Below the pieces are notes generated by a model, which was not told the origin of the DNA, did not search any database, and was given only the letters and a program-made list of their open reading frames with translations. Shown in pieces: positions 1 through 64,000 of a stretch of DNA of 64,000 bases. Within the stretch, counting starts at the first letter, position 1. Every line of letters starts with the position of its first letter. The DNA lies in contig VJWM01000253.1 of NCBI GenBank assembly GCA_010909165.1, positions 1 through 64,000 on the forward strand. Direction: 5' to 3'. The stretch is from Anthoceros angustus. Lineage: Eukaryota; Plantae; Anthocerotophyta. A program made the translations under genes and the position numbers.

Positions 1-173
1 TGTTTCAAAAGGGATGTATGAGTGGATTGCATATGTACCGGACCGCAAAATGGACTCGTCCTTCATGGGTAAGTACGAGGGACTCTCATGGTAGATGAAC
101 CACGGAAAACAAGCGCTTTACCAAAGTTAGTACTACCGAACGTTAGACAGACAGCCCGAACCATGCCGGGTTA

Positions 174-1443
174 TCATGGCCGATCCAGCTCAACGAAACT
201 GGATCCACACCAATTTCGTGCCCGGATAAATATGTACTGTAACCCTAACAAGATTTCATGAACTCGCAAGTTGCGACTTACCAAAAGGATGCGAGTTCGG
301 GCAACACTGTGGGAGATATGATGAACCCTCTTCCGCTTTGGACCCCTCTTGCCCTTCACCTCCACATCCGGCATTCGGAGGAAGGGTGTCCTCAACATCT
401 TCCTCAACATCTTCATCACGAGGAAGTTCTTTGAAACTCGCACCACCAAGTAAGACACCGCACTCGTGGCAACACAATCTCCAATGTCGACGGACTCCAA
501 ATCCAGCTGCTCACACTGCCAAGATGGGTAGGCTTGCTTCTCACAAGGGTTCTCGCATTTGCACTTCACATGTCGCATTTAAATTTGCCCACATTGTTGG
601 CTTTTTACTGTGGTACACCGCTAACCGCGTGTTGGTCTGTCTCACCGCTTGGGCGATCCCTACGGTCTCAGCCCTCATCATGTTCCACCACCATCGTGGT
701 TAGCGGCGAGGGTAACCACCATGTCCGCATCCGGAAATCCTTATTGTTGCTGTGATTGCAGGGCGCGACTCTTGCATGGGTCATACATCGCCCATAACGC
801 CCGGCATAGACCCAGCTGATCGCCTCACTGCGGCGCCCTTCCTCAATGTCCGATTCAGACTCCACCTGCCCCTCACATTTCAAGGCCTCCTCATCCGAGG
901 CATCTTCATCGAGACCGTCCTTGTACCATGACTCCCGCCCCAACATCACCATCGACCCAGAGCAAGCGGCGGCCTTTGCCATCGCAGTGGCGACGGGTTT
1001 TGGGCCGCCCCAATGTCCGGGCGGTGTGCACACGCCACGCTTGCTGGCCGTGGTGTGAACCTGCTACTCCAGGCTCTTCCATGGCCATCGGCCCGCCACC
1101 GCGCGCTCCATCTCGCCTTTCCCACCGCCCGTTGCGCCCGCGAGTATCCCCATGCCCGCTTGAAGCCCGTTTTGTCGGCTCTTCATTCTCGCTTGAACAC
1201 ACGACATATGTCACGTGATGCTTTAACATTCCGCCATGCGCCTTCAATCCCGGGTGACGGTCCAAGAAAAGCGGCACCACTTCCATGTTCTTGTCAAGTA
1301 CAACCAACTTTGGGTCCGACCGGTCATCCCCTCCACGGTTGCCTCCACGGATTTCCGCAACCATTGCGATCGCCGCCAAGCGCCGAGTGTCCTTGTTCGC
1401 CTCGCGCAGCCTCGATCTTCGCGATTTTGGCATCCGGACCCAT
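174..1443 (-). pseudogene. Frameshifted ORF of unknown function (helical N-terminus, acidic low-complexity middle, Cys-rich C-terminal part)
   Basis: Consecutive minus-strand ORF pieces 906-1433, 668-1033 and 174-578 join by frameshifts. ATG in ACCATGG context at 1443-1441. Contains KCKCENPCEKQAYPSWQCEQLDLESVDIGDCV. No family recognised. Confidence 0.3.
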
Positions 1444-2829
1444 GGTTGGTTGTGATTAACAAGAGCACCGAAACGAAGGCATGCCTATAGCTACACTTGC
1501 AGCTCACATGGGACACAACGCATCTGCGAGGAGTGTGCACCCTTACCCTATATCCCAGACTCCAAATGAGGGCGATGTGGCGTCAATCCTCCTCCTCCCG
1601 CTTGCGCCCAAGTGTGTCCTAGTTGTAACGTGGTAAGTTCTCCGGTCTCCCTAGAATTCGTGGTCGCGATCGATCGCTCCACCGTCCGGACGTGGTTCTC
1701 AGCCTATGATGGCTTTTTAGGGTTTGGGCGAACTCAGAGGCGAGTCAGCTGCGGCCCACCGCGTTCCGCCCTTAGATGATTTTTGCCGCAAGACGATGTG
1801 TATTTAAGGTAATGTATCCTTGTACCATGGGAACGGCTCAACAGCAGTCCCGGCCGCACAGATCGTAAACCCAAAGGCCAAGGACCCCTACCTACTAGTG
1901 CTTGTCCTTGTCCTTCGAAAATTTCCTACGCGCAATGTTCCCAAGTAATATAAGGTAAGTCACATGGAAACACCTAAACCCAAGGACCCTAATCCGGCTT
2001 ACAAGGCACTCATGGAACTACGGCCTGAGGGTTCTTTATCAAGCCTTGACCACTCAAGCCTGTCATCTTTGACCACTCGAGTTACATAGAAGCACGAGCC
2101 CGGCAACGCATCATTCCGATGCCGTTGACCGTAGCAAACGCCTGCTTGATCAAGACACGTGGCGCAGCCTTTGGCTGTTTAGGCCATAAGAAGAGGCCAC
2201 CGCCGAGGCCTCTTCTCATCGTCGGATGCGACTTATCTTTGAAGGAGGTGATTCTGATTAGCCCTCGCGATTCGGAGATTGAGCGCAGACACGGTGAGCA
2301 TGTTGCCTTCGTCCGCAACAAAGTCGCGACTCCCCAAACCTAATCGGGCATTTCGATGGTCACATGTGTTTGGTTGGTTTGTGGTTGTGATTAACAAGCA
2401 TCGATGGCAGACCAAGTGTGGTCTCCGAGATGGGTGGCTGAGTACACCGCTGCTGCGAGGCCACCATCCGCGCCACCTTTGAACACGCATGGGCGGGCGG
2501 GTCAACTCCCCACGCGACACCATCGTGACCGCGGAAGATGCCCAGAGAATTGTTCAGATGTCCGGATGCGGAGTTCCTAGAATTCGACGCCGTTCATGGT
2601 AGTGGGCCGTTGCCTTTCGGAGATAGATTCGATGCTCGAATTGATGCCTGTGCCATGGACTCCGGATTCTCCAATGGGTGGCCGGCGAGATACCATGAGG
2701 CTTCGTGGATGCCATAAAGGCGCTTTGGCCCAAACCCCCATTAGTGTGAACATGAAAGTTTTCAATCGTGGTTTGTGGCAAACCCCGAACGGACGAAAAG
2801 GCCATGTTGTAATCCAATTAATAACTTAG

Positions 2830-3230
2830 TAAAAGACACATTGCATGTGTCATATATGCCCGTAGTGATCCCATACGGAAATTCTACAATATAAAAATAA
2901 ATCCGTTGTAAATCAAGGCGTGTAGGGTTTAGAACTGCTGCTTAGTAAATAAGACCCTTAGAAAAAGGTAAACGCCTGCTGTAACACAAGGTTGTAGTAA
3001 AAATGGATTCCTTTGTAAAACCCCTATAGTAATTTCTACTATAGTAAAGTCCTCCATCTTGTTCTCAACCTCAATTGCCCCTTTTCAACGGACTTTCGCC
3101 ACCGCCACGCCATCGTATTGAGTCGTGGCGAAACCCCACCGTAGTAAAACAACGCAACCCATGTTGTAAAGTCTAGGGCTATACTCCAAAAAATAATTGG
3201 CCCGTAAACCCCGTAGTAAAACGATAAAGT
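2830..3230 (+). repeat. AT-rich block of degenerate (G/A/T)TAGTAAA motifs
   Basis: Repeated GTAGTAAAA, TATAGTAA and CTTAGTAAA motifs (e.g. near 2995, 3142, 3214) in an AT-rich stretch between GC-richer coding-like DNA. Confidence 0.6.
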
Positions 3231-3824
3231 GCTCCACCTCTCATCTCCATAAATCGTAGGTTAGTAAAGGCATGGTTTCGTTGTAGTGAGAAGAGCACCC
3301 CGGTAGCCCAATCCATCGCCATACACGTATGGAGACAAGCATATCGGAGACACACAAGCCAAAGTTGAGGAAATCAAAGGCATTGGACAAAGAATGGTTT
3401 CTAACCTGTGCAAGTGAGCTGTGAAGATGGGGCAATATGGACACCCTTGTTGAAGTTGTGGGTTACAGCTACCTGGGGCTCGCCCAATCAACAAGAGCGG
3501 ATGGGTATTGTAAAATTGGAGATGGACACATTGCATCCGGAGGTGCAAGTGCTCGCATCAAGACCCTATGGCGTTGATAATTTGCCGCACACCCCATGAT
3601 TACAAGGTGTTCCTCTTCGGATAGATGGCTTTGCCAAGAAATGTGAACCAAAGGAGCTGGCAATGCATTCGAGAAAGCCTACGCTGAAACTGTCATTGCC
3701 ACTTAGGCCTTCAAATTCACTGCACCTTTCCTCCCCATCCCGACATCCGACATTTCAACACTATTGTTTGCAGCCGTGAAGACTGTTTCTGATGCCTCTG
3801 GGTCATCACAGTCCGTGATTAATC

Positions 3825-6800
3825 ATGGAGGGAGATGTCTCAAGAACAAGATGTGCACCGCCTCGAGTTCGCACTGAGGACCGACCTCCTCATGTTGATG
3901 CGAGAGTGGGCCCTTCCGACGAGGAAGATGGCCCTATACCGATGTACTCGGACAATGGATGGACGGGTCCGGCGGAAGATGCACGAAGGCGGATATCATC
4001 ATGGACTTTCCGCCGAACCTCCGGCAGCCTGCAAGCGACATACGCCGGGATGACCGACGAGGAGGGAGGGAGGGCGGATGCCGCCTCCATGCGTGAATTG
4101 GGCACCCCAAGTGTCATTGGTTTTGCCCCGCCGGACAAGCCGAAGAAGGCGCATGCCCCGACGTGCCTTCATGGGAAAGCGCACCCATGACATATGGAGA
4201 CGCGGTGAACCGGAGCAACCAAGGGTGGAGTGGGAACAAAGATGTGCCGGTCGGGAGGAAGGGGCAGTGGGCATGCACCGCCGAAAAAAGCGGTGCGGAT
4301 AGTTAGATGCACGCCATGTTATTGTGGTGGTGCCCGAGTTTCTCGGATGTTACAGGAGAAAGCACCTTCCGCAGATGTGATCAGCGTATGGGGAACCAGC
4401 GATACCATGGGGAGGAAGAAAGGCACAATGATGGGGGCCATCCGCCATCCAAGATATTCCTACACTTCATGTGTCGATCGATGAAGAAAGGTTGAGGCGT
4501 GCGTTGGATGACGATTATTTGACCGTTAGAGAAGCCGTGACATGGAAGAAAGTGGTTAAACCGCTCGTTAAGCCGGAATACTTGAGACCCTTCTTTCCGA
4601 CTCTGCATGCCCGGATCCGAAAAGTGGACGAGGCTTGGACGAACTACCAGCTGTGGTGATTTCAAAGGGAGAATCGAGGAAGGAGTCTTGCCTCTCTTTG
4701 CATGATTGATCCGGCTGAATGCAATGATATCAAGTCGCTGGATTGGCGAAGTTCGTAAAAATATGTGATGGGAGTGCTTGGAGGAAACCATACATATGCT
4801 ATGCACCTTGCGGACATATCACCGGGAAGGCAAGCCTCCAAAGGGATTGAGGCTCATGTGTATTGTGGTCGACTATTAGGAAATGAGAGTCTTAGCCCAC
4901 CACACACCATGTCCGACAAGAGGCGGAAGATGAATTTTATTGAGCGGTGAGGTATTTGAGAGACGAGCTGCAAATCGCGAAGAGGGATGGTGTCAACATG
5001 ACCATGAATCGAAATTCAACTTGTACAAGGTGCTTGACCGACGACGATTTAAGGGAATGAGGACAAGCAAAGATAAATGTAATAAGGTAGACAGGACCCA
5101 CATTCTATGCATCTCGTTGGAAGGCAAAGTGTGGGCGAATGTGGACAAGATATTCAACAAGTGGGAGTCCATGGAGTTGCCGAATAAAGCAAACATGCAT
5201 GTTGTACAAGCAAGAAGAGCAAGGGCAAACGTAAAGTCACATGACCAAGGGGGATGGCGCATTGTTGAAGCCTAAAGAGATGCAAGGCAAGCCTTGGAGG
5301 AGTTTTCAAGGCATCCCACAGGAAAGTGGGCAACAAATGTTGATAAGTGCAACAGAGAAGGTTTTGAGCTTCGGACCTCAATGGGATGGCGAAGGAAATC
5401 ACCGAGGAAGAAGTTTCATGTGATTCGGTGGCGATGGCCAAAGCACTTGGGGTGACTCATTCGACCAAGTCCGCAAGAATATCCTCAACACTCTGACGAG
5501 GTCATCGCAAGATTTCAAACGGCGTTTGAGGGAAAGGTAGGTGTCTTTATCCTCCATTCGTAGCGAGGGCGCGCATCGCGCCACTCTCGGTTGCTTTCCT
5601 TGAGGGGGCCGGGGGGGCGCCGCATGCGCCCGTCCATTCGGAGCAACGAGGGCGGCGGCGGGCGCGGCGCGCCCGTGCTCCTCGCGCCGTTCGAATGGGA
5701 GCGATGACGGGCGCGGCATGCGGCGCCCGGTCAACGATTCTCCAAGTCGTGATAGACTTGAGGACTCTAATGGCGCCGGCATGCCGCCCCATCCTCCCTC
5801 CCATTCGAGAAGGTCTAGAATGGCGCGGCATGCGGCGCCCTCATTGCCCTTCCAGTATATGCCTTTGTCCTGTGAATGTCCTTCCATTGAATCCGTTATA
5901 TTGACATAATCTTTTGTCGTTTACAGCAAGTAAAGGATGTGGATGACCTGAAGAAACTACCAGACACTTTTCAAGCTTTTGTGCTTGAAGTGCACACTTG
6001 GAAAGGCTTGGAGGATGAGCAGAGGGCTATGGCGGACATGGACATGGAAGAAGGCCTGCAATCTTTCACAGTTCCGACAACAGAGAATATTGTGAAGTAC
6101 CAGTTATGGCAAGGGATATCGTTGACATGAGGGGCTTCTTGATTCGGAAATACACATTGATGGTCATGGATGTGCCCGAGGATTTAACAAGGGAAAACAT
6201 GATGTCACTATGGGCCGTGATACGGTTTTCCATGCTTTCCATGATATGACAAGTTGCGATGAGATACGGATGATAGTCATGCACGGTGTGGAGGAGCACC
6301 ACGGTGAGGGAGGCAATGCGGAAGTGGTGCAGGGAGGGTTGGTGTCATTTGTATGGGACAAGACTAATATGCGAGCGACCTAGCTCGGAATACATTACGA
6401 TTGGGTGGGGCTTAACGCACACAGTTGGCCAAAATTTCCATGCTCCCCAATAATGTCCAGGTTCCTTCAACAACGGACGCGGTCATTGGGCATGACACGC
6501 CGTGAAGAAGGCTATACACATCCTCGATTGGTGGTGTGTTATCGAGGCCATTGGGCACGATGATGAGAATCATCAAAAACTTCTCAAGGAGGAGATTGGA
6601 TTTTAGACGCGTGCGAAGTGGATCGACAACGATGGTCGCTCTCCTATGCGGTCGGAATTGCATTCTGGATGTGGACAACGCTGCGCGAGTTCATACATCG
6701 GAGGATCCATGGATATGAAGTTTTGTCGGACGCCGATGAGGAGTTGACCCACGAGCCTCACCGCCGGGGTCCAACTCAGTTCTGGGCTAAAGAAGTGACA

Positions 6801-7040
6801 TTGTCGGAAAAAGGTTTGTCACAAGCTCAAGTTGTTTCTTTGGGGTCTTCCAGGAGGAAAGCGCCGACTGTAGAGATCCTTGACGTTGGGCAGCAAACAT
6901 TGGACACAGTGTGGCCTCCAACAGACAAGCCATCAGGTTGTGGAGGTGGCTCCTCGGACACAGGAAATATCATGGAGGAGAACGACAACTTTGAAGACCC
7001 AGATCATGCGTCTGAAGACCGTAGAAGTAGTCATGGATAG
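3825..7040 (+). pseudogene. ParB/Srx-like domain fused to a beta-class N4-cytosine/N6-adenine DNA methyltransferase-like domain; frameshifted in this assembly, one intron
   Basis: Joined reading frames give: YVMGVLGGNHTYAMH (~4755-4810) and KMNFIER; KYTLMVMDVP (6148-6177), then after a frameshift GFNKGKHD; FVWDKTN (~6347-6370); SEYITIGW (~6385-6410); RPLGTMMRIIKNFS (~6545-6586); GDWILDAC (6591-6614); SGSTTMVALLCGRNCI (6617-6664); acidic tail to TAG at 7040. Catalytic motif IV lying before SAM-binding motif I is the beta-class order. Confidence 0.72.
5537..5926 (+). other. Phase-0 spliceosomal intron in the ParB-MTase gene
   Basis: AAG|GTAGGT donor at 5537; TTGAC branch-like site at ~5901; pyrimidine tract CTTTTGTCGTTTACAG| ending at 5926. 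Splicing joins DEVIARFQTAFEGK in frame to QVKDVDDLKKLPDTF. Confidence 0.7.
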
Positions 7041-7356
7041 CGTGTAGGTGCCTGAGTCCGCCTTGTTTTGGCCGTCGTAGTAGGTAGTATGATTTCTTTG
7101 TTTCATGGGTTGAAAGTTTTATGTGTAACGATTTGCGAGCGGAGGCGGCAGGCATCACCTTCCTCAAAAGCCTTTTAACTTACGTCCAAAACGCCTATTT
7201 CAAGGCAACCACCATAACTAGAGGCGTTTCTCGAACTAATGCGTGAAATTGCATTGAGATGACATAACACCCATCCCTTAGAATCAAATCATGCTTAATC
7301 ATGCATTATAGGTATCAAGATTTGAACATGAGGGTTTCGATTTGCGGAAGAGGGTT

Positions 7357-9145
7357 TTATTCCGCTTCAAATATTATGGTGTTCATCCACAACACCAACA
7401 CATCCACCACATCACACTGCAAACGAGCTCCACCTACTCCATGACATCACCAATCCGTCCACCTTGTCACCATGCCATCATCCACATCACCAACGCATCA
7501 ATCAACAAGATAGCGAGACCACCACATCACCGGTCTCGCACATCATCCGCGTCCACTAAAATCACCGACCACCCCAATACGCGGCAAAGCAACACAACAC
7601 CCCGTCCTCCCACACCAAACTGGGGCCGGCCTTGCCCCAAACATAACGAGGCTGCGAGATCAACATCACCAATCAGCCCAAACCATCACAAGGCCATACG
7701 GGGCATCACATAGCCCTTTACGCTCCAACACCAATCATCCCCATATCACCGTCCCTAAATCACAACACCGGATGCACGAGAAGCCTCGTGAACACCCCAA
7801 TACCATCATGCCCAAGAGTCAAACCACGAATTTGGAAGGTAGTGGTACATAACGCCATGCAGTGAAGTACAAACAAGCATGGAAGGTGAGGGGGCACAGA
7901 AGGTTCGCACTCACAACACAAGCATGGAATCCGATTCTGACATATTCATCTCACAGAAGTATCCAAGAAGTGGATGATGTGCTGGTCAAAATGTTTGGTC
8001 GATGCGTGGCGCTTGGTGTCCTTTGTGTTGGAGGAAGGTCGAGGCGAGCTCGAGTGCGAATCTTGGCTTTCACATCATCAGATCACATCGGACCTAAGCT
8101 TCCTTCCGGACCGCACCACATACCTTGGCCGACAATCCTTCCCACCATAATTTGCTGGATCGGATGCTTCCGACTCACACCAATGTGCTTGGCGTGTAGA
8201 ATCAGATGGTCATCGGACCGGCGACAAAATGATATTCAGGCGTATTTACGGCTCGCGGTGATCGCCGACTGAACATCCTTCAAATTCTTACATCTGTGCT
8301 CATATTCCTCATGAGAGCGATAAACAACTCTTCATCTTTCCCGATCGATTGCGGGGGTCGAAAGTCCTTGACGAGAGAGCTCTTCAAAAGTACTATAGAT
8401 CTCACGGCGACATTGCGAGAACTCACTTGTCATCCATAAAATTGCTCTCAAGCTCCTTGCTAGTTCTTTGGCGGCGAGATTGTGCGGTATCAACCCCAAC
8501 GACCTTGAAATAACGCGTTGCATCGCGCGCGGAACCGCACTCGGCTTGTGGAGGTGGAGGCGATGTTCTTCTTGCACCGGTGCCTACTATGTCCACCGGT
8601 TCATTCTGTTTTGCCGTTCTCGCGGCTTACGCCAAAGCCTCTCCAGCGCTTCCTCTGTCAATCGTTGACTACAAGGAGGCGGGCCATCATGGCGAGAACC
8701 ACCCCAATCGGGCTTGAGAAACTTCCGTCACAAGTCGGCTATTCGCACAATCGGCGATACACAATCCATGCGGAAACCTTGCCACACAACGCCAGCGGAC
8801 TTCCCGCCTGCCCTCCTCTCCGAGGCATTTGCACGGTATCGTGCGGATGTCGTCTCCACCTGCGAGAGCAAGCTTTTCACATCAATTGACAACATATGCC
8901 ATGAATGCATCCCAAAGCAAGACCCACCGTGTCCACAGTGACATCAGCGGGATAGCAGACAATGGGCGAAGGAAGTCGCGTTTGGTTATGCGATCGGTTC
9001 CGGTCTTCACAAGAAGCGAGGAAAACGGGGCGCACATTTTATGTTCCAGCGGAGGTTCCTTCCGTGTGTAATTTTGAATTCGGTGACACGGTGGTCCATG
9101 TGACCAAATGACACAACCAGTTTTCTATCTTGCGTGCCACCAAAG
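7357..9145 (-). pseudogene. Possible Mutator-like DDE transposase remnant
   Basis: Frameshifted minus-strand pieces: KACSR..RHPHD; HDG; PEYHFVAG..DDH..AHWCESEASDPANY; HFLDTS..E..FHA; acidic D/V-rich tail ending near a TAA at 7359-7357. The resemblance is by eye only and needs several frameshifts. Confidence 0.35.
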
Positions 9146-9682
9146 CGTCGGACACCTTGAGAAAGCATAAATGAGTGGAACTTAGATACCACTCTGGTGC
9201 CTGTTTCAAACCATAAAGGCTCTTCCATAACACCGCACACCATTCTTGCCCTTCTCAACAAAACCTTCAAGGTTCTTGCATGTAGACTTCCTCTTGAAGG
9301 TCACCATGCAAGAATGCCGTCTTGACATCCATCATGCGAGTTCCATATCATTCGTGGCAAGCAAAGCAAGAACACATCGCAAAGTTGTCATTTTGACTAT
9401 TGGTGAGAAAATCTCATCAAAGTCAATGCACAGTTGTTGCTTGAAACCCTTAGCAACCAATCGTGCCTTGTACTTTGGTTTGCCATCAAGCGGTATGACC
9501 TTCATCTTGTACACCCATTTGCAGTAGTGCCTTCTTATCCCTAGGCAACGAACCAACTCCCAAGTTTGGTTCTTATGCACCGGTCATTCATTTACATGGC
9601 CTTCTCCCACTTCTCTTTGTTGCTCATTGACATAGCCTCGTTGTAAGAAGAGGGTTCCCCACAATCTGTCAGCATGACATAA
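9146..9682 (-). mobile_element. Copia-1, RT fragment (3' part; truncated, no RNase H or 3' LTR)
   Basis: YVMLTDCGEPLSYNEAM, KNQTWELV, CKWVYK, YKARLVAKGFKQ..DFDEIFSPIVKMTTLR, SLYGLKQAP, FHSFMLSQG. Copia similarity stops at ~9146. Confidence 0.9.
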
Positions 9683-9870
9683 TGTTAAAACCCCGAGGGT
9701 TATTAGTAACCACGGGCACTAGTTACCTAGCTACCTAGATTAGGGTTATATATATAATGAAGGGTTGTGTAGTAATCTTTCAGGGTTTAGTATATAAGGA
9801 CACCTCTTTGTAAACTTATTATATAATTGTTGTTATCAAGTTTGCTGTCTCTCTCTAGCGGTTTACATCA
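9683..9870 (+). repeat. Copia-2 5' LTR
   Basis: TGTTAAAACCCCGAGGG...TTTACATCA; matches 17203-17389; TATA-like TATATAA inside. Confidence 0.93.
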
Positions 9871-9882
9871 TGGTATCGAGCA
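9871..9882 (+). promoter_or_regulatory. Primer-binding site (tRNA-iMet) of copia-2
   Basis: TGGTATCGAGCA directly after the LTR; canonical TGGTATCAGAGC lacking one A. Confidence 0.85.
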
Positions 9883-10933
9883 CGTCGATATTTTATATTG
9901 CATAGATTTTCATGAAAGGTATCACTATTAAGAAGTGCGGGATGCGACAATGTGCATAATCTAATATGTCTACCATATATAGATCTTACATTATCGCCCT
10001 ACATTTCTCGAGTTTCTTTCCTTCATCAAAATAGCAAATTAGTTTTTAGTGCCAATTCCACGGATGGGAATTTCTTAATTTTCCATTGGCACACAAAAGC
10101 GTTTATTGCGCAATCTTGAGAGATGCGAGAATATATCTTTGGTGCAAAATGTCTCGTCGGAAGAAATAGGACAGTTTTCTTCAACTTTAGGGAAAGGGAT
10201 CGCGAGGCGTTCAACAAATTCCCACAATTCTCAAGTGACCGAGAACTTCAGGCCCAGCCCCAGGCGTCAAAGGCGCCAGTGCTCCAAATTATCACGACAT
10301 AGAAGTCAGTTAAGGATACCGCCTAGCGGACGGCGACACCCAAGCGATCGTGAACTCATCTAGGCACAACCGCGGTGGAAGCCTCCGGCTCACTTGCTTG
10401 TAGGTGCGATGAACCGATTGCTAACTTAGGAGACCTCCAAGTGATCTTTTACAGGGCATACGAGCCTTGAACACAATATCTTACAGGCAAATTTTCCGGA
10501 AATCAACGAGATTAAGGAACAATTGAGTGCCTTGGTTAAGAGATTCGGTGAGGATTTTGAGATTAGCGATGGCCCCATAGCCACGGCTGTCGGCGCACCA
10601 TCCATGACTGGCGGCGCCGCCCGATCACTTTGCTAAAATCTGCAACAAAGCAAAGGGAGATCCGAGCGTCGCGAGTAGGGTTTCTTCTGCATCTGCGAAG
10701 GGGCGGCAGCGTGAGCATCGATCTAAAGACGGGCTCTCCAAGCGGCAAGCAGGCGGGACTCCAAGCGGCACCAACCGCCGGTTCGTCCTTCAACCGCCCT
10801 CGACATCGTCGAATCCGTCTCGCCGACACACAAGCGGAGAAGGAACACTTTGCACGAAAACATGGCTGAAAATTAAGACACGGGCGATGGTGATGATCTT
10901 GGGCTCTCGGCGGAATCCAGAGTTTCTTGCGCG

Positions 10934-12300
10934 ATGCCGGGTGGCGCCTCCGGCCAGGCGGCTTCACCGCATCCACCGGCCAGGCGCTTTTATACCGGGC
11001 TCTCCAACAAATGGGCGTTGGGAACCTTCATGCCTGCGGAAACGGCGGAACCAACAACAACTCCGGCAATTCCGTGGCACCATAGGTCGAGCAATCCGGC
11101 ATTTACAACTTTGCTTGACGTACTTTACCTCATTGGATCCGGAGCCCTTCCCTCCGTCCATGCACTGGTGCCTTTTCCTACCCAAGTTTCTCCAGCCGCG
11201 TATTTCAACCATCCCCGGGCGGGATATGGGAATCCTTTGCCTACATCAGGAGCTGGATTCGCCAATCCCCTGCCGGGATATGGAGTCGGATATGGAAATC
11301 CCGTGAGTGGGCAAGGAACAGGGCTTGGACAAGGACCTCTGGCTGGGCAAGGACTTCCATTACCACCTCTGCCAAACACATCGTTGGCACAGCAGGCTGC
11401 CTTGATGCCACCCTTCTCCACATACCAACCAACATACACAATAGAGTTCAAGGAACGTGACAGGTTCAATGGAACTAAATACCCTGTGTGGAGCGTCCGC
11501 ATGCGTGCAGCCCTTGATGCTCGGCATGTGTGGAGCGTTGTGAGCGGGCAGTTCCAACAACCAGCTTCTACTTCTCCTCCACCTGACCAGGACAGATGGG
11601 AGAATGCCAACCGTCGCCACGCGCGCCTGTAAGTGGCACGGGCGAGGTGTTAGTACCTGATGTGGCTTTCCTCACCAAGGCTGAAGACATCTGGACACAA
11701 GCAGCGTCGGCGTGAAGAACGTGCTTACCCTGCATCTTTGTCGAGCGAACTCTTCACTCTTCGCATGCGTGAAGGGAAAAGGTTCTTTACCGTGATGAAG
11801 TTGAACAACTTGAGCCAACTGATCTCTCTTGGCTTTCCCATGCCGAACTTGATGCGGTTGTACGACTTCTAACAGCCTTCTGCGCTACCGGTCACACGAT
11901 TGGTGCCACCTCGAGGGGCAAAAGCTCTGGCAGACAACGATCATGATCAACTGCGGATGTTGTTGGCGCCCTCTTTCAAGAAGAAGCGATCCGTCAACTC
12001 CATTCCAACTACGTCGCATCAAAGCGACAAGTACTTTTAAAATTCAAACCACAAGCGAGGCAAAAACTTGCAGAATGGGTCTTGAAGATTCAAGGCTGGA
12101 ATGATCAAAACAAGGCTCTTGCAATTGGTGTGGTTCTCTCGATCACAGGGAGTGTAGAAAAAAGTCCGAGAACCCAAAAGGCCGAGAAAGCTAGCAAGGC
12201 GTTTGAGGCTCATGCGGTTTCCAAGGACAAGCCAACAAAGGCCTCTTCCTTTCAAGCAACCCGTGGTGCTTGGTTTGCTGCTTCCGAGCTTGATGATGCA
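10934..12300 (+). pseudogene. gag: Copia-2 gag (frameshifted)
   Basis: ORF 10934-11632 contains FKERDRFNGTKYPVWSVRMRAALDARHVWSVVSG, typical of the copia gag N-terminus. Further pieces (ELFTLRMREG) follow. The true start may lie further upstream. Confidence 0.8.
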
Positions 12301-15300
12301 CAGTATCTCGATTCGAGAACAACGACTGCGTTTGCCATAATAGAAAATTGATCACAAATTTCACCTCTTCATACTTGAAAGAATCCTTCCGGGAGATGAA
12401 CTCACGAGGACAGTCTAAAATTCTTGGTGGTGCTCTTGCTCTTTCCGGCGATGAATGGCGGATCTTCCAGACTGACAATGTCCTCTTTGTACCTGACATG
12501 GCAAAGCACCTACTCTCATTAGCGAGTTGATGCAGCTCAAGAATTTAGAGCTTAAATTCACTGCTACTGGATGGACACTTAGCGAGTCTAGATTCTCCTC
12601 TGTTGTTGCCCAGGGCTTACTTGTGCAGGATCTATACAGGCTAGACATGCAGTGTCTCCCTGTTAAAAGTGTCCATCTGTTGCTCGGTCTCGGTCATTTA
12701 GCACAACTCACAGCATGCCGTCTTGGTCATGCTAACAAGGATAAGTTGGTTAAGATGTCCAACACAGAATGTTATCGGAGCCTCTTCCCAAATGCTTCCA
12801 AGACCTTCCTCTTTGTGATGCATGCATAGTGGCCAAGCAAAAGAGTTACCATTCCTACTACTCGGCTCATAGGTCTTACGCTATCTGGACCTAGTGCATG
12901 CGCATCATCTCGGAAGATTCATGCGGTCCTTGGGAGGTTCTCTTTACTACCTCACACTTACGGATTTTAGTGTATTCTTGGACATACCCACTCCAAAATC
13001 GGATACTTTCCTGCTATTCCAAGAGTGGCTCACAATGATACAGAGACAGACTGGGACTCACCTTCGCTGCTTAAGATCAGATAACGGCACAGAGTTCGTA
13101 AATGCTGTATTCGATGAGTATCTTGCTCAGTCTTTGTCGCCCATCGATTATTCCATATACCCGACAGAATGGGGTAGCGAGCACAATCAGACTCTCCTCA
13201 GTATGACCCGGAGTATGTTGGCCTCGGGGGCTCGATGGCTCTTGGGCGGGCGGTTGTCACGCCACCTATATTCTCAATCGGCTACTCACCTGCGGTCCGG
13301 CCGGACTCCCGAGATGATGCAGGGCGCAAACCTAGTTTGCTTCACCTTGATATTCGGTTCACACTATGCTTACATCCATGAAGAGCAGTAGAAGCTTGAG
13401 GATAGGGCTCGACCTCTCGTGTTTGTTGGTTATGGTGAGGAGACAAAAGCCTATAAGCTCTATGATCCTCACTCCAGGTCTTCTATATTTGCCCGTAGTG
13501 TCACCTTCAAGGAACTGCAGGCTCCTCCTTCTTTGACTACCACTTCAGCAGCCTGTCCCTTGGACCCTGATGATTTTGATGAATTCCCCTCTGAATATCC
13601 TCAAGATGCTGCATATGAACCGCCTCCTGCCCCTCGTTTTGATCAACAGGCTACCGGTTCAGGGGGTGAAAATGCAGCTCAGTCATCAGCACAATTTGTC
13701 CCTGTGCCTGTACACCAACCACAACCGTTGCCTGCAGCACCTGGACAGTTTATACTAGCGGATGTTATGGACCAGGTTGATGTTTACGTTCCCTATACGA
13801 CATGTGGTACACTCTCCTCGAACATGAGCTCGAGGGGTCCATGCGGATACAGTGCAGGCCCGAAGATCTTTCATGTCGTGGAACTCTGAGCAATTAGTTG
13901 CAGAACCCGATGAGCTAGAGGCTGTTGAGGAACCAGCCCCAGAACCTGAACCAGTTGTTGAAGAGCGGAGGTATCCCAATAGATCTCGTCCATCAAGGGA
14001 AAATTGGAACACAAGGCCCTATGAATCTGAGGATTTCAGGATTCCTCGATCTGCTCGATTTTGTGAAGTTCTCTCCACCAGCACCATCCACCCAGCAGAA
14101 CCTCGCACATATCAGGAGGCAATAACTGGTCAGGATAAACACCACTGGCTTCCTTCAATTCAGGATGAATACAATTCGCTGATAAAGAATGGGACATGGG
14201 AGCTTTGTCCTTTACCTGCTGGGAGGAGGACGGTTAGCTGCAAGTGGGTATTTAAACACAAGCTGAATGCTCAAAGAGAAATAGCACGATATAAGTCACG
14301 TTTGGTTGCTCGGGGTTTCTCCCAAGTTGTAGCGTAGACTTCAGGCGTTGACCACATTGTCAAGACACGATCAATCGAGAATGATGTTAGCTCTAGCGAC
14401 TGCAGGCGGGATCTTGAACAAATGGACGTTTCAACCGCCTTTCTGTATGGAGAGCTTGAAGAAGACATATACATGGATCAGCCTGAGGGTTTCGTGGATC
14501 CTGAACATCCAGATTGGGTTTGCAGGCTCAAGAAAACTCTATACGGCTTGAAGCAAAGTGCTCGTGAATGGTACAAGTGTATAGACAAGTATCTCAAGTC
14601 GATAGGTTTCATCCAGAACTCAGCTGATGCCAACGTGTACATATATTCCAAAGGAGGTTACTTGGTCATCCTAGCACTTTATGTTGGCGATGCTATCATC
14701 GGCAAACAACAAAACTCTTGGATTGGGTGAAGGTATGTTACTGGCGAACGACATGAAAGACATTGGACAACTTACCTTTGTCCTTGGCGTTGTTGCGAGA
14801 GATAGACCTTGAGCACTTGTCACCGCAGGACTAAGTACATTGGCGGAAACTCTTGACGTTTCAATCTGCGGATGCTAAGCACATAAGCACACGAGAAGTG
14901 TTGGGGTTAAACTCTACGCTCATGAGTCCACAAGGCGATATGAGCGTGAAGCTATAGGCAGTTCATTGCTCCGGCCTGGGTTGTCTCAACTACATTAGGC
15001 TGTTGGACAAGGCGGGCATCCGGCACTCCGTTGGTCAGGTTTCTCAATATCTTGAGAATCCGGGCCCCGAACTTGGATGGCGGTTAAAAGGATCCTCCGA
15101 TACCTTAAAGGCACATCTACTTTGGATTATGTTTCCGGAGCGACAATGCCATCACTCTTGAGGATACGGATCTTGGTAGGGCCAGCGGCCCGGATCAACG
15201 CAAGAGCATCTCGTATTGTTTCATGCTATCGTGCATTTATCATTTGAGTTCCTCGATACCTCGGTTTGTGAAGTTCTCTCCACGGCACCATCCAGTGAAC

Positions 15301-16760
15301 TCTCGCACATATCGGAGGCAATAAGCTGAGTCGGGATAAACACCACTGGCTTCCTTCAATTCGGGATGAATACAATTGATAAAGAATGGGACATGGGAGC
15401 TTTGTCCTTCTTTGGGAGGAGGCGGTTAGGCGCAAGTGGGTATTTAAACACCTGGTGAATGCCGGGGAGAAATAGCCTCGATATAAGTCACGTTTGGTTG
15501 CTGGGGTTTCTCCCAAGTTGCGTGAACTTAGACTTAGGCGTTGACCCTTGTCAAGACGATCAATCGAGAATGATGTTAGCTCTAGCGGTGCAGGGGCGGG
15601 ATCTTGAACAAATGGAGCGTTTCAACCGCCTTTACGTATGGAGAGCTTGAAGAAGACATACATGGATCGACTGAGGGTTCGTGGATCACGAACATCCAGG
15701 GCCCGGGTTTGCGAGGGCTCAAGAAAACTCTATCTGACGAAGCAAAGTGCTCGTAGATGGTACAAGTGTATGAACAAGTACCTCAAGTCGATAGGTTTCA
15801 TCCGAACTCGGTGATGCCAGCGTGTACATATATTCCAAAGGAGGTTACTTGGTCATCCTAGCACTTTATGTTGGCGATGCTATCATCGGCAAACAACAAA
15901 ACTCTTGGATTGGGTGAAGGTATGTTACTGGCGAACGACATGAAAGACATTGGACAACTTACCTTTGTCCTTGGCGTTGTTGCGAGAGATAGACCTTGAG
16001 CACTTGTCACCGCAGGACTAAGTACATTGGCGGAAACTCTTGACGTTTCAATCTGCGGATGCTAAGCACATAAGCACACGAGAAGTGTTGGGGTTAAACT
16101 CTACGCTCATGAGTCCACAAGGCGATATGAGCGTGAAGCTATAGGCAGTTCATTGCTCCGGCCTGGGTTGTCTCAACTACATTAGCTGTTGGACAAGGCG
16201 GGCATCCGGCACTCCGTTGGTCAGGTTTCTCAATATCTTGAGAATCCGGGCCCCGAACTTGGATGGCGGTTAAAAGGATCCTCCGATACCTTAAAGGCAC
16301 ATCTACTTTCGGATTATGTTTCCAGGGCACTGACAATGCCATCACTCTTGAGGATACGGATCTTGGTAGGGCCAGCGGCCCGGATCAACGCAAGAGCATC
16401 TCGTATTGTTTCATGCTATCGTGCATTTATCATTTGAGTTCTAAAAGCGAGACATCCATACATCATCCACGGAGGCCGAATACAAAGCACTTACAGACTC
16501 GTGAGGAGGTTTGAATGGGGACTTTTCTAGCGGTTTGGGCTTTCCATGATCGATTCCCACAACCATCTTACTGCGACAACATGTCTACTATCGCTTTGGT
16601 GGGAATCCGGCGTTTTCATCGCGCACTAAGCATGAAATTCACCATCACTCGTCGGACATTATGGGCGCCAGGTGATCAAAATCCGGCACATATCAGCGGT
16701 GAATAAATGGCGATGCTTACAAAACTTACCGACAAGCAAGCATGTTTTCATATGGAGCCT
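12300..16760 (+). pseudogene. pol: Copia-2 pol (protease, integrase, RT with a duplicated segment, RNase H)
   Basis: YLDS (protease); LRCLRSDNGTEF (integrase); FVGYGEETKAYKLYDP; EPRTYQEA..GTWEL..CKWVFK..YKSRLVARGFSQ; [24 protein letters not shown]; [12 protein letters not shown]; YCDNMSTIAL (RNase H). Confidence 0.92.
14043..16440 (+). repeat. ~1.2-kb tandem duplication of the RT region inside copia-2
   Basis: 14043-~15250 is repeated at ~15251-16440. Junction CATTTGAGTT|CCTCGAT with TTC microhomology. Confidence 0.9.
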
Positions 16761-17202
16761 TGGGCACGGTGAGTACTCTTCTTACTTGCCTTGACATCCA
16801 GGTGAATGCTCCAGGTGCTAGACGGATGAAGCTCCTTTGCCTATCTAATCATTTGGCACCCAGCTGCAATCTATTTTGGCAATGGGACTTTGGCGACCTT
16901 CTCATTTGGTCTTCGGTGCCTCATCGATCCTCGGGGAGGCTTGCTTCTTCACTGGTCTCATTGCCACGCCGGCAGCGATTTTGCTTGACTGCCATCTCGA
17001 TTCGTTGCTCTGTCGCATAGCCTAATCCGCTTTCTTCATCACGTCTTTGCGGTGATTTTTAAATGCTTTGGCGCCTTTCTGCTCCTCTTTCGATGCAGTA
17101 CGCGGTACAATCGCCCAGTGCAATTCGCCATACGGCGGTGTTTCCGCCATCTGGGTCCTCGGTCTCGGTTGGTAGGCTAACCCGGCGTTGTAGTTAAGGG
17201 TG

Positions 17203-17389
17203 TGTTAAAACCCCGAGGGTTATTAGTAACCACGGGCACTAGTTACCTAGCTACCTAGATTAAGGGTTATATATATAATGAAGGTTGTGTAGTAATCTTT
17301 CGGGGTTTAGTATATAAGGACACCTCTTTGTAAACTTATTATATAATTGTTGTTATCAAGTTTCTTTGTCTCTCTCTAGCATTTCATCA
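17203..17389 (+). repeat. Copia-2 3' LTR
   Basis: TGTTAAAACCCCGAGGG...TTTCATCA, preceded by short purine tract TAAGGGTG. Confidence 0.93.
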
Positions 17390-20368
17390 TAATCGAGATG
17401 GATCATGTACACAGCCAGGGAGGTCGTGTAATCCTTCCTAACCTCTGAGCACGAGCACCTCTATAGGTGCTTGTTCAACTCTTAGTTCATCTAGGTGGAG
17501 GAATGTGCTCTGCATTAGCAGGTATCAACTGCCCTTGATGATCATGTCCATCTTCTTGGAAGATCACCCTTAGCACCTCCAGTTGGAGTAGGCTTCATGC
17601 ATCTTGTTCTCATTGAAGAACACGTCGTTGAAATCTGAACAACCTTTCTAGCCTCTGGATCCCACAAGCGGTATCCCATCTCACGGAATCCACCATAAAA
17701 ATACATTTCTTGGACTTGGGTGCCAACTTGTCGAAACTCTTTTGGAACATGGCGGTATGCCTCACAAACACTCGCAGATGCTTGTAGGATGGTTTCTTTC
17801 GGACCATAGCTCCTCTGGAACTGCTTTCGTCATGACCTTATTATGGGAATCATTAATAAGATGAAGCTGCGATGAACCGCTTCCACGCCCAAAACCCATT
17901 AGGCAATCGAGTTTGACAACAAACTCGCATCCTCTCAGAATGGTTACATTCATCCGCTCGGCCACACCATTTTGTGGAGGAGTATCTGGTGATCAATTCT
18001 CTTTTGATTCCCTTGGAATCACGGAATGTGAAGCTTTCGAAACATACTCTCCACCATTATACGTCACGAGACACTTCAATCGGTGTTGATTCTCTACAAG
18101 GGTGACAAATTTGAAACACCGTCGAACTTCATCCTTTTCCTCAAGGATAAACCCACACCTTGCGTGAAATCATCTATGAAAGTGACAAAAGTAGGAGGCA
18201 CCACCTAATGATGCGGTTGGCATAGGTCACATACATCCGTGAACCAACTCAAGGGTTTACTTCTACTTTTACCTCGTGTTCGATGTGATGATTTTGTCAT
18301 TTCCCATATAAGCGTGCTCACACATCGAGAGATCGGAGAAGTTAAACGAGGATATAACGAGCGAGATAAAACCTTCATTCCTTAAGGGCATATGTCCTAG
18401 CAAGCAATACCACAAAACATTTGGTTGCTCATCACTTGAATCCACGATCTTTGGCGTGTTTACGAAGTGAGTACAAAGTGCCACACTTGATCCACGAGCT
18501 AACATAAGAGAACCTTTGGAGATCTTCCAAGAGTGATCCCCAAAACCAGCGGTGGTAACCGCATCATCCAAGCATCTGCGCTAATCATGCTCTTTGTCAA
18601 CTTGAACATGCCTAACGTCCTTCACATGAATGAAGATCCGTTGTCAAACTTGAGTTGCACATCACCTCGCTGCGATCCATGCATAGTTATTTCCAAGCCT
18701 AACGCATCCTTTCCTTGTAGCATCATCGTGTTAAACCACTCTCTATGAGTAACATGGAAAGATGCACCGAGTCAATTATCCAATTGCGGAATAAATGACT
18801 ATCCACGTGGTAATGCGGCATTCAAGTAAGAAGAGATAAGGACATCTCCGTCCTCAGAGTTTAACTCTTCCAACTGAAGTCGCCTTCTTGTCGTCCTTCT
18901 TCTCTTTTCCTTGGTCCTTTTGAACTTCTCGCACTCTCTTTTAGTGACCCCTTTTGTGACAATAGTGACACTCCACATTCTTGTTACGACTACGAGATTT
19001 GCTACGAGAAAAGCTTATCCGGTTGCTTCCCCGCATGGGTGGACCTCCCTCTCACTATGAGGGCACCGGAACCTTTGGAAGGTTCCATGTTTTTCTCACC
19101 TCCTCGGTTAACGCTACCTTCTACATTTACAATGGTAAGACCACTAGCGAGTAATTACTCAGGCATGAAAGGTATCCCAACTCTCGTAATGTGACCAGCG
19201 AAACATAGCTCTCACGGAATAAGGAACGTGATACCTTGAGATGAGGCTGAAAATGGTATTGAAATCATTCGGATGATCGGACATCCTCGTCCCTTCCTTC
19301 ATCTTCAAGTCCACCGGTTGTTTCAACCAACACGAAGCCGCACTTTGCTTCTCATACAGTCACACCGCCACGTCGTAACTCGTGGTCTTATCTTTCACAT
19401 TGAAGTACCTTTGACAATGTTAGCATGATAGTAGATCTAGCAAGCTCATCCAGTCCGCCACTCATCACAGTCATACTATCGGTTTGGCTAACAACTTTAT
19501 GGGCTTGATCGCTTTTACGCACTAGAACATTATACACTTGTTCTTTCCGAGCGGGAAGTTAGTACCATCTAACTTCGATATTGTAGCGTTTTCTAATGAT
19601 GACATCATGACTCAAAAATCGTCTGACATAAAACATTCGACGCCTTGTCGGAAAAGTCAAAGAAAAGCGATCACGTCAGTGCATGTATTTTGCCGTTGTA
19701 TTCCACTGATAATATTTTAATTTTACGCTCCACCGTTTCGCAACTTCTGTCTTTGCCCGCGCCTGCCACCGCACGTCTGCCGACCACGCGCCCGCAGCCA
19801 CCCGGCGCCCTCGCTGGACCCGCAGCCGCCAGCGATCGGTCGCACCCCGCCGCGGCCGGCGCCCGCCTCTGCATGCGTGGCCCGGCGTCGCGCCTGCGGG
19901 GCGCGGCGCCCGTGCGTCTGCAGGCCCAGCGATGCGCCCGCGCTCCAGCGCCTTTACTGGCTGGCGCGCCCAGCGTCCGTGCTGGCGGCCTGCGCCCGGC
20001 GTCGCGCTTTCGCGCCCGTGCCTGCAGGCGCCGCGCGCCGCGCAGCGCGGCGCCCGCGGCACCTTACCGCGTTCGGCCCGGCAGCGCGGCGTCCGTCTTG
20101 CCCAGCGGCCAGCTGCGCCCGCCAGCGACCCGGCGCCGTCGCCGGCCTCCGCCCGTGCTGCCGCGGCCGCGCCCGGCGTCGCGCGGCCTCCGCGGCCAAG
20201 GCCTCGCGCGCGGCACTGACTGGCAGGGTGGCGGTGACCTTGCCTCGCTCGCGGCAAGCCGCTCACGGCTTCTTTGCGGATGGCGATCCTGCCCGATCTG
20301 GATCTGCAATTCCACGAGCTCACGCTGCTGCGGCTAGAAAATTCTAACATCACAACACAGCAAACCAT

Positions 20369-20381
20369 GGCTCTAATACCG
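20369..20381 (-). promoter_or_regulatory. Primer-binding site (tRNA-iMet-like) of copia-1
   Basis: Minus strand reads CGGTATTAGAGCC, adjacent to the LTR end ...TCCTTCAAC. Confidence 0.75.
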
Positions 20382-20697
20382 GTTGAAGGATGCGTGACAC
20401 ATGATGGTGGAAAGAGGAGAGGAGAGGAGGAGGCAAGTGTAGCTCTCTCACATTGAGATGAGGCTTGGAGGTATTTATACCCTCAATAGAACTCTAAGCT
20501 CCACAAGAAGCTCCTAGGAAGGAGCACAAGAAGCTTCCTAGTGATTAGCTTAGCTAAACTAATGATACTTATGACACCTAGCAGACTAAGTGTATTAGAC
20601 TAAGACAAAAAAAGCAAGTTGCCCATTACGCAGATTGCCAAAAGGCGGTTGATTCGGGCCCTTGTCGGGCTTCACGTTCTAGTCTTGGTGTTCAACT
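20382..20697 (-). repeat. Copia-1 5' LTR
   Basis: Termini GTTGAAGG...GTTCAAC (TGTTG..CAACA type) next to the PBS; TATAAATA on the minus strand at ~20472-20479. No partner LTR in the window. Confidence 0.65.
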
Positions 20698-21039
20698 ATT
20701 TAGTGCGCGCAGTGTATTTGAGTTTCCCGAATGTGAGAAATGATCCGAATGGGCTGGGTGATTGACATGTTATCAATACAGGAGGGCCTCGTATAAAATA
20801 CTCCGTATTTTTATACGAAGTATGTCTGAGTATATGAACTACCATATCTGAGTTACTCTTTAAATTGCAAATATTTTACCACGGTATTTACTCATTCGAA
20901 CAACCCACGGACTTTACTGGCTAATCGTGGTTAAAAATAGCGGTTAGTTAACGAGATTAGCTAACTACTGATATAATGCTGCGATTAAGCGAGTGGTTTG
21001 GTTAATCTTATGTTGACCATAGTTAATTAACGATTACGT

Positions 21040-21350
21040 AATCCGGCTCGTTGTAAATTCCCGCTCATTCGTTGTAAATCTCTCGTTGTAGAAAAAGACC
21101 ACTGTAATATTTTTATAGTAAATATTCGTAGTAAAATCAAGTAGTAAGCGTGGTTAATATATGTAGTAAAATTCTATAGTAATCTGTGATAAAATTCTAA
21201 AATAATAATCGTAGTAAAGTCTATAGTAATAATCGTAGTAAAATTCTAAAAGTAATAATACCTCGTAAAATTCTATAGTAATAAGACGTAGTAAAATTCT
21301 TTGGTAAAAAGCCCGTAGTAGAATTCTATGGTAAAAAGCTCGTTGTAAGC
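21040..21350 (+). repeat. AT-rich tandem array of degenerate GTAGTAAAATTCTA units
   Basis: Repeated CGTAGTAAAATTCT(A)TAGTAAT units at roughly 30-bp spacing; same core and orientation as 2830-3230. Confidence 0.75.
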
Positions 21351-21399
21351 CATGGCGTTGCCCTTAGGAAACCAGGCATCCTACAGAAAATTTGCACAC

Positions 21400-22063
21400 C
21401 CAAAAAATGAGGTCCTGGAACAAGAATTTTCAGACCAATCAAGAGTAACATTGAAATGATGAAAACAACAGCATCAGACTCTAACCTTAATCATGCTGAG
21501 ACTTCCTCAGCATCCTTGGCCACTTTGCGGGGAAGGTAGTGCCCAACCATCCAGACATTTTTTTTCAAAATGGCATCCATGCCTTACCGCCGCATTCGCC
21601 GGTTGGGTAACGCCTCAACCAACGAGTTCCACACGTTAATAGCGATGTCAATCCCGATTGAGTTAACTGTGGACCCAAGAAGGACTTGTGATTTTAGAAT
21701 TCATCCAAAATCCTCGTGCCTTCACCGGATTTCGTAGGCTCAGCGGCTCGATCTCATCCACGGTTGGCTCCCTCCCAAACATTCCTCGACCCTATCCGAG
21801 AAAACCACGCTGCCCCCATGGCCAAAAGCATGCGTAGGTATTGCTTCCCATATCCTTCACCCTCTTCATGGCACTTTACTTTACAACGCTGAGCTACAAC
21901 ACCATCCATCTTCTTCTCCTTCTCCTCTCTTAAAACACCTCCCAGTACTACGATTTTACACTCTTGAACATAAGCGAGTTTTCTTCTTGCCCTCGAGAAA
22001 CTTTCGTGCCTCCTTCCTCACATTGTTCGCCAATGCTTGATTAGTGCCAAAAGCGCATCACAA
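21400..22063 (-). pseudogene. Fragment of a gypsy-type extra ORF from a third, older element, interrupted by gypsy A
   Basis: Minus strand KRVKDMGSNTYACFWPWGQRGF..RVEECL aligns by eye with WVYGR.(W/R)AY.NLE.IEEC of the family A and B extra ORFs. Confidence 0.4.
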
Positions 22064-23229
22064 TGTGGTAGGAGAATCAGGGGCACTCCCAGGTCCTCCC
22101 ACTATAGCGGCCACTTATCCCAGCCGTCGTTGGGTTTCGTCCCATGAGACTTGTGTGAAAGTTCGAGGCCTTGGTCGCAATGCTGCACACTCGGCCTTCT
22201 CAAGCAAGGCGCCCCTCTACTCTCCCTCTCACGGTGCACCACTTGCCTTGATCGCCAACCCTCGACCCCTGGCGACACAAAACAATTGCGGTCACCTCGT
22301 GAGGAGCCTACCACGGGCGCCCGGGGACCCCAGTTCACACCGATTTCGTCCCTACTTCTAAGACCAAACTTGACCTAGCGACACAACACAATTGCGGTCA
22401 CGCCTCGTGACAAGAGCCTACCACGGGCGAGACCCCAGTTCACACCGCGATTTCGTCCCTACTTCTAAGACCAAACTTCTCCACTCGGGGCGCTCTTTTA
22501 CTTGCATTTGGGATTCGTCCCTTAGGCTCTGCACTGGCCTTCCACTAACACCTACACCTCTAATCCTCTACTCATCTTCTCATCTCCTCATCCTCTTCCT
22601 CCTAGTCTAACCTCGATTCGGGCTTCTTGGTTTCGACTCGCCCTTACGGCTGCACAGGGTCGCCTCCACCGGCAAGTTCTTCCTTGGGCGGTTGCTATGA
22701 GTTTGACACAGACGGAGAACCTCGAGTCTTTCCTGTAGTCTACCCTCAAGCCGAGAGTTCTCGGGCATTTGCCACACACCCAAAGCAAAGCAATTTCACG
22801 GCAACCATTCACAAGGGAGCAACTCGTTTAGGCACTTGCGAGCAAGTCCTCCACCAACACTCACCACCGACTTCCTCTCTACCGGACTTGGCTCACGGAC
22901 ACGAAATTCCTCTGTAATGGCAAAGGACTCGATGGCGTGGGCGCAAGACATGATACTTTACTTTGTGAAATCCTCCTCCTCTTATAGGAGGCCTTCCACA
23001 TACAACCTCCCTTGGTGACCCTCTGCGGTCACCTTTTCCAATATTCTATTATTTCCTACACTTGACATTTAATGTCGGCACCTAAATCTATTATATCCTT
23101 GGTAAATTCTATTCTAGTAACTTCACCTAAGACCATCCTTGAAGGATGTCGATCTACCACCTATCCTTCCTTCCCCAAAGCTCATTTATGGTCATTGACC
23201 ATTCTTAGTCACCTTCTGGGGTGGTGACA
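22064..23229 (-). repeat. Gypsy A 3' LTR
   Basis: TGTGGTAGGAGAATC...GGGGTGGTGACA; matches 35732-36904. Internal 2x ~106-bp repeat (22275-22480). TATAAG on the minus strand at 22981-22986. Confidence 0.85.
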
Positions 23230-25790
23230 TGGTGGATTGGCTCCCTCGCCCTCCTTTTGCTCTTGCCCTTCCCGGATCTTTCGCCTTAATGTGTGGGGCA
23301 AGTACAATCTTGCCCTTCCTCCATCTCCGAGGCGGCGCCTAAAGTCTGTTATCTTCCATCGGTGCCCCTCCCGCGCACCTAGGCGCCTTCTCCATCTCCG
23401 CTGGTCGCGCCCGTTCATCGCACCCTACCGCGGTAGTCAGCGGACTACGGGGTGACTTCATGGTAGTCGGTACCTATCTCCTTCTTCCTTCCTTCCGGTG
23501 AGGTCTTGGGATCTTCCATCGTCGCGCCCCTCCGCGCACCTAGGCGCCTTCTCCATCTCCGCCTGGTCGCGCCCGTTCATCGCACCCTACGCGGTAGTCG
23601 GCGGACTACCGTGGTAGGTGACTACCATGGTAGTCCTCCTATCTCCTTCTTCCCCCCTCGGTGAGGTTTCTTGGGTAGATCTTCATTGCTCTTTGCCTTC
23701 TTGGTTTGTCCATACCTATCATAGAGCACCTTCATCTTCTTCACCATGCGTTCTAATCCTCGGGCCTTCTTGACTCCTCCTGGTCCTCCTCCCTTATCGT
23801 GGGGGCGGGGAACTTCTCACCCTCCCCTTCCTCGTGGGGACCGTCCTTAGTCTCCTCGGTGGGGTTGTCTCCTCCGGTGGGGTTGTCTCTCCCACCACCC
23901 CAATGCTCCTCAGGGGTATACTACGGACCCCCTCCTCATCCTCCGGCCTCCAGCGACTCTGCGCCCGCGCTGCCCTACCGGGTAGTCAGCGGACTACCGG
24001 CGTGGTGTGTCTACCACGGTAGTGGCGGACTACCGTGGTGGTCACCCTACCGTGGTAGGTTGACCCCGGGAGGTGGGCTTTCCCCCCTCCTTGCTCTCTG
24101 CGCCACCTTCCACCTTCTTGTGGCGCTCCTCACCTCCACTCTCTCGATTCCTCGAGTCCATTTGATGGCCTCATCAAAATCGGAGGCCTCTGTGCACTTC
24201 TGACTCCTTCATCATCATGAGGACCCAATGTCCTCCTCTTGTGGCCTTCCACTAACACACCTCTAATCCTCTCATCTTCTCATCTCCTCATCCTCTTCCT
24301 CCTATTCTAACCTCGATTCGGGCTTCTTGGTTTCGACTCGCCCTTACAGCTGCACAGGGTCGCCTCCACCGGCAAGTTCTTCCTTGGGCGGTTGCTATGA
24401 GTTTGACACCGAGAACCTCGAGTCTTTCACTGTAGTCTACCCTCAAGCCGAGAGTTCTGGGCATTTGCCACACACCCAAAGCAATTTCACAACCATTCAC
24501 AAGAGCAACTCGTTTAGGCACTTGCGTGAGCAAGTCCTCCACCAAGCACTCAGACCACGCGACTTCCTCTCTGCAGACTGCGTTGGCTCACGGTACACGA
24601 AATTCCTCTGTAATGGCAAAGGACTCGATGGCGTGGGCGCAAGACATGATACTTTACTTTGTGAAATCCTCCTCCTCTTATAGGAGGCCTTCCACATACA
24701 ACCTCCCTTGGGTGACCCTCTGCGGTCACCTTTTCCAATTCTATTATTTCCTACCGACATTTAATGTCGGCACCTAAATCTATTGCATCCTTGGTAAATT
24801 CTATTCTAGTAACTTCACCTAAGACCATCCTTGAAGGATGTCGATTACACCACCTATCCTTCCTTCCCCTAGCTCATTTATGGTCATTGACCATTCTTAG
24901 TCTTATCTCTTTGGGGTGGTGACATGTCCCTTGGATTGGCTCCCTCGCCCTCCTTTTGCTCTTGCCCTTCCCGGATCTTGTCGCCTTCCTAATGTGTGGG
25001 GCAAGTACAATCTTGCCCTTCCTCCATCTCCGGGCGCCTTCTGTATCTTCCATCGCGCCCCTCCGCGCACCTAGGCGCCCCTCTCCCCCGCCCGTCGCCG
25101 TTCATCGCACCCTACCGCGGTAGTCGGCGGACTACGGGGTGACTACCATGGTAGTCGGTACCTATCTCCTTCTTCTCCTTCCTCCGCCGGTGAGGTTTCT
25201 TGGGTGATCCTTTTGCTCTTTGCCTTCTGTTTGGTTTGTCCATACCTATCATAGAGCACCTTCATCTTCTCATCTCCTCATCCTCTTCCTCCATCTCCGG
25301 GCCTTTTGCGTTGGACTCCTCTCCGGTTCCTCCCTTACTCGTGGGCGGGGAACTTCTCACCCCTCCCCTTCCTCACGGGTCGGACCGTCCTTAGTCTCCT
25401 CGGTGGGGTTGTCTCCCACCACCCCAAGCTCCTCCGGGGGTATACTCGGACCCCGGCTCCTTCATCCTCGGCCGGGCCTCCCGACTGCTCTCCGCGCCCA
25501 CGGCTGCCCTACCCGGTAGTCGGCGGACTACGGCGTGGTGTGTCTACCCACTGGCGGACTACCGTGGTGGTCACTGAGTAGGTGACCCCCGGAGGTGGGC
25601 TTTCCCCCCTCCTTGCTCTCGCCACCTTCTACCTTTGGCGCTCGGCGCTCCCTCTCGACTCCTCAGTTCCTCGGAGTCCATTTCGTGATGGCCTCATCAA
25701 AATCGGAGGCCTCTGGCTGCACTTGTTGCAGCTCCTTCATCATCATCATGAGGACCCAATGTCCTCCTCTTGGCCAAGTAAGACTTCATT
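22535..25790. repeat. ~1.7-kb tandem duplication of part of the gypsy A LTR plus the adjacent 3' internal region
   Basis: ~22535-24240 is repeated at ~24241-25790 (second LTR end GGTGGTGACA at 24924). TGGCC microhomology at the junction. Confidence 0.88.
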
Positions 25791-25849
25791 GTTGGCCTTC
25801 AGATCTATTGTGGAGGTGAGCCCCAAGCTATGATATTGCATTTGGAGAT

Positions 25850-28680
25850 CATCAATCTCGTGGGCCACTCTCCATCTTCACACCTACCTTTGTAGGCGTC
25901 CCTTGAGGTGGTCAATTCCCCACCTTGACATGGAGGTTACATTCTCCTCCCTCACTTCCTTTTGGCTGGCCAATTTTGCACGAAGGGCATAATGCCCAAA
26001 ATCTTCTTCCTCACTACCCGACGTGCATGTACCACCTTCTTGTGGCGCTCCTCCGAGACCTCCTTTGTTCCAGTCGCTATTGAGCAAGCCCTTCTCCACT
26101 TGCCAAGCATCTTCTCCCTCGCTCAATTTTGTGCTTCCAGCAGCTCGCGCTTCTCTTCCAAAGCGGGCTCTTCTCCTCTTCCATATCCGGATCTTGATGG
26201 CTTGGTAGCCATCACTGCTCTTGGCGTCCATTCTTTGGACGCTACCTTCTCCCGAGCCTCTGTTTTTCCTCTCTTGCTCTAATTGGGCAAAATGCTCCTC
26301 CTCTGGACCTCCTTTGTTCCAAGTCCTCTATTCTTGAGCAAGCCCTTCTCCACTTGCCAAGCATCTCTCGCGCTCTCTGGTCTTGGCTTTTAGCTCGCGC
26401 TTCTCTTCAAGCTCTTCTCCTTCTCTCCTCTTCATGTCCGGATCTTGATGGCTTGGGTAGCCATCACACTCTTGCGTCCATTCTTTGGACCGCTACCTTC
26501 TCCCTAGAGAGCCTCTGTTTTGCCCTTCTCTTGCTCTAATTGGGCAAAATGCTCCTCATATACTGCCTCCATGAGAATCCGTTGGGTTGTTGCTCGAATG
26601 GCTCTTTCTTGACTGCGACAACCTTCCCTCAGACCTTCTCCGTGTCATCCATGAGGTCGCTGGAGCTTCTCCTGACCTTTCCAATTTGGCTGCCTTTTCA
26701 TCGGACTCCATGGCCTCCAATTGCCATTTGGTCCTGCCTTCCTCCGGCCATGTCTTGAGATTTCACTTCCTCTTGGCATGCCCACAAGGAGGCTGGTCTC
26801 TAGCCCCTTCAAATCCACGGTGAGTGCTTCACAAGCACCCGGCAATTCTCCTAGGGGTCCTAATTCCACCTTCTCTTCTTCTTGAAATTTCCAGCTCTCA
26901 CGCCTCTCGGGCCATCGCGCGGTGGCCTTGGCCTTCACCGTCGCTCCATCCGCTCTCCCACAGCGCGGAGATGGTGGCCTTGGCCTTCCTCCGGCCATGT
27001 CTTGAGCTTCTCCTTCCCCTTCCACCGCCGTAGGCTGTTTTGCACGGCGTGGGGTGCCTACAGCGGTGGTGCTCCCCCCCGTGATGCGCCTACCTACCAT
27101 GGTGGTGGCCTACCATGGTGCCCACCCCTTGGTGTGCCTCCCTGGGTAGTCAGCCGGGTGCCTCTCTCGTAGGCACAAAGGAGATGGTGGGGACTCCCCA
27201 CTCTCGCATCACCCCTCCTGGTCCTTCTCTCATAGACCACCATTCGGCCTTCTTCGGCGCCGCTCTTCTTCCTTGCTTGCTCACAGCGGGAAAGGATTCC
27301 CACTCGGCAACTTTGTTGCCTCGAACCTTCTCCTCTTGCTTCTAGCATGCTTGTGGAGTCGACCTCCCACCGTCTTCGCAATGCAAAGGCAAAGGCCTTT
27401 CCAACCTCTGGAGATGGATGACCTCAAAGGGATGCCATGCATCTTCAAGCTCCTTGCTTGTGAGAAGTCCCTCGGTTTCCCATAAATGCACCAAATAGGT
27501 GCTAAGATAGCAGGCCTTGGCCTTCCTCATCCACGAATTTGGCTTGAGGAGCTTCTCTCGATGGTGTATGCTTCATACATGATAGTCCCCAATCCGGCTT
27601 GGCTCCCATGGAAATCTTCCACAAAAATTGGAGGAAGTTGGTCTTTGAAATAAGAGTGCGTTGGTAATTTACCAACCCCGGCACAATCTTTGCGAAGAGC
27701 CTCCACTTGACTCCTTGATGCTCTCGGTCTTCCGGCCATTCTTGGCGTGGGCCTTCACTCCTCCATCCATCATGTCAAGGAACTCTCTGCGGGATGTCGG
27801 AGGCTGTCCTCTTCCCCCATTCGACCTTTCGAGGAGAGCAATTCCAGTGCTCTCTTCCTCCGGTCTCCCGTACACCTGACGAATACTCCTCACGGTCCAG
27901 CGGGATCCGTTCTAGCATTCCTTTCCGGTAGCGCGGCGAGGGCTGCTTCCGATTGATGGAGGTTGATGTAACACTCCTCAATCAATTCCAAATTGGTGTA
28001 GGCCCATTGGCGGCCATACACCCATCCTAATTGGATGTTCTCCTCCTTCTGAAAATCAACCAAATCTGGGGTTGCTGCCAAAGCAAGTGAATTGGGCATC
28101 ACAAGTTCACCTCCCCACAGCGGTGGCCCTGCTGCTTCTTTCTTTCCTTCTCCTCGCGAGGAGAGCCCTTGCCTTTTCCTTTCGAGGCATGGCACCTTCC
28201 TTCTCCTCGCTCTAGCAAATTACTTCCCAATTTTCAGCGTTGTGCTCCAAGCTTCACCAAAACCTCCTTTTCTCACTCCCGACACACACAAGCACGTTAG
28301 CCTGCTTGAGCCTCGGCTGTGCCAATTCCTCCCTTGATTTCTTCTCAGCGCCCGCGGCAGGTAGTGTGATTTTCCTCCTTCTACTCTCATTTCCTTCACC
28401 TTCTTGCTTGAGCTCCAACCCGCGCTCTCTCCGGTGCGGCTCCTTCAATGTCTCTTCCCGGTCGCTTCGGTGCCACGGCTTGGCCTCCTCTTTCTCCTTT
28501 CCGCTGTTCTCTTCGCCTTCTCGTTATGGGTGGCGGCGGCGGCAGCGCTCTTCTCCCCCTTCTTTTGCGCTCGGCGGTCTCGGTCTCTTGGGAGTGAGTT
28601 CGCCTTAGCTCGAAAGTTGGCCCCAAGCGCACTTTGCCCTTTGGATGGCGCCACGGCGCACAACCCTAGATTGGTTCATC
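25850..28680 (-). pseudogene. Gypsy A extra ORF downstream of pol (unknown function, coiled-coil C-terminus)
   Basis: GWVYGRQWAYTNLELIEECY, DWGTIMYEAY, KACYLSTYLVHLWETEGLLT. Contains a 2x ~250-bp repeat (26057-26558). Confidence 0.6.
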
Positions 28681-28999
28681 ATTCCAAAATCCTAATTCTA
28701 TAATACCTATTTTCCTATCCTAATTAATCTCTTCTAATTACTCTATATATTTATTCCCTATTGGTGAGCATATATAGTGGATATCCCCTCTATTCTAATT
28801 TCCTTTTAGCGAGATTGTCACCTACCGTGATACGCGACTTACCAGCGATAGTCTGCTCCCTCCTACGGCGTGTGGCGACCTCGGTGATGCCGACCTACCA
28901 ACCTTTGTGCCCTTACGCGCAAATGCGTCGTTTGACCCGTTCTTTTCCTCTGGGATATCCTTTTGCCTTCCTAACAATATTCCCCTCTAGTTCAAGATT

Positions 29000-31900
29000 C
29001 TTGAATTTCTGCATGCTCCTCTTCAATCGTTCTAGCCAAAAAATCAAACTTGTTGTCTTGGCTCTTTTGGGCTGGTTGCCCAAACTTTTCGTTCACATAC
29101 TCCCCACCTCACTGTTTGCGTCCTGCAAACAACAGTACTCGGTGAGGTACTTAACCTTCCACCCATTTACTCGGTGGCTAATTCTCCCCAATACTGCGAG
29201 TTACGGATCCATTCTCGTATCTGCGACCACCTCGTAAGGTCCCATCCATCTTAGCCTAAGCTTCCTGGAAAGTCTAGGTACCGACTATCATATAGAAGAA
29301 CCAAATCCCGTCCACGATAGCCTCTTGCTTCCTCAACCTCCCATCATGCCTTTTACGAGTTCACAGAATCCGTGTTTCTTCTAAAGCATCCTCCCTCGTT
29401 CTTCTGCTCTATGAATGATTCTAGTCTAACTACAGCTATCCTCTGTCATCGTTCATCCTCCATGATTACAGGTGGGTACTTCAAATTCCACGGCATCACG
29501 GTGACATGCCATGTTAGATAATAAGGGTCTTTTGGTGGTTACCTTTTCCAGCGGTCTGTAAGCCCACATGCGAATGCAACTTAGCATCCCAATCATACAT
29601 ATGTGTCCACCTTGGTGAGGATTGTGCGAGCAACCCATTCGTCTTCTCCGTTAATCCATTCGCTTTGGGGTTGTAGGGGTGTCTTCGATGCGAATGTTGA
29701 AGTAGGTGGTTAGGGACTCAATAGAGTTGAGGAAATGTGTCCCCGTCGTGACCAACTCTAAAGGACATCCATACCGTTATGATGTTCTCGAATAAAACTT
29801 GCTCTGGGCGTCGTCCTTCCTTGTTGCTTCCACCATCTTTTGTAATCCGTAGCCACCAAAATGTCGCTTTCCATTGCGTTGGTGGTTTGATCGGTCTCTG
29901 ATCGATTCCCCACTTCTCGAGCACTTCTGTGCGGGATGTAGGTAAGAGGCCATTGTGTAAAAGCGTGGGCCAACCCTCGACACGCATCACACCTCGGGTG
30001 AACTCCACACATCCTTTTGCATCACGAAAACCCGGCATTCAAAATCTTCTTAACGGTCACTGCAATAGTGTCCACCTGCCTCTTACGCTGCAGCGCCTCC
30101 GTGTGAGTGCCTCCTTAACCGAGACAAGTCGGATCTTCGTCGGCCCAAGTTTATGCAGGACACCTTCCTTCACGTAGTGCGGCTTTATGGAGAAAGACCG
30201 CCTTCCCTTGACAACCCATCGGCATGATGCCATGCTCCGAAATTTCGTACTTCACGCTCAACAAATACCTCGGGCATGAACGCCCCTCGGTCTAATCTTC
30301 TCCTTCCGTGTGTCTCCTCCTCCTAGGACGTTCGTTAATGGCTCCGGATGGCGTGTATCCATCCTCGGCCCGGCTTCCACCATCTTTGCGTTCCTCAACG
30401 TGGTTTCGCATGTTCGCTTCATTCTCGTGTTGATTCGTCCCCTTCGGCCCCAACGTATCGGTCCATCTCGTGCTCCCATGGCGACCTCCTCGACTTGTTG
30501 CACCTCCATGGTCTTGAGGATTGCTGGATCCAACTCCCTTCGCAATTTTCTTCAAGCTTGTCATCATGAAGCTCCTTCCTCGCCCTGGCACCTCCTAGGC
30601 GTCTCCTCCTCGCGCCTCATGGCGCCTGGCCCGACCTCGCCAAGTGGGGCCTTCCGTCGCTCAAAAGCGGTGCTCTCATGTCCGTTTTTCTGCTTCCTTT
30701 TGCCAACGTGTGGCCTCACTTGCAGCCCCTGCTCACCCTTGAGGAGAATTCAGCCTCCTCCTTGCGCCCATGCTGGCCATCCTATCTCCTCGGTTCCAGT
30801 TGTCTGCTGCGGCTTTTCACTGCGCTCCTTCTTGCTCATTTGGCCCCTCTGGCAGCTTGCTGATCAATTCTTAGGCCTTCGACAACATGCTCACCTCCTT
30901 CCCTTGACTTGGGTCATGGTAACCAACTCCTCGTCGAAATCGATCATCGTGGCTTCAAGTCGCTCTCCGGTCTTGACGAGAAATGAAATCAGCGTTACGA
31001 TGTTGCTTCCACCGGTTTCTCGTCATAGTCAAACTCTTGCAGCGATGTACCCACGGCAATCCTTCACAAATAAAGCTTGTTGACAAGATACTTCAGCAAA
31101 ATGGTCAACATGAAGCGTAACCTTGCAAGCAAGCGGATAGTCTAAACTTCTTACAAATGATACCAAGACCCTCCGCTCCGTGGTTGAGTAGTTCTTTTTG
31201 CATCTGAATTGTCTACCGCATAGAAAATCGGATGATCCGTTTCTTCTCATCTTTCGACTTAAGGCGGTCCCAATGGCATAGGCGGACACATCCGTATACA
31301 TGAAGCGGCTTCCCAATCCGGCGGTTGTAAAGTTGGCGCTCACCAAGCTGTCCTTCAAGCTGAAAAGCCTCTGCCCGCGTCGTCCATTCGAAGGTGTATC
31401 CTTTTTGGTTAATTGTGTCAACAAGGCTGCCTTCTTGGCGAAATCCTTGATGAACCTCCTGTAATACCCACTAGCCCTACAAAAGCTACTTTTGCCTTCG
31501 TTTGCAGTGCGTCCATCTTATCGCTACCTTCTCTTTATCTACCAATCCTCGTCACGAAACTCGATGTGCTAATAGAATACCCTCCGTCATGCCAAAATAA
31601 CACTTCCACGGATGAAGTTTCATGTTCGACTCAGCATTTGAAACATTGCCTCAAATGGTCTAAATGCAAGTTCCTTCTCCCAAATACACGAAATCATCGA
31701 ATACCTCCATGAACTTCCTCGGAAAATCTCGGAATATCGCGTTCACCACTGGAAAGTGGCGGGGCATTGCACAACCGAAGGGAGCTTGAATAGCGTAAGT
31801 TCCCCAATCCGTGTGAGCGTTGTCTTTGTCTGATCCTCCTCAGTGAAATTTGATTGTACCGAATATCCATCAAGCTGTACATCTCATGCCCAGCTCATGT

Positions 31901-33100
31901 CAACACTGTCCATGAAAGGTAAAGGGTGATGATCCTTCTTCGTTGCTTCATTGAGTTTTACGAAATCTTGACACACCGAACCTTTCCTGCGCTTCTTTGG
32001 TACAATCACGATGGGGCGACCCACTCCTTTGGTGAGCACGGATAAATCACCCGACCTCCAAGTATTGGTCGGTGATCCTTAACAACCATGGAATACTTGG
32101 GATTGACTGTATTGCTTGATCCGTCTTGCCCTCCTTCAAATCTATTCGATGTATTCCCGGTTCTTCGGTATCCTGTCATGTCGGTAATCTTGAAGGCAAA
32201 CACATCGACATATTCTCTAAGGACCCTGAAACTCTTCTTTTCTATCCTAGGTACTTAGAAATCTTGACTACCTTGCTAGGTTCTAACTCTAGGTCTTCTA
32301 CATCGGGATCTACATATGTTCCTTGCTGCCTATCTTGGTTCGGATCCCTCTTAGGAAAGTCTCGCTCATAAGCCAGCCCTTCCAAAAGGCTACTCCTTCT
32401 CTATGGGCCTCATCCTCGGACTCTTCTATGGCTTCCTCTATATAGCAGGCCAAATCACTCTTTATTTTGACCTCATGAGGACCCCGATATGCTCGATCCT
32501 TTGCAGGAGCTTACCCCGTGCTACAGGGTGTACCGTCGGTGGGTTGCGGACTCCCCTCATAAGGAGCCTTACTCCATGACACAAAAGCAATCGCGGTCCG
32601 TATCTGGACTTGAAGGTGATGCCACTCGACCAAAATCAAAACACACAGCGTTACCATACAACCAAGGCCTACCTATCAAAACCTTATAGCCTAGATAAAC
32701 GGCGCATCACAATGTAGGTAAGATGGAAGGTGAGTCCCCAATTCTGTGGGCACGTCCTTGGCACCCCTGGCTTTCTCCTTGCAGTCGGCCATCCGTAAAA
32801 ATACTCGGGCGGGTGAAACTCGGTGAACCCGAGTTGATGAGCCGTCTCCTCCGTCATCAAGTTGACTCGATCCGAATCTAATGGCACGTCGGGCACCAAA
32901 CACCCGCAATCTCAACCTCAATCTCGGGTGCCCCAAATCAAGAGTTCGACCACATTTACCTCCATGCGCTTTCTCCCTCCCTACGCTTGATTCGATCGCC
33001 TCCTTCACAATTTTGCGGGATCTTGGACTTCGCAAACAGCATCTCGGTGACCACAAATTCGCGGTCAAGTAATCGTCAGCCCGGAGATTTTATCGACAAG
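29000..33100 (-). pseudogene. pol: Gypsy A pol (protease, RT, RNase H, integrase), frameshifted
   Basis: Protease-like LDS..VNLM (~32850); RT VVPIVIVPK, DWGTYA..PFG(L)CNAP; RNase H TDVSAYAIG..NYSTTER; integrase EKWGID..PIKPP, LFENIIT, TPYNP.ANG. Confidence 0.9.
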
Positions 33101-33149
33101 TTTCCTCCCGCTTGCAGCCACAGCTGGTCGACTCCGACCTTATTGGTAA

Positions 33150-35000
33150 AGTTCGATTCCATGATCCTCCTATCGGTGGGACCCATACGTGGATCAATTA
33201 CGGCTCTGCGACCTCTTTCCCGTGTGAGCTGTTTAATTCATCTTCCGGCATTGCCGCTACTTCTCGACTAATGTCGGGAGGAAGCGCGTTCGTTCCTCCC
33301 CTCCTTTGGTCTGCGTCCCGCCAGGTGTAGTCTATCCGTGTGCCGGACTCGGGTAGTCTTCTGCCTGGGCGGTCTTGTTCTGCTCCTCTTGTGCTGCGCG
33401 TCTCCGGAGGCCATGGTGAGTCATCCCTCACCTTCCTCCGCTTCCTTTCCTCATCGCCGCGTTTTCCATCCGGCCTTTCTCCGGCCCGATCGGTGGTCAC
33501 CTTGGCCACCATCAACCTTTCATCCGCGCTCATCTCTCCCTTTATCCTTCCTCCACGATACGGCGTCTGCAGATCCTCGAGGAATCGTACTCCACCTTCA
33601 ACACCTGTTGTGGTCGTATTCGGTTTTTGAGTTGGGTCGTGCCTCTTCCACTGCAGCTCGTAAACGACTCCTGGTCGTGGTGTCACTCGCGTCACCCGTG
33701 CATCACAGGGTCCCCATTTTATGTCCCAATTCCTTACATGACAAAGGGTACATAACCTGCTTCCGTGGTTACGGGCATTCGTTGAGTAGTGACGGGGCTC
33801 CGCAATTATGCAACACCCATGGAATTGCCGCCCGGTGATGGATCGGTCTCCATTGTCGGCGATGTCGGACGTGATCCATACCTTGAGGGTGAGTCGGTTG
33901 GTAAGTCGCCCTCATTGATTGAGGTGGTCGACTTCGATGACGCTTGCACGAGCTCGTCCATACCAATAATCTCCGGCATAACGGTTTCCACATGATTTAC
34001 GCGTGTCGCGGTGCATACATTCTCGGTTGGTGTGTCCGTTTGATGACGGTGAGCAATACACCAAGCGTCTTGGAGGAGATCTTCGTGGAGCTTGATTCTT
34101 CACGCCTTGACCTCAACTCGGTCAATCTTGGTCAAAGCCTCCACTTGTCCGGAATCCCTCCTCGCTGCAGACGTTTCTCCCTTCTCCATCCGACGGACCG
34201 TCTTCCCTTTCCTCTCCTTCTCCAATGCGCGTTCCGCCTCCTCTTGTCGTTTGACCTTCTCCGGGTCCTTCTCATTTCGTTCGTAGGCCTTCTCGATTCC
34301 TCATCCGATGTGGAGCTTTCAGTTCATTGTCCTCACTTTCGATGAGGGCGGCGAGCTGGAGGAGGTGAGGAAGGCGAGGAGCTAGATCTCCTCGATCCTT
34401 CCTCTTCTTATGACTCCGCCTCTTCTTCCTCCTTCTCCCCGGCGGACTCCCATTCCTCGGCTAAGCGGAGGCCCCTTAGCGTCTTCGTTCTGCGGTGTAC
34501 CTCCATTTTCGTGACAAGCCACTCACAAACCAATCCAACGCTTGCTCTTGTGAGTACCCAGTGGGTGGATCTCCGGCCTCTCGGGTGCACATTTGAACTC
34601 GATCCGGATATCCATAAAACCTCTCCACATAATCGAACAAGACTCGTTTCTTCCGGAGGGTTCTCAACTTTGCCAAGTGTGGTGTGCGTCGAGCCCTCGG
34701 AACCGATTCAAGAAATGCCTTAAGAGCTTCCCAATCGTGGCATTATATGTGCGACCATACCCTTGTGGGCATGCCCTCTCGGCGATCCGGAAAGATCGCG
34801 ATCGCTCGGCGACTCCATCCTCCAAATTAGCGTGGGAGGCGTGCTCAAAGTTCTTAGCGCCTCGTCATCTCCCTTCTTCTTCTCGGAATTTGGCGTATTC
34901 TTGGCGACTATGAAGTTAGGCGGTCCTCCTCCTCCACCAACTCCACTCATGTTGCTCGTTCGTGTCCTGGCAACCAACACTCCTCTCGCCGGTAGCGAAA
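33150..35000 (-). pseudogene. gag: Gypsy A gag with CCHC zinc knuckle(s)
   Basis: KKRVLFDYVERFYGYP, EQALDWFVSGLSRKW, VYCS....GHTNRECM. Confidence 0.75.
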
Positions 35001-35713
35001 TCGGGATCCTTGAGCACGAAATCTTCTACCGAGGAGTAGCGACCTCCCTCTAGTCGTCCCAAAGATCAATCGATCGCGATTCGATCGAGTCGTTCCGCCA
35101 AATCCTCCGACCAAACTGCTCCTCACGGCGACCTCGTCGTCGCGCCGATTCGCGGAAGATGAGGTGGTGTCACCGCTTTGAGAAGCAAAAACGTCGCGGG
35201 CGTTCGCGGCGGTTGTGGAAAACTCGTGCTCGGAGCGCGGCCCTTCCTAAATCACTTTGGACACCTTCTCTTCTCGACCTCCTTCCTCTCTCGGTGATCT
35301 CGCCTCTTCTTCCTCCTTCTCCCCTCGTTCCACCTCCGTCGCCTTGGCGTCACGGCGACTTCCTCCGCGTCGCTCGTGTCTCTTCCTCCGCGTCATTTCG
35401 TCTCCTTCCTCGCTGTCCGAGTGGCGGCGGTAGCGGTCTCTTCCTCCGGTTTCTTCGTGGCTCGTAAATCTCTTGCGGTGGACGGTGGTGACCTTCCGTG
35501 TATCTCCCTAGATCGACCCCTACGACATACGCAACCATCCTCATGTCCTCCAACCCGGTGTTAAGAGGAAGCAAATCACCCTTTAGTGTCTCAACCATTC
35601 ACCCTATGACAACTTAGGCGGCGTGAAATTTCTTCTCACCCTATGGTGACTCGGTCCCTTCTCAAAAACTCGACCTAGCGATGGAAACCACAAAACTTCA
35701 ACCTTTCAACAAG

Positions 35714-35727
35714 TCCCGACAGCGCCA
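35714..35727 (-). promoter_or_regulatory. PBS of gypsy A (tRNA-Asp-like)
   Basis: Minus strand TGGCGCTGTCGGGA after a short T spacer from the LTR end ...CTACCACA. Confidence 0.75.
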
Positions 35728-35731
35728 AAAA

Positions 35732-36904
35732 TGTGGTAGGAGAATCCGGGGCACTCCCAGGTCCTCCCACTATAAGCCACACTTATCCCTTTGTCGCCGT
35801 CGTTGGGTTTCGTCCCATGAGACTTGTGTGAAAGTTCGAGGCCTTGTGTCACCAATCGCTACACACACACTCTCGACCTTCTCAACAAGCAAGGCGCCCC
35901 TACTCTCCCTCTCACATGCACCACTTGCCTTTGTCGCCAACCTCGACCCACAACAATTGCGGGTCACCTCGTGAGGAGCCTACACGGGCGCCCGGACCCC
36001 AGTTCACACCGATTTCGTCCCTACTTCTAAGACCAAACTTGACCTACAACGACAACACAATTGCGGTCACCTCGGGAGCCTACCACGGGGACCCCTGGTT
36101 CACACGCGATTTCGTCCCTACTTCTAAGACCAAACTTCTCCACTCGGGGGCGCTCTTTTACTTGCAGTTGGGATTCGTCCCTTAGGCTCACGTGGCCTTC
36201 CACTAACACCTACACCTCTAATCCTCTACTCATCTTCTCATCTCCTCATCCTCTTCCTCCTAGTCTAACCTCGATTCGGGCTTCTTGGTTTACTCGCCCT
36301 TACAGCTGTTGCACAGGGTCGCCTCCACCAGCAAGTTCTTCCTTGGGCGGTTGCTATGAGTTTGACACGAGACGGCGAGAACCTCGAGTCTTTCCTGTAG
36401 TCTACCCTCAAGCCGAGTTCTCAGGCATTTGCCACACACCCAAAGCAAAGCAATTTCACGGCAACCATTCACAAGGGAGCAACTCGTTTAGGCACTTGCG
36501 TGAGCAAGTCCTCCACCAAACACTCCGACCACATGACTTCCTCTCTACCCAGACTGTGTTGGCTCCACGGCCGAAATTCCTCTGTAATGGCAAAGGACTC
36601 GATGGCGTGGCGCAAGACATGATACTTTACTTTGTGAAATCCTCCTCCTCTTATAGGAGGCCTTCCACATACAACCTCCCTTAGGTGACCCTCTGCGGTC
36701 ACCTTTTCCAATTCTATTATTTCCTACACTTGACATTTAATATACGGCACCTAAATCTATTATGCGATCCTTGGTAAATTCTATTCTAGTAACTTCACCT
36801 AAGACCATCCTTGAAGGATGTCGATCTACACCACCTATCCTTCCGTTCCCCAAAGCTCATTTATGGTCATTGACCATTCTTAGTCTATCTCTGGGGTGGT
36901 GACA
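35732..36904 (-). repeat. Gypsy A 5' LTR (also the 3' LTR of a further A copy)
   Basis: Matches 22064-23229. It is followed at 36905-37241 by the same 3' internal sequence that follows the other A LTR copies. Confidence 0.85.
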
Positions 36905-37241
36905 TGGCCCGGATTGGCTCCCTCGCCCTCCTTTTGCTCTGCCCCTTCCCATCTTGTCGCCTTAATGTGTGGGGCAAGTACCATCTGCCCCTTCCTCCAT
37001 CTCCAGGCGGCGCCTAAAATCTGTTATCTTCCATCGTTGGCGCCCCTCCCGCACCTAGCGCCTTTTCTCCGGCTTCCGCCGCTGGTCGCGCCCATTCATC
37101 ACCCCTACGCGGTAATGCAGCGAGACTAGGGGTGGTGACTACCATGGTGATCGGTACCTATCCTTCTTCCTCTTCCCTTCGGGTGAGGACCTCACGGTGA
37201 GATCTCCATTGCTCTTTTGCCTTACATTTGGTTTGTCCATA
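36905..37241 (-). mobile_element. 3' internal end of a further gypsy A copy, interrupted by gypsy B
   Basis: Homologous to 23230-23715 and 24925-25243; breaks at TTTGTCCATA|TGTGGTGGG, where LTR B begins. Confidence 0.8.
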
Positions 37242-38465
37242 TGTGGTGGGCGGATCCAGGCTTCAGTTCACCCATCGTCCACCATCACATGGATTTACCC
37301 CGTCACGTTGGGTTTCGTCCCATGAGACTTGTGGAGCGGTCGGATCTTGAAATCGATCGCTACCTCTGACTACACTACCTTCGGCCTTCCTAAACAAGCA
37401 AGGCGCCCTCTCACGCTCCTCCTGGCTACACTTTGCCTTTGCCCGTAAATTCTGCGCCTCTACCTACAGCGACACCCTCATTGTGGGTCCACCCCTCTGG
37501 TGGTGAGCCCTGCGTAGGGACCTACGTTTACGCGACTTCACCACCCGTGATCTTCCACTATTCCTTTCCCGGCCTTCCCACAATTGGCTCCTCAACCACC
37601 AACTCGGCCACGCCACTCCTTTACTCTGAATCACCACTCCTGGACCTACGACATCCTCGATCGTAGGTCCCGCCCTGACGGTAGGTCCACCGTCTCGCAC
37701 ATAGAGACCCTACGGTAGCGGTGCCTCACCCGTGATTTTGAGACCTTAGCCCGGCTTCGGTCTCGGTTTGGTGCGGTTGGGACCCCTCCCTTGGGCTCGA
37801 CTTGGGCCTTCTTCACTCCTCTCTCTACCTACTCCTCTACTCAACATTCAGCTCCACATTCTCCTCAACACTCACCTCAACTCAACTCCTCATCCTCCTA
37901 ATCTAACCTTACTTCAAGCTCAGCCCTAGCTCGCCCTTACGGCTGGCTGCACAGAGTGCCTACAAGCCAACAAGTTCTTCCTTGGGCGGTTGCTATGAGT
38001 TTGCAGACAGCGAGAACCTCCGAGTCTTTCCACGGTCTACCCTCAAGCCGAGTTCCTTGGGCATCGCCACACACCCAAAGCAAAGCAATTTCACGGCAAC
38101 CATTCAAGGAGCAACTGCGGGCGCCGCAAGGCGAGCTCTCCGCCAACCTCGCAAACTCCCTCTCTACCCGGGCCTTCGTTAGCTTGCGGTACGAACTTCC
38201 TTCACAGGCAAAGGACTCGCGGTAGGGGCGCAAGACACGATAATTTTACTTCACAAGCTCCCTCCTTTTATAGGGAGGTCCTCACATCTGACCTCCACAG
38301 CGCGCCCTCTTGCCTCACTCCTTATTTTAGTGTATCCTAGCCAGTTTTAAGTTCGACATCCAAGCATCTTGGGTGAAATTCTATTCTAGCAAATTCTACC
38401 TATGTGAGCCTTAATGGCTCTGTCAACATTCCTATCCAGCTAGTCAACACACCCCTGGGTTGACA
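37242..38465 (-). repeat. Gypsy B LTR (3' LTR of B1)
   Basis: TGTGGTGGGCGGATCC...GGGTTGACA. An alternative end at GTCAACA 38449 cannot be excluded. TATAAAA on the minus strand at 38266-38272. Confidence 0.85.
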
Positions 38466-38869
38466 AGCATTCTGTCCTCCTCTAAAGAAAAGTCTTCCCC
38501 AAGCAATGAGCCCACGCTCCAAGCTACCACCACCCTCTTCAATTACCTCTAGATGTCGCACCCTTGGTGATCCCTACGGATGTGGGGCCACCCTCTACAC
38601 CTCCTAACGTGGGGTCACTTCTTATGGCACTCCACTCTGCAGAAGGTCTCCGTGGAGATCTTGCTCCATGCCTTCCTCTTCCTCCTCCGAGTCATCTCCT
38701 CGGCTTGCTCATTCATTTCTTCCCATTCGACTCATCGACTCCGTCTCCGCTTGGGTCACAAGGTCCATGACCTTCAAACCTTCGCTTCTAGCATCCTTCT
38801 ATCATCCGTGGGGGTGCCAACCTCTCCCTCAAAGCTCTACCAGATCAGCCTTGATTCTAGCTCTATTGG

Positions 38870-41010
38870 CGAATTAACGAGGTTGCGATATTTGTTCTTC
38901 AAGTCTTCCAAGTCTGCGGGCCACTCGCCCGTCCCACTTCTCTTGCAAAGCCTCCCTTTCCACAGTAACTTGTATGGACATAGCATGATACTTCTCCTCC
39001 GCATCGTGGGAGCGCCTCAACATCCTCTTTTGCAAGGTATGATAGAACCTTCTCTTACGCACAACCAATAGCGGCGTACCATGTCCTCGGCTTTCTTGCG
39101 ACTCTCTTCCTCTTGCGAGGCCCTACGATTAGCTTCTCTCAGCCCCCTTGGCTTCTTCTAACTCCGGAGGAGTCCCATGACTCTTAGGGTCTCCTTCTCC
39201 TTCTCAATTCTCCTACCTCGAGGTCCTTGCTATTTAATAACTCATCCTTAGTCTCCATGAGCTCTGGGCCTCCTTTACATCCTTCTTGGCCATCGCCATG
39301 GCACAATTGTTGGACTTGTTCTCTCATCCCTCTCTTCTCCAAGACCCATCCTTCCTTCTCCTTAGCGTGTCACCATAATGCCATCCAACTCTTGCACCAT
39401 CTCTTGATGCCTCAACTCCCTCAAGCTCCCATGTAAGTCGCCTTTCTCTTTCCATAAGCCTACCTACACTTGACTCTAGCTCTAAAATCCTAGTTTGAGC
39501 TGCCCTTAATTCTTGTCCACGTTCCCTCTTGAGGCAACACCCCTAAAATTTCCTAGTTCTCCTTCCTTTATGAGGTAGCCCCATAGGAGGTAGCTACATG
39601 GGCAAGCCTCCTCTCATCCAAGTTCCTTGCTATCCCACATCGCCACACCTCTTAAAGTGTCCAGTCGCCACGGATGTTTGAGACATCCATGGGTCGTTCA
39701 ATTCAAAACCATGTCACCCCTAGCTCCATTCTCGCTCATTGCGCCTCCTTCTGGGCCCCTCCATACCTATCCATAGGCCTATCCATTTGACTGCCACTCC
39801 ACTAGGAGCCCTACGCCTATAGGTAGGGACACTTGCACCCCTCACTGCCTCGGGTGCCACACGCCTGGGGACTCGACCTCGCTCACTTCCCTCGGTGGGG
39901 GTGCCTCCCTACGTCATCCCGATCTGCCCTGTAGGGGCAGCGGTGGGCCTCCACAGCCCCATGGGTTATTACCCTTCCTACTTGCCCAAGTTCCGGTTGG
40001 TTTCTCCTTCTCTTCCTCCATACCGGCTCTTCTTGCGGCTTCCTCCGCAATGGAAGCCGCCTTGACTCTCTCCACGAGCTTCTTCGCTCTCCACCGCCGT
40101 GAGTGGATCCAACTCACCGCTTCCTACCACCTTCTTCCCGATGCTCTCATTGAATGAACTTCTTCTCCTCCTTCACTGCGTGGGACAAGTAGGCTCCTCC
40201 ATTGCTTTCCTCTTCTTCCCGTCTCTTGTTGGGGAACTTCTCTCACGGGCTTAGGGACTCCGCATCCAATGATACCACTTGAAGTCCATCTTGGAAAATT
40301 CCAATTCACAGCTTCAATAATCCTTGGAGCTCATAAATAGAATCGTAGGTGGAGGTATGTATTTCTCGTGCTCTTGGATTCCTCGCATTGGGTATAAGCA
40401 ACCTTCAGCGGTGTGCGGTATAAACATCATACATTACCATTCCCCAATGCGGTAGCCCCCTAGACAACCTCGGATGAAATATAGCTGCGCATCACTAAGA
40501 TATGTCTTCCGTTGCGCACTCACCAATCAAGGAGAATCTTAGCAAATGTTCTCCATTTCTCCTTGAGTTCTTGATTGCACCAACCACCTTTCTCCCTAGA
40601 CTTATGCCCGCGTTGTAACATGTCCATAGCTTTCTCAAGTAGCTCATGACACTTCCGATTCTCCTTTTCTCTTCCCCTTCTCCTCAACCTTCCTTTCAAG
40701 CTCCATAATCGCAATCCCTCGAGCCTCCTCATTTGGTCTTCCATATACATCGGATGTGTTGTCCACAGATCGATCCTTGCATCCCTATGTCCTCGTTCCT
40801 GCGTGGCATAGTGAAGTTTATGAAGCACTCCTCTATCATCTCCAAGTTGACATAGGCCCGATGGCGGTAACACCCATTGCACGTTGGGTTCTCTCCCAAA
40901 GCTGCAGAATGCTACCAAGTGCCTAGCCTCCACATGCGGAAGCAATTAAATGCACCTCTTCTCCCCCTAGCAACCAATTTGCCCTTCTTAGGTGCGGGCG
41001 CTTTCACCAT
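38870..41010 (-). pseudogene. Gypsy B1 extra ORF downstream of pol
   Basis: Starts MVKAPAPKKGKL (ATG 41010); RHRAYVNLEMIEEC; HWGMVMYDVY; C-terminal coiled-coil (ELRAAQTRILELES). The end coordinate is approximate. Confidence 0.6.
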
Positions 41011-42299
41011 CTTGCACCTTCAAAATAACTACACACAATACAAGCTTGGGCACGCACGTGCTCGTTTCCACCTAGTTGTCACCTCGGTGCCTACACACAA
41101 TTGTGAGATTTCTTCACTCGCCACACAAGATCCACCAAGAGCAACCTTCCACTTACTTCCTCTTCACTCCACGGTCCCCTAGCTCAAACTTGGTGTCCTC
41201 ACAACATACACCTCCTTCGCCCAAATCCCTCACTTGCAAGGTTCTGGCACACACAAAAATCAGCGCCCTTGCTCTCTTCACGGTCGTGCTTCAAATCCTT
41301 CACACACAACCCCTTGCACGCACCTCCTTCTCCTTGCACACACACGGCACGCGTTCCCACCAAGTCCTTGCTCTAGCTTTCCTGCATGCCCAAGCTCTTC
41401 CTCGATTCCTCACGGACTTCCTAGGTGCTCCCCTCACACCCCAGCATGGCCCTTTGGTTGTGACAAAAACTCTTGATATAGGCCGTTGATTCCTGTGGCA
41501 CTATTTCCATCCTCGATTTAGTAGCCCTACTTGTTATAAACACCACCCTTACATATTTATGGATTATTATTCCTAATATACCCTATTTATCCTCAACCTT
41601 GCATATCACCCTTTTAACAACTTCCTACCTACACGCCAACAACTTCCTTGACTTGCTTGCAAGTATCCAAGTATGTCGCCCCCACCTGCACGTAGGGACC
41701 TCACCACCCTCGGTGGGACACTCTCATGACACTCTCATCCACCTACCTAACCTATCCCTACATGTAGTGTCACCTACTGTGGTCACCTTCACCCTACACT
41801 TCACCCCTCCCCCTACCTTGCTCATCCCCTACATGTCACCTATCCTGTAGGGTCACTACCACCATACTCCTATGTCTCCTACCCCATATACCCGTGGGGA
41901 CCCATGACCTATCTATGTAGGGTCACCTTTGTCACTCGCCCTCTGTAGGGTCACCTTTGTCACCCTACGCCTACATTCACCTTTGTCACCCTCGCCTACT
42001 CTATCAAGGGTTGCACACCCTCCCGCCAACTATCACCTACATCTACCCCTTGTAGGATGCACCTCCCCCAGTGGGGTGCCATGCCCCTCGTCCACCACCA
42101 CCCCTACACCTCCTTGGCGTAGGGTGCACCACTCAAACCCTCTCCCAATTAGCATGTGCCAAATATAACAAGCTGAAACACCCCACACAAAGGTGCCCCA
42201 TCCGACGATCCACCCCTAGGACGCTTAACTCTCTTACATTCCATTGTCCAACACACCCAATTGGCTTGTGCATAACACTCATCAAGAATAAAATGAACT

Positions 42300-45200
42300 T
42301 ATCCCTCGGTGAACTTCTCACGCCTCCACAACATCTCGTACCAACCCTGCTATCCATTTCTCCTCGCGGTCACGGCCTCCCTTCACACTTCATTGCATTG
42401 CTGCAAATTCCATGTGATGCACACCCCGTCTGATCTCTTCTTGCACTCACTTGAGTCAGGCTTCCACCAAGAAATACCCGGCAATTCCTTTGGCACTTTT
42501 GAGTTCGTCTTGATCCAAGTTTTGTCAACTCCAAAAAAATGAATGGCCCAAAGTTTTGCATTTCACATGCTCCCCTCCCACTTGTTTGCGTCCTGCAAAC
42601 AACTCTCTGATTGCAAGTACTTCTTCACTTCCATCCATTCACCACAGTAGGAGTGGCTCCCCAGCTCCTTCAATTGTCTTGAGCCATTTTATACAGCCAT
42701 GACCTCAAGGTCCCATCCACCTCAACCTAAGCTTCCGAAATCCATATATCGGCTATCATAGAAGAACCAAATCCCGGACACAATAGCACTTTGTCTCGTA
42801 ACTTCCCATCATGTCTATCCTTCCTAAGCTCCACGGATCGTTGGGTCTCCTCAAAGCATCCTCCCTATCTTCCTCATGCCCAATGAAAGACTCCAATCTA
42901 GCTAGTGACTATCTCTCTGAGACATCGCTCATCCTCCATGATCCTATAGGTAGGTACCTCAAATTCAACAGCATCACGGAGACATCCCATATGTTAAATA
43001 ATAGGGTCTTCTTGGTGGTCACCTTCTCTGCATCCTGTAAGCCCATAGCGGGTAGCTTAGTGTCCCAATCGTACATGTGAGTCACGGTTACCTTGGTCAA
43101 GATTGTACACAACGCCCATTCGTTTTCTCCGTCAAACCATTCGCTTTGGGATTGTAAGGAGTTGTCTTTCGATGCCGAATGTTGAAGTAGGTGGTGAGAG
43201 TCTCGATCACCGAGTTGAGGAAATGAGTTCCCCTATCACTGACCAACTCCAAAGGACATCCATACCTCGTTATAATGTTCTCAAAGAGAAACTTACTCTG
43301 CGGTCGTCGTCCTTCCTTGTTGCTTGACCTCCACCATCTTTGTACAATAGTCAGTAGCCAGATATATTGCTTCCTTGTCCATTGTGTGGGTGGCTTGATT
43401 GGACCTACAAAATCTATACCCACTTCTCAAATGGTGCCAAAGGTAGTATAAGGTGAGAGGCCCTTTGTGTTGACAAAGTGGGCCTTCAACCCTCGACACG
43501 CATCACACCTCCTAATAAATTCCCACATCCCTCGCATTGTAGCCCACAGGCCTGCATCCAAGACCTTCTTCACGGTGATTTGCGTCGAATAATGACCACC
43601 ACCTCTTACGCATGTAAAGCTTCAGACCAAAGCGACTTCTCTAATTTCCGGACATCGATCTTCTCGTCGGACCAAGCTTGTACAAGACCCCATCTGTAGG
43701 CAATAAGGGGCTGTCTTGTGGAAAAAACGCCCCTCCCTAGACAAACCATCGGGCATGATTCCATGCTCTAGAAAATTTTACCTCACCATTTTGAGATACC
43801 TTGGGCATGAACGCCCCTCACGTTCTAATCTCCTCCTTCCATGCATACCACGTCGCCTCCCTAGCTCGCCCACCAGCAGGCGTTGTTCCATCCACAAATC
43901 CAGTTTCTCCCGCTTTGTCCATCTGCAAGTTTTTGAGCTGCGGCCGTTTGCATGCTCCTCCTCCAACAACGTTCGGATTTCTTCCATTCCTGCTGGTCTA
44001 GCCTCATATCCAGGTCCAGCTCGTGCTCCCATGGCGACCTCCTCGCCTTGCACCTCCATGGCCACCTCATGGTGATTTCCCATGAATCATTTTCTTCTCT
44101 GCCGTTTTGCTCAAGCTTCTTGGGATGCATCTCCTTCCTCGCCCTCTGGCGCACCTACCTCCCTAGGGCCTTCTCCTCCTGCGGCCCCATGGCGCACAGC
44201 TTACCTCCAAGTGTGGCGCCTTTTCACAGCGCTCCATGCTCCATTTTTTGCTTCTTTTGCCAACGTGTGGCCTCCACTTGCAGCCCTCCGACTGCTCACC
44301 CTTGAGAATTCCAGCCTCCTCCTCGCGCCCATGGCGCCCTTTTATCCTCTCGGTTCCAGTTGTCTGCTGCGGCCTTTCACACTGGGCTCCCTTCTTGCTC
44401 ATTTGACCTCTCTGCTGGCAAGGCTTGCTGATCAATGCTTAGGCCGTCTACAACATGCTCACGTCCTCCCCTTGACCCGGCCGTGGCAACTCCTCGTCGG
44501 AAAATCGGTCATCTGGCTTCAAGTCGCTCTCCGGTTTTCGGACGAAATGAAATCAACATTATCGCTTCCACAACCTAGTTTCTACATCATAATCAAACTC
44601 TTGCAGCGGTAGTACCCACAGCAATCCTTCACGACATAAAACTTGTTCACAAGGTACTTCAGCAAAATGATCAACATGAAGCGTCACTTTGCAAGCGCGG
44701 TAGTGTCTAAACTTCTTACAGTATATGATGCCAAGACCTTCCCTCTCGTGGTTGAATAGTTCTCTCGGCATCCGTAAGTTGCGCATAGAAAATCGGATGA
44801 TCCGTTTCTTCTCGTCCTTACGGCTTAAGATGGTCCCAATGGCGTGGCGGACACATCCGTATACATGGAATGGTTTTCCCAATCGGTGGTTGTAGCGTTG
44901 GTGCGCTCACCAAGCTATCCTTTAGCTTCGAAAACTTCACTTGCCTGTCCATTCAAAGGCATGTCCTTCTTGGTCAATTGTCAACAAGGCCGCCTTCTTG
45001 GCAAAATCCTTGATGAATCTTCCTGTAACCTACCAAACCTACAAAGCACTGCCTCACCGTTTGGGCGCGTCCATCTCGCTATCACCTTCTCCTATCTACA
45101 CCGCCCTCACTTTGAAACTCGATGTGCTAGTAAGATTCCTTACCATCATGCCAAAATAACACTTCCTGGATGAAGTTTCATGTTGGACTCCACTGCGCCC

Positions 45201-46650
45201 GAAACATTGTCTCAGGTGCTCGGCAATTTCCTTCTTCAAACACGCAAAAATCATCTAGGAAGACCTCCATGAACTTCCTCAAAAATCTCGAATATGGCAT
45301 TCACTACCATGAAAAGTGGCGGGGGCATTGCACAACCGAAGGCAACTTAGAATAAGCATAGGTACCCCAATCCGTTGTGAGCGTGGTCTTGTCTGGTCCT
45401 CCTTCCTCAGAGATTTGGTTGTAACCGAATAACCATCAAGCTATACATCTCATGACACCTTGTCCTGTCCATGAAAGGCAAGGGATGGTGGTCCTTCTTT
45501 GTGGCCATTAAGCTTCACGAAATCTTACACACCGCACTTTCCCTTGCTTCTTTGGTACAATCACGATGGGTGCCACCACTCGCTTGTTAATACCGGATAA
45601 ATCACCGCCTCCAAGTATTGGTCTAGCGATCCTTGACCACCATAGAATACTTGGGATTCGGCTATCTTGCTTGATCCTTCGAGTCTTGCCCTCCTTCAAG
45701 TCTATTCGATGTATCCCCATTCTTGAGAATTCTGTCATGTCGGTAATCTTGAAAGCAAATATGTCTACATATTCCTAAGCAACCTACAAAACTCCTTCTT
45801 CTCCACTCTACCTAGAAATCTTGACCACCTTGCTGGGTTCTAGCTCTAAGTCTACCTGCGATCGGATCTACGTACCCTCGGACTACTACCTCTTCACGAT
45901 CCTTCATCGGAAAATCTCGATCATATGCTCTCCCTTTCCAAAACTACTCCTTCTCTATGTGCCTCCACCTTAGATCATCTTCTCGGAGCTTCTACTTGTA
46001 GGCGAGTACACCAACTTGGGTTTTATTTCCACCACGAGGTCCACGAAGCGGTCACTACCGAAGAGCTTACCCCGTACCTACAGTATATCCATCGGACGAG
46101 TTGGTTTTCCCCCTTCATAGGGTGCCTTGCTCCATGACACAAAGCTACCTCGGTGGCCCTACTCTACATGACTTAAAGGTGATACGACCAAAATCAAAAC
46201 ACCTATTCCATACAACCAAGGCTTCCTATCAAGACCTTGTAGCCTAGATCGACCGGTCTCATGACAATGTAGGTAAGATGGTGAGACCTCAATCACGGTT
46301 GGCACATTTCTCAACACCCCAAAGGTTTCCTCCTTGTTGGTCCGCCATCCTCAAGAATACCGAATCGGTTGAACTTGGTGAAATGGCGTCTCCTCTGTCA
46401 TCAAGTTGACTCGATCCGAATCTAATGGCACATTGGGCACCAAGCACCACGCAATTTCAATTTCAATCTCCCCCGGATCAACAAGTTCAACCACGTTTAC
46501 CTCCGGATCCATCGGCCTCCTTCGGCTCCACAGGTTGGGATTCCCCTATCGCCTCCTTCACAATTTTGCGGGATCTTGGACTCACATAAGCGCCTCAAAG
46601 TGACCACAAATTCTCGGTCAAGCAATGCATCGTGGCGGAGATCTTATCGA
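42300..46650 (-). pseudogene. pol: Gypsy B1 pol, frameshifted
   Basis: MGIDFVGPIKPPTQWT, FLFENIITRYGCPLELVSDRGTHFLNSVIETLTTYFNIRHRKTTPYNPKANGLTEKTNG (integrase); RVVAPIVIVPKKQGKVR (RT); GKPFHVY..AIGTILS (RNase H). Confidence 0.92.
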
Positions 46651-46699
46651 CAAAGGTTTCCTCCCGTTTGCAGCCCGATGCTGGTCGGCTCCGACCTTA

Positions 46700-48550
46700 T
46701 TTTAAACTCCACCCATGGCCCTCCTATGGGACTCCATGGCCGGATTCACAACGGGTTCCAACCTCTACCTCCATCTTTGCATGTTGGTGAGCCTTCTTAG
46801 CTCGTCCTCCAACATTGCTGCTACTTCCCTACTAATGTCGGGACACCTTTCCTCCCCTCCTCCACCGTAGGTCGCCCTCCCGGCGACACCTACCACGATG
46901 GTTCCCTCATGGACCTCCTCATTTTCCTCCTCCTGCCAAATTCCGGCTTCCGAGTCTCCCAGGCCAAGGTGAGTCCTCCTCACCTTCCTTCTTCGTTCCT
47001 CTCGCTCACGGCGCACGGCTTTTCGGTCTTCTCCGTCGCTCGGATCTGGTGGTGACCTTGGCCGCAACAACCCTTCTTCCTCACTCATTTCTCCTCATAT
47101 CCTTCTTCCACAATCCCAGTACATTGTCTCCATCGGAAGATCAGTCGCTTCCACCTTCAAAGCGGCGTTGAAGTCACGTGATAGCGGTTTGAGTTGGAAG
47201 GTGCTCCTGTAGGCTCTGTGAACCTCACTCTGGGCGTGTCGGCTACTCGTGGCTGAACACCTCGGATCTCGCCTTGTGTCCCAATTCTTTGCACACTTGA
47301 CAAGGTACATACCCCATTTGTCTCTTTGGTTACAGGCAATCATTGGAATAGTGACCGGTGCTCCAATTGTAACAACATCCGGTGGAATCGCCATTGGTTT
47401 GAGATGGTTACGGTCTCCATGGACTGGCGAGGTAGGCGAGACCCATACCTCATGATTGGCGGTCTGCGGGTTGGTAGGTCGCCCTCATCGGCGGGCGACC
47501 TCCGATTGCTGCACAGTAAGCCTCATCCACATACCAATAATCACCGGGCATGGCCCGGCTCCATGATTCCGCATGGCGTGGGGCTCGATACATTCCGGTT
47601 GGTGTGCCCAGTTGGTGACAAATTGAGCAATACACCAAGCTGTCTTGCGGGGAGGCGATCTCGTGTGGCTTGATTCTTCCAGCCTTGACTCTCCGTTAAT
47701 CTTGTCAAGGCTTCCGACCGCAATTCCTCCTCTCCTGTGGGCGTTTCTCCCTTCTCCATCCGCCGCCGTTTTCCCTTTTCTTTCCTTCTCCGGCGCGCAG
47801 CCTCCTCTTGCCTCTTCTTAACCTTCTCTAGATCTTCCTCATCCGTCGTTCGTAGGCTTTCTCGGATTCTTCATCGGATGGCGAGTTTTTGGGTACCACT
47901 CTCCTCACTCTCGGAAGATGAAGATGAAGATGAAGGGGAGGAAGAAGAAGAAGACAAACTAGATCTCTGGACCCCTTCCTCTTCTTATGACTCCTTCTCT
48001 TTTCCTCCTCCTTCTCTCCCGACTCCTCTTCATCGGATTGCTCCAAAGTTTTAGTCCCTCGTCGACAATGTACCTCCATTTTCCTTGATAGGCGCTCACA
48101 AACCAATCCACGCTTGCTCTGCGAGTAACCCGATGTGGGAGGATTGCGAGTCACAGTGCACACTTGGGACTCGATCCAAATATCCATAGAACCTTCAACG
48201 TAATCAAACAATGACTCCCGTTTCTTCCTGCGAAGGTTCTCAACTTTGCCAAGGTGTGGTGGGCATGAGCCCTCGGCGATTGAGCGGTCTTCAAAGAATC
48301 CCAATCTGGGCGCACTTGCCCGTGTTGTTGTACCTGGGCATGCCCCTCGGCAGCCGGGAAAATTCGCAATCGATCGCCACGGTGTCCTCCAGTTAGCATG
48401 AGACACATGCTCAAAGTGCGCAAATGCCTCCGGCGTCGCCCTTCTTCTTCTCCCCAAACTTGACATATTGTTGCATTGTGAGGTTGAGGCAAACCTCCTC
48501 CCCTCCTGCGGTTCCACTCATGTTACTTGACATGTGCACAGCGAATTCAA
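46700..48550 (-). pseudogene. gag: Gypsy B1 gag with two CCHC knuckles
   Basis: KKRESLFDYVEG, GLSRKM, VYCSICHQLG(H)TNR, CYNC(G)APGHYSNDC. Confidence 0.75.
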
Positions 48551-49305
48551 GTTACCTCCTCACAGCGGGTCGCCCGATCAACCAGCGTTCCCTGCGGGAT
48601 GTCGCACAAAGTCTCGAACACGGCCTGGGTGAGGTGTCCCCTCGACGCGTCCACCAAGGTAGTAAGTCGGTGATAATCCGGTCAAGACTAGGCTGATCTT
48701 GACCACACTTGGAATTACGCACTACTCACGCCGTCCTCCCTCCCTCTTCTTCCTCAGAGATGAGCTAGATCCACTCACAGGTTCCCAATGTTGAGAAGGC
48801 CCAGCTTCCACAAATGAAGCTCTTAAATTCAACCCAGTATCCTCGTTCATGCACCTCTTCTTCACGTTTGCCTTGCGGCACCAATTCTTCCTCGACAACC
48901 TCCTTTCTTCTTCACTCGTGCCTCTTCTTCACTAGCAACCTCCTCCTCTTCTTATCGGCGCCCTTGCAAGCAAGCGCCAAAAGCGGCTTCTTCCTCAATT
49001 GCCCGTGCCTCTTCTTCCTCTTGAATTCGGCGTGCTGCAGTTGCAGCACTTTCTTCGCATAATCGTTCCCTCCTTGCAGCTCGTAGATCTCTAGCGAGGC
49101 AGTGGGCGATCTCCCTCGTTCAACTCTTATCCCCTTCCTCCTGCTAGACATCTGCAACCATCCTCATGACCCTTCAACACACATTTGTCAATATGGGAAA
49201 CCCCACACTGCCTCCATCGGCGTGGGAGTTCACCAACAACAATCAACTACAGAGATGGGTTTCCCCACACGTCTATCAAGGCACAAGATCCCGACAGCGC
49301 CAAAA

Positions 49306-50498
49306 TGTGGTGGGCGGATCCGGGGCTTTTCACCACTGGCGTCCACACTTATCCCGTCGTTTACGCGTTGGGTTTCGTCCCATGAGACTTGTGGAGCAGT
49401 CGGATCTTGAGAAATCGTCTATTACACACTACCTCGGCCTTCTAAACAAGCAAGGCGCCTCTCACGCTCCTCTCGGCTACACGCTTTGCCCGTTTGCGCC
49501 TCTACCTGCGACACCTAGTAGGTCCACACCCTGGCATCGGCTACCTGCGTAGACCCCCTGCACAGCGACTTCACCACCCGTGATCACTATTCCTTTCCCA
49601 TCGCCTTCCACAATTGGCACATCCTCAACCACCAACTCGGCGGCGCCACTCGCCTTTGCTCGGGAATCACCACTCCGGACCTGCGACATCCCTGGTGGGT
49701 CCCGCCCCGGTAGGTCCACCGTCTCGCACATAGGGACCCCCTACGGTAGCAGCGACTTCTCCACCCGTGATTTTGAGACCTTAGCCCGGCTTCCTCGGTT
49801 TGGTGCGATTTGGGACCCTCCCAGGCTCGACTTGGGCCTTCTTCTTACTCCTAATCTCTACCTACTCCTCTACTCAACATTCAGCTCCACATTCTCCTCA
49901 ACACTCACCTCAACTCAACTCCTCATCCTCCTAATCTAACCTTACTCAAGCTAGCTCGCCCTTGCACAGCTGCAGTCGCCTACAAGCCAACAAGTTCTTC
50001 CTTGGGCGGTTGCTATGAGTTTGCAGACGTGAGAACCTCCGAGTCTTTCCTGTAGTCTACCCTCAAGAGTTCCTTGGGCATCGCCACACCCAAAGCAAAG
50101 CAATTTCACAACCATTCACAAGGGGAGCAACTGCGGGCGGCAAGGAGCGAGCCCTCCGCCAAGCACTCCGACCGTCGCAAACTCCCTCTCTACGGGCCTT
50201 CGTTAGCTTGCGGTACGAACTTCCTTCAGCAAAGGACTCGCGGTAGGGAGCGCAAGACACGATGATTTTTACTTCACAAGCTCCCTCCTTTTGTAGGAGG
50301 TCCTCACATCTGACCTCCACAGGCGCCCTCACAGCCTTTGCCTCACTCCTTATTTTAGTGTATCCTATGATTTTAAGTTCGACATCCAAGCATCTTGGGT
50401 GAAATTCTATTCTAGCAAATTCTACCTATGTGAGCCTTAATGGCTCACTGTCAACATTCCTATCCAGCTAGTCAACACACACCCTCTTTGGGTTGACA
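49306..50498 (-). repeat. Gypsy B LTR shared by B1 (as 5' LTR) and B2 (as 3' LTR)
   Basis: PBS of B1 on its left; the 3' internal end of B2 (same sequence as 38466 onward) on its right. Confidence 0.88.
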
Positions 50499-50929
50499 AG
50501 CATGTCTGTCCTCCCTAAAGAAAAGTCTTCCCCTAAGCAATGAGCCCACGCTCCAAGCTACCACCACCCTCTTCAATTACCTCTAGATGCCGTCGATCCT
50601 ACGGATGTGGGCCACCCTCTACACCTCCTCGGACGTGGGGTCACTTCTTATACCGCCTCCACGCTCTCCTGCAAGAAGGTCTCCCGTGGCGGATCTTGCT
50701 CCATGCCTTCCTCTTCCTCCTCCGAGTCATCCCCTCGGCTTGCTCATTCATTTCTTCCCATTCGACTCATCGACTCCGCTTGGGTCACAAGGTCCATGAC
50801 CTTCAAACCTTGCTTCTAGCATCCTTCTATCATCACGTGGGGGGTGCCAACCTCTCCTCAAAGCTCTACCGGATCGGCCTTGATTCTAGCCGGTCTATTG
50901 GCGAATTAACTTTGTAGGTTGCGATATTT

Positions 50930-53092
50930 GTTCTTCAAGTCTTCCAAGTCTGCGGGCCCACTCCCCACTTCTCTTGCAAAGCCTCCCTTTCCACCAAACA
51001 CTTGTATGGACATAGCATGATACTTCTCCTCCGCATCGTGGACGCCTCAACATCCTCTTTTGCAAGGTATGATCGGCTCTGAACCTTCTCTTACGCACAA
51101 CCAAGCGGCGTACCATGTCCTCGGCTTTCTTGCGACTCTCTTCCTCTTGCGAGGCCCTCGATTAGCTTCTCTCCACAGCCCCTTCTTCTAACTCCGCTTG
51201 GAGAGTCCCATGACTCTTGTAGGGTCTCCTTCTCCCTTCTCAATTCTCCTACCTCGAGGTCCTTGCCATTTAATAACTCATCCTTAGTCTCATGAGGCTC
51301 GGACCTCCTTTACATCCTTCTTGGCCATCGCCATGGCACACACCAATTGTTGGACTTGTTCTCTCTCATCCCTCTCTTCTCCAAGACCCATCCTTCCTTC
51401 TCCTTAGCGCGTGTCACCATAATGCCATCCAACTCTTGCACCATCTCTTGATGCCTCAGCAGCTCCCTCAAGCTCCCATGTAAGTCGCCTTTCTCTTTCG
51501 AGCCTACCTACACTTGACTCTAGCTCTAAAATCCTAGTTTGAGCTGCCCTTAATTCTTGTATCCACGTTCCCTCTTGAGGCCCCAACACCCTAAAGGTAC
51601 CTAGTTCTACTCCTTCCCTGATTTATGAGGTAGCCCACTTAGGAGGTAGCTACAACATGGGCAAGCCTCCTCTCATCCAAGTTCCTTGCTATCCTCCCAC
51701 ACCTCTCCCAAAGTGTCCAAGTCGCCACGGATGTTTGAGACATCCATGGGTCGTTCAATTCAAAACCATGTCACCCCTAGCTCCATTCTGGCTCATGTGA
51801 GCGCCTCCTTCCTGGGCCCCTCCATGCCTATCCATAGGCCTATCCATCCTGCCACTCCACTAGGAGCAGCCCCTCGCTATAGGTAGGGACACTTGCACCC
51901 CCTCACTACCTCGGGTGCCACACCGTCGTGGGGACTCGACCCTCGCTCACTCCCTGTGGGTGCCTCACCCCCTCAGTCATCGATCTGCCCCTACCGTAGA
52001 CAGCGGTGGGCCTCCCCTCGGCCCATGGGTTATGCTAGCCCTTCCTACTTGCCCAAGTTCCGCCGTGGCTGGTTTCTCCTTCTCTTCCTCCCATACCGCT
52101 CTTCTTGCGGCTTCCTCGCAATGGAAGCCGCCTTGACTCTCTCCGAGGCTTCTTCGCTCTCCGCCGTGAGAGTGGATCCAACTCACCCTCCTACCACCTT
52201 CTTCCCGATGCTCTCATTTGAATGAACTTCTTCTCCTCCTTCACTGCGTGGGACAGTAGTAGGCTCCTCCATTGCTTTCCTCTTCTTCCCGTCTCTTGTT
52301 GGGGACTTCTCTCACGGGCTTAGGGACTCCTGCATCCAATGATACCACTTGGAATCCATCTTGGAAAATTCCAATTCACGCTTCAATAATCCTTGGAGCT
52401 CATAAATATGAATCGGTGGGTGGAGGTATGTATTTCTCGTGCTCTTGGATTCCTCGCATTGGGTATAAGCAACCTTCCGCGTGCGTATAAACATCATACA
52501 TTACCATTCCCCAATGCGGGTAGCCCCTAGACAACCTCCGGATGAAATATAGCTGCGCATCACTAAGATATGTCTTCCGTTGCACTCACCAATCAAGGAG
52601 AATCTTAGCAAATGTTCTCCATTTCTCTTCCTTGAGTTCTTGATTACCAACCACCTTTCTCCCTAGACTTATGCAGCGTTGTAACATGTCCATAGCTTTC
52701 TCAAGTAGCTCATGACACTTCCGATTCTCCTTTTCTCTTCCCCTTCTCCTCAACCTTCCTTTCAAGCTCCATAATGCAATCCCTCACAGGCCTCCTCATT
52801 TGGTCTTCCATATACCTTCGGATGTGTTGTCGGCCCACAGATCGATCCTTGCATCCCTATTTTCCAGTCCTCAGTTCTGCCGTGGCATAGTAAGTTTAAA
52901 CACTCCTCTATCATCTCCAAGTTGACATAGGCCCGATGGCGGCCATACACCCATTGCAATTGCGTTGGGTTCTCCAAAATGCTACCAAGTGCCTAGCCTC
53001 CACATGCGAGAAGCAATTAAATTCGGGCATCATGCCTCTTCTCTGGCTCCTAGCAGCAATTTGCCCTTCTTAGGTGCGGGCGCTTTCACCAT
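50930..53092 (-). pseudogene. Gypsy B2 extra ORF downstream of pol
   Basis: MVKAPAPKKGKL start at 53092; QWVYGRHRAYVNLEMIEECL; PHWGMVMYDVYTHAEGCLYPMRGIQEHEKYIPPPT. Confidence 0.6.
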
Positions 53093-54399
53093 CTTGCACC
53101 TTCAAAATAACTACATAGACAATACAAGCTTGGGCGCACGTGCTCGTTTCCACCTAGTTGCCACCTCGGTGCCTACACACAATTGTGAGATTTCTTCACT
53201 CGCCACAAGATCCACCAAGTGAGCAACTTCCCCTTCTCCACTTACTTCCTCTTCACTCCACGGTCCCACCTAGCTCAAACTTGGTGTCCTCACAACATAC
53301 ACCTCCTTACGCCCTCCCTCACAGGTTGGACACACAAAAATCAGCGCCCTTGCTCTCTTCACGATCGTGCTTCAAATCCCTTCACACACCCTTATGCACA
53401 CCTCCTTCTCCTTGCACACACCGCGTTCCACCAAGTCCTTGCTCTAGCTTTCCGTGCATGCCCAAGCTCTTTCGCGATTCCTCACGGACTTCCTAGGTGC
53501 TCCCTACACCCGCTTGCATGGCCCTTTGGTTGTGAGAAAACTCTTGATATAGGGTTGATTCCTTGCCGGTGGCACTATTTTCCACCGTCCTCGATTTAGT
53601 AGCCCTACTTATAAACACCCTACACCACTTACATATTTATGGATTATTATTCCTAATATACCCTATTTATCCTCAACCTTGCATATCTGACCCTTTTAAC
53701 AACTTCCTACCTTGCATATACGCTTTTTAACAACTTCTAGGTTGAAACACTTGCCTATCTGGCTTGCTTCCCAAGTATCCAAGTAGGGTGTCGCCCCCGC
53801 CTGCTTGCCCGTGGGAGACCTCACCACTCTCGGTGAGACACTCTCGACACTCTCATCCTACCTACCTATCCAACTTCACGTGTGAGGGTGTCACCCCGTC
53901 TACTATGTAGGGTCACCTTGGTCACCCTACTGCTTCACCTCCCTTCATACTACTTGCATCTCTCCCTACTTATGGACGCCCTACCTATCCTATGTAGGGT
54001 CACCCGTACTACCCTGCATACTACCCCACAAGGTGTCGTCCTACCCACGCCCATGTGGGGACCGCCCTATCTGTAGGGTCACCTTTGTCACCCTACACTA
54101 AGGTCATCACCCTCGCCTCTAGGGTCACGCCCACCCCTACATCACCACCCTTCGCCACTATCACCTACATCTACCCTTGGGATGCACCTCCCCCCTACGG
54201 TAGTGCCATGCCTTCACCACCACCCCTACACCTCCTTGGCGTAGGGTGCACCCTCAAACCCTCTCCCTACCCAAATATAACAATGAAACACCCCACACAA
54301 AGGTGCCCCATCCGTGTGATCCACCCCTAGGACGCTTAACTCTAGTTCTTACATTCCATTGTCCAACACACCCAATTGGCTTGTGCATAACACTCATCA

Positions 54400-57300
54400 A
54401 GAATAAAATGAACTTATCCTCTCTGAACTTCTCACGCCTCCACAACATCTCGTACCAACCCTCCTTGCTATCCATGTCTCCTCATGGTCATCACACGGCC
54501 TCCCTTCACGTTCACTTGCATTACTGCAAATTCCGCCGTCGTGATGCACACCCGTGGTGATCTCTTCTTACACTCACTTGAGTCGAGCTTCCACCAAGAA
54601 ATACCCAGCAATTCCTTTGGCACTTTTCGAGTTCGTCTTGATCCAAGTTTTGTCAACTCCAACCAAAAATAATGGCCCAAAGTTTTGCATTTCACATCCT
54701 CCCACTTGTTTGCGTCTCGCAAACAACACTCTGTGCAAAGTACCTCTTCACTTTCCATCCATTCACCACGGTAGGGAGTGGCTCCCGTCTAGCTCCTTCA
54801 ATTGTGAGCCGTTTTTATACACAGCCATGACCTCATAAGGTCCCATCCACCTCAACCTAAGCTTCCCTGGGAAATCCATATATCGGCTATCATAGAGAAG
54901 AACCAAATCCCGGACACAATAGCCGCTTCTCGTAACTTCCCGTCATGTCTATCCTTCCTAAGCTCCACGGATGCGTTGGGTCTCCTCAAAGCATCCTCCT
55001 ATCTTCCTCATGCCCAATGAAAGACTCCAATCTAGCTACTATCCTCTGAGACATCGCTCATCCTCCATGATTCTATAGGGTAGGTACCTCAAATTCAACA
55101 GGCATCACGGAGACATCCCATATGTTAAATAATAGGGTCTTCTTGGTGGTCACCTTCTCTGCTGTCACTGTAAGCCCATAGCCGAATGTAGCTTAGTGTC
55201 CCAATCATACATGTGAGTCACGATTACCTTGGTCAAGATTGTACACAACAACCCATTCGTTTTCTCCGTCAAACCATTCGCTTTGGGATTGTAAGGAGTT
55301 GTCTTTCGATGCGAATGTTGAAGTAGGTGGTGAGAGTCTCGATCACGAGTTGAGAAATGAGTTCCCATCAGCGACCAACTCAAAGGACATCCATACCTCG
55401 TTATAATGTTCTCAAGAGAAACTTTGCTCTGCGGTCGTCGTCCTTCCTTGTTGCTTGACCTCCACCATCTTTGTACAATAGTCCGTAGCCACCGATATAT
55501 TGCTTCCTTGTCCATTGTGTGGGTGGCTTGATTGGACCTACAAAATCTATACCCACTTCTCAAATGGTGCCAAAGGTAGTATGTAGGTGAGAGGCCCTTT
55601 GTGTTGACAAAGTGGGCCTTCCAACCCTCGACACGCATCACACCTCCTAATAAATTCCACACATCCCTGCATTGTAGCCCACAGCCTGCATCCAAGACCT
55701 TCTTCACGGTGATTTGCGTCGAATAATGACCACCACCTCTTACGCATGTAAAGCACATGACCAAAAGCAGCTTCTCTAATTTCCGGACATCGCCGAATCT
55801 TCTCGTCGGACCAAGCTTGTAAGACCCCATCTCGTAGGCAATAAGGGGCTGTCTTGTGGAAAAACAGCTCGCCCTCCCTAGACAAACCATCGGGCATGAT
55901 TCCATGCTCTAGAAAATTTCGTACCTCACCATTTCAGATCTTGGGCATGAACGCCCCTCACGTTCTAATCCTCCTTCCACGCATACCATCGCCTCCTGCT
56001 AGCTCGCCCACCAGCAGCCCCAGCGTTGTTCCATCCACAAATCCAGTTTCTCCCGCTTTGTCCATCTTTGCAAGTTTTGAGCTGCGGCCCGTTTGCATGC
56101 TCCTCCTCCAACAACGTTCGGTTCTTCCATTCCTGCTGGTCTAGCCTCATGTCCAGGTCCAGCTCGTGCTCCCATGGCGACCTCCTCGCCTTGCACCTCC
56201 ATGGCCACCTCATGAGTGATTTCCCATGAATCGCCATTTTCTTCTCCGTTTTGCTCAAGCTTCTCATGGGATGCATCTCGCCCTCTCGCACCTACCTCCC
56301 TAGGGCCTTCTCCTTCCACGGCCCCATGGCGCCACGGCCTCGCCAAGTGGGCGCCCTTTTGCTAGCGGCTCTCATGTCCGTTTTGCTTCTTTCTTTTGCC
56401 AACGTGGCCTCCACTTGCAGCCCTCCTGACTGCTCACCCTTGAGGAGCATTCCAGCCTCCTCCTCGCGCCCATACTGGCGCCCTTTTATCCCCTCTCGGT
56501 TCCAGTTGTCTGCTGCGGCCTTTCTGCTGGCGCTCCTTCTTGCTCATTTGACCTCTGCTGGCAGCAAGGCTTGCTGATCAATCCTTAGGCCGTCACAACA
56601 TGCTCACGTCCTCCCCTTGACCCAGGCCGTGGCAACCAACTCCTCGTCAATCGGTCATCATGGCAAGTCGCTCTCCAGTTTCGGGGCGATCGGCATTACG
56701 ATCTTGCTTCCACCTAGTTTCTACGTCATAATCAAACTCTTGCAGCAGTAGTACCACACTGGCAATCCTTCGACAAATGCTTGTTCACAAGGTACAACGC
56801 AAAATGGATCAACATGAAGCGTCACTTTGCAAGCAAGCGGATAGTGTCTAAACTTCTTGAGTATATGATGCCAAGACCTTCCCTCTGTGGTTGAATAATT
56901 TCTCTCGGCATCCGTAAGTTGTCTCCGGCATAGAAAATTCGGATGATCCGTTTCTTCTCGTCCTTACGGCTTAAGATGGTCCCAATGGCATAGCGGACAC
57001 ATCCGTATACATGGAATGGTTTTCCCAATCGGTGGTTGTAGCGTTGGCGCTCACCAAGCTATCCTTTAAGCCTGAAGGCTTCACCACCTTGCCTCTCCAT
57101 TCAAGGGCATCCTTCTTGGTCAAGCTTGTCAACAAGGCCGCCTTCTTGGCAAAATCCTTGATGAATCTTCTATAGTAACCTACCAAACCTATGAAAGCAC
57201 GCTTTGCTTTGCGTGGCGTCCATCTCGCTATCACCACCTTTCCTATCTACCCACAAACCCCTCACTTTGAAACTCGATGTGCTAGTAAGATTCCTTGTCA

Positions 57301-58850
57301 TGCCAAAATAACACTTCCTGGATGAAGTTTCATGTTCGACTCCACGCCGAAACATTGTCTCGGTGCTCGGATGCAATTTCCTTCTTCAAACACAAAAATC
57401 ATCTAGGAAGACCTCCATGAACTTCCTCAAAAATCTCGGAATATGGCATTCACTACGCTGAAAAGTGGGGGCATTGCACAACCCGAGCAACTTAGAATAA
57501 GCATAGGTACCCCAATCCGTTGTGAGCGTGGTCTTGTCCAGGTCCTCCTTCCTCGGAGATGGTTGTAACCGAATAACCATCAGAAGCTATACATCTCGCC
57601 ACCTGCGGTGTCGACGCTGTCCATGAAAGGCAAGGGATGGTGGTCCTTCTTTGTGGCCTCGTTAAACTTCACGAAATCTTGACACACCGCTTTCCTTCTT
57701 TGTTTCTTTGGTACAATCACGATGGGTGCCACCCACTCGCTTGTTAACCGGATAAATCACCCTGCCTCCAAGTATTGGTCTAGGCGATCCTTGACCACCA
57801 TAGAGTACTTAGGATTCATCTATCTTGCTTGATCCTTCGAGTCTTGCCCTCCTTCAATCTATTCGATGTACCCCAATTCTTGAATTCTGTCATGTCGGTA
57901 ATCTTGAAAGCAAATATGTCTACATATTCCTAAGGACCTACAAAACTCCTTCTTCTCTACCACATCTAAGTACCTGAAATCTTGACTACTTTGCTAGGTT
58001 CTAGCTCTAAGTCTCACGACATCTGGATCTACATAGGTACCCTCCGGACTACTACCTGTTCCACGATACTTCATCGGAAAATCTCGATCATATGCTCTCC
58101 CTTCCAAAAGGCTACCCCTTCTGTGCTCCACACCTTAGATCATCTTCTCAGTGGCTTCTACTTGTAGGCGGTACACCAACTTGGGTTTTATTTCCACCAC
58201 TTATTGAGGTCCCGATAAGCGGTCACTACCGAAGAGCTTACCCCCTCAAGTATATCACCAGACGGAGTTCGGACCTCATAGGGTGCCTTGCTCCATGACA
58301 CAAAAGCTACCTCAGTGGCCCTACTCTGACTTAAAGGTGATACCACTACGACCAAAATCGAAAACACAGATTAGCCACAACCAAGGTCTTCCTATCAAGA
58401 CCTTGTAGCCTAGATCGACCTTTGGTCTCATGACAATGTAGGTAAGATGGAATGTGAGACCACCAATCACGGTTGGCACATTCTCAACACTCTAACGGTT
58501 TCCTCCTTGTTTGTCCGCCATCCTCAAGAATACCCGGATTGGGAACTTGGTGAAACCAATGGCGTCTCCCTCGTCATCAAGTTGACTTGATCCGAATCTA
58601 ATGGCACATTGGGCACCAAGCACCACCAATCTCAATTTCAATTTCTGCCCCAAATCAACAAGCTCAACCACGTTTACCTCCGGATCCATCGGCCTCCTTC
58701 GTCCCCAGGTTGAGATCCCCTAATGCCTCCTTCACAATTTTGCGGGATCTTGGACTCACCGCAAGTGTCTCAAAAGTGACAAATTCTCGGTCCAATGCAT
58801 GGCCGGAGATCTTATAAACGTTTCCTCCCGTTTGCAGCCCGATGCTGGTC
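54400..58850 (-). pseudogene. pol: Gypsy B2 pol, frameshifted
   Basis: AFIGLVGYYRRFIKDFAKKAALLTSLTKKD; TLTTDWGTYAYSK.LGLCNAP.F..FLRKFMEVFLDDFCV; HSHRKTTPYNPKANGLTEKTNG. Confidence 0.92.
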
Positions 58851-59804
58851 GGCTCCGACCTTATTTTTCTCACTCTTGGTCCTCTATGATTGGGACTCCA
58901 TGATCGTGATTCACAACTTGGGTTCCGCCTCTACCTCCATCTTTGCATCTTGAGTGAGCCTTCTTAGCTCGTCCTCCAACATTGCTTTCTTCCCTACTAA
59001 TGTCGGGAGAAACACCTTCCTCCCCTCCTCCGCTTCTGGGTAGGTCGCCCTCCCCGCAGGCACCTACCCCTAGCTTCCCTCATGGACCTCCTCATTTCCT
59101 CCTCCTCTCCAAATTCCGGCTTCCACGAGTCTCTGGCCAAGGTGAGTCCTCCTCACCTTCCTCTTCTTCGTTCCTCTCGCTCGGCGCTTTTCCGGTCCTC
59201 GTCGCTCGGATCTAGTGGTGACCTTGGCCACCAAGCCTTCTTCCTCACTCATTTCTCCCTCATATCCTTCTTCCACAATCCCGAATACATTGTTCATCCG
59301 AGATCAGTGCAGCCCACCTTCAAAGCGGCGTTGAAGTCACGGTGATAGCGTTTGGGTTGGTGCTCCCTTATTGTGCTCTGAACCTCACTCACAGACGTCG
59401 GCTACCACTCTGAACACCTCGGATCTCGACCTTGTGTCCCCCTTGCACACTTGAGAAAAGGTACATACCCCATTTGTCTCTTTGGTTACGGGCAATCATT
59501 GGAATAGTGACCGGTGCTCCACAATTGTAACAACATCCGGTGGAATGAATCATTGGTTGAGATGGTTGGTCTCCATGGACTCCGGGGTAGCGGACCCGTA
59601 CCTCATGATTGCGGTCTTGCGGTTGGTAGGTTGCCCTCATCGGTGAGGCGGTGACCTCCTGCTGCTTTAAGCCTCATCCACATACCAATAATCACCGGGC
59701 ATGACCGGCTCCACATGATTCGCATGGCGGGGCTCGATACATTCCGGTTGGTGTGCAGTTGGTGACAAATCGAGCAATACACCAAGCTGTCTTGCGGGGA
59801 GGCG

Positions 59805-62800
59805 ATCTGTGGCTTGATTCTTCACAGCCTTGACTTCCAACTCGTTAATCGCTTGTCAAAGCCTTCAACGCAATTCCTCCTCCTGCGGTGGGCGTTTCTC
59901 CCTTCTCCATCCGCGCCTTGTTTTCCCTTTTCTTTCCTTCTCCGGCTCGGCCTCCTCTTGCCTCTTCTTAACCTTCTCTAGATCTTTCCTCATCCATTGG
60001 TTTCTCGGATTCTTCATCGGATGACGAGTTTTCCTGGTACCACTCTCCTCACTCTCGGAAGATGAAGATGAAGATGAAGAGGGGAGGAAGAAGAAGACAA
60101 ACTAGATCTCTGGACCCCTTCCTCTTCTTGACTCCTTCTCTTTTCCTCCTCCTTCCAACTCTGCACTCCACTCTTACTTCGGATTGCTCCGGCCAAAGTT
60201 TTAGTCCCTCGTCGACAATGTACCTCCATTTTCCTTGATAGACGCTCACAAACCAATCCAGGCGCTTGCTCTGAGTAACAGGTGGGAGGATTGCAGTCCA
60301 GTGCACACTTGGACTCGATCAAATATCCATAGAACCTTCAACGTAATCAAACAATGACTCCTTCTCTTTTCCTCCTCGCCCAACTCCCGACTCCCACTCT
60401 CCGCCAAGCGGATTGCTCCACAAAGTTTTAGTCCCTCGTCGACAATGTACCTCCATTTTCCTTGATAGGCCGCTCACAAACCAATCCAGCTTGCTCTGAG
60501 TAACGATGTGGGAGGATTAGTCAGTGCACACTTGGGGACTCGATCCAAATATCCATAGAACCGCTCAACGTAATCAAACAATGACTCCGTTTCTTCCTGC
60601 GAAGGGTCTCAACTTTGCCAGGTGTGGTGGGCATGGCGAGCCCTCGGCGGATTCAAGTCTTCAAGAATCCCAATCTCAGGCGCGCCCGTGGTTCGGCCCA
60701 ACCTTCTGGGCATGCCCCTCGGCCGGGAAAGGGCACGGTCGACGGTGTCCTCCAGTTAGCATGAGACACATGCTCAAAGTGCGCTAAATGCCTCGGCGTC
60801 GCCCTTCTTCTTCTCCCAAACTTGACATATTGTTGCCGGGAGGTTGAGGCAAACCTCCTCCCCCCTCAGTTCCACTCATGTTACTTGGATTGTACTGTGA
60901 ATTCAAGTTACCTCCTCTGTGGCTGCGGATCAACCAGCGTTCTGCGGGATGTCGCACAAAGTCTCGAACACGGCCTGGGTGAGGTGTCCCCTGGGCGTCC
61001 ACCAAGTAGTAAGTCGTGGTAATCCGGTCAAGACTAGCGCAAGATCTTGACCACACACGAATTACTTTTCTCCGCCGTCCTCCCCTCCTCTTCTTCCTAG
61101 AGATGAGCTAGATCCCACGGCTCACAGGGGTTCCCAATGTTGAAGGCCCGGCTTCCAAATGAAGTTCTTAAATTCAACCGTATCCTCGTTCATGCACCTC
61201 TTCTTCCGTTTGCCTTCACCAATTCTTCCTCGACAACCTCCTTTCTTCGCTTCTCCAAGTGACCTCGTCGCCCTCTTCTTCACTAGCGCAACCTCCTCCT
61301 CTTCTTGGCTCACCTTGCAGCAAGCGCAAAGCGGCTTCTTCCTCAATTGCCCGTGCCTCTTCTTCCTCTTGAATTGGCGTCTGCGGTTGCAGCACTTTCT
61401 TCTCGTGTGGCACGATTCTTCCAGCCTTGACTTTCCGTTAATCGCTTGGTCAAGGCTTCAACGACCCGCAATTCCTCCTCCTGCGGTGGGCGTTTCTCCC
61501 TTCTCCATCCGCGCCTTGTTTTCCCTTTCTTTCCTTCTCCGATCGCGCTCGCCTCCTCTTGCCTCTTCTTAACCTTCTCTAGATCTTTCCTCATCCGTCG
61601 TTCGTAGGCTTTCTCGATTCTTCATCGGATGCGAGTTTTCTGGTACCACTCTCCTCACTCTCGGAAGATGAAGATGAAGATGAAGAGGGGAGGAAGAAGA
61701 AGAAGACAAACTAGATCTCTGGACCCCTTCCTCTTCTTATGACTCCTTCTCTTTTCCTCCTCCTCCCAACTCTGCCGACTCACTCTTACGCCATTGCTCC
61801 GGCCAAAGTTTTAGTCCCTCGTCGACAATGTACCTCCATTTTCCTTGATAGACCGCTCACAAACCAATCCGCTTGCTCCTGCGAGTAACGATGTGGGAGG
61901 ATTGCCGAGTCACGGTGCACACTTGGGGACTCGATCCAAATATCCATAGAACCGTTCAACGTAATCAAACAATGACTCCGTTTCTTCCTGCGAAGGTCCT
62001 CAACTTTGCCAAGGTGTGGTGGGCATATGAGCCCTCGGCGATTGAGGTCTTCAAAGAATCCCAATCTCAGGCGCACTTGCCCGTAAGTTATTGTACCGCT
62101 GGGCATGCCCCTCGGCGGGAAAATTCGCAATCGATCACGGTGTCCTCCAGTTAGCATGAGACACATGCTCAAAGTGCGCACAAATGCCTCCGGCGTCGTC
62201 GCCCTTCTTCTTCTCCCAAACTTGACATATTGTTGCCATTGTGAGGTTGAGGCAAACCTCCTCCCCTCATGTTACTTGACATTGTACTGGAATTCAAGTT
62301 ACCTCCTCACATGGCGGTCGCCCGATCAACCAGCGTTCCCTGGCGGGATGTACAAAGTCTCGAACCACGGCCTGGGTGAGGTGTCCCCTCGGACGCGTCC
62401 ACCAAGGTAGTAAGTCGTAATCCGGTCAAGACTAGGCGCAAGATCTTGACCACACTTGGAATTACGCACTACTCATCGTCCTCCCCTCCTCTTCTTCCTC
62501 GAAGATGAGCTAGATCCCACGGCTCACAGGGGTTCCCAATGTTGAGAAGGCCCAGCTTCCACAAATGAAGCTCTTAAATTCAACCGTATCCTCGTTCATG
62601 CACCTCTTCTTCCGTTTGCCTTGCACCAATTCTTCCTCGACAACCTCCTTTCTTTGCTATCCGTGACCTCGTCGCCCTCTTCTTCACTAAGCAACCTCCT
62701 CCTCTTCTTCGCTCACAGCGCCCTTGCAAGCAAGCGCCAGCGGCTTCTTCCTCAATTGCGTGCCTCTTCTTCCTCTTGAATTCGGCGTCTTTGCGGTTGC

Positions 62801-62815
62801 GGCACTTTCTTCGTC
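59805..62815. repeat. Nested tandem duplications in B2 gag (~1.5 kb unit, plus a ~230-bp unit inside the first copy)
   Basis: ~59805-61400 is repeated at ~61401-62815. ~60135-60360 is repeated at 60361-60590 with TGACTCC microhomology. B1 has a single copy of each. Confidence 0.85.
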
Positions 62816-63020
62816 GTTCCTCCTTGCTTTAGATCTCTCAGCGGTGAGGCGATCTCCCCGTTCGCTTATCCCCTTCCTCCTGCTGGGCGCTGCAGCCATC
62901 CTCATGACCCTTCACGGTATCAATATGGAAACCCCCACGTGCCTCCATCACGTGGGAGAGTTCACCAACAACAATCAACTACAGAGATGGGTTTCCCCAC
63001 ACGCATCTATCAAGGCACAA

Positions 63021-63038
63021 GATCCGGCAACGGCGCCA
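63021..63038 (-). promoter_or_regulatory. PBS of gypsy B2 (tRNA-Asp)
   Basis: Minus strand TGGCGCCGTTGCCGGATC, complementary to the plant tRNA-Asp 3' end; typical of Athila-like elements. Confidence 0.88.
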
Positions 63039-63041
63039 AAA

Positions 63042-64000
63042 TGTGGTGGGCGGATCCGGGGCTTAGGATTCCCACCTGGCCACACTTATCACTTGTCGTT
63101 TTCGTCGTTGGGTTTCGTCCCATGAGACTTGTGGAGCGGTCGGATCTTGAAATCGTCGCTACCTCACTACACTACCTCGGCCTTCTAAACAAGCAGGCGC
63201 CCTCTCGCTCCTCTCTGGCTACACGCTCCTTTGCCCGTAAATTCACCACGCCTCTACCTCGACACCCTCTTGTAGGTCCACACCCCCGTGGTCGGATCAC
63301 GCGTAGGGACCCCCTCGTTGCAGCGACTTCACCACCCGTGATCTTCCACTATTCCTTTCCATCCTTCCCACAATTGGCACATCCTCAACCACCAACTCGG
63401 CGGCGGCCACGCCACTCCGCCTTTGCTCGGTGAATCACCACTCCACGGACCTACAACGACATCCTACGGATGTAGGGCCACCCTCTGGCGGTAGGTCCAC
63501 CGTCTCGCACATAGGGACCCCCTACGGTAGGCGCGACTTCTCCACCCGTGATTTTGAGACCTTAGCCCGGCTTCCGGTCTCGGTTTGGTGCGGTTGGGAC
63601 CCTCCCTTAGGCTCGACTTGGGCCTTCTTCTTACTCTAATCTCTACCTACTCCTCTACTCAACATTCGACTCCACATTCTCCTCAACTCACCTCAACTCA
63701 ACTCCTCATCCTCCTAATCTAACCTTACTTCAAGCTCAGCTAGCTCGCCCTTAGCTGGCTGCACAGGGTGCCTACATAACAAGTTCTTCCTTGGGCGGTT
63801 GCTGTGAGTTTGCAGACGTGAGAACCTCCGAGTCTTTCCTGTAGTCTACCCTCAAGCCGAGTTCCTTGGGCATCGCCACACACCCAAAGCAAAGCAATTT
63901 CACCAACCATTCACAGGGAGCAACTGCGGGCGCGCAAGGGCAGCTCTCCACTCCGACATGAAACTCCCTCTCTACGGGCCTTCGTTAGCTTGCGGCCGAA
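63042..64000 (-). repeat. Gypsy B LTR (5' LTR of B2, truncated by the window edge)
   Basis: TGTGGTGGGCGGATCC...; colinear with 37242-38200 and 49306-50230. Confidence 0.9.

Follow-up and report, generated by a model that had tools for sequence, protein, structure and literature searches.

The plus strand of the window (the whole 64-kb stretch of DNA analysed here) probably encodes, at ~6.03–6.72 kb, a beta-class SAM-dependent DNA amino-methyltransferase (MTase) domain of the PF01555 N6_N4_Mtase type, located in a plant nuclear gene. Judged by sequence, it is the C-terminal half of the domain for which the identification as a methyltransferase holds. The enzyme would bind SAM by way of motifs I and X, and would methylate an exocyclic amino group in DNA, either adenine N6 or cytosine N4. 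To our knowledge, few amino-methyltransferases of prokaryotic type are found in multicellular eukaryotes. Only two that we are aware of have been characterised, bdelloid N4CMT and Marchantia DN4MT1. Both write 4mC, and outside these cases we know of no eukaryotic DNA in which 4mC serves as a functional mark. A further such gene in a liverwort-type genome, differing in its catalytic motif and carrying a long extra N-terminal region, would be a test case for the domestication of foreign DNA-modifying enzymes.

Evidence for the methyltransferase domain

The whole 64 kb was searched on both strands by frameshift-aware profile-to-DNA alignment (DP). The best match lies at 6548–6667 and scores 30.9 bits, compared with at most 19.4 bits for the null (p ~6e-7 per kb). 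When the frameshift penalty is lowered to 3.5, the alignment spans nearly the whole domain, 6103–6672, and reaches 39.4 bits (null maximum 20.1; p ~2e-8). Neither the 124 other 1-kb bins nor the 150 shuffles, all aligned with identical freedom, gave more than 21 bits, whereas the MTase locus scores 31–39 bits. Based on dinucleotide shuffles, p is ~5e-7 for the 6542–6716 block, and a reversed-profile decoy scored 13 bits. The stretch from FVWDK to motif I and beyond is above chance when judged against the rest of the window and dinucleotide shuffles (DP p ~5e-7 to 5e-8).

PF01555 was the sole Pfam family matched by a 52-residue read-through (E 3.1e-5, profile positions 166–208 of 221). Its score of 24.5, which applies to these 52 residues, the only ones scanned, is lower than the 26.7 bits of the whole-domain gathering score of PF01555. 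An X-joined composite built from coordinates scored 44.9 bits in a local hmmsearch with our own 80-sequence MTase HMM. Using phmmer, 82 of ~90 reference MTases were matched; the best single-sequence matches reached ~20–28 bits, and no close relative was found among these references. The top PDB match for the motif X/motif I block is M.MboIIA, at the equivalent position, with M.RsrI further down the list (both E >0.1). The first-pass annotation, which had read a beta-class amino-MTase from the letters of the sequence, is supported in this respect by DP, by the PF01555 match and by the composite.

All peptide strings quoted in that annotation were recovered on the plus strand, where their positions agree with those it gave to within a few bases (Table 1). 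The W.K motif, hE..il block, motif X helix, strand 1, motif I and following strand are all present, colinear and significant. The W.K and hE..il blocks precede X and I, as they would in the beta class, and the candidate motif IV, itself not significant, lies at a fitting distance. As in PF01555, strand 1 and the SAM-binding motif I loop follow immediately on the motif X helix, towards the C-terminal end of the domain. The FVWDK, SEYITIGWG and NAHSWPK blocks align colinearly to columns 140–175 of the 80-sequence HMM, and do so likewise in DP at a frameshift penalty of 3.5. The locus has in common with PF01555 members (M.MboIIA, M.RsrI, CcrM, E. coli YhdJ and the phage WO methylase) a compact domain of ~200 residues, the colinear W.K and hE..il blocks, the succession of motif X helix, strand 1 and motif I, and the GR..I..E/D string. 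It differs from them in its D-V-P-?-G motif IV, a probable intron upstream, long extra regions and its place in a eukaryotic gene.

Table 1. Features of the putative methyltransferase gene, in window coordinates
Position	Strand	Feature	Details
3825–5536	+	Putative exon 1	~570 codons; purine-rich (G>C, A>T)
4774–4794	+	VLGGNHT	Inside putative exon 1
5537–5926	+	Putative GT-AG intron	Phase 0; GC-rich interior, short inverted repeats I2 and I3
5927–6115	+	Exon 2 start	63-codon open frame-1 stretch into MTase core, ending ...YQLWQG
6115–6203	+	Candidate N-terminal strand and motif IV	GDIVDMRG...YTLMVMDVP, 2 nt, GFNKGKHD
6157–6177	+	LMVMDVP	Frame 0
6180–6203	+	GFNKGKHD	Frame 2
6204–6434	+	Central conserved blocks	FVWDK, SEYITIGWG, NAHSWPK
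6348–6362	+	FVWDK	W.K motif
6385–6411	+	SEYITIGWG	hE..il..w block
6435–6541	+	Short variable, target-recognition-like linker	Ends ...YTHP; low-scoring or insert in alignments
6542–6716	+	Motif X to motif I block	SRPLGTMMRIIKNFS, GGDWILDAC, SGSTT..., GRNCILDVDN, LREFIHRRIHGY
6542–6586	+	SRPLGTMMRIIKNFS	Motif X helix
6588–6614	+	GGDWILDAC	Strand 1
6617–6679	+	SGSTT...DVDN	SGSTT, SAM-binding motif I loop; GRNCILDVDN downstream
6717–7040	+	C-terminal tail	Frame 2; stop 7038–7040

The full amino-MTase motif set that had been claimed is not recovered, owing to motif IV. As assembled, the DNA reads GAT GTG CCC GA GGA TTT, giving D-V-P-(2 nt)-G-F, which is without the first proline and has an unreadable aromatic position. 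No canonical (D/N/S)-P-P-(Y/F/W) tetrapeptide occurs in any frame of 5927–6350 as assembled, a region where indel noise makes the true sequence uncertain. In the alignment, the distances from the candidate to GD and to the W.K motif agree with those in beta-class MTases. The string itself is not above chance, and the N-terminal half of the domain is not significant by itself (N-terminal composite −2 bits; DP p 0.002–0.02). Given this non-canonical motif IV in the assembly, any activity or base specificity of the enzyme is to be taken as putative. A hydrophobic residue at the second position of motif IV occurs in active amino-MTases, such as the NIPY and NLPY of the Erm and KsgA families.

Gene model and indel noise

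We infer that the MTase domain forms the C-terminal part of a two-exon gene, with exon 1 at ~3.8–5.54 kb, an intron at 5537–5926 and exon 2 at 5927–7040. The predicted protein has ~940 codons. Strand composition supports a plus-strand unit with two exons, 3.8–5.54 and 5.93–7.04 kb, parted at the proposed GT-AG intron. GC skew ranges from +0.09 to +0.23 from ~3750 to 5750, falling at the intron, inside which it drops to ~0 or becomes negative, and the positive skew ends near 7100–7250. The coding strands of transposable elements (TEs) in the window have a purine bias like that of exon 1.

The phase-0 GT-AG intron reported earlier is plausible from its sequence and has the junction described, and it coincides with the break in coding-strand composition. 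The donor is AAG/GTAGGT at 5537 and the acceptor TTTACAG/CAA at 5926/5927, preceded by a pyrimidine-rich tract, and both flanks are in frame 1. Within exon 2 there is a possible alternative start Met at 6029, a 1-nt frame change in the GGG run at 6113–6115, and a stop-free frame-2 stretch of 157 codons (6567–7037). No recognisable domain was found in the tail (6717–7040) using Pfam and PHROGs, and no second copy of the locus is present within the 64-kb window.

The MTase path includes ~8 frame changes in 570 nt, and indel noise across the window is ~1 per 50 nt (~2%). The gypsy integrase ORFs in the window are well conserved and score 355–373 bits, yet contain 18–21 frameshifts and 0 stops. 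A comparison of the two gypsy copies returned 303 mismatches and 299 gap openings. The frame changes are most simply explained as assembly errors, not decay, because their density equals the noise in every coding remnant of the window. This strongly supports the caveat of the first-pass annotation that the frameshifts may be assembly errors and, since they match the window-wide noise, the gene cannot be called dead. At this noise level, 'pseudogene' and 'frameshift' calls from the window are unsafe until the assembly has been polished. Some frameshift contexts are common to both gypsy copies, so a share of the indels may be genuine or systematic.

The locus could alternatively be the dead relic of a horizontally acquired, once-functional MTase gene, in which case the degenerate motif IV would be real, as would a number of the frame changes. 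Decay would be consistent with D-V-P-?-G in the place of (D/N/S)PP(Y/F/W), with an N-terminal half that no longer has detectable similarity, with a stop at 4756–4758 in the frame-0 path followed upstream by the earlier annotation, and with the degraded retrotransposons around the locus. We consider it rather unlikely, given that the frameshift density is that of the background, that the MTase path needs no in-frame stop, that coding-strand composition is kept over 3 kb, and that the hydrophobic second position is known from the active Erm and KsgA enzymes.

The N-terminal region and the question of a ParB fusion

A ParB/Sulfiredoxin-like G[N/Q]H domain (PF02195) had been proposed upstream of the MTase. 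Such a fusion would be derived from a phage or prophage, or would correspond to the accessory ParB-MTase genes that giant DNA transposons of algae carry, and its ParB part would direct the enzyme to particular DNA sites. Fusions of ParB_N and PF01555 are common in phages (PMC12704722), ParB+N4/N6-MTase proteins of ~1100 aa are found in transposons of brown, green and red algae (PMC12477816), and the gene model has a long N-terminal exon. The searches for this domain gave no signal. No Pfam or PHROG match was found in exon 1, whether it was searched in pieces or as an X-joined composite of 71 aa around VLGGNHT. Using a ParB_N profile built from 44 phage ParB-MTase fusions, frameshift-aware DP gave p 0.2–0.8 across all penalties. 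The string GGNHTYA (4777–4797) contains no arginine, whereas the ParB box (GxRR.RA or GHHR type) is rich in it, and the MTase half is no closer to fused phage MTases than to stand-alone ones. Neither a transposase domain nor terminal inverted repeats were found within 1–10.9 kb, where only 3.8 kb lies upstream and indel noise would hide weak matches. On this evidence, we regard a ParB fusion as unlikely.

The locus does share with the algal transposon proteins (Ectocarpus Sola1-1_Ec32, and those of green and red algae) and the phage ParB-MTases a large size and a C-terminal N4/N6 MTase (~940 codons here compared with 1104 aa in Ectocarpus). It differs in having no detectable ParB, transposase or terminal repeats and in being hosted by a land plant, not an alga.

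Relation to known enzymes and genomic setting

The best TE protein matches in the window are to Marchantia and Riccia, consistent with the eukaryotic, plant setting proposed at the outset, which appears liverwort-like. Marchantia DN4MT1 is the closest known case. Compared by description, the locus and Marchantia polymorpha DN4MT1a/b (Mp6g18330/Mp6g18340; N4-cytosine MTase, sperm) have in common a beta-class amino-MTase, a presumed horizontal origin and a liverwort-type genome. An orthologue or paralogue of this sperm-specific enzyme of bacterial origin would suit a host that resembles a liverwort relative, and DN4MT1 also belongs to the beta-class amino-MTases and was acquired horizontally (bioRxiv 10.1101/2021.02.12.428880). 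The same source gives it a TSPPY motif, however, which is not at the locus, where the reading is MDVP-?. Furthermore, DN4MT1 is described as being without extra N- or C-terminal domains (PMC8885841), whereas the unit here probably has a long first exon, and an 85-aa N-terminal piece (6126–6380) matched no plant protein among 1.84 billion representatives. Descent from a common gene with DN4MT1 thus seems distinctly improbable.

Bdelloid rotifer N4CMT is likewise an amino-MTase of the PF01555 type that a eukaryotic genome acquired horizontally and recruited. It carries a C-terminal chromodomain and its writing of 4mC was shown experimentally (PMC8885841, PMC10406627), whereas neither a chromodomain nor another reader domain was detected here by Pfam on pieces.

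The most far-reaching reading of the locus, which we put forward tentatively and hold to be doubtful, is a second, independent amino-MTase acquisition in liverwort-type land plants, apart from DN4MT1. The gene would then be an intact two-exon gene that joins a PF01555 domain to a ~570-residue N-terminal targeting region, possibly a divergent ParB-like DNA binder as in the algal transposon accessory proteins, and its product might place 6mA or 4mC at particular loci of an embryophyte.

Searches with single pieces were uniformly negative. Stop-free fragments taken one at a time matched nothing in Pfam, PHROGs, PDB (phmmer) or phage genomes (tblastn), and a 113-aa piece matched nothing in a word search of 5.8 billion proteins. 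The 85-aa piece had no true homologue among the representatives; the two ankyrin-repeat proteins that it retrieved are spurious, having scored through 9–10 summed weak repeat matches. No close relatives were found in JGI metagenomes or IMG/VR, and five window ORFs had no exact counterpart in the collection searched. A search with the YhdJ protein returned close orthologues only. Pfam recognised no domain in flanking and minus-strand ORFs, since its matches to MCM_lid (E 0.013) and to gag_pre-integrs (E 0.029) do not rise above noise. Weak upstream matches to the W.K region of the profile, at 4486–4644 and 5312–5407 (~19 bits), are attributed to chance, as they are not colinear on extension and lie at the top of the null.

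That motif-like strings were assembled by chance from three-frame reading, or that the locus is bacterial or phage contamination, would account for these negative piecewise searches and for the failure of tblastn with seven single MTases to find the locus, but is very improbable given the null alignments and the Pfam E-value reported above, an intron-like interruption, and the contiguity of the locus with plant retrotransposons that share its indel noise and composition.

The methyltransferase domain

The first-pass annotation had proposed a beta-class N4C/N6A DNA methyltransferase (MTase) gene at 3825-7040. The peptide strings it quoted are all present in the window, at or close to the coordinates it listed, with the coding pieces scattered across all three + strand frames. 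No further copy of the locus was found within the window. Because frameshifts split the coding sequence, piecewise searches returned no match, whether ten stop-free pieces were compared with Pfam or PHROGs, three with PDB sequences, one with phage genomes, or a 113-aa piece with a large protein collection. A tblastn search with seven single MTases did not recover the locus. The piece at 6126-6380, compared with 1.84 billion representatives, matched two ankyrin-repeat proteins and nothing else; these matches are spurious, their score being the sum of 9-10 weak repeats. The frame changes flanking GGDWILDAC (6587-6616) are +1 and +2 nt and sum to 3. Frame 1 is open across this segment and gives RRRLDFRRVR instead of the conserved strand 1, which is why the 70-aa frame-1 piece matched nothing in any search.

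We gathered reference MTases (E. coli YhdJ, six phage MTases and 80 viral loci) and made two HMMs, one of 44 ParB-MTase fusions and one of 80 MTase domains. In Pfam, the methylase of Wolbachia phage WO, which is among these phage enzymes, has the architecture ParB_N+N6_N4_Mtase. Profiles were aligned locally to DNA by a dynamic programme (DP) in which frame changes and stops are permitted and each is penalised. At a penalty of 6, the top match of the MTase HMM in the whole window, both strands included, is 6548-6667, where PLGTMMRIIKNFS, GDWILD and SGSTTMVALLCGRNCIL fall on motif X, strand 1 and motif I of the profile (30.9 bits; the highest score among 124 other 1-kb bins was 19.4; Gumbel p 6e-7). 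At a penalty of 3.5, profile columns 53-241 match DNA 6103-6672 (39.4 bits, p 2e-8; the null reached at most 20.1). The same p-values were obtained from 150 dinucleotide shuffles, and a reversed-profile decoy scored 13-16 bits. A composite of frame pieces linked by X residues, built by script from coordinates, scored 44.9 bits with hmmsearch over a span from FVWDK to RRIHGY. For a 52-residue X-joined read-through of 6542-6694, the sole Pfam family is PF01555, N6_N4_Mtase (E 3.1e-5, 24.5 bits, profile 166-208 of 221). Among PDB sequences the beta-class M.MboIIA ranks first, with M.RsrI further down; both matches lie at the equivalent position and each is non-significant alone.

Based on the DP scores and their controls, hmmsearch and the Pfam match, we conclude from sequence that the MTase domain is real. 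The frameshift-aware alignment and HMM search that the first-pass annotation had suggested for its beta-class claim thus give a significant PF01555-type match. We group the domain with the PF01555 beta-class amino-MTases and read the locus as a genuine eukaryotic gene of this type or a young relic; it adds a member to an already known kind of enzyme.

Features of the window
Feature	Coordinates	Strand	Remarks
VLGGNHT	4774-4794	+	translated string
LMVMDVP	6157-6177	+	translated string
GFNKGKHD	6180-6203	+	translated string
FVWDK	6348-6362	+	translated string
SEYITIGWG	6385-6411	+	translated string
SRPLGTMMRIIKNFS	6542-6586	+	translated string
GGDWILDAC	6588-6614	+	translated string
SGSTT...DVDN	6617-6679	+	translated string
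Degraded Ty1/copia element	10900-15000 (10.9-15 kb)	+	gag with UBN2-like motif, integrase, RT start; ORFs 150-230 aa
Tandem repeat	21155-21348		26-nt unit x7
Two-copy repeat	22268-22478		107 nt
Two-copy repeat	26048-26557		251 nt; within gypsy-rich region
Two-copy repeat	60129-60595		227 nt; within gypsy-rich region

Motif IV and the ParB-like region

The full amino-MTase motif set proposed earlier holds from FVWDK through motif I, which is significant, but not for the catalytic tetrapeptide, motif IV, which is non-canonical as assembled. Its DNA reads GAT GTG CCC GA GGA TTT (D-V-P, two orphan bases, G-F), and canonical (D/N/S)PP(Y/F/W) is absent from every frame of 5927-6350. The N-terminal composite containing this motif scored -2 bits, and DP on the N-terminal half gave p 0.002-0.02, varying with penalty. 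Since a GD dipeptide, the motif and W.K are spaced as in beta-class enzymes (alignment A1), the candidate is plausible, if unproven.

The fusion of this domain to a ParB-like domain is unsupported by the sequence. Over 3-7 kb, the ParB_N columns of the fusion profile gave p 0.2-0.8 whichever penalty was set, a 71-residue composite joined by X residues around VLGGNHT had no Pfam match, and the string is without ParB-box arginines. ParB-MTase fusions are common in phages (PMC12704722), and ParB+N4/N6-MTase accessory proteins are known in brown, green and red algal transposons (PMC12477816); no ParB part is evident at this locus. The sequence adjoining it yielded no transposase, terminal repeat or viral hallmark. 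In Marchantia polymorpha, the beta-class N4C enzymes DN4MT1a/b carry TSPPY (bioRxiv 10.1101/2021.02.12.428880) and are described without extra domains (PMC8885841). Compared with them by published description only, the locus is without TSPPY and its first exon is probably long.

Gene model and frameshifts

The signals of the proposed GT-AG phase-0 intron are as described, with donor AAG|GTAGGT at 5537, acceptor TTTACAG|CAA at 5926/5927 and both flanks in frame 1. G exceeds C and A exceeds T on the + strand in two stretches, about 3750-5550 and 6000-7100; between them this bias is lost exactly across 5537-5926, and beyond about 7100 it is reversed. As the same purine-rich bias is found on retrotransposon coding strands (22-64 kb), this pattern supports a putative + strand two-exon unit with bounds roughly as first proposed. 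Exon 1 would then comprise ~570 codons without assigned protein identity. A stand-alone MTase beginning at Met 6029 is possible.

Within putative exon 1, the 'aGf.l...vW.K' segment of the MTase profile matches 4486-4644 and 5312-5407 (+) at ~19 bits each. Both scores fall at the extreme upper end of the null, and neither match extends colinearly; they are probably a chance or composition effect. The putative intron interior (5560-5860) is about 60-70% GC and, on the minus strand, has an ORF of 162 codons that matches no family. Two short inverted-repeat pairs lie in it (5606-5627/5828-5849 and 5691-5711/5788-5808). The interior could be a small inserted element.

Across 570 nt the MTase domain requires about 8 frame changes, several of which fall in short runs of G or C, and no in-frame stops are needed along its path. 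Against a profile of liverwort gypsy integrases, the minus-strand copies at 42.7-43.8 kb and 54.8-55.9 kb scored 355 and 373 bits, with 18 and 21 frame changes required and zero in-frame stops. An older copy at 29.1-30.0 kb has 27 frame changes and 2 stops. Natural divergence yields about 1 indel per 10 substitutions. Between the 7-kb minus-strand gypsy copies at 40001-46835 and 52073-59000 there are 303 mismatches and 299 gap openings, a ratio near 1:1. This points to an indel rate of about one per 50 nt, the simplest source of which would be an unpolished long-read assembly. Five frameshift contexts are common to both copies and may reflect either systematic error or inherited change. The frame-change density of the MTase domain equals this indel density, in keeping with the earlier suggestion of assembly errors. 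Given this and the lack of stops, the frameshifts are uninformative on pseudogenisation.

Genomic surroundings

For the integrase ORF at 55168-55905 (246 aa), the best matches come from Marchantia polymorpha and species of Riccia and reach 62-75% identity in places. Over the 42 kb from 22000 to 64000, pyrimidines strongly predominate on the + strand, with a GC skew of -0.2 to -0.38 and an AT skew reaching -0.3; this would fit Ty3/gypsy elements, nested or in tandem, that are encoded by the minus strand. At 19600-20500 a GC-rich block has several frames on both strands that stay open for 230-270 codons, with Ala/Arg/Pro/Gly-rich translations; it is probably low-complexity sequence and not a gene. 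The 251-nt and 227-nt two-copy repeats may be LTR-internal duplications.
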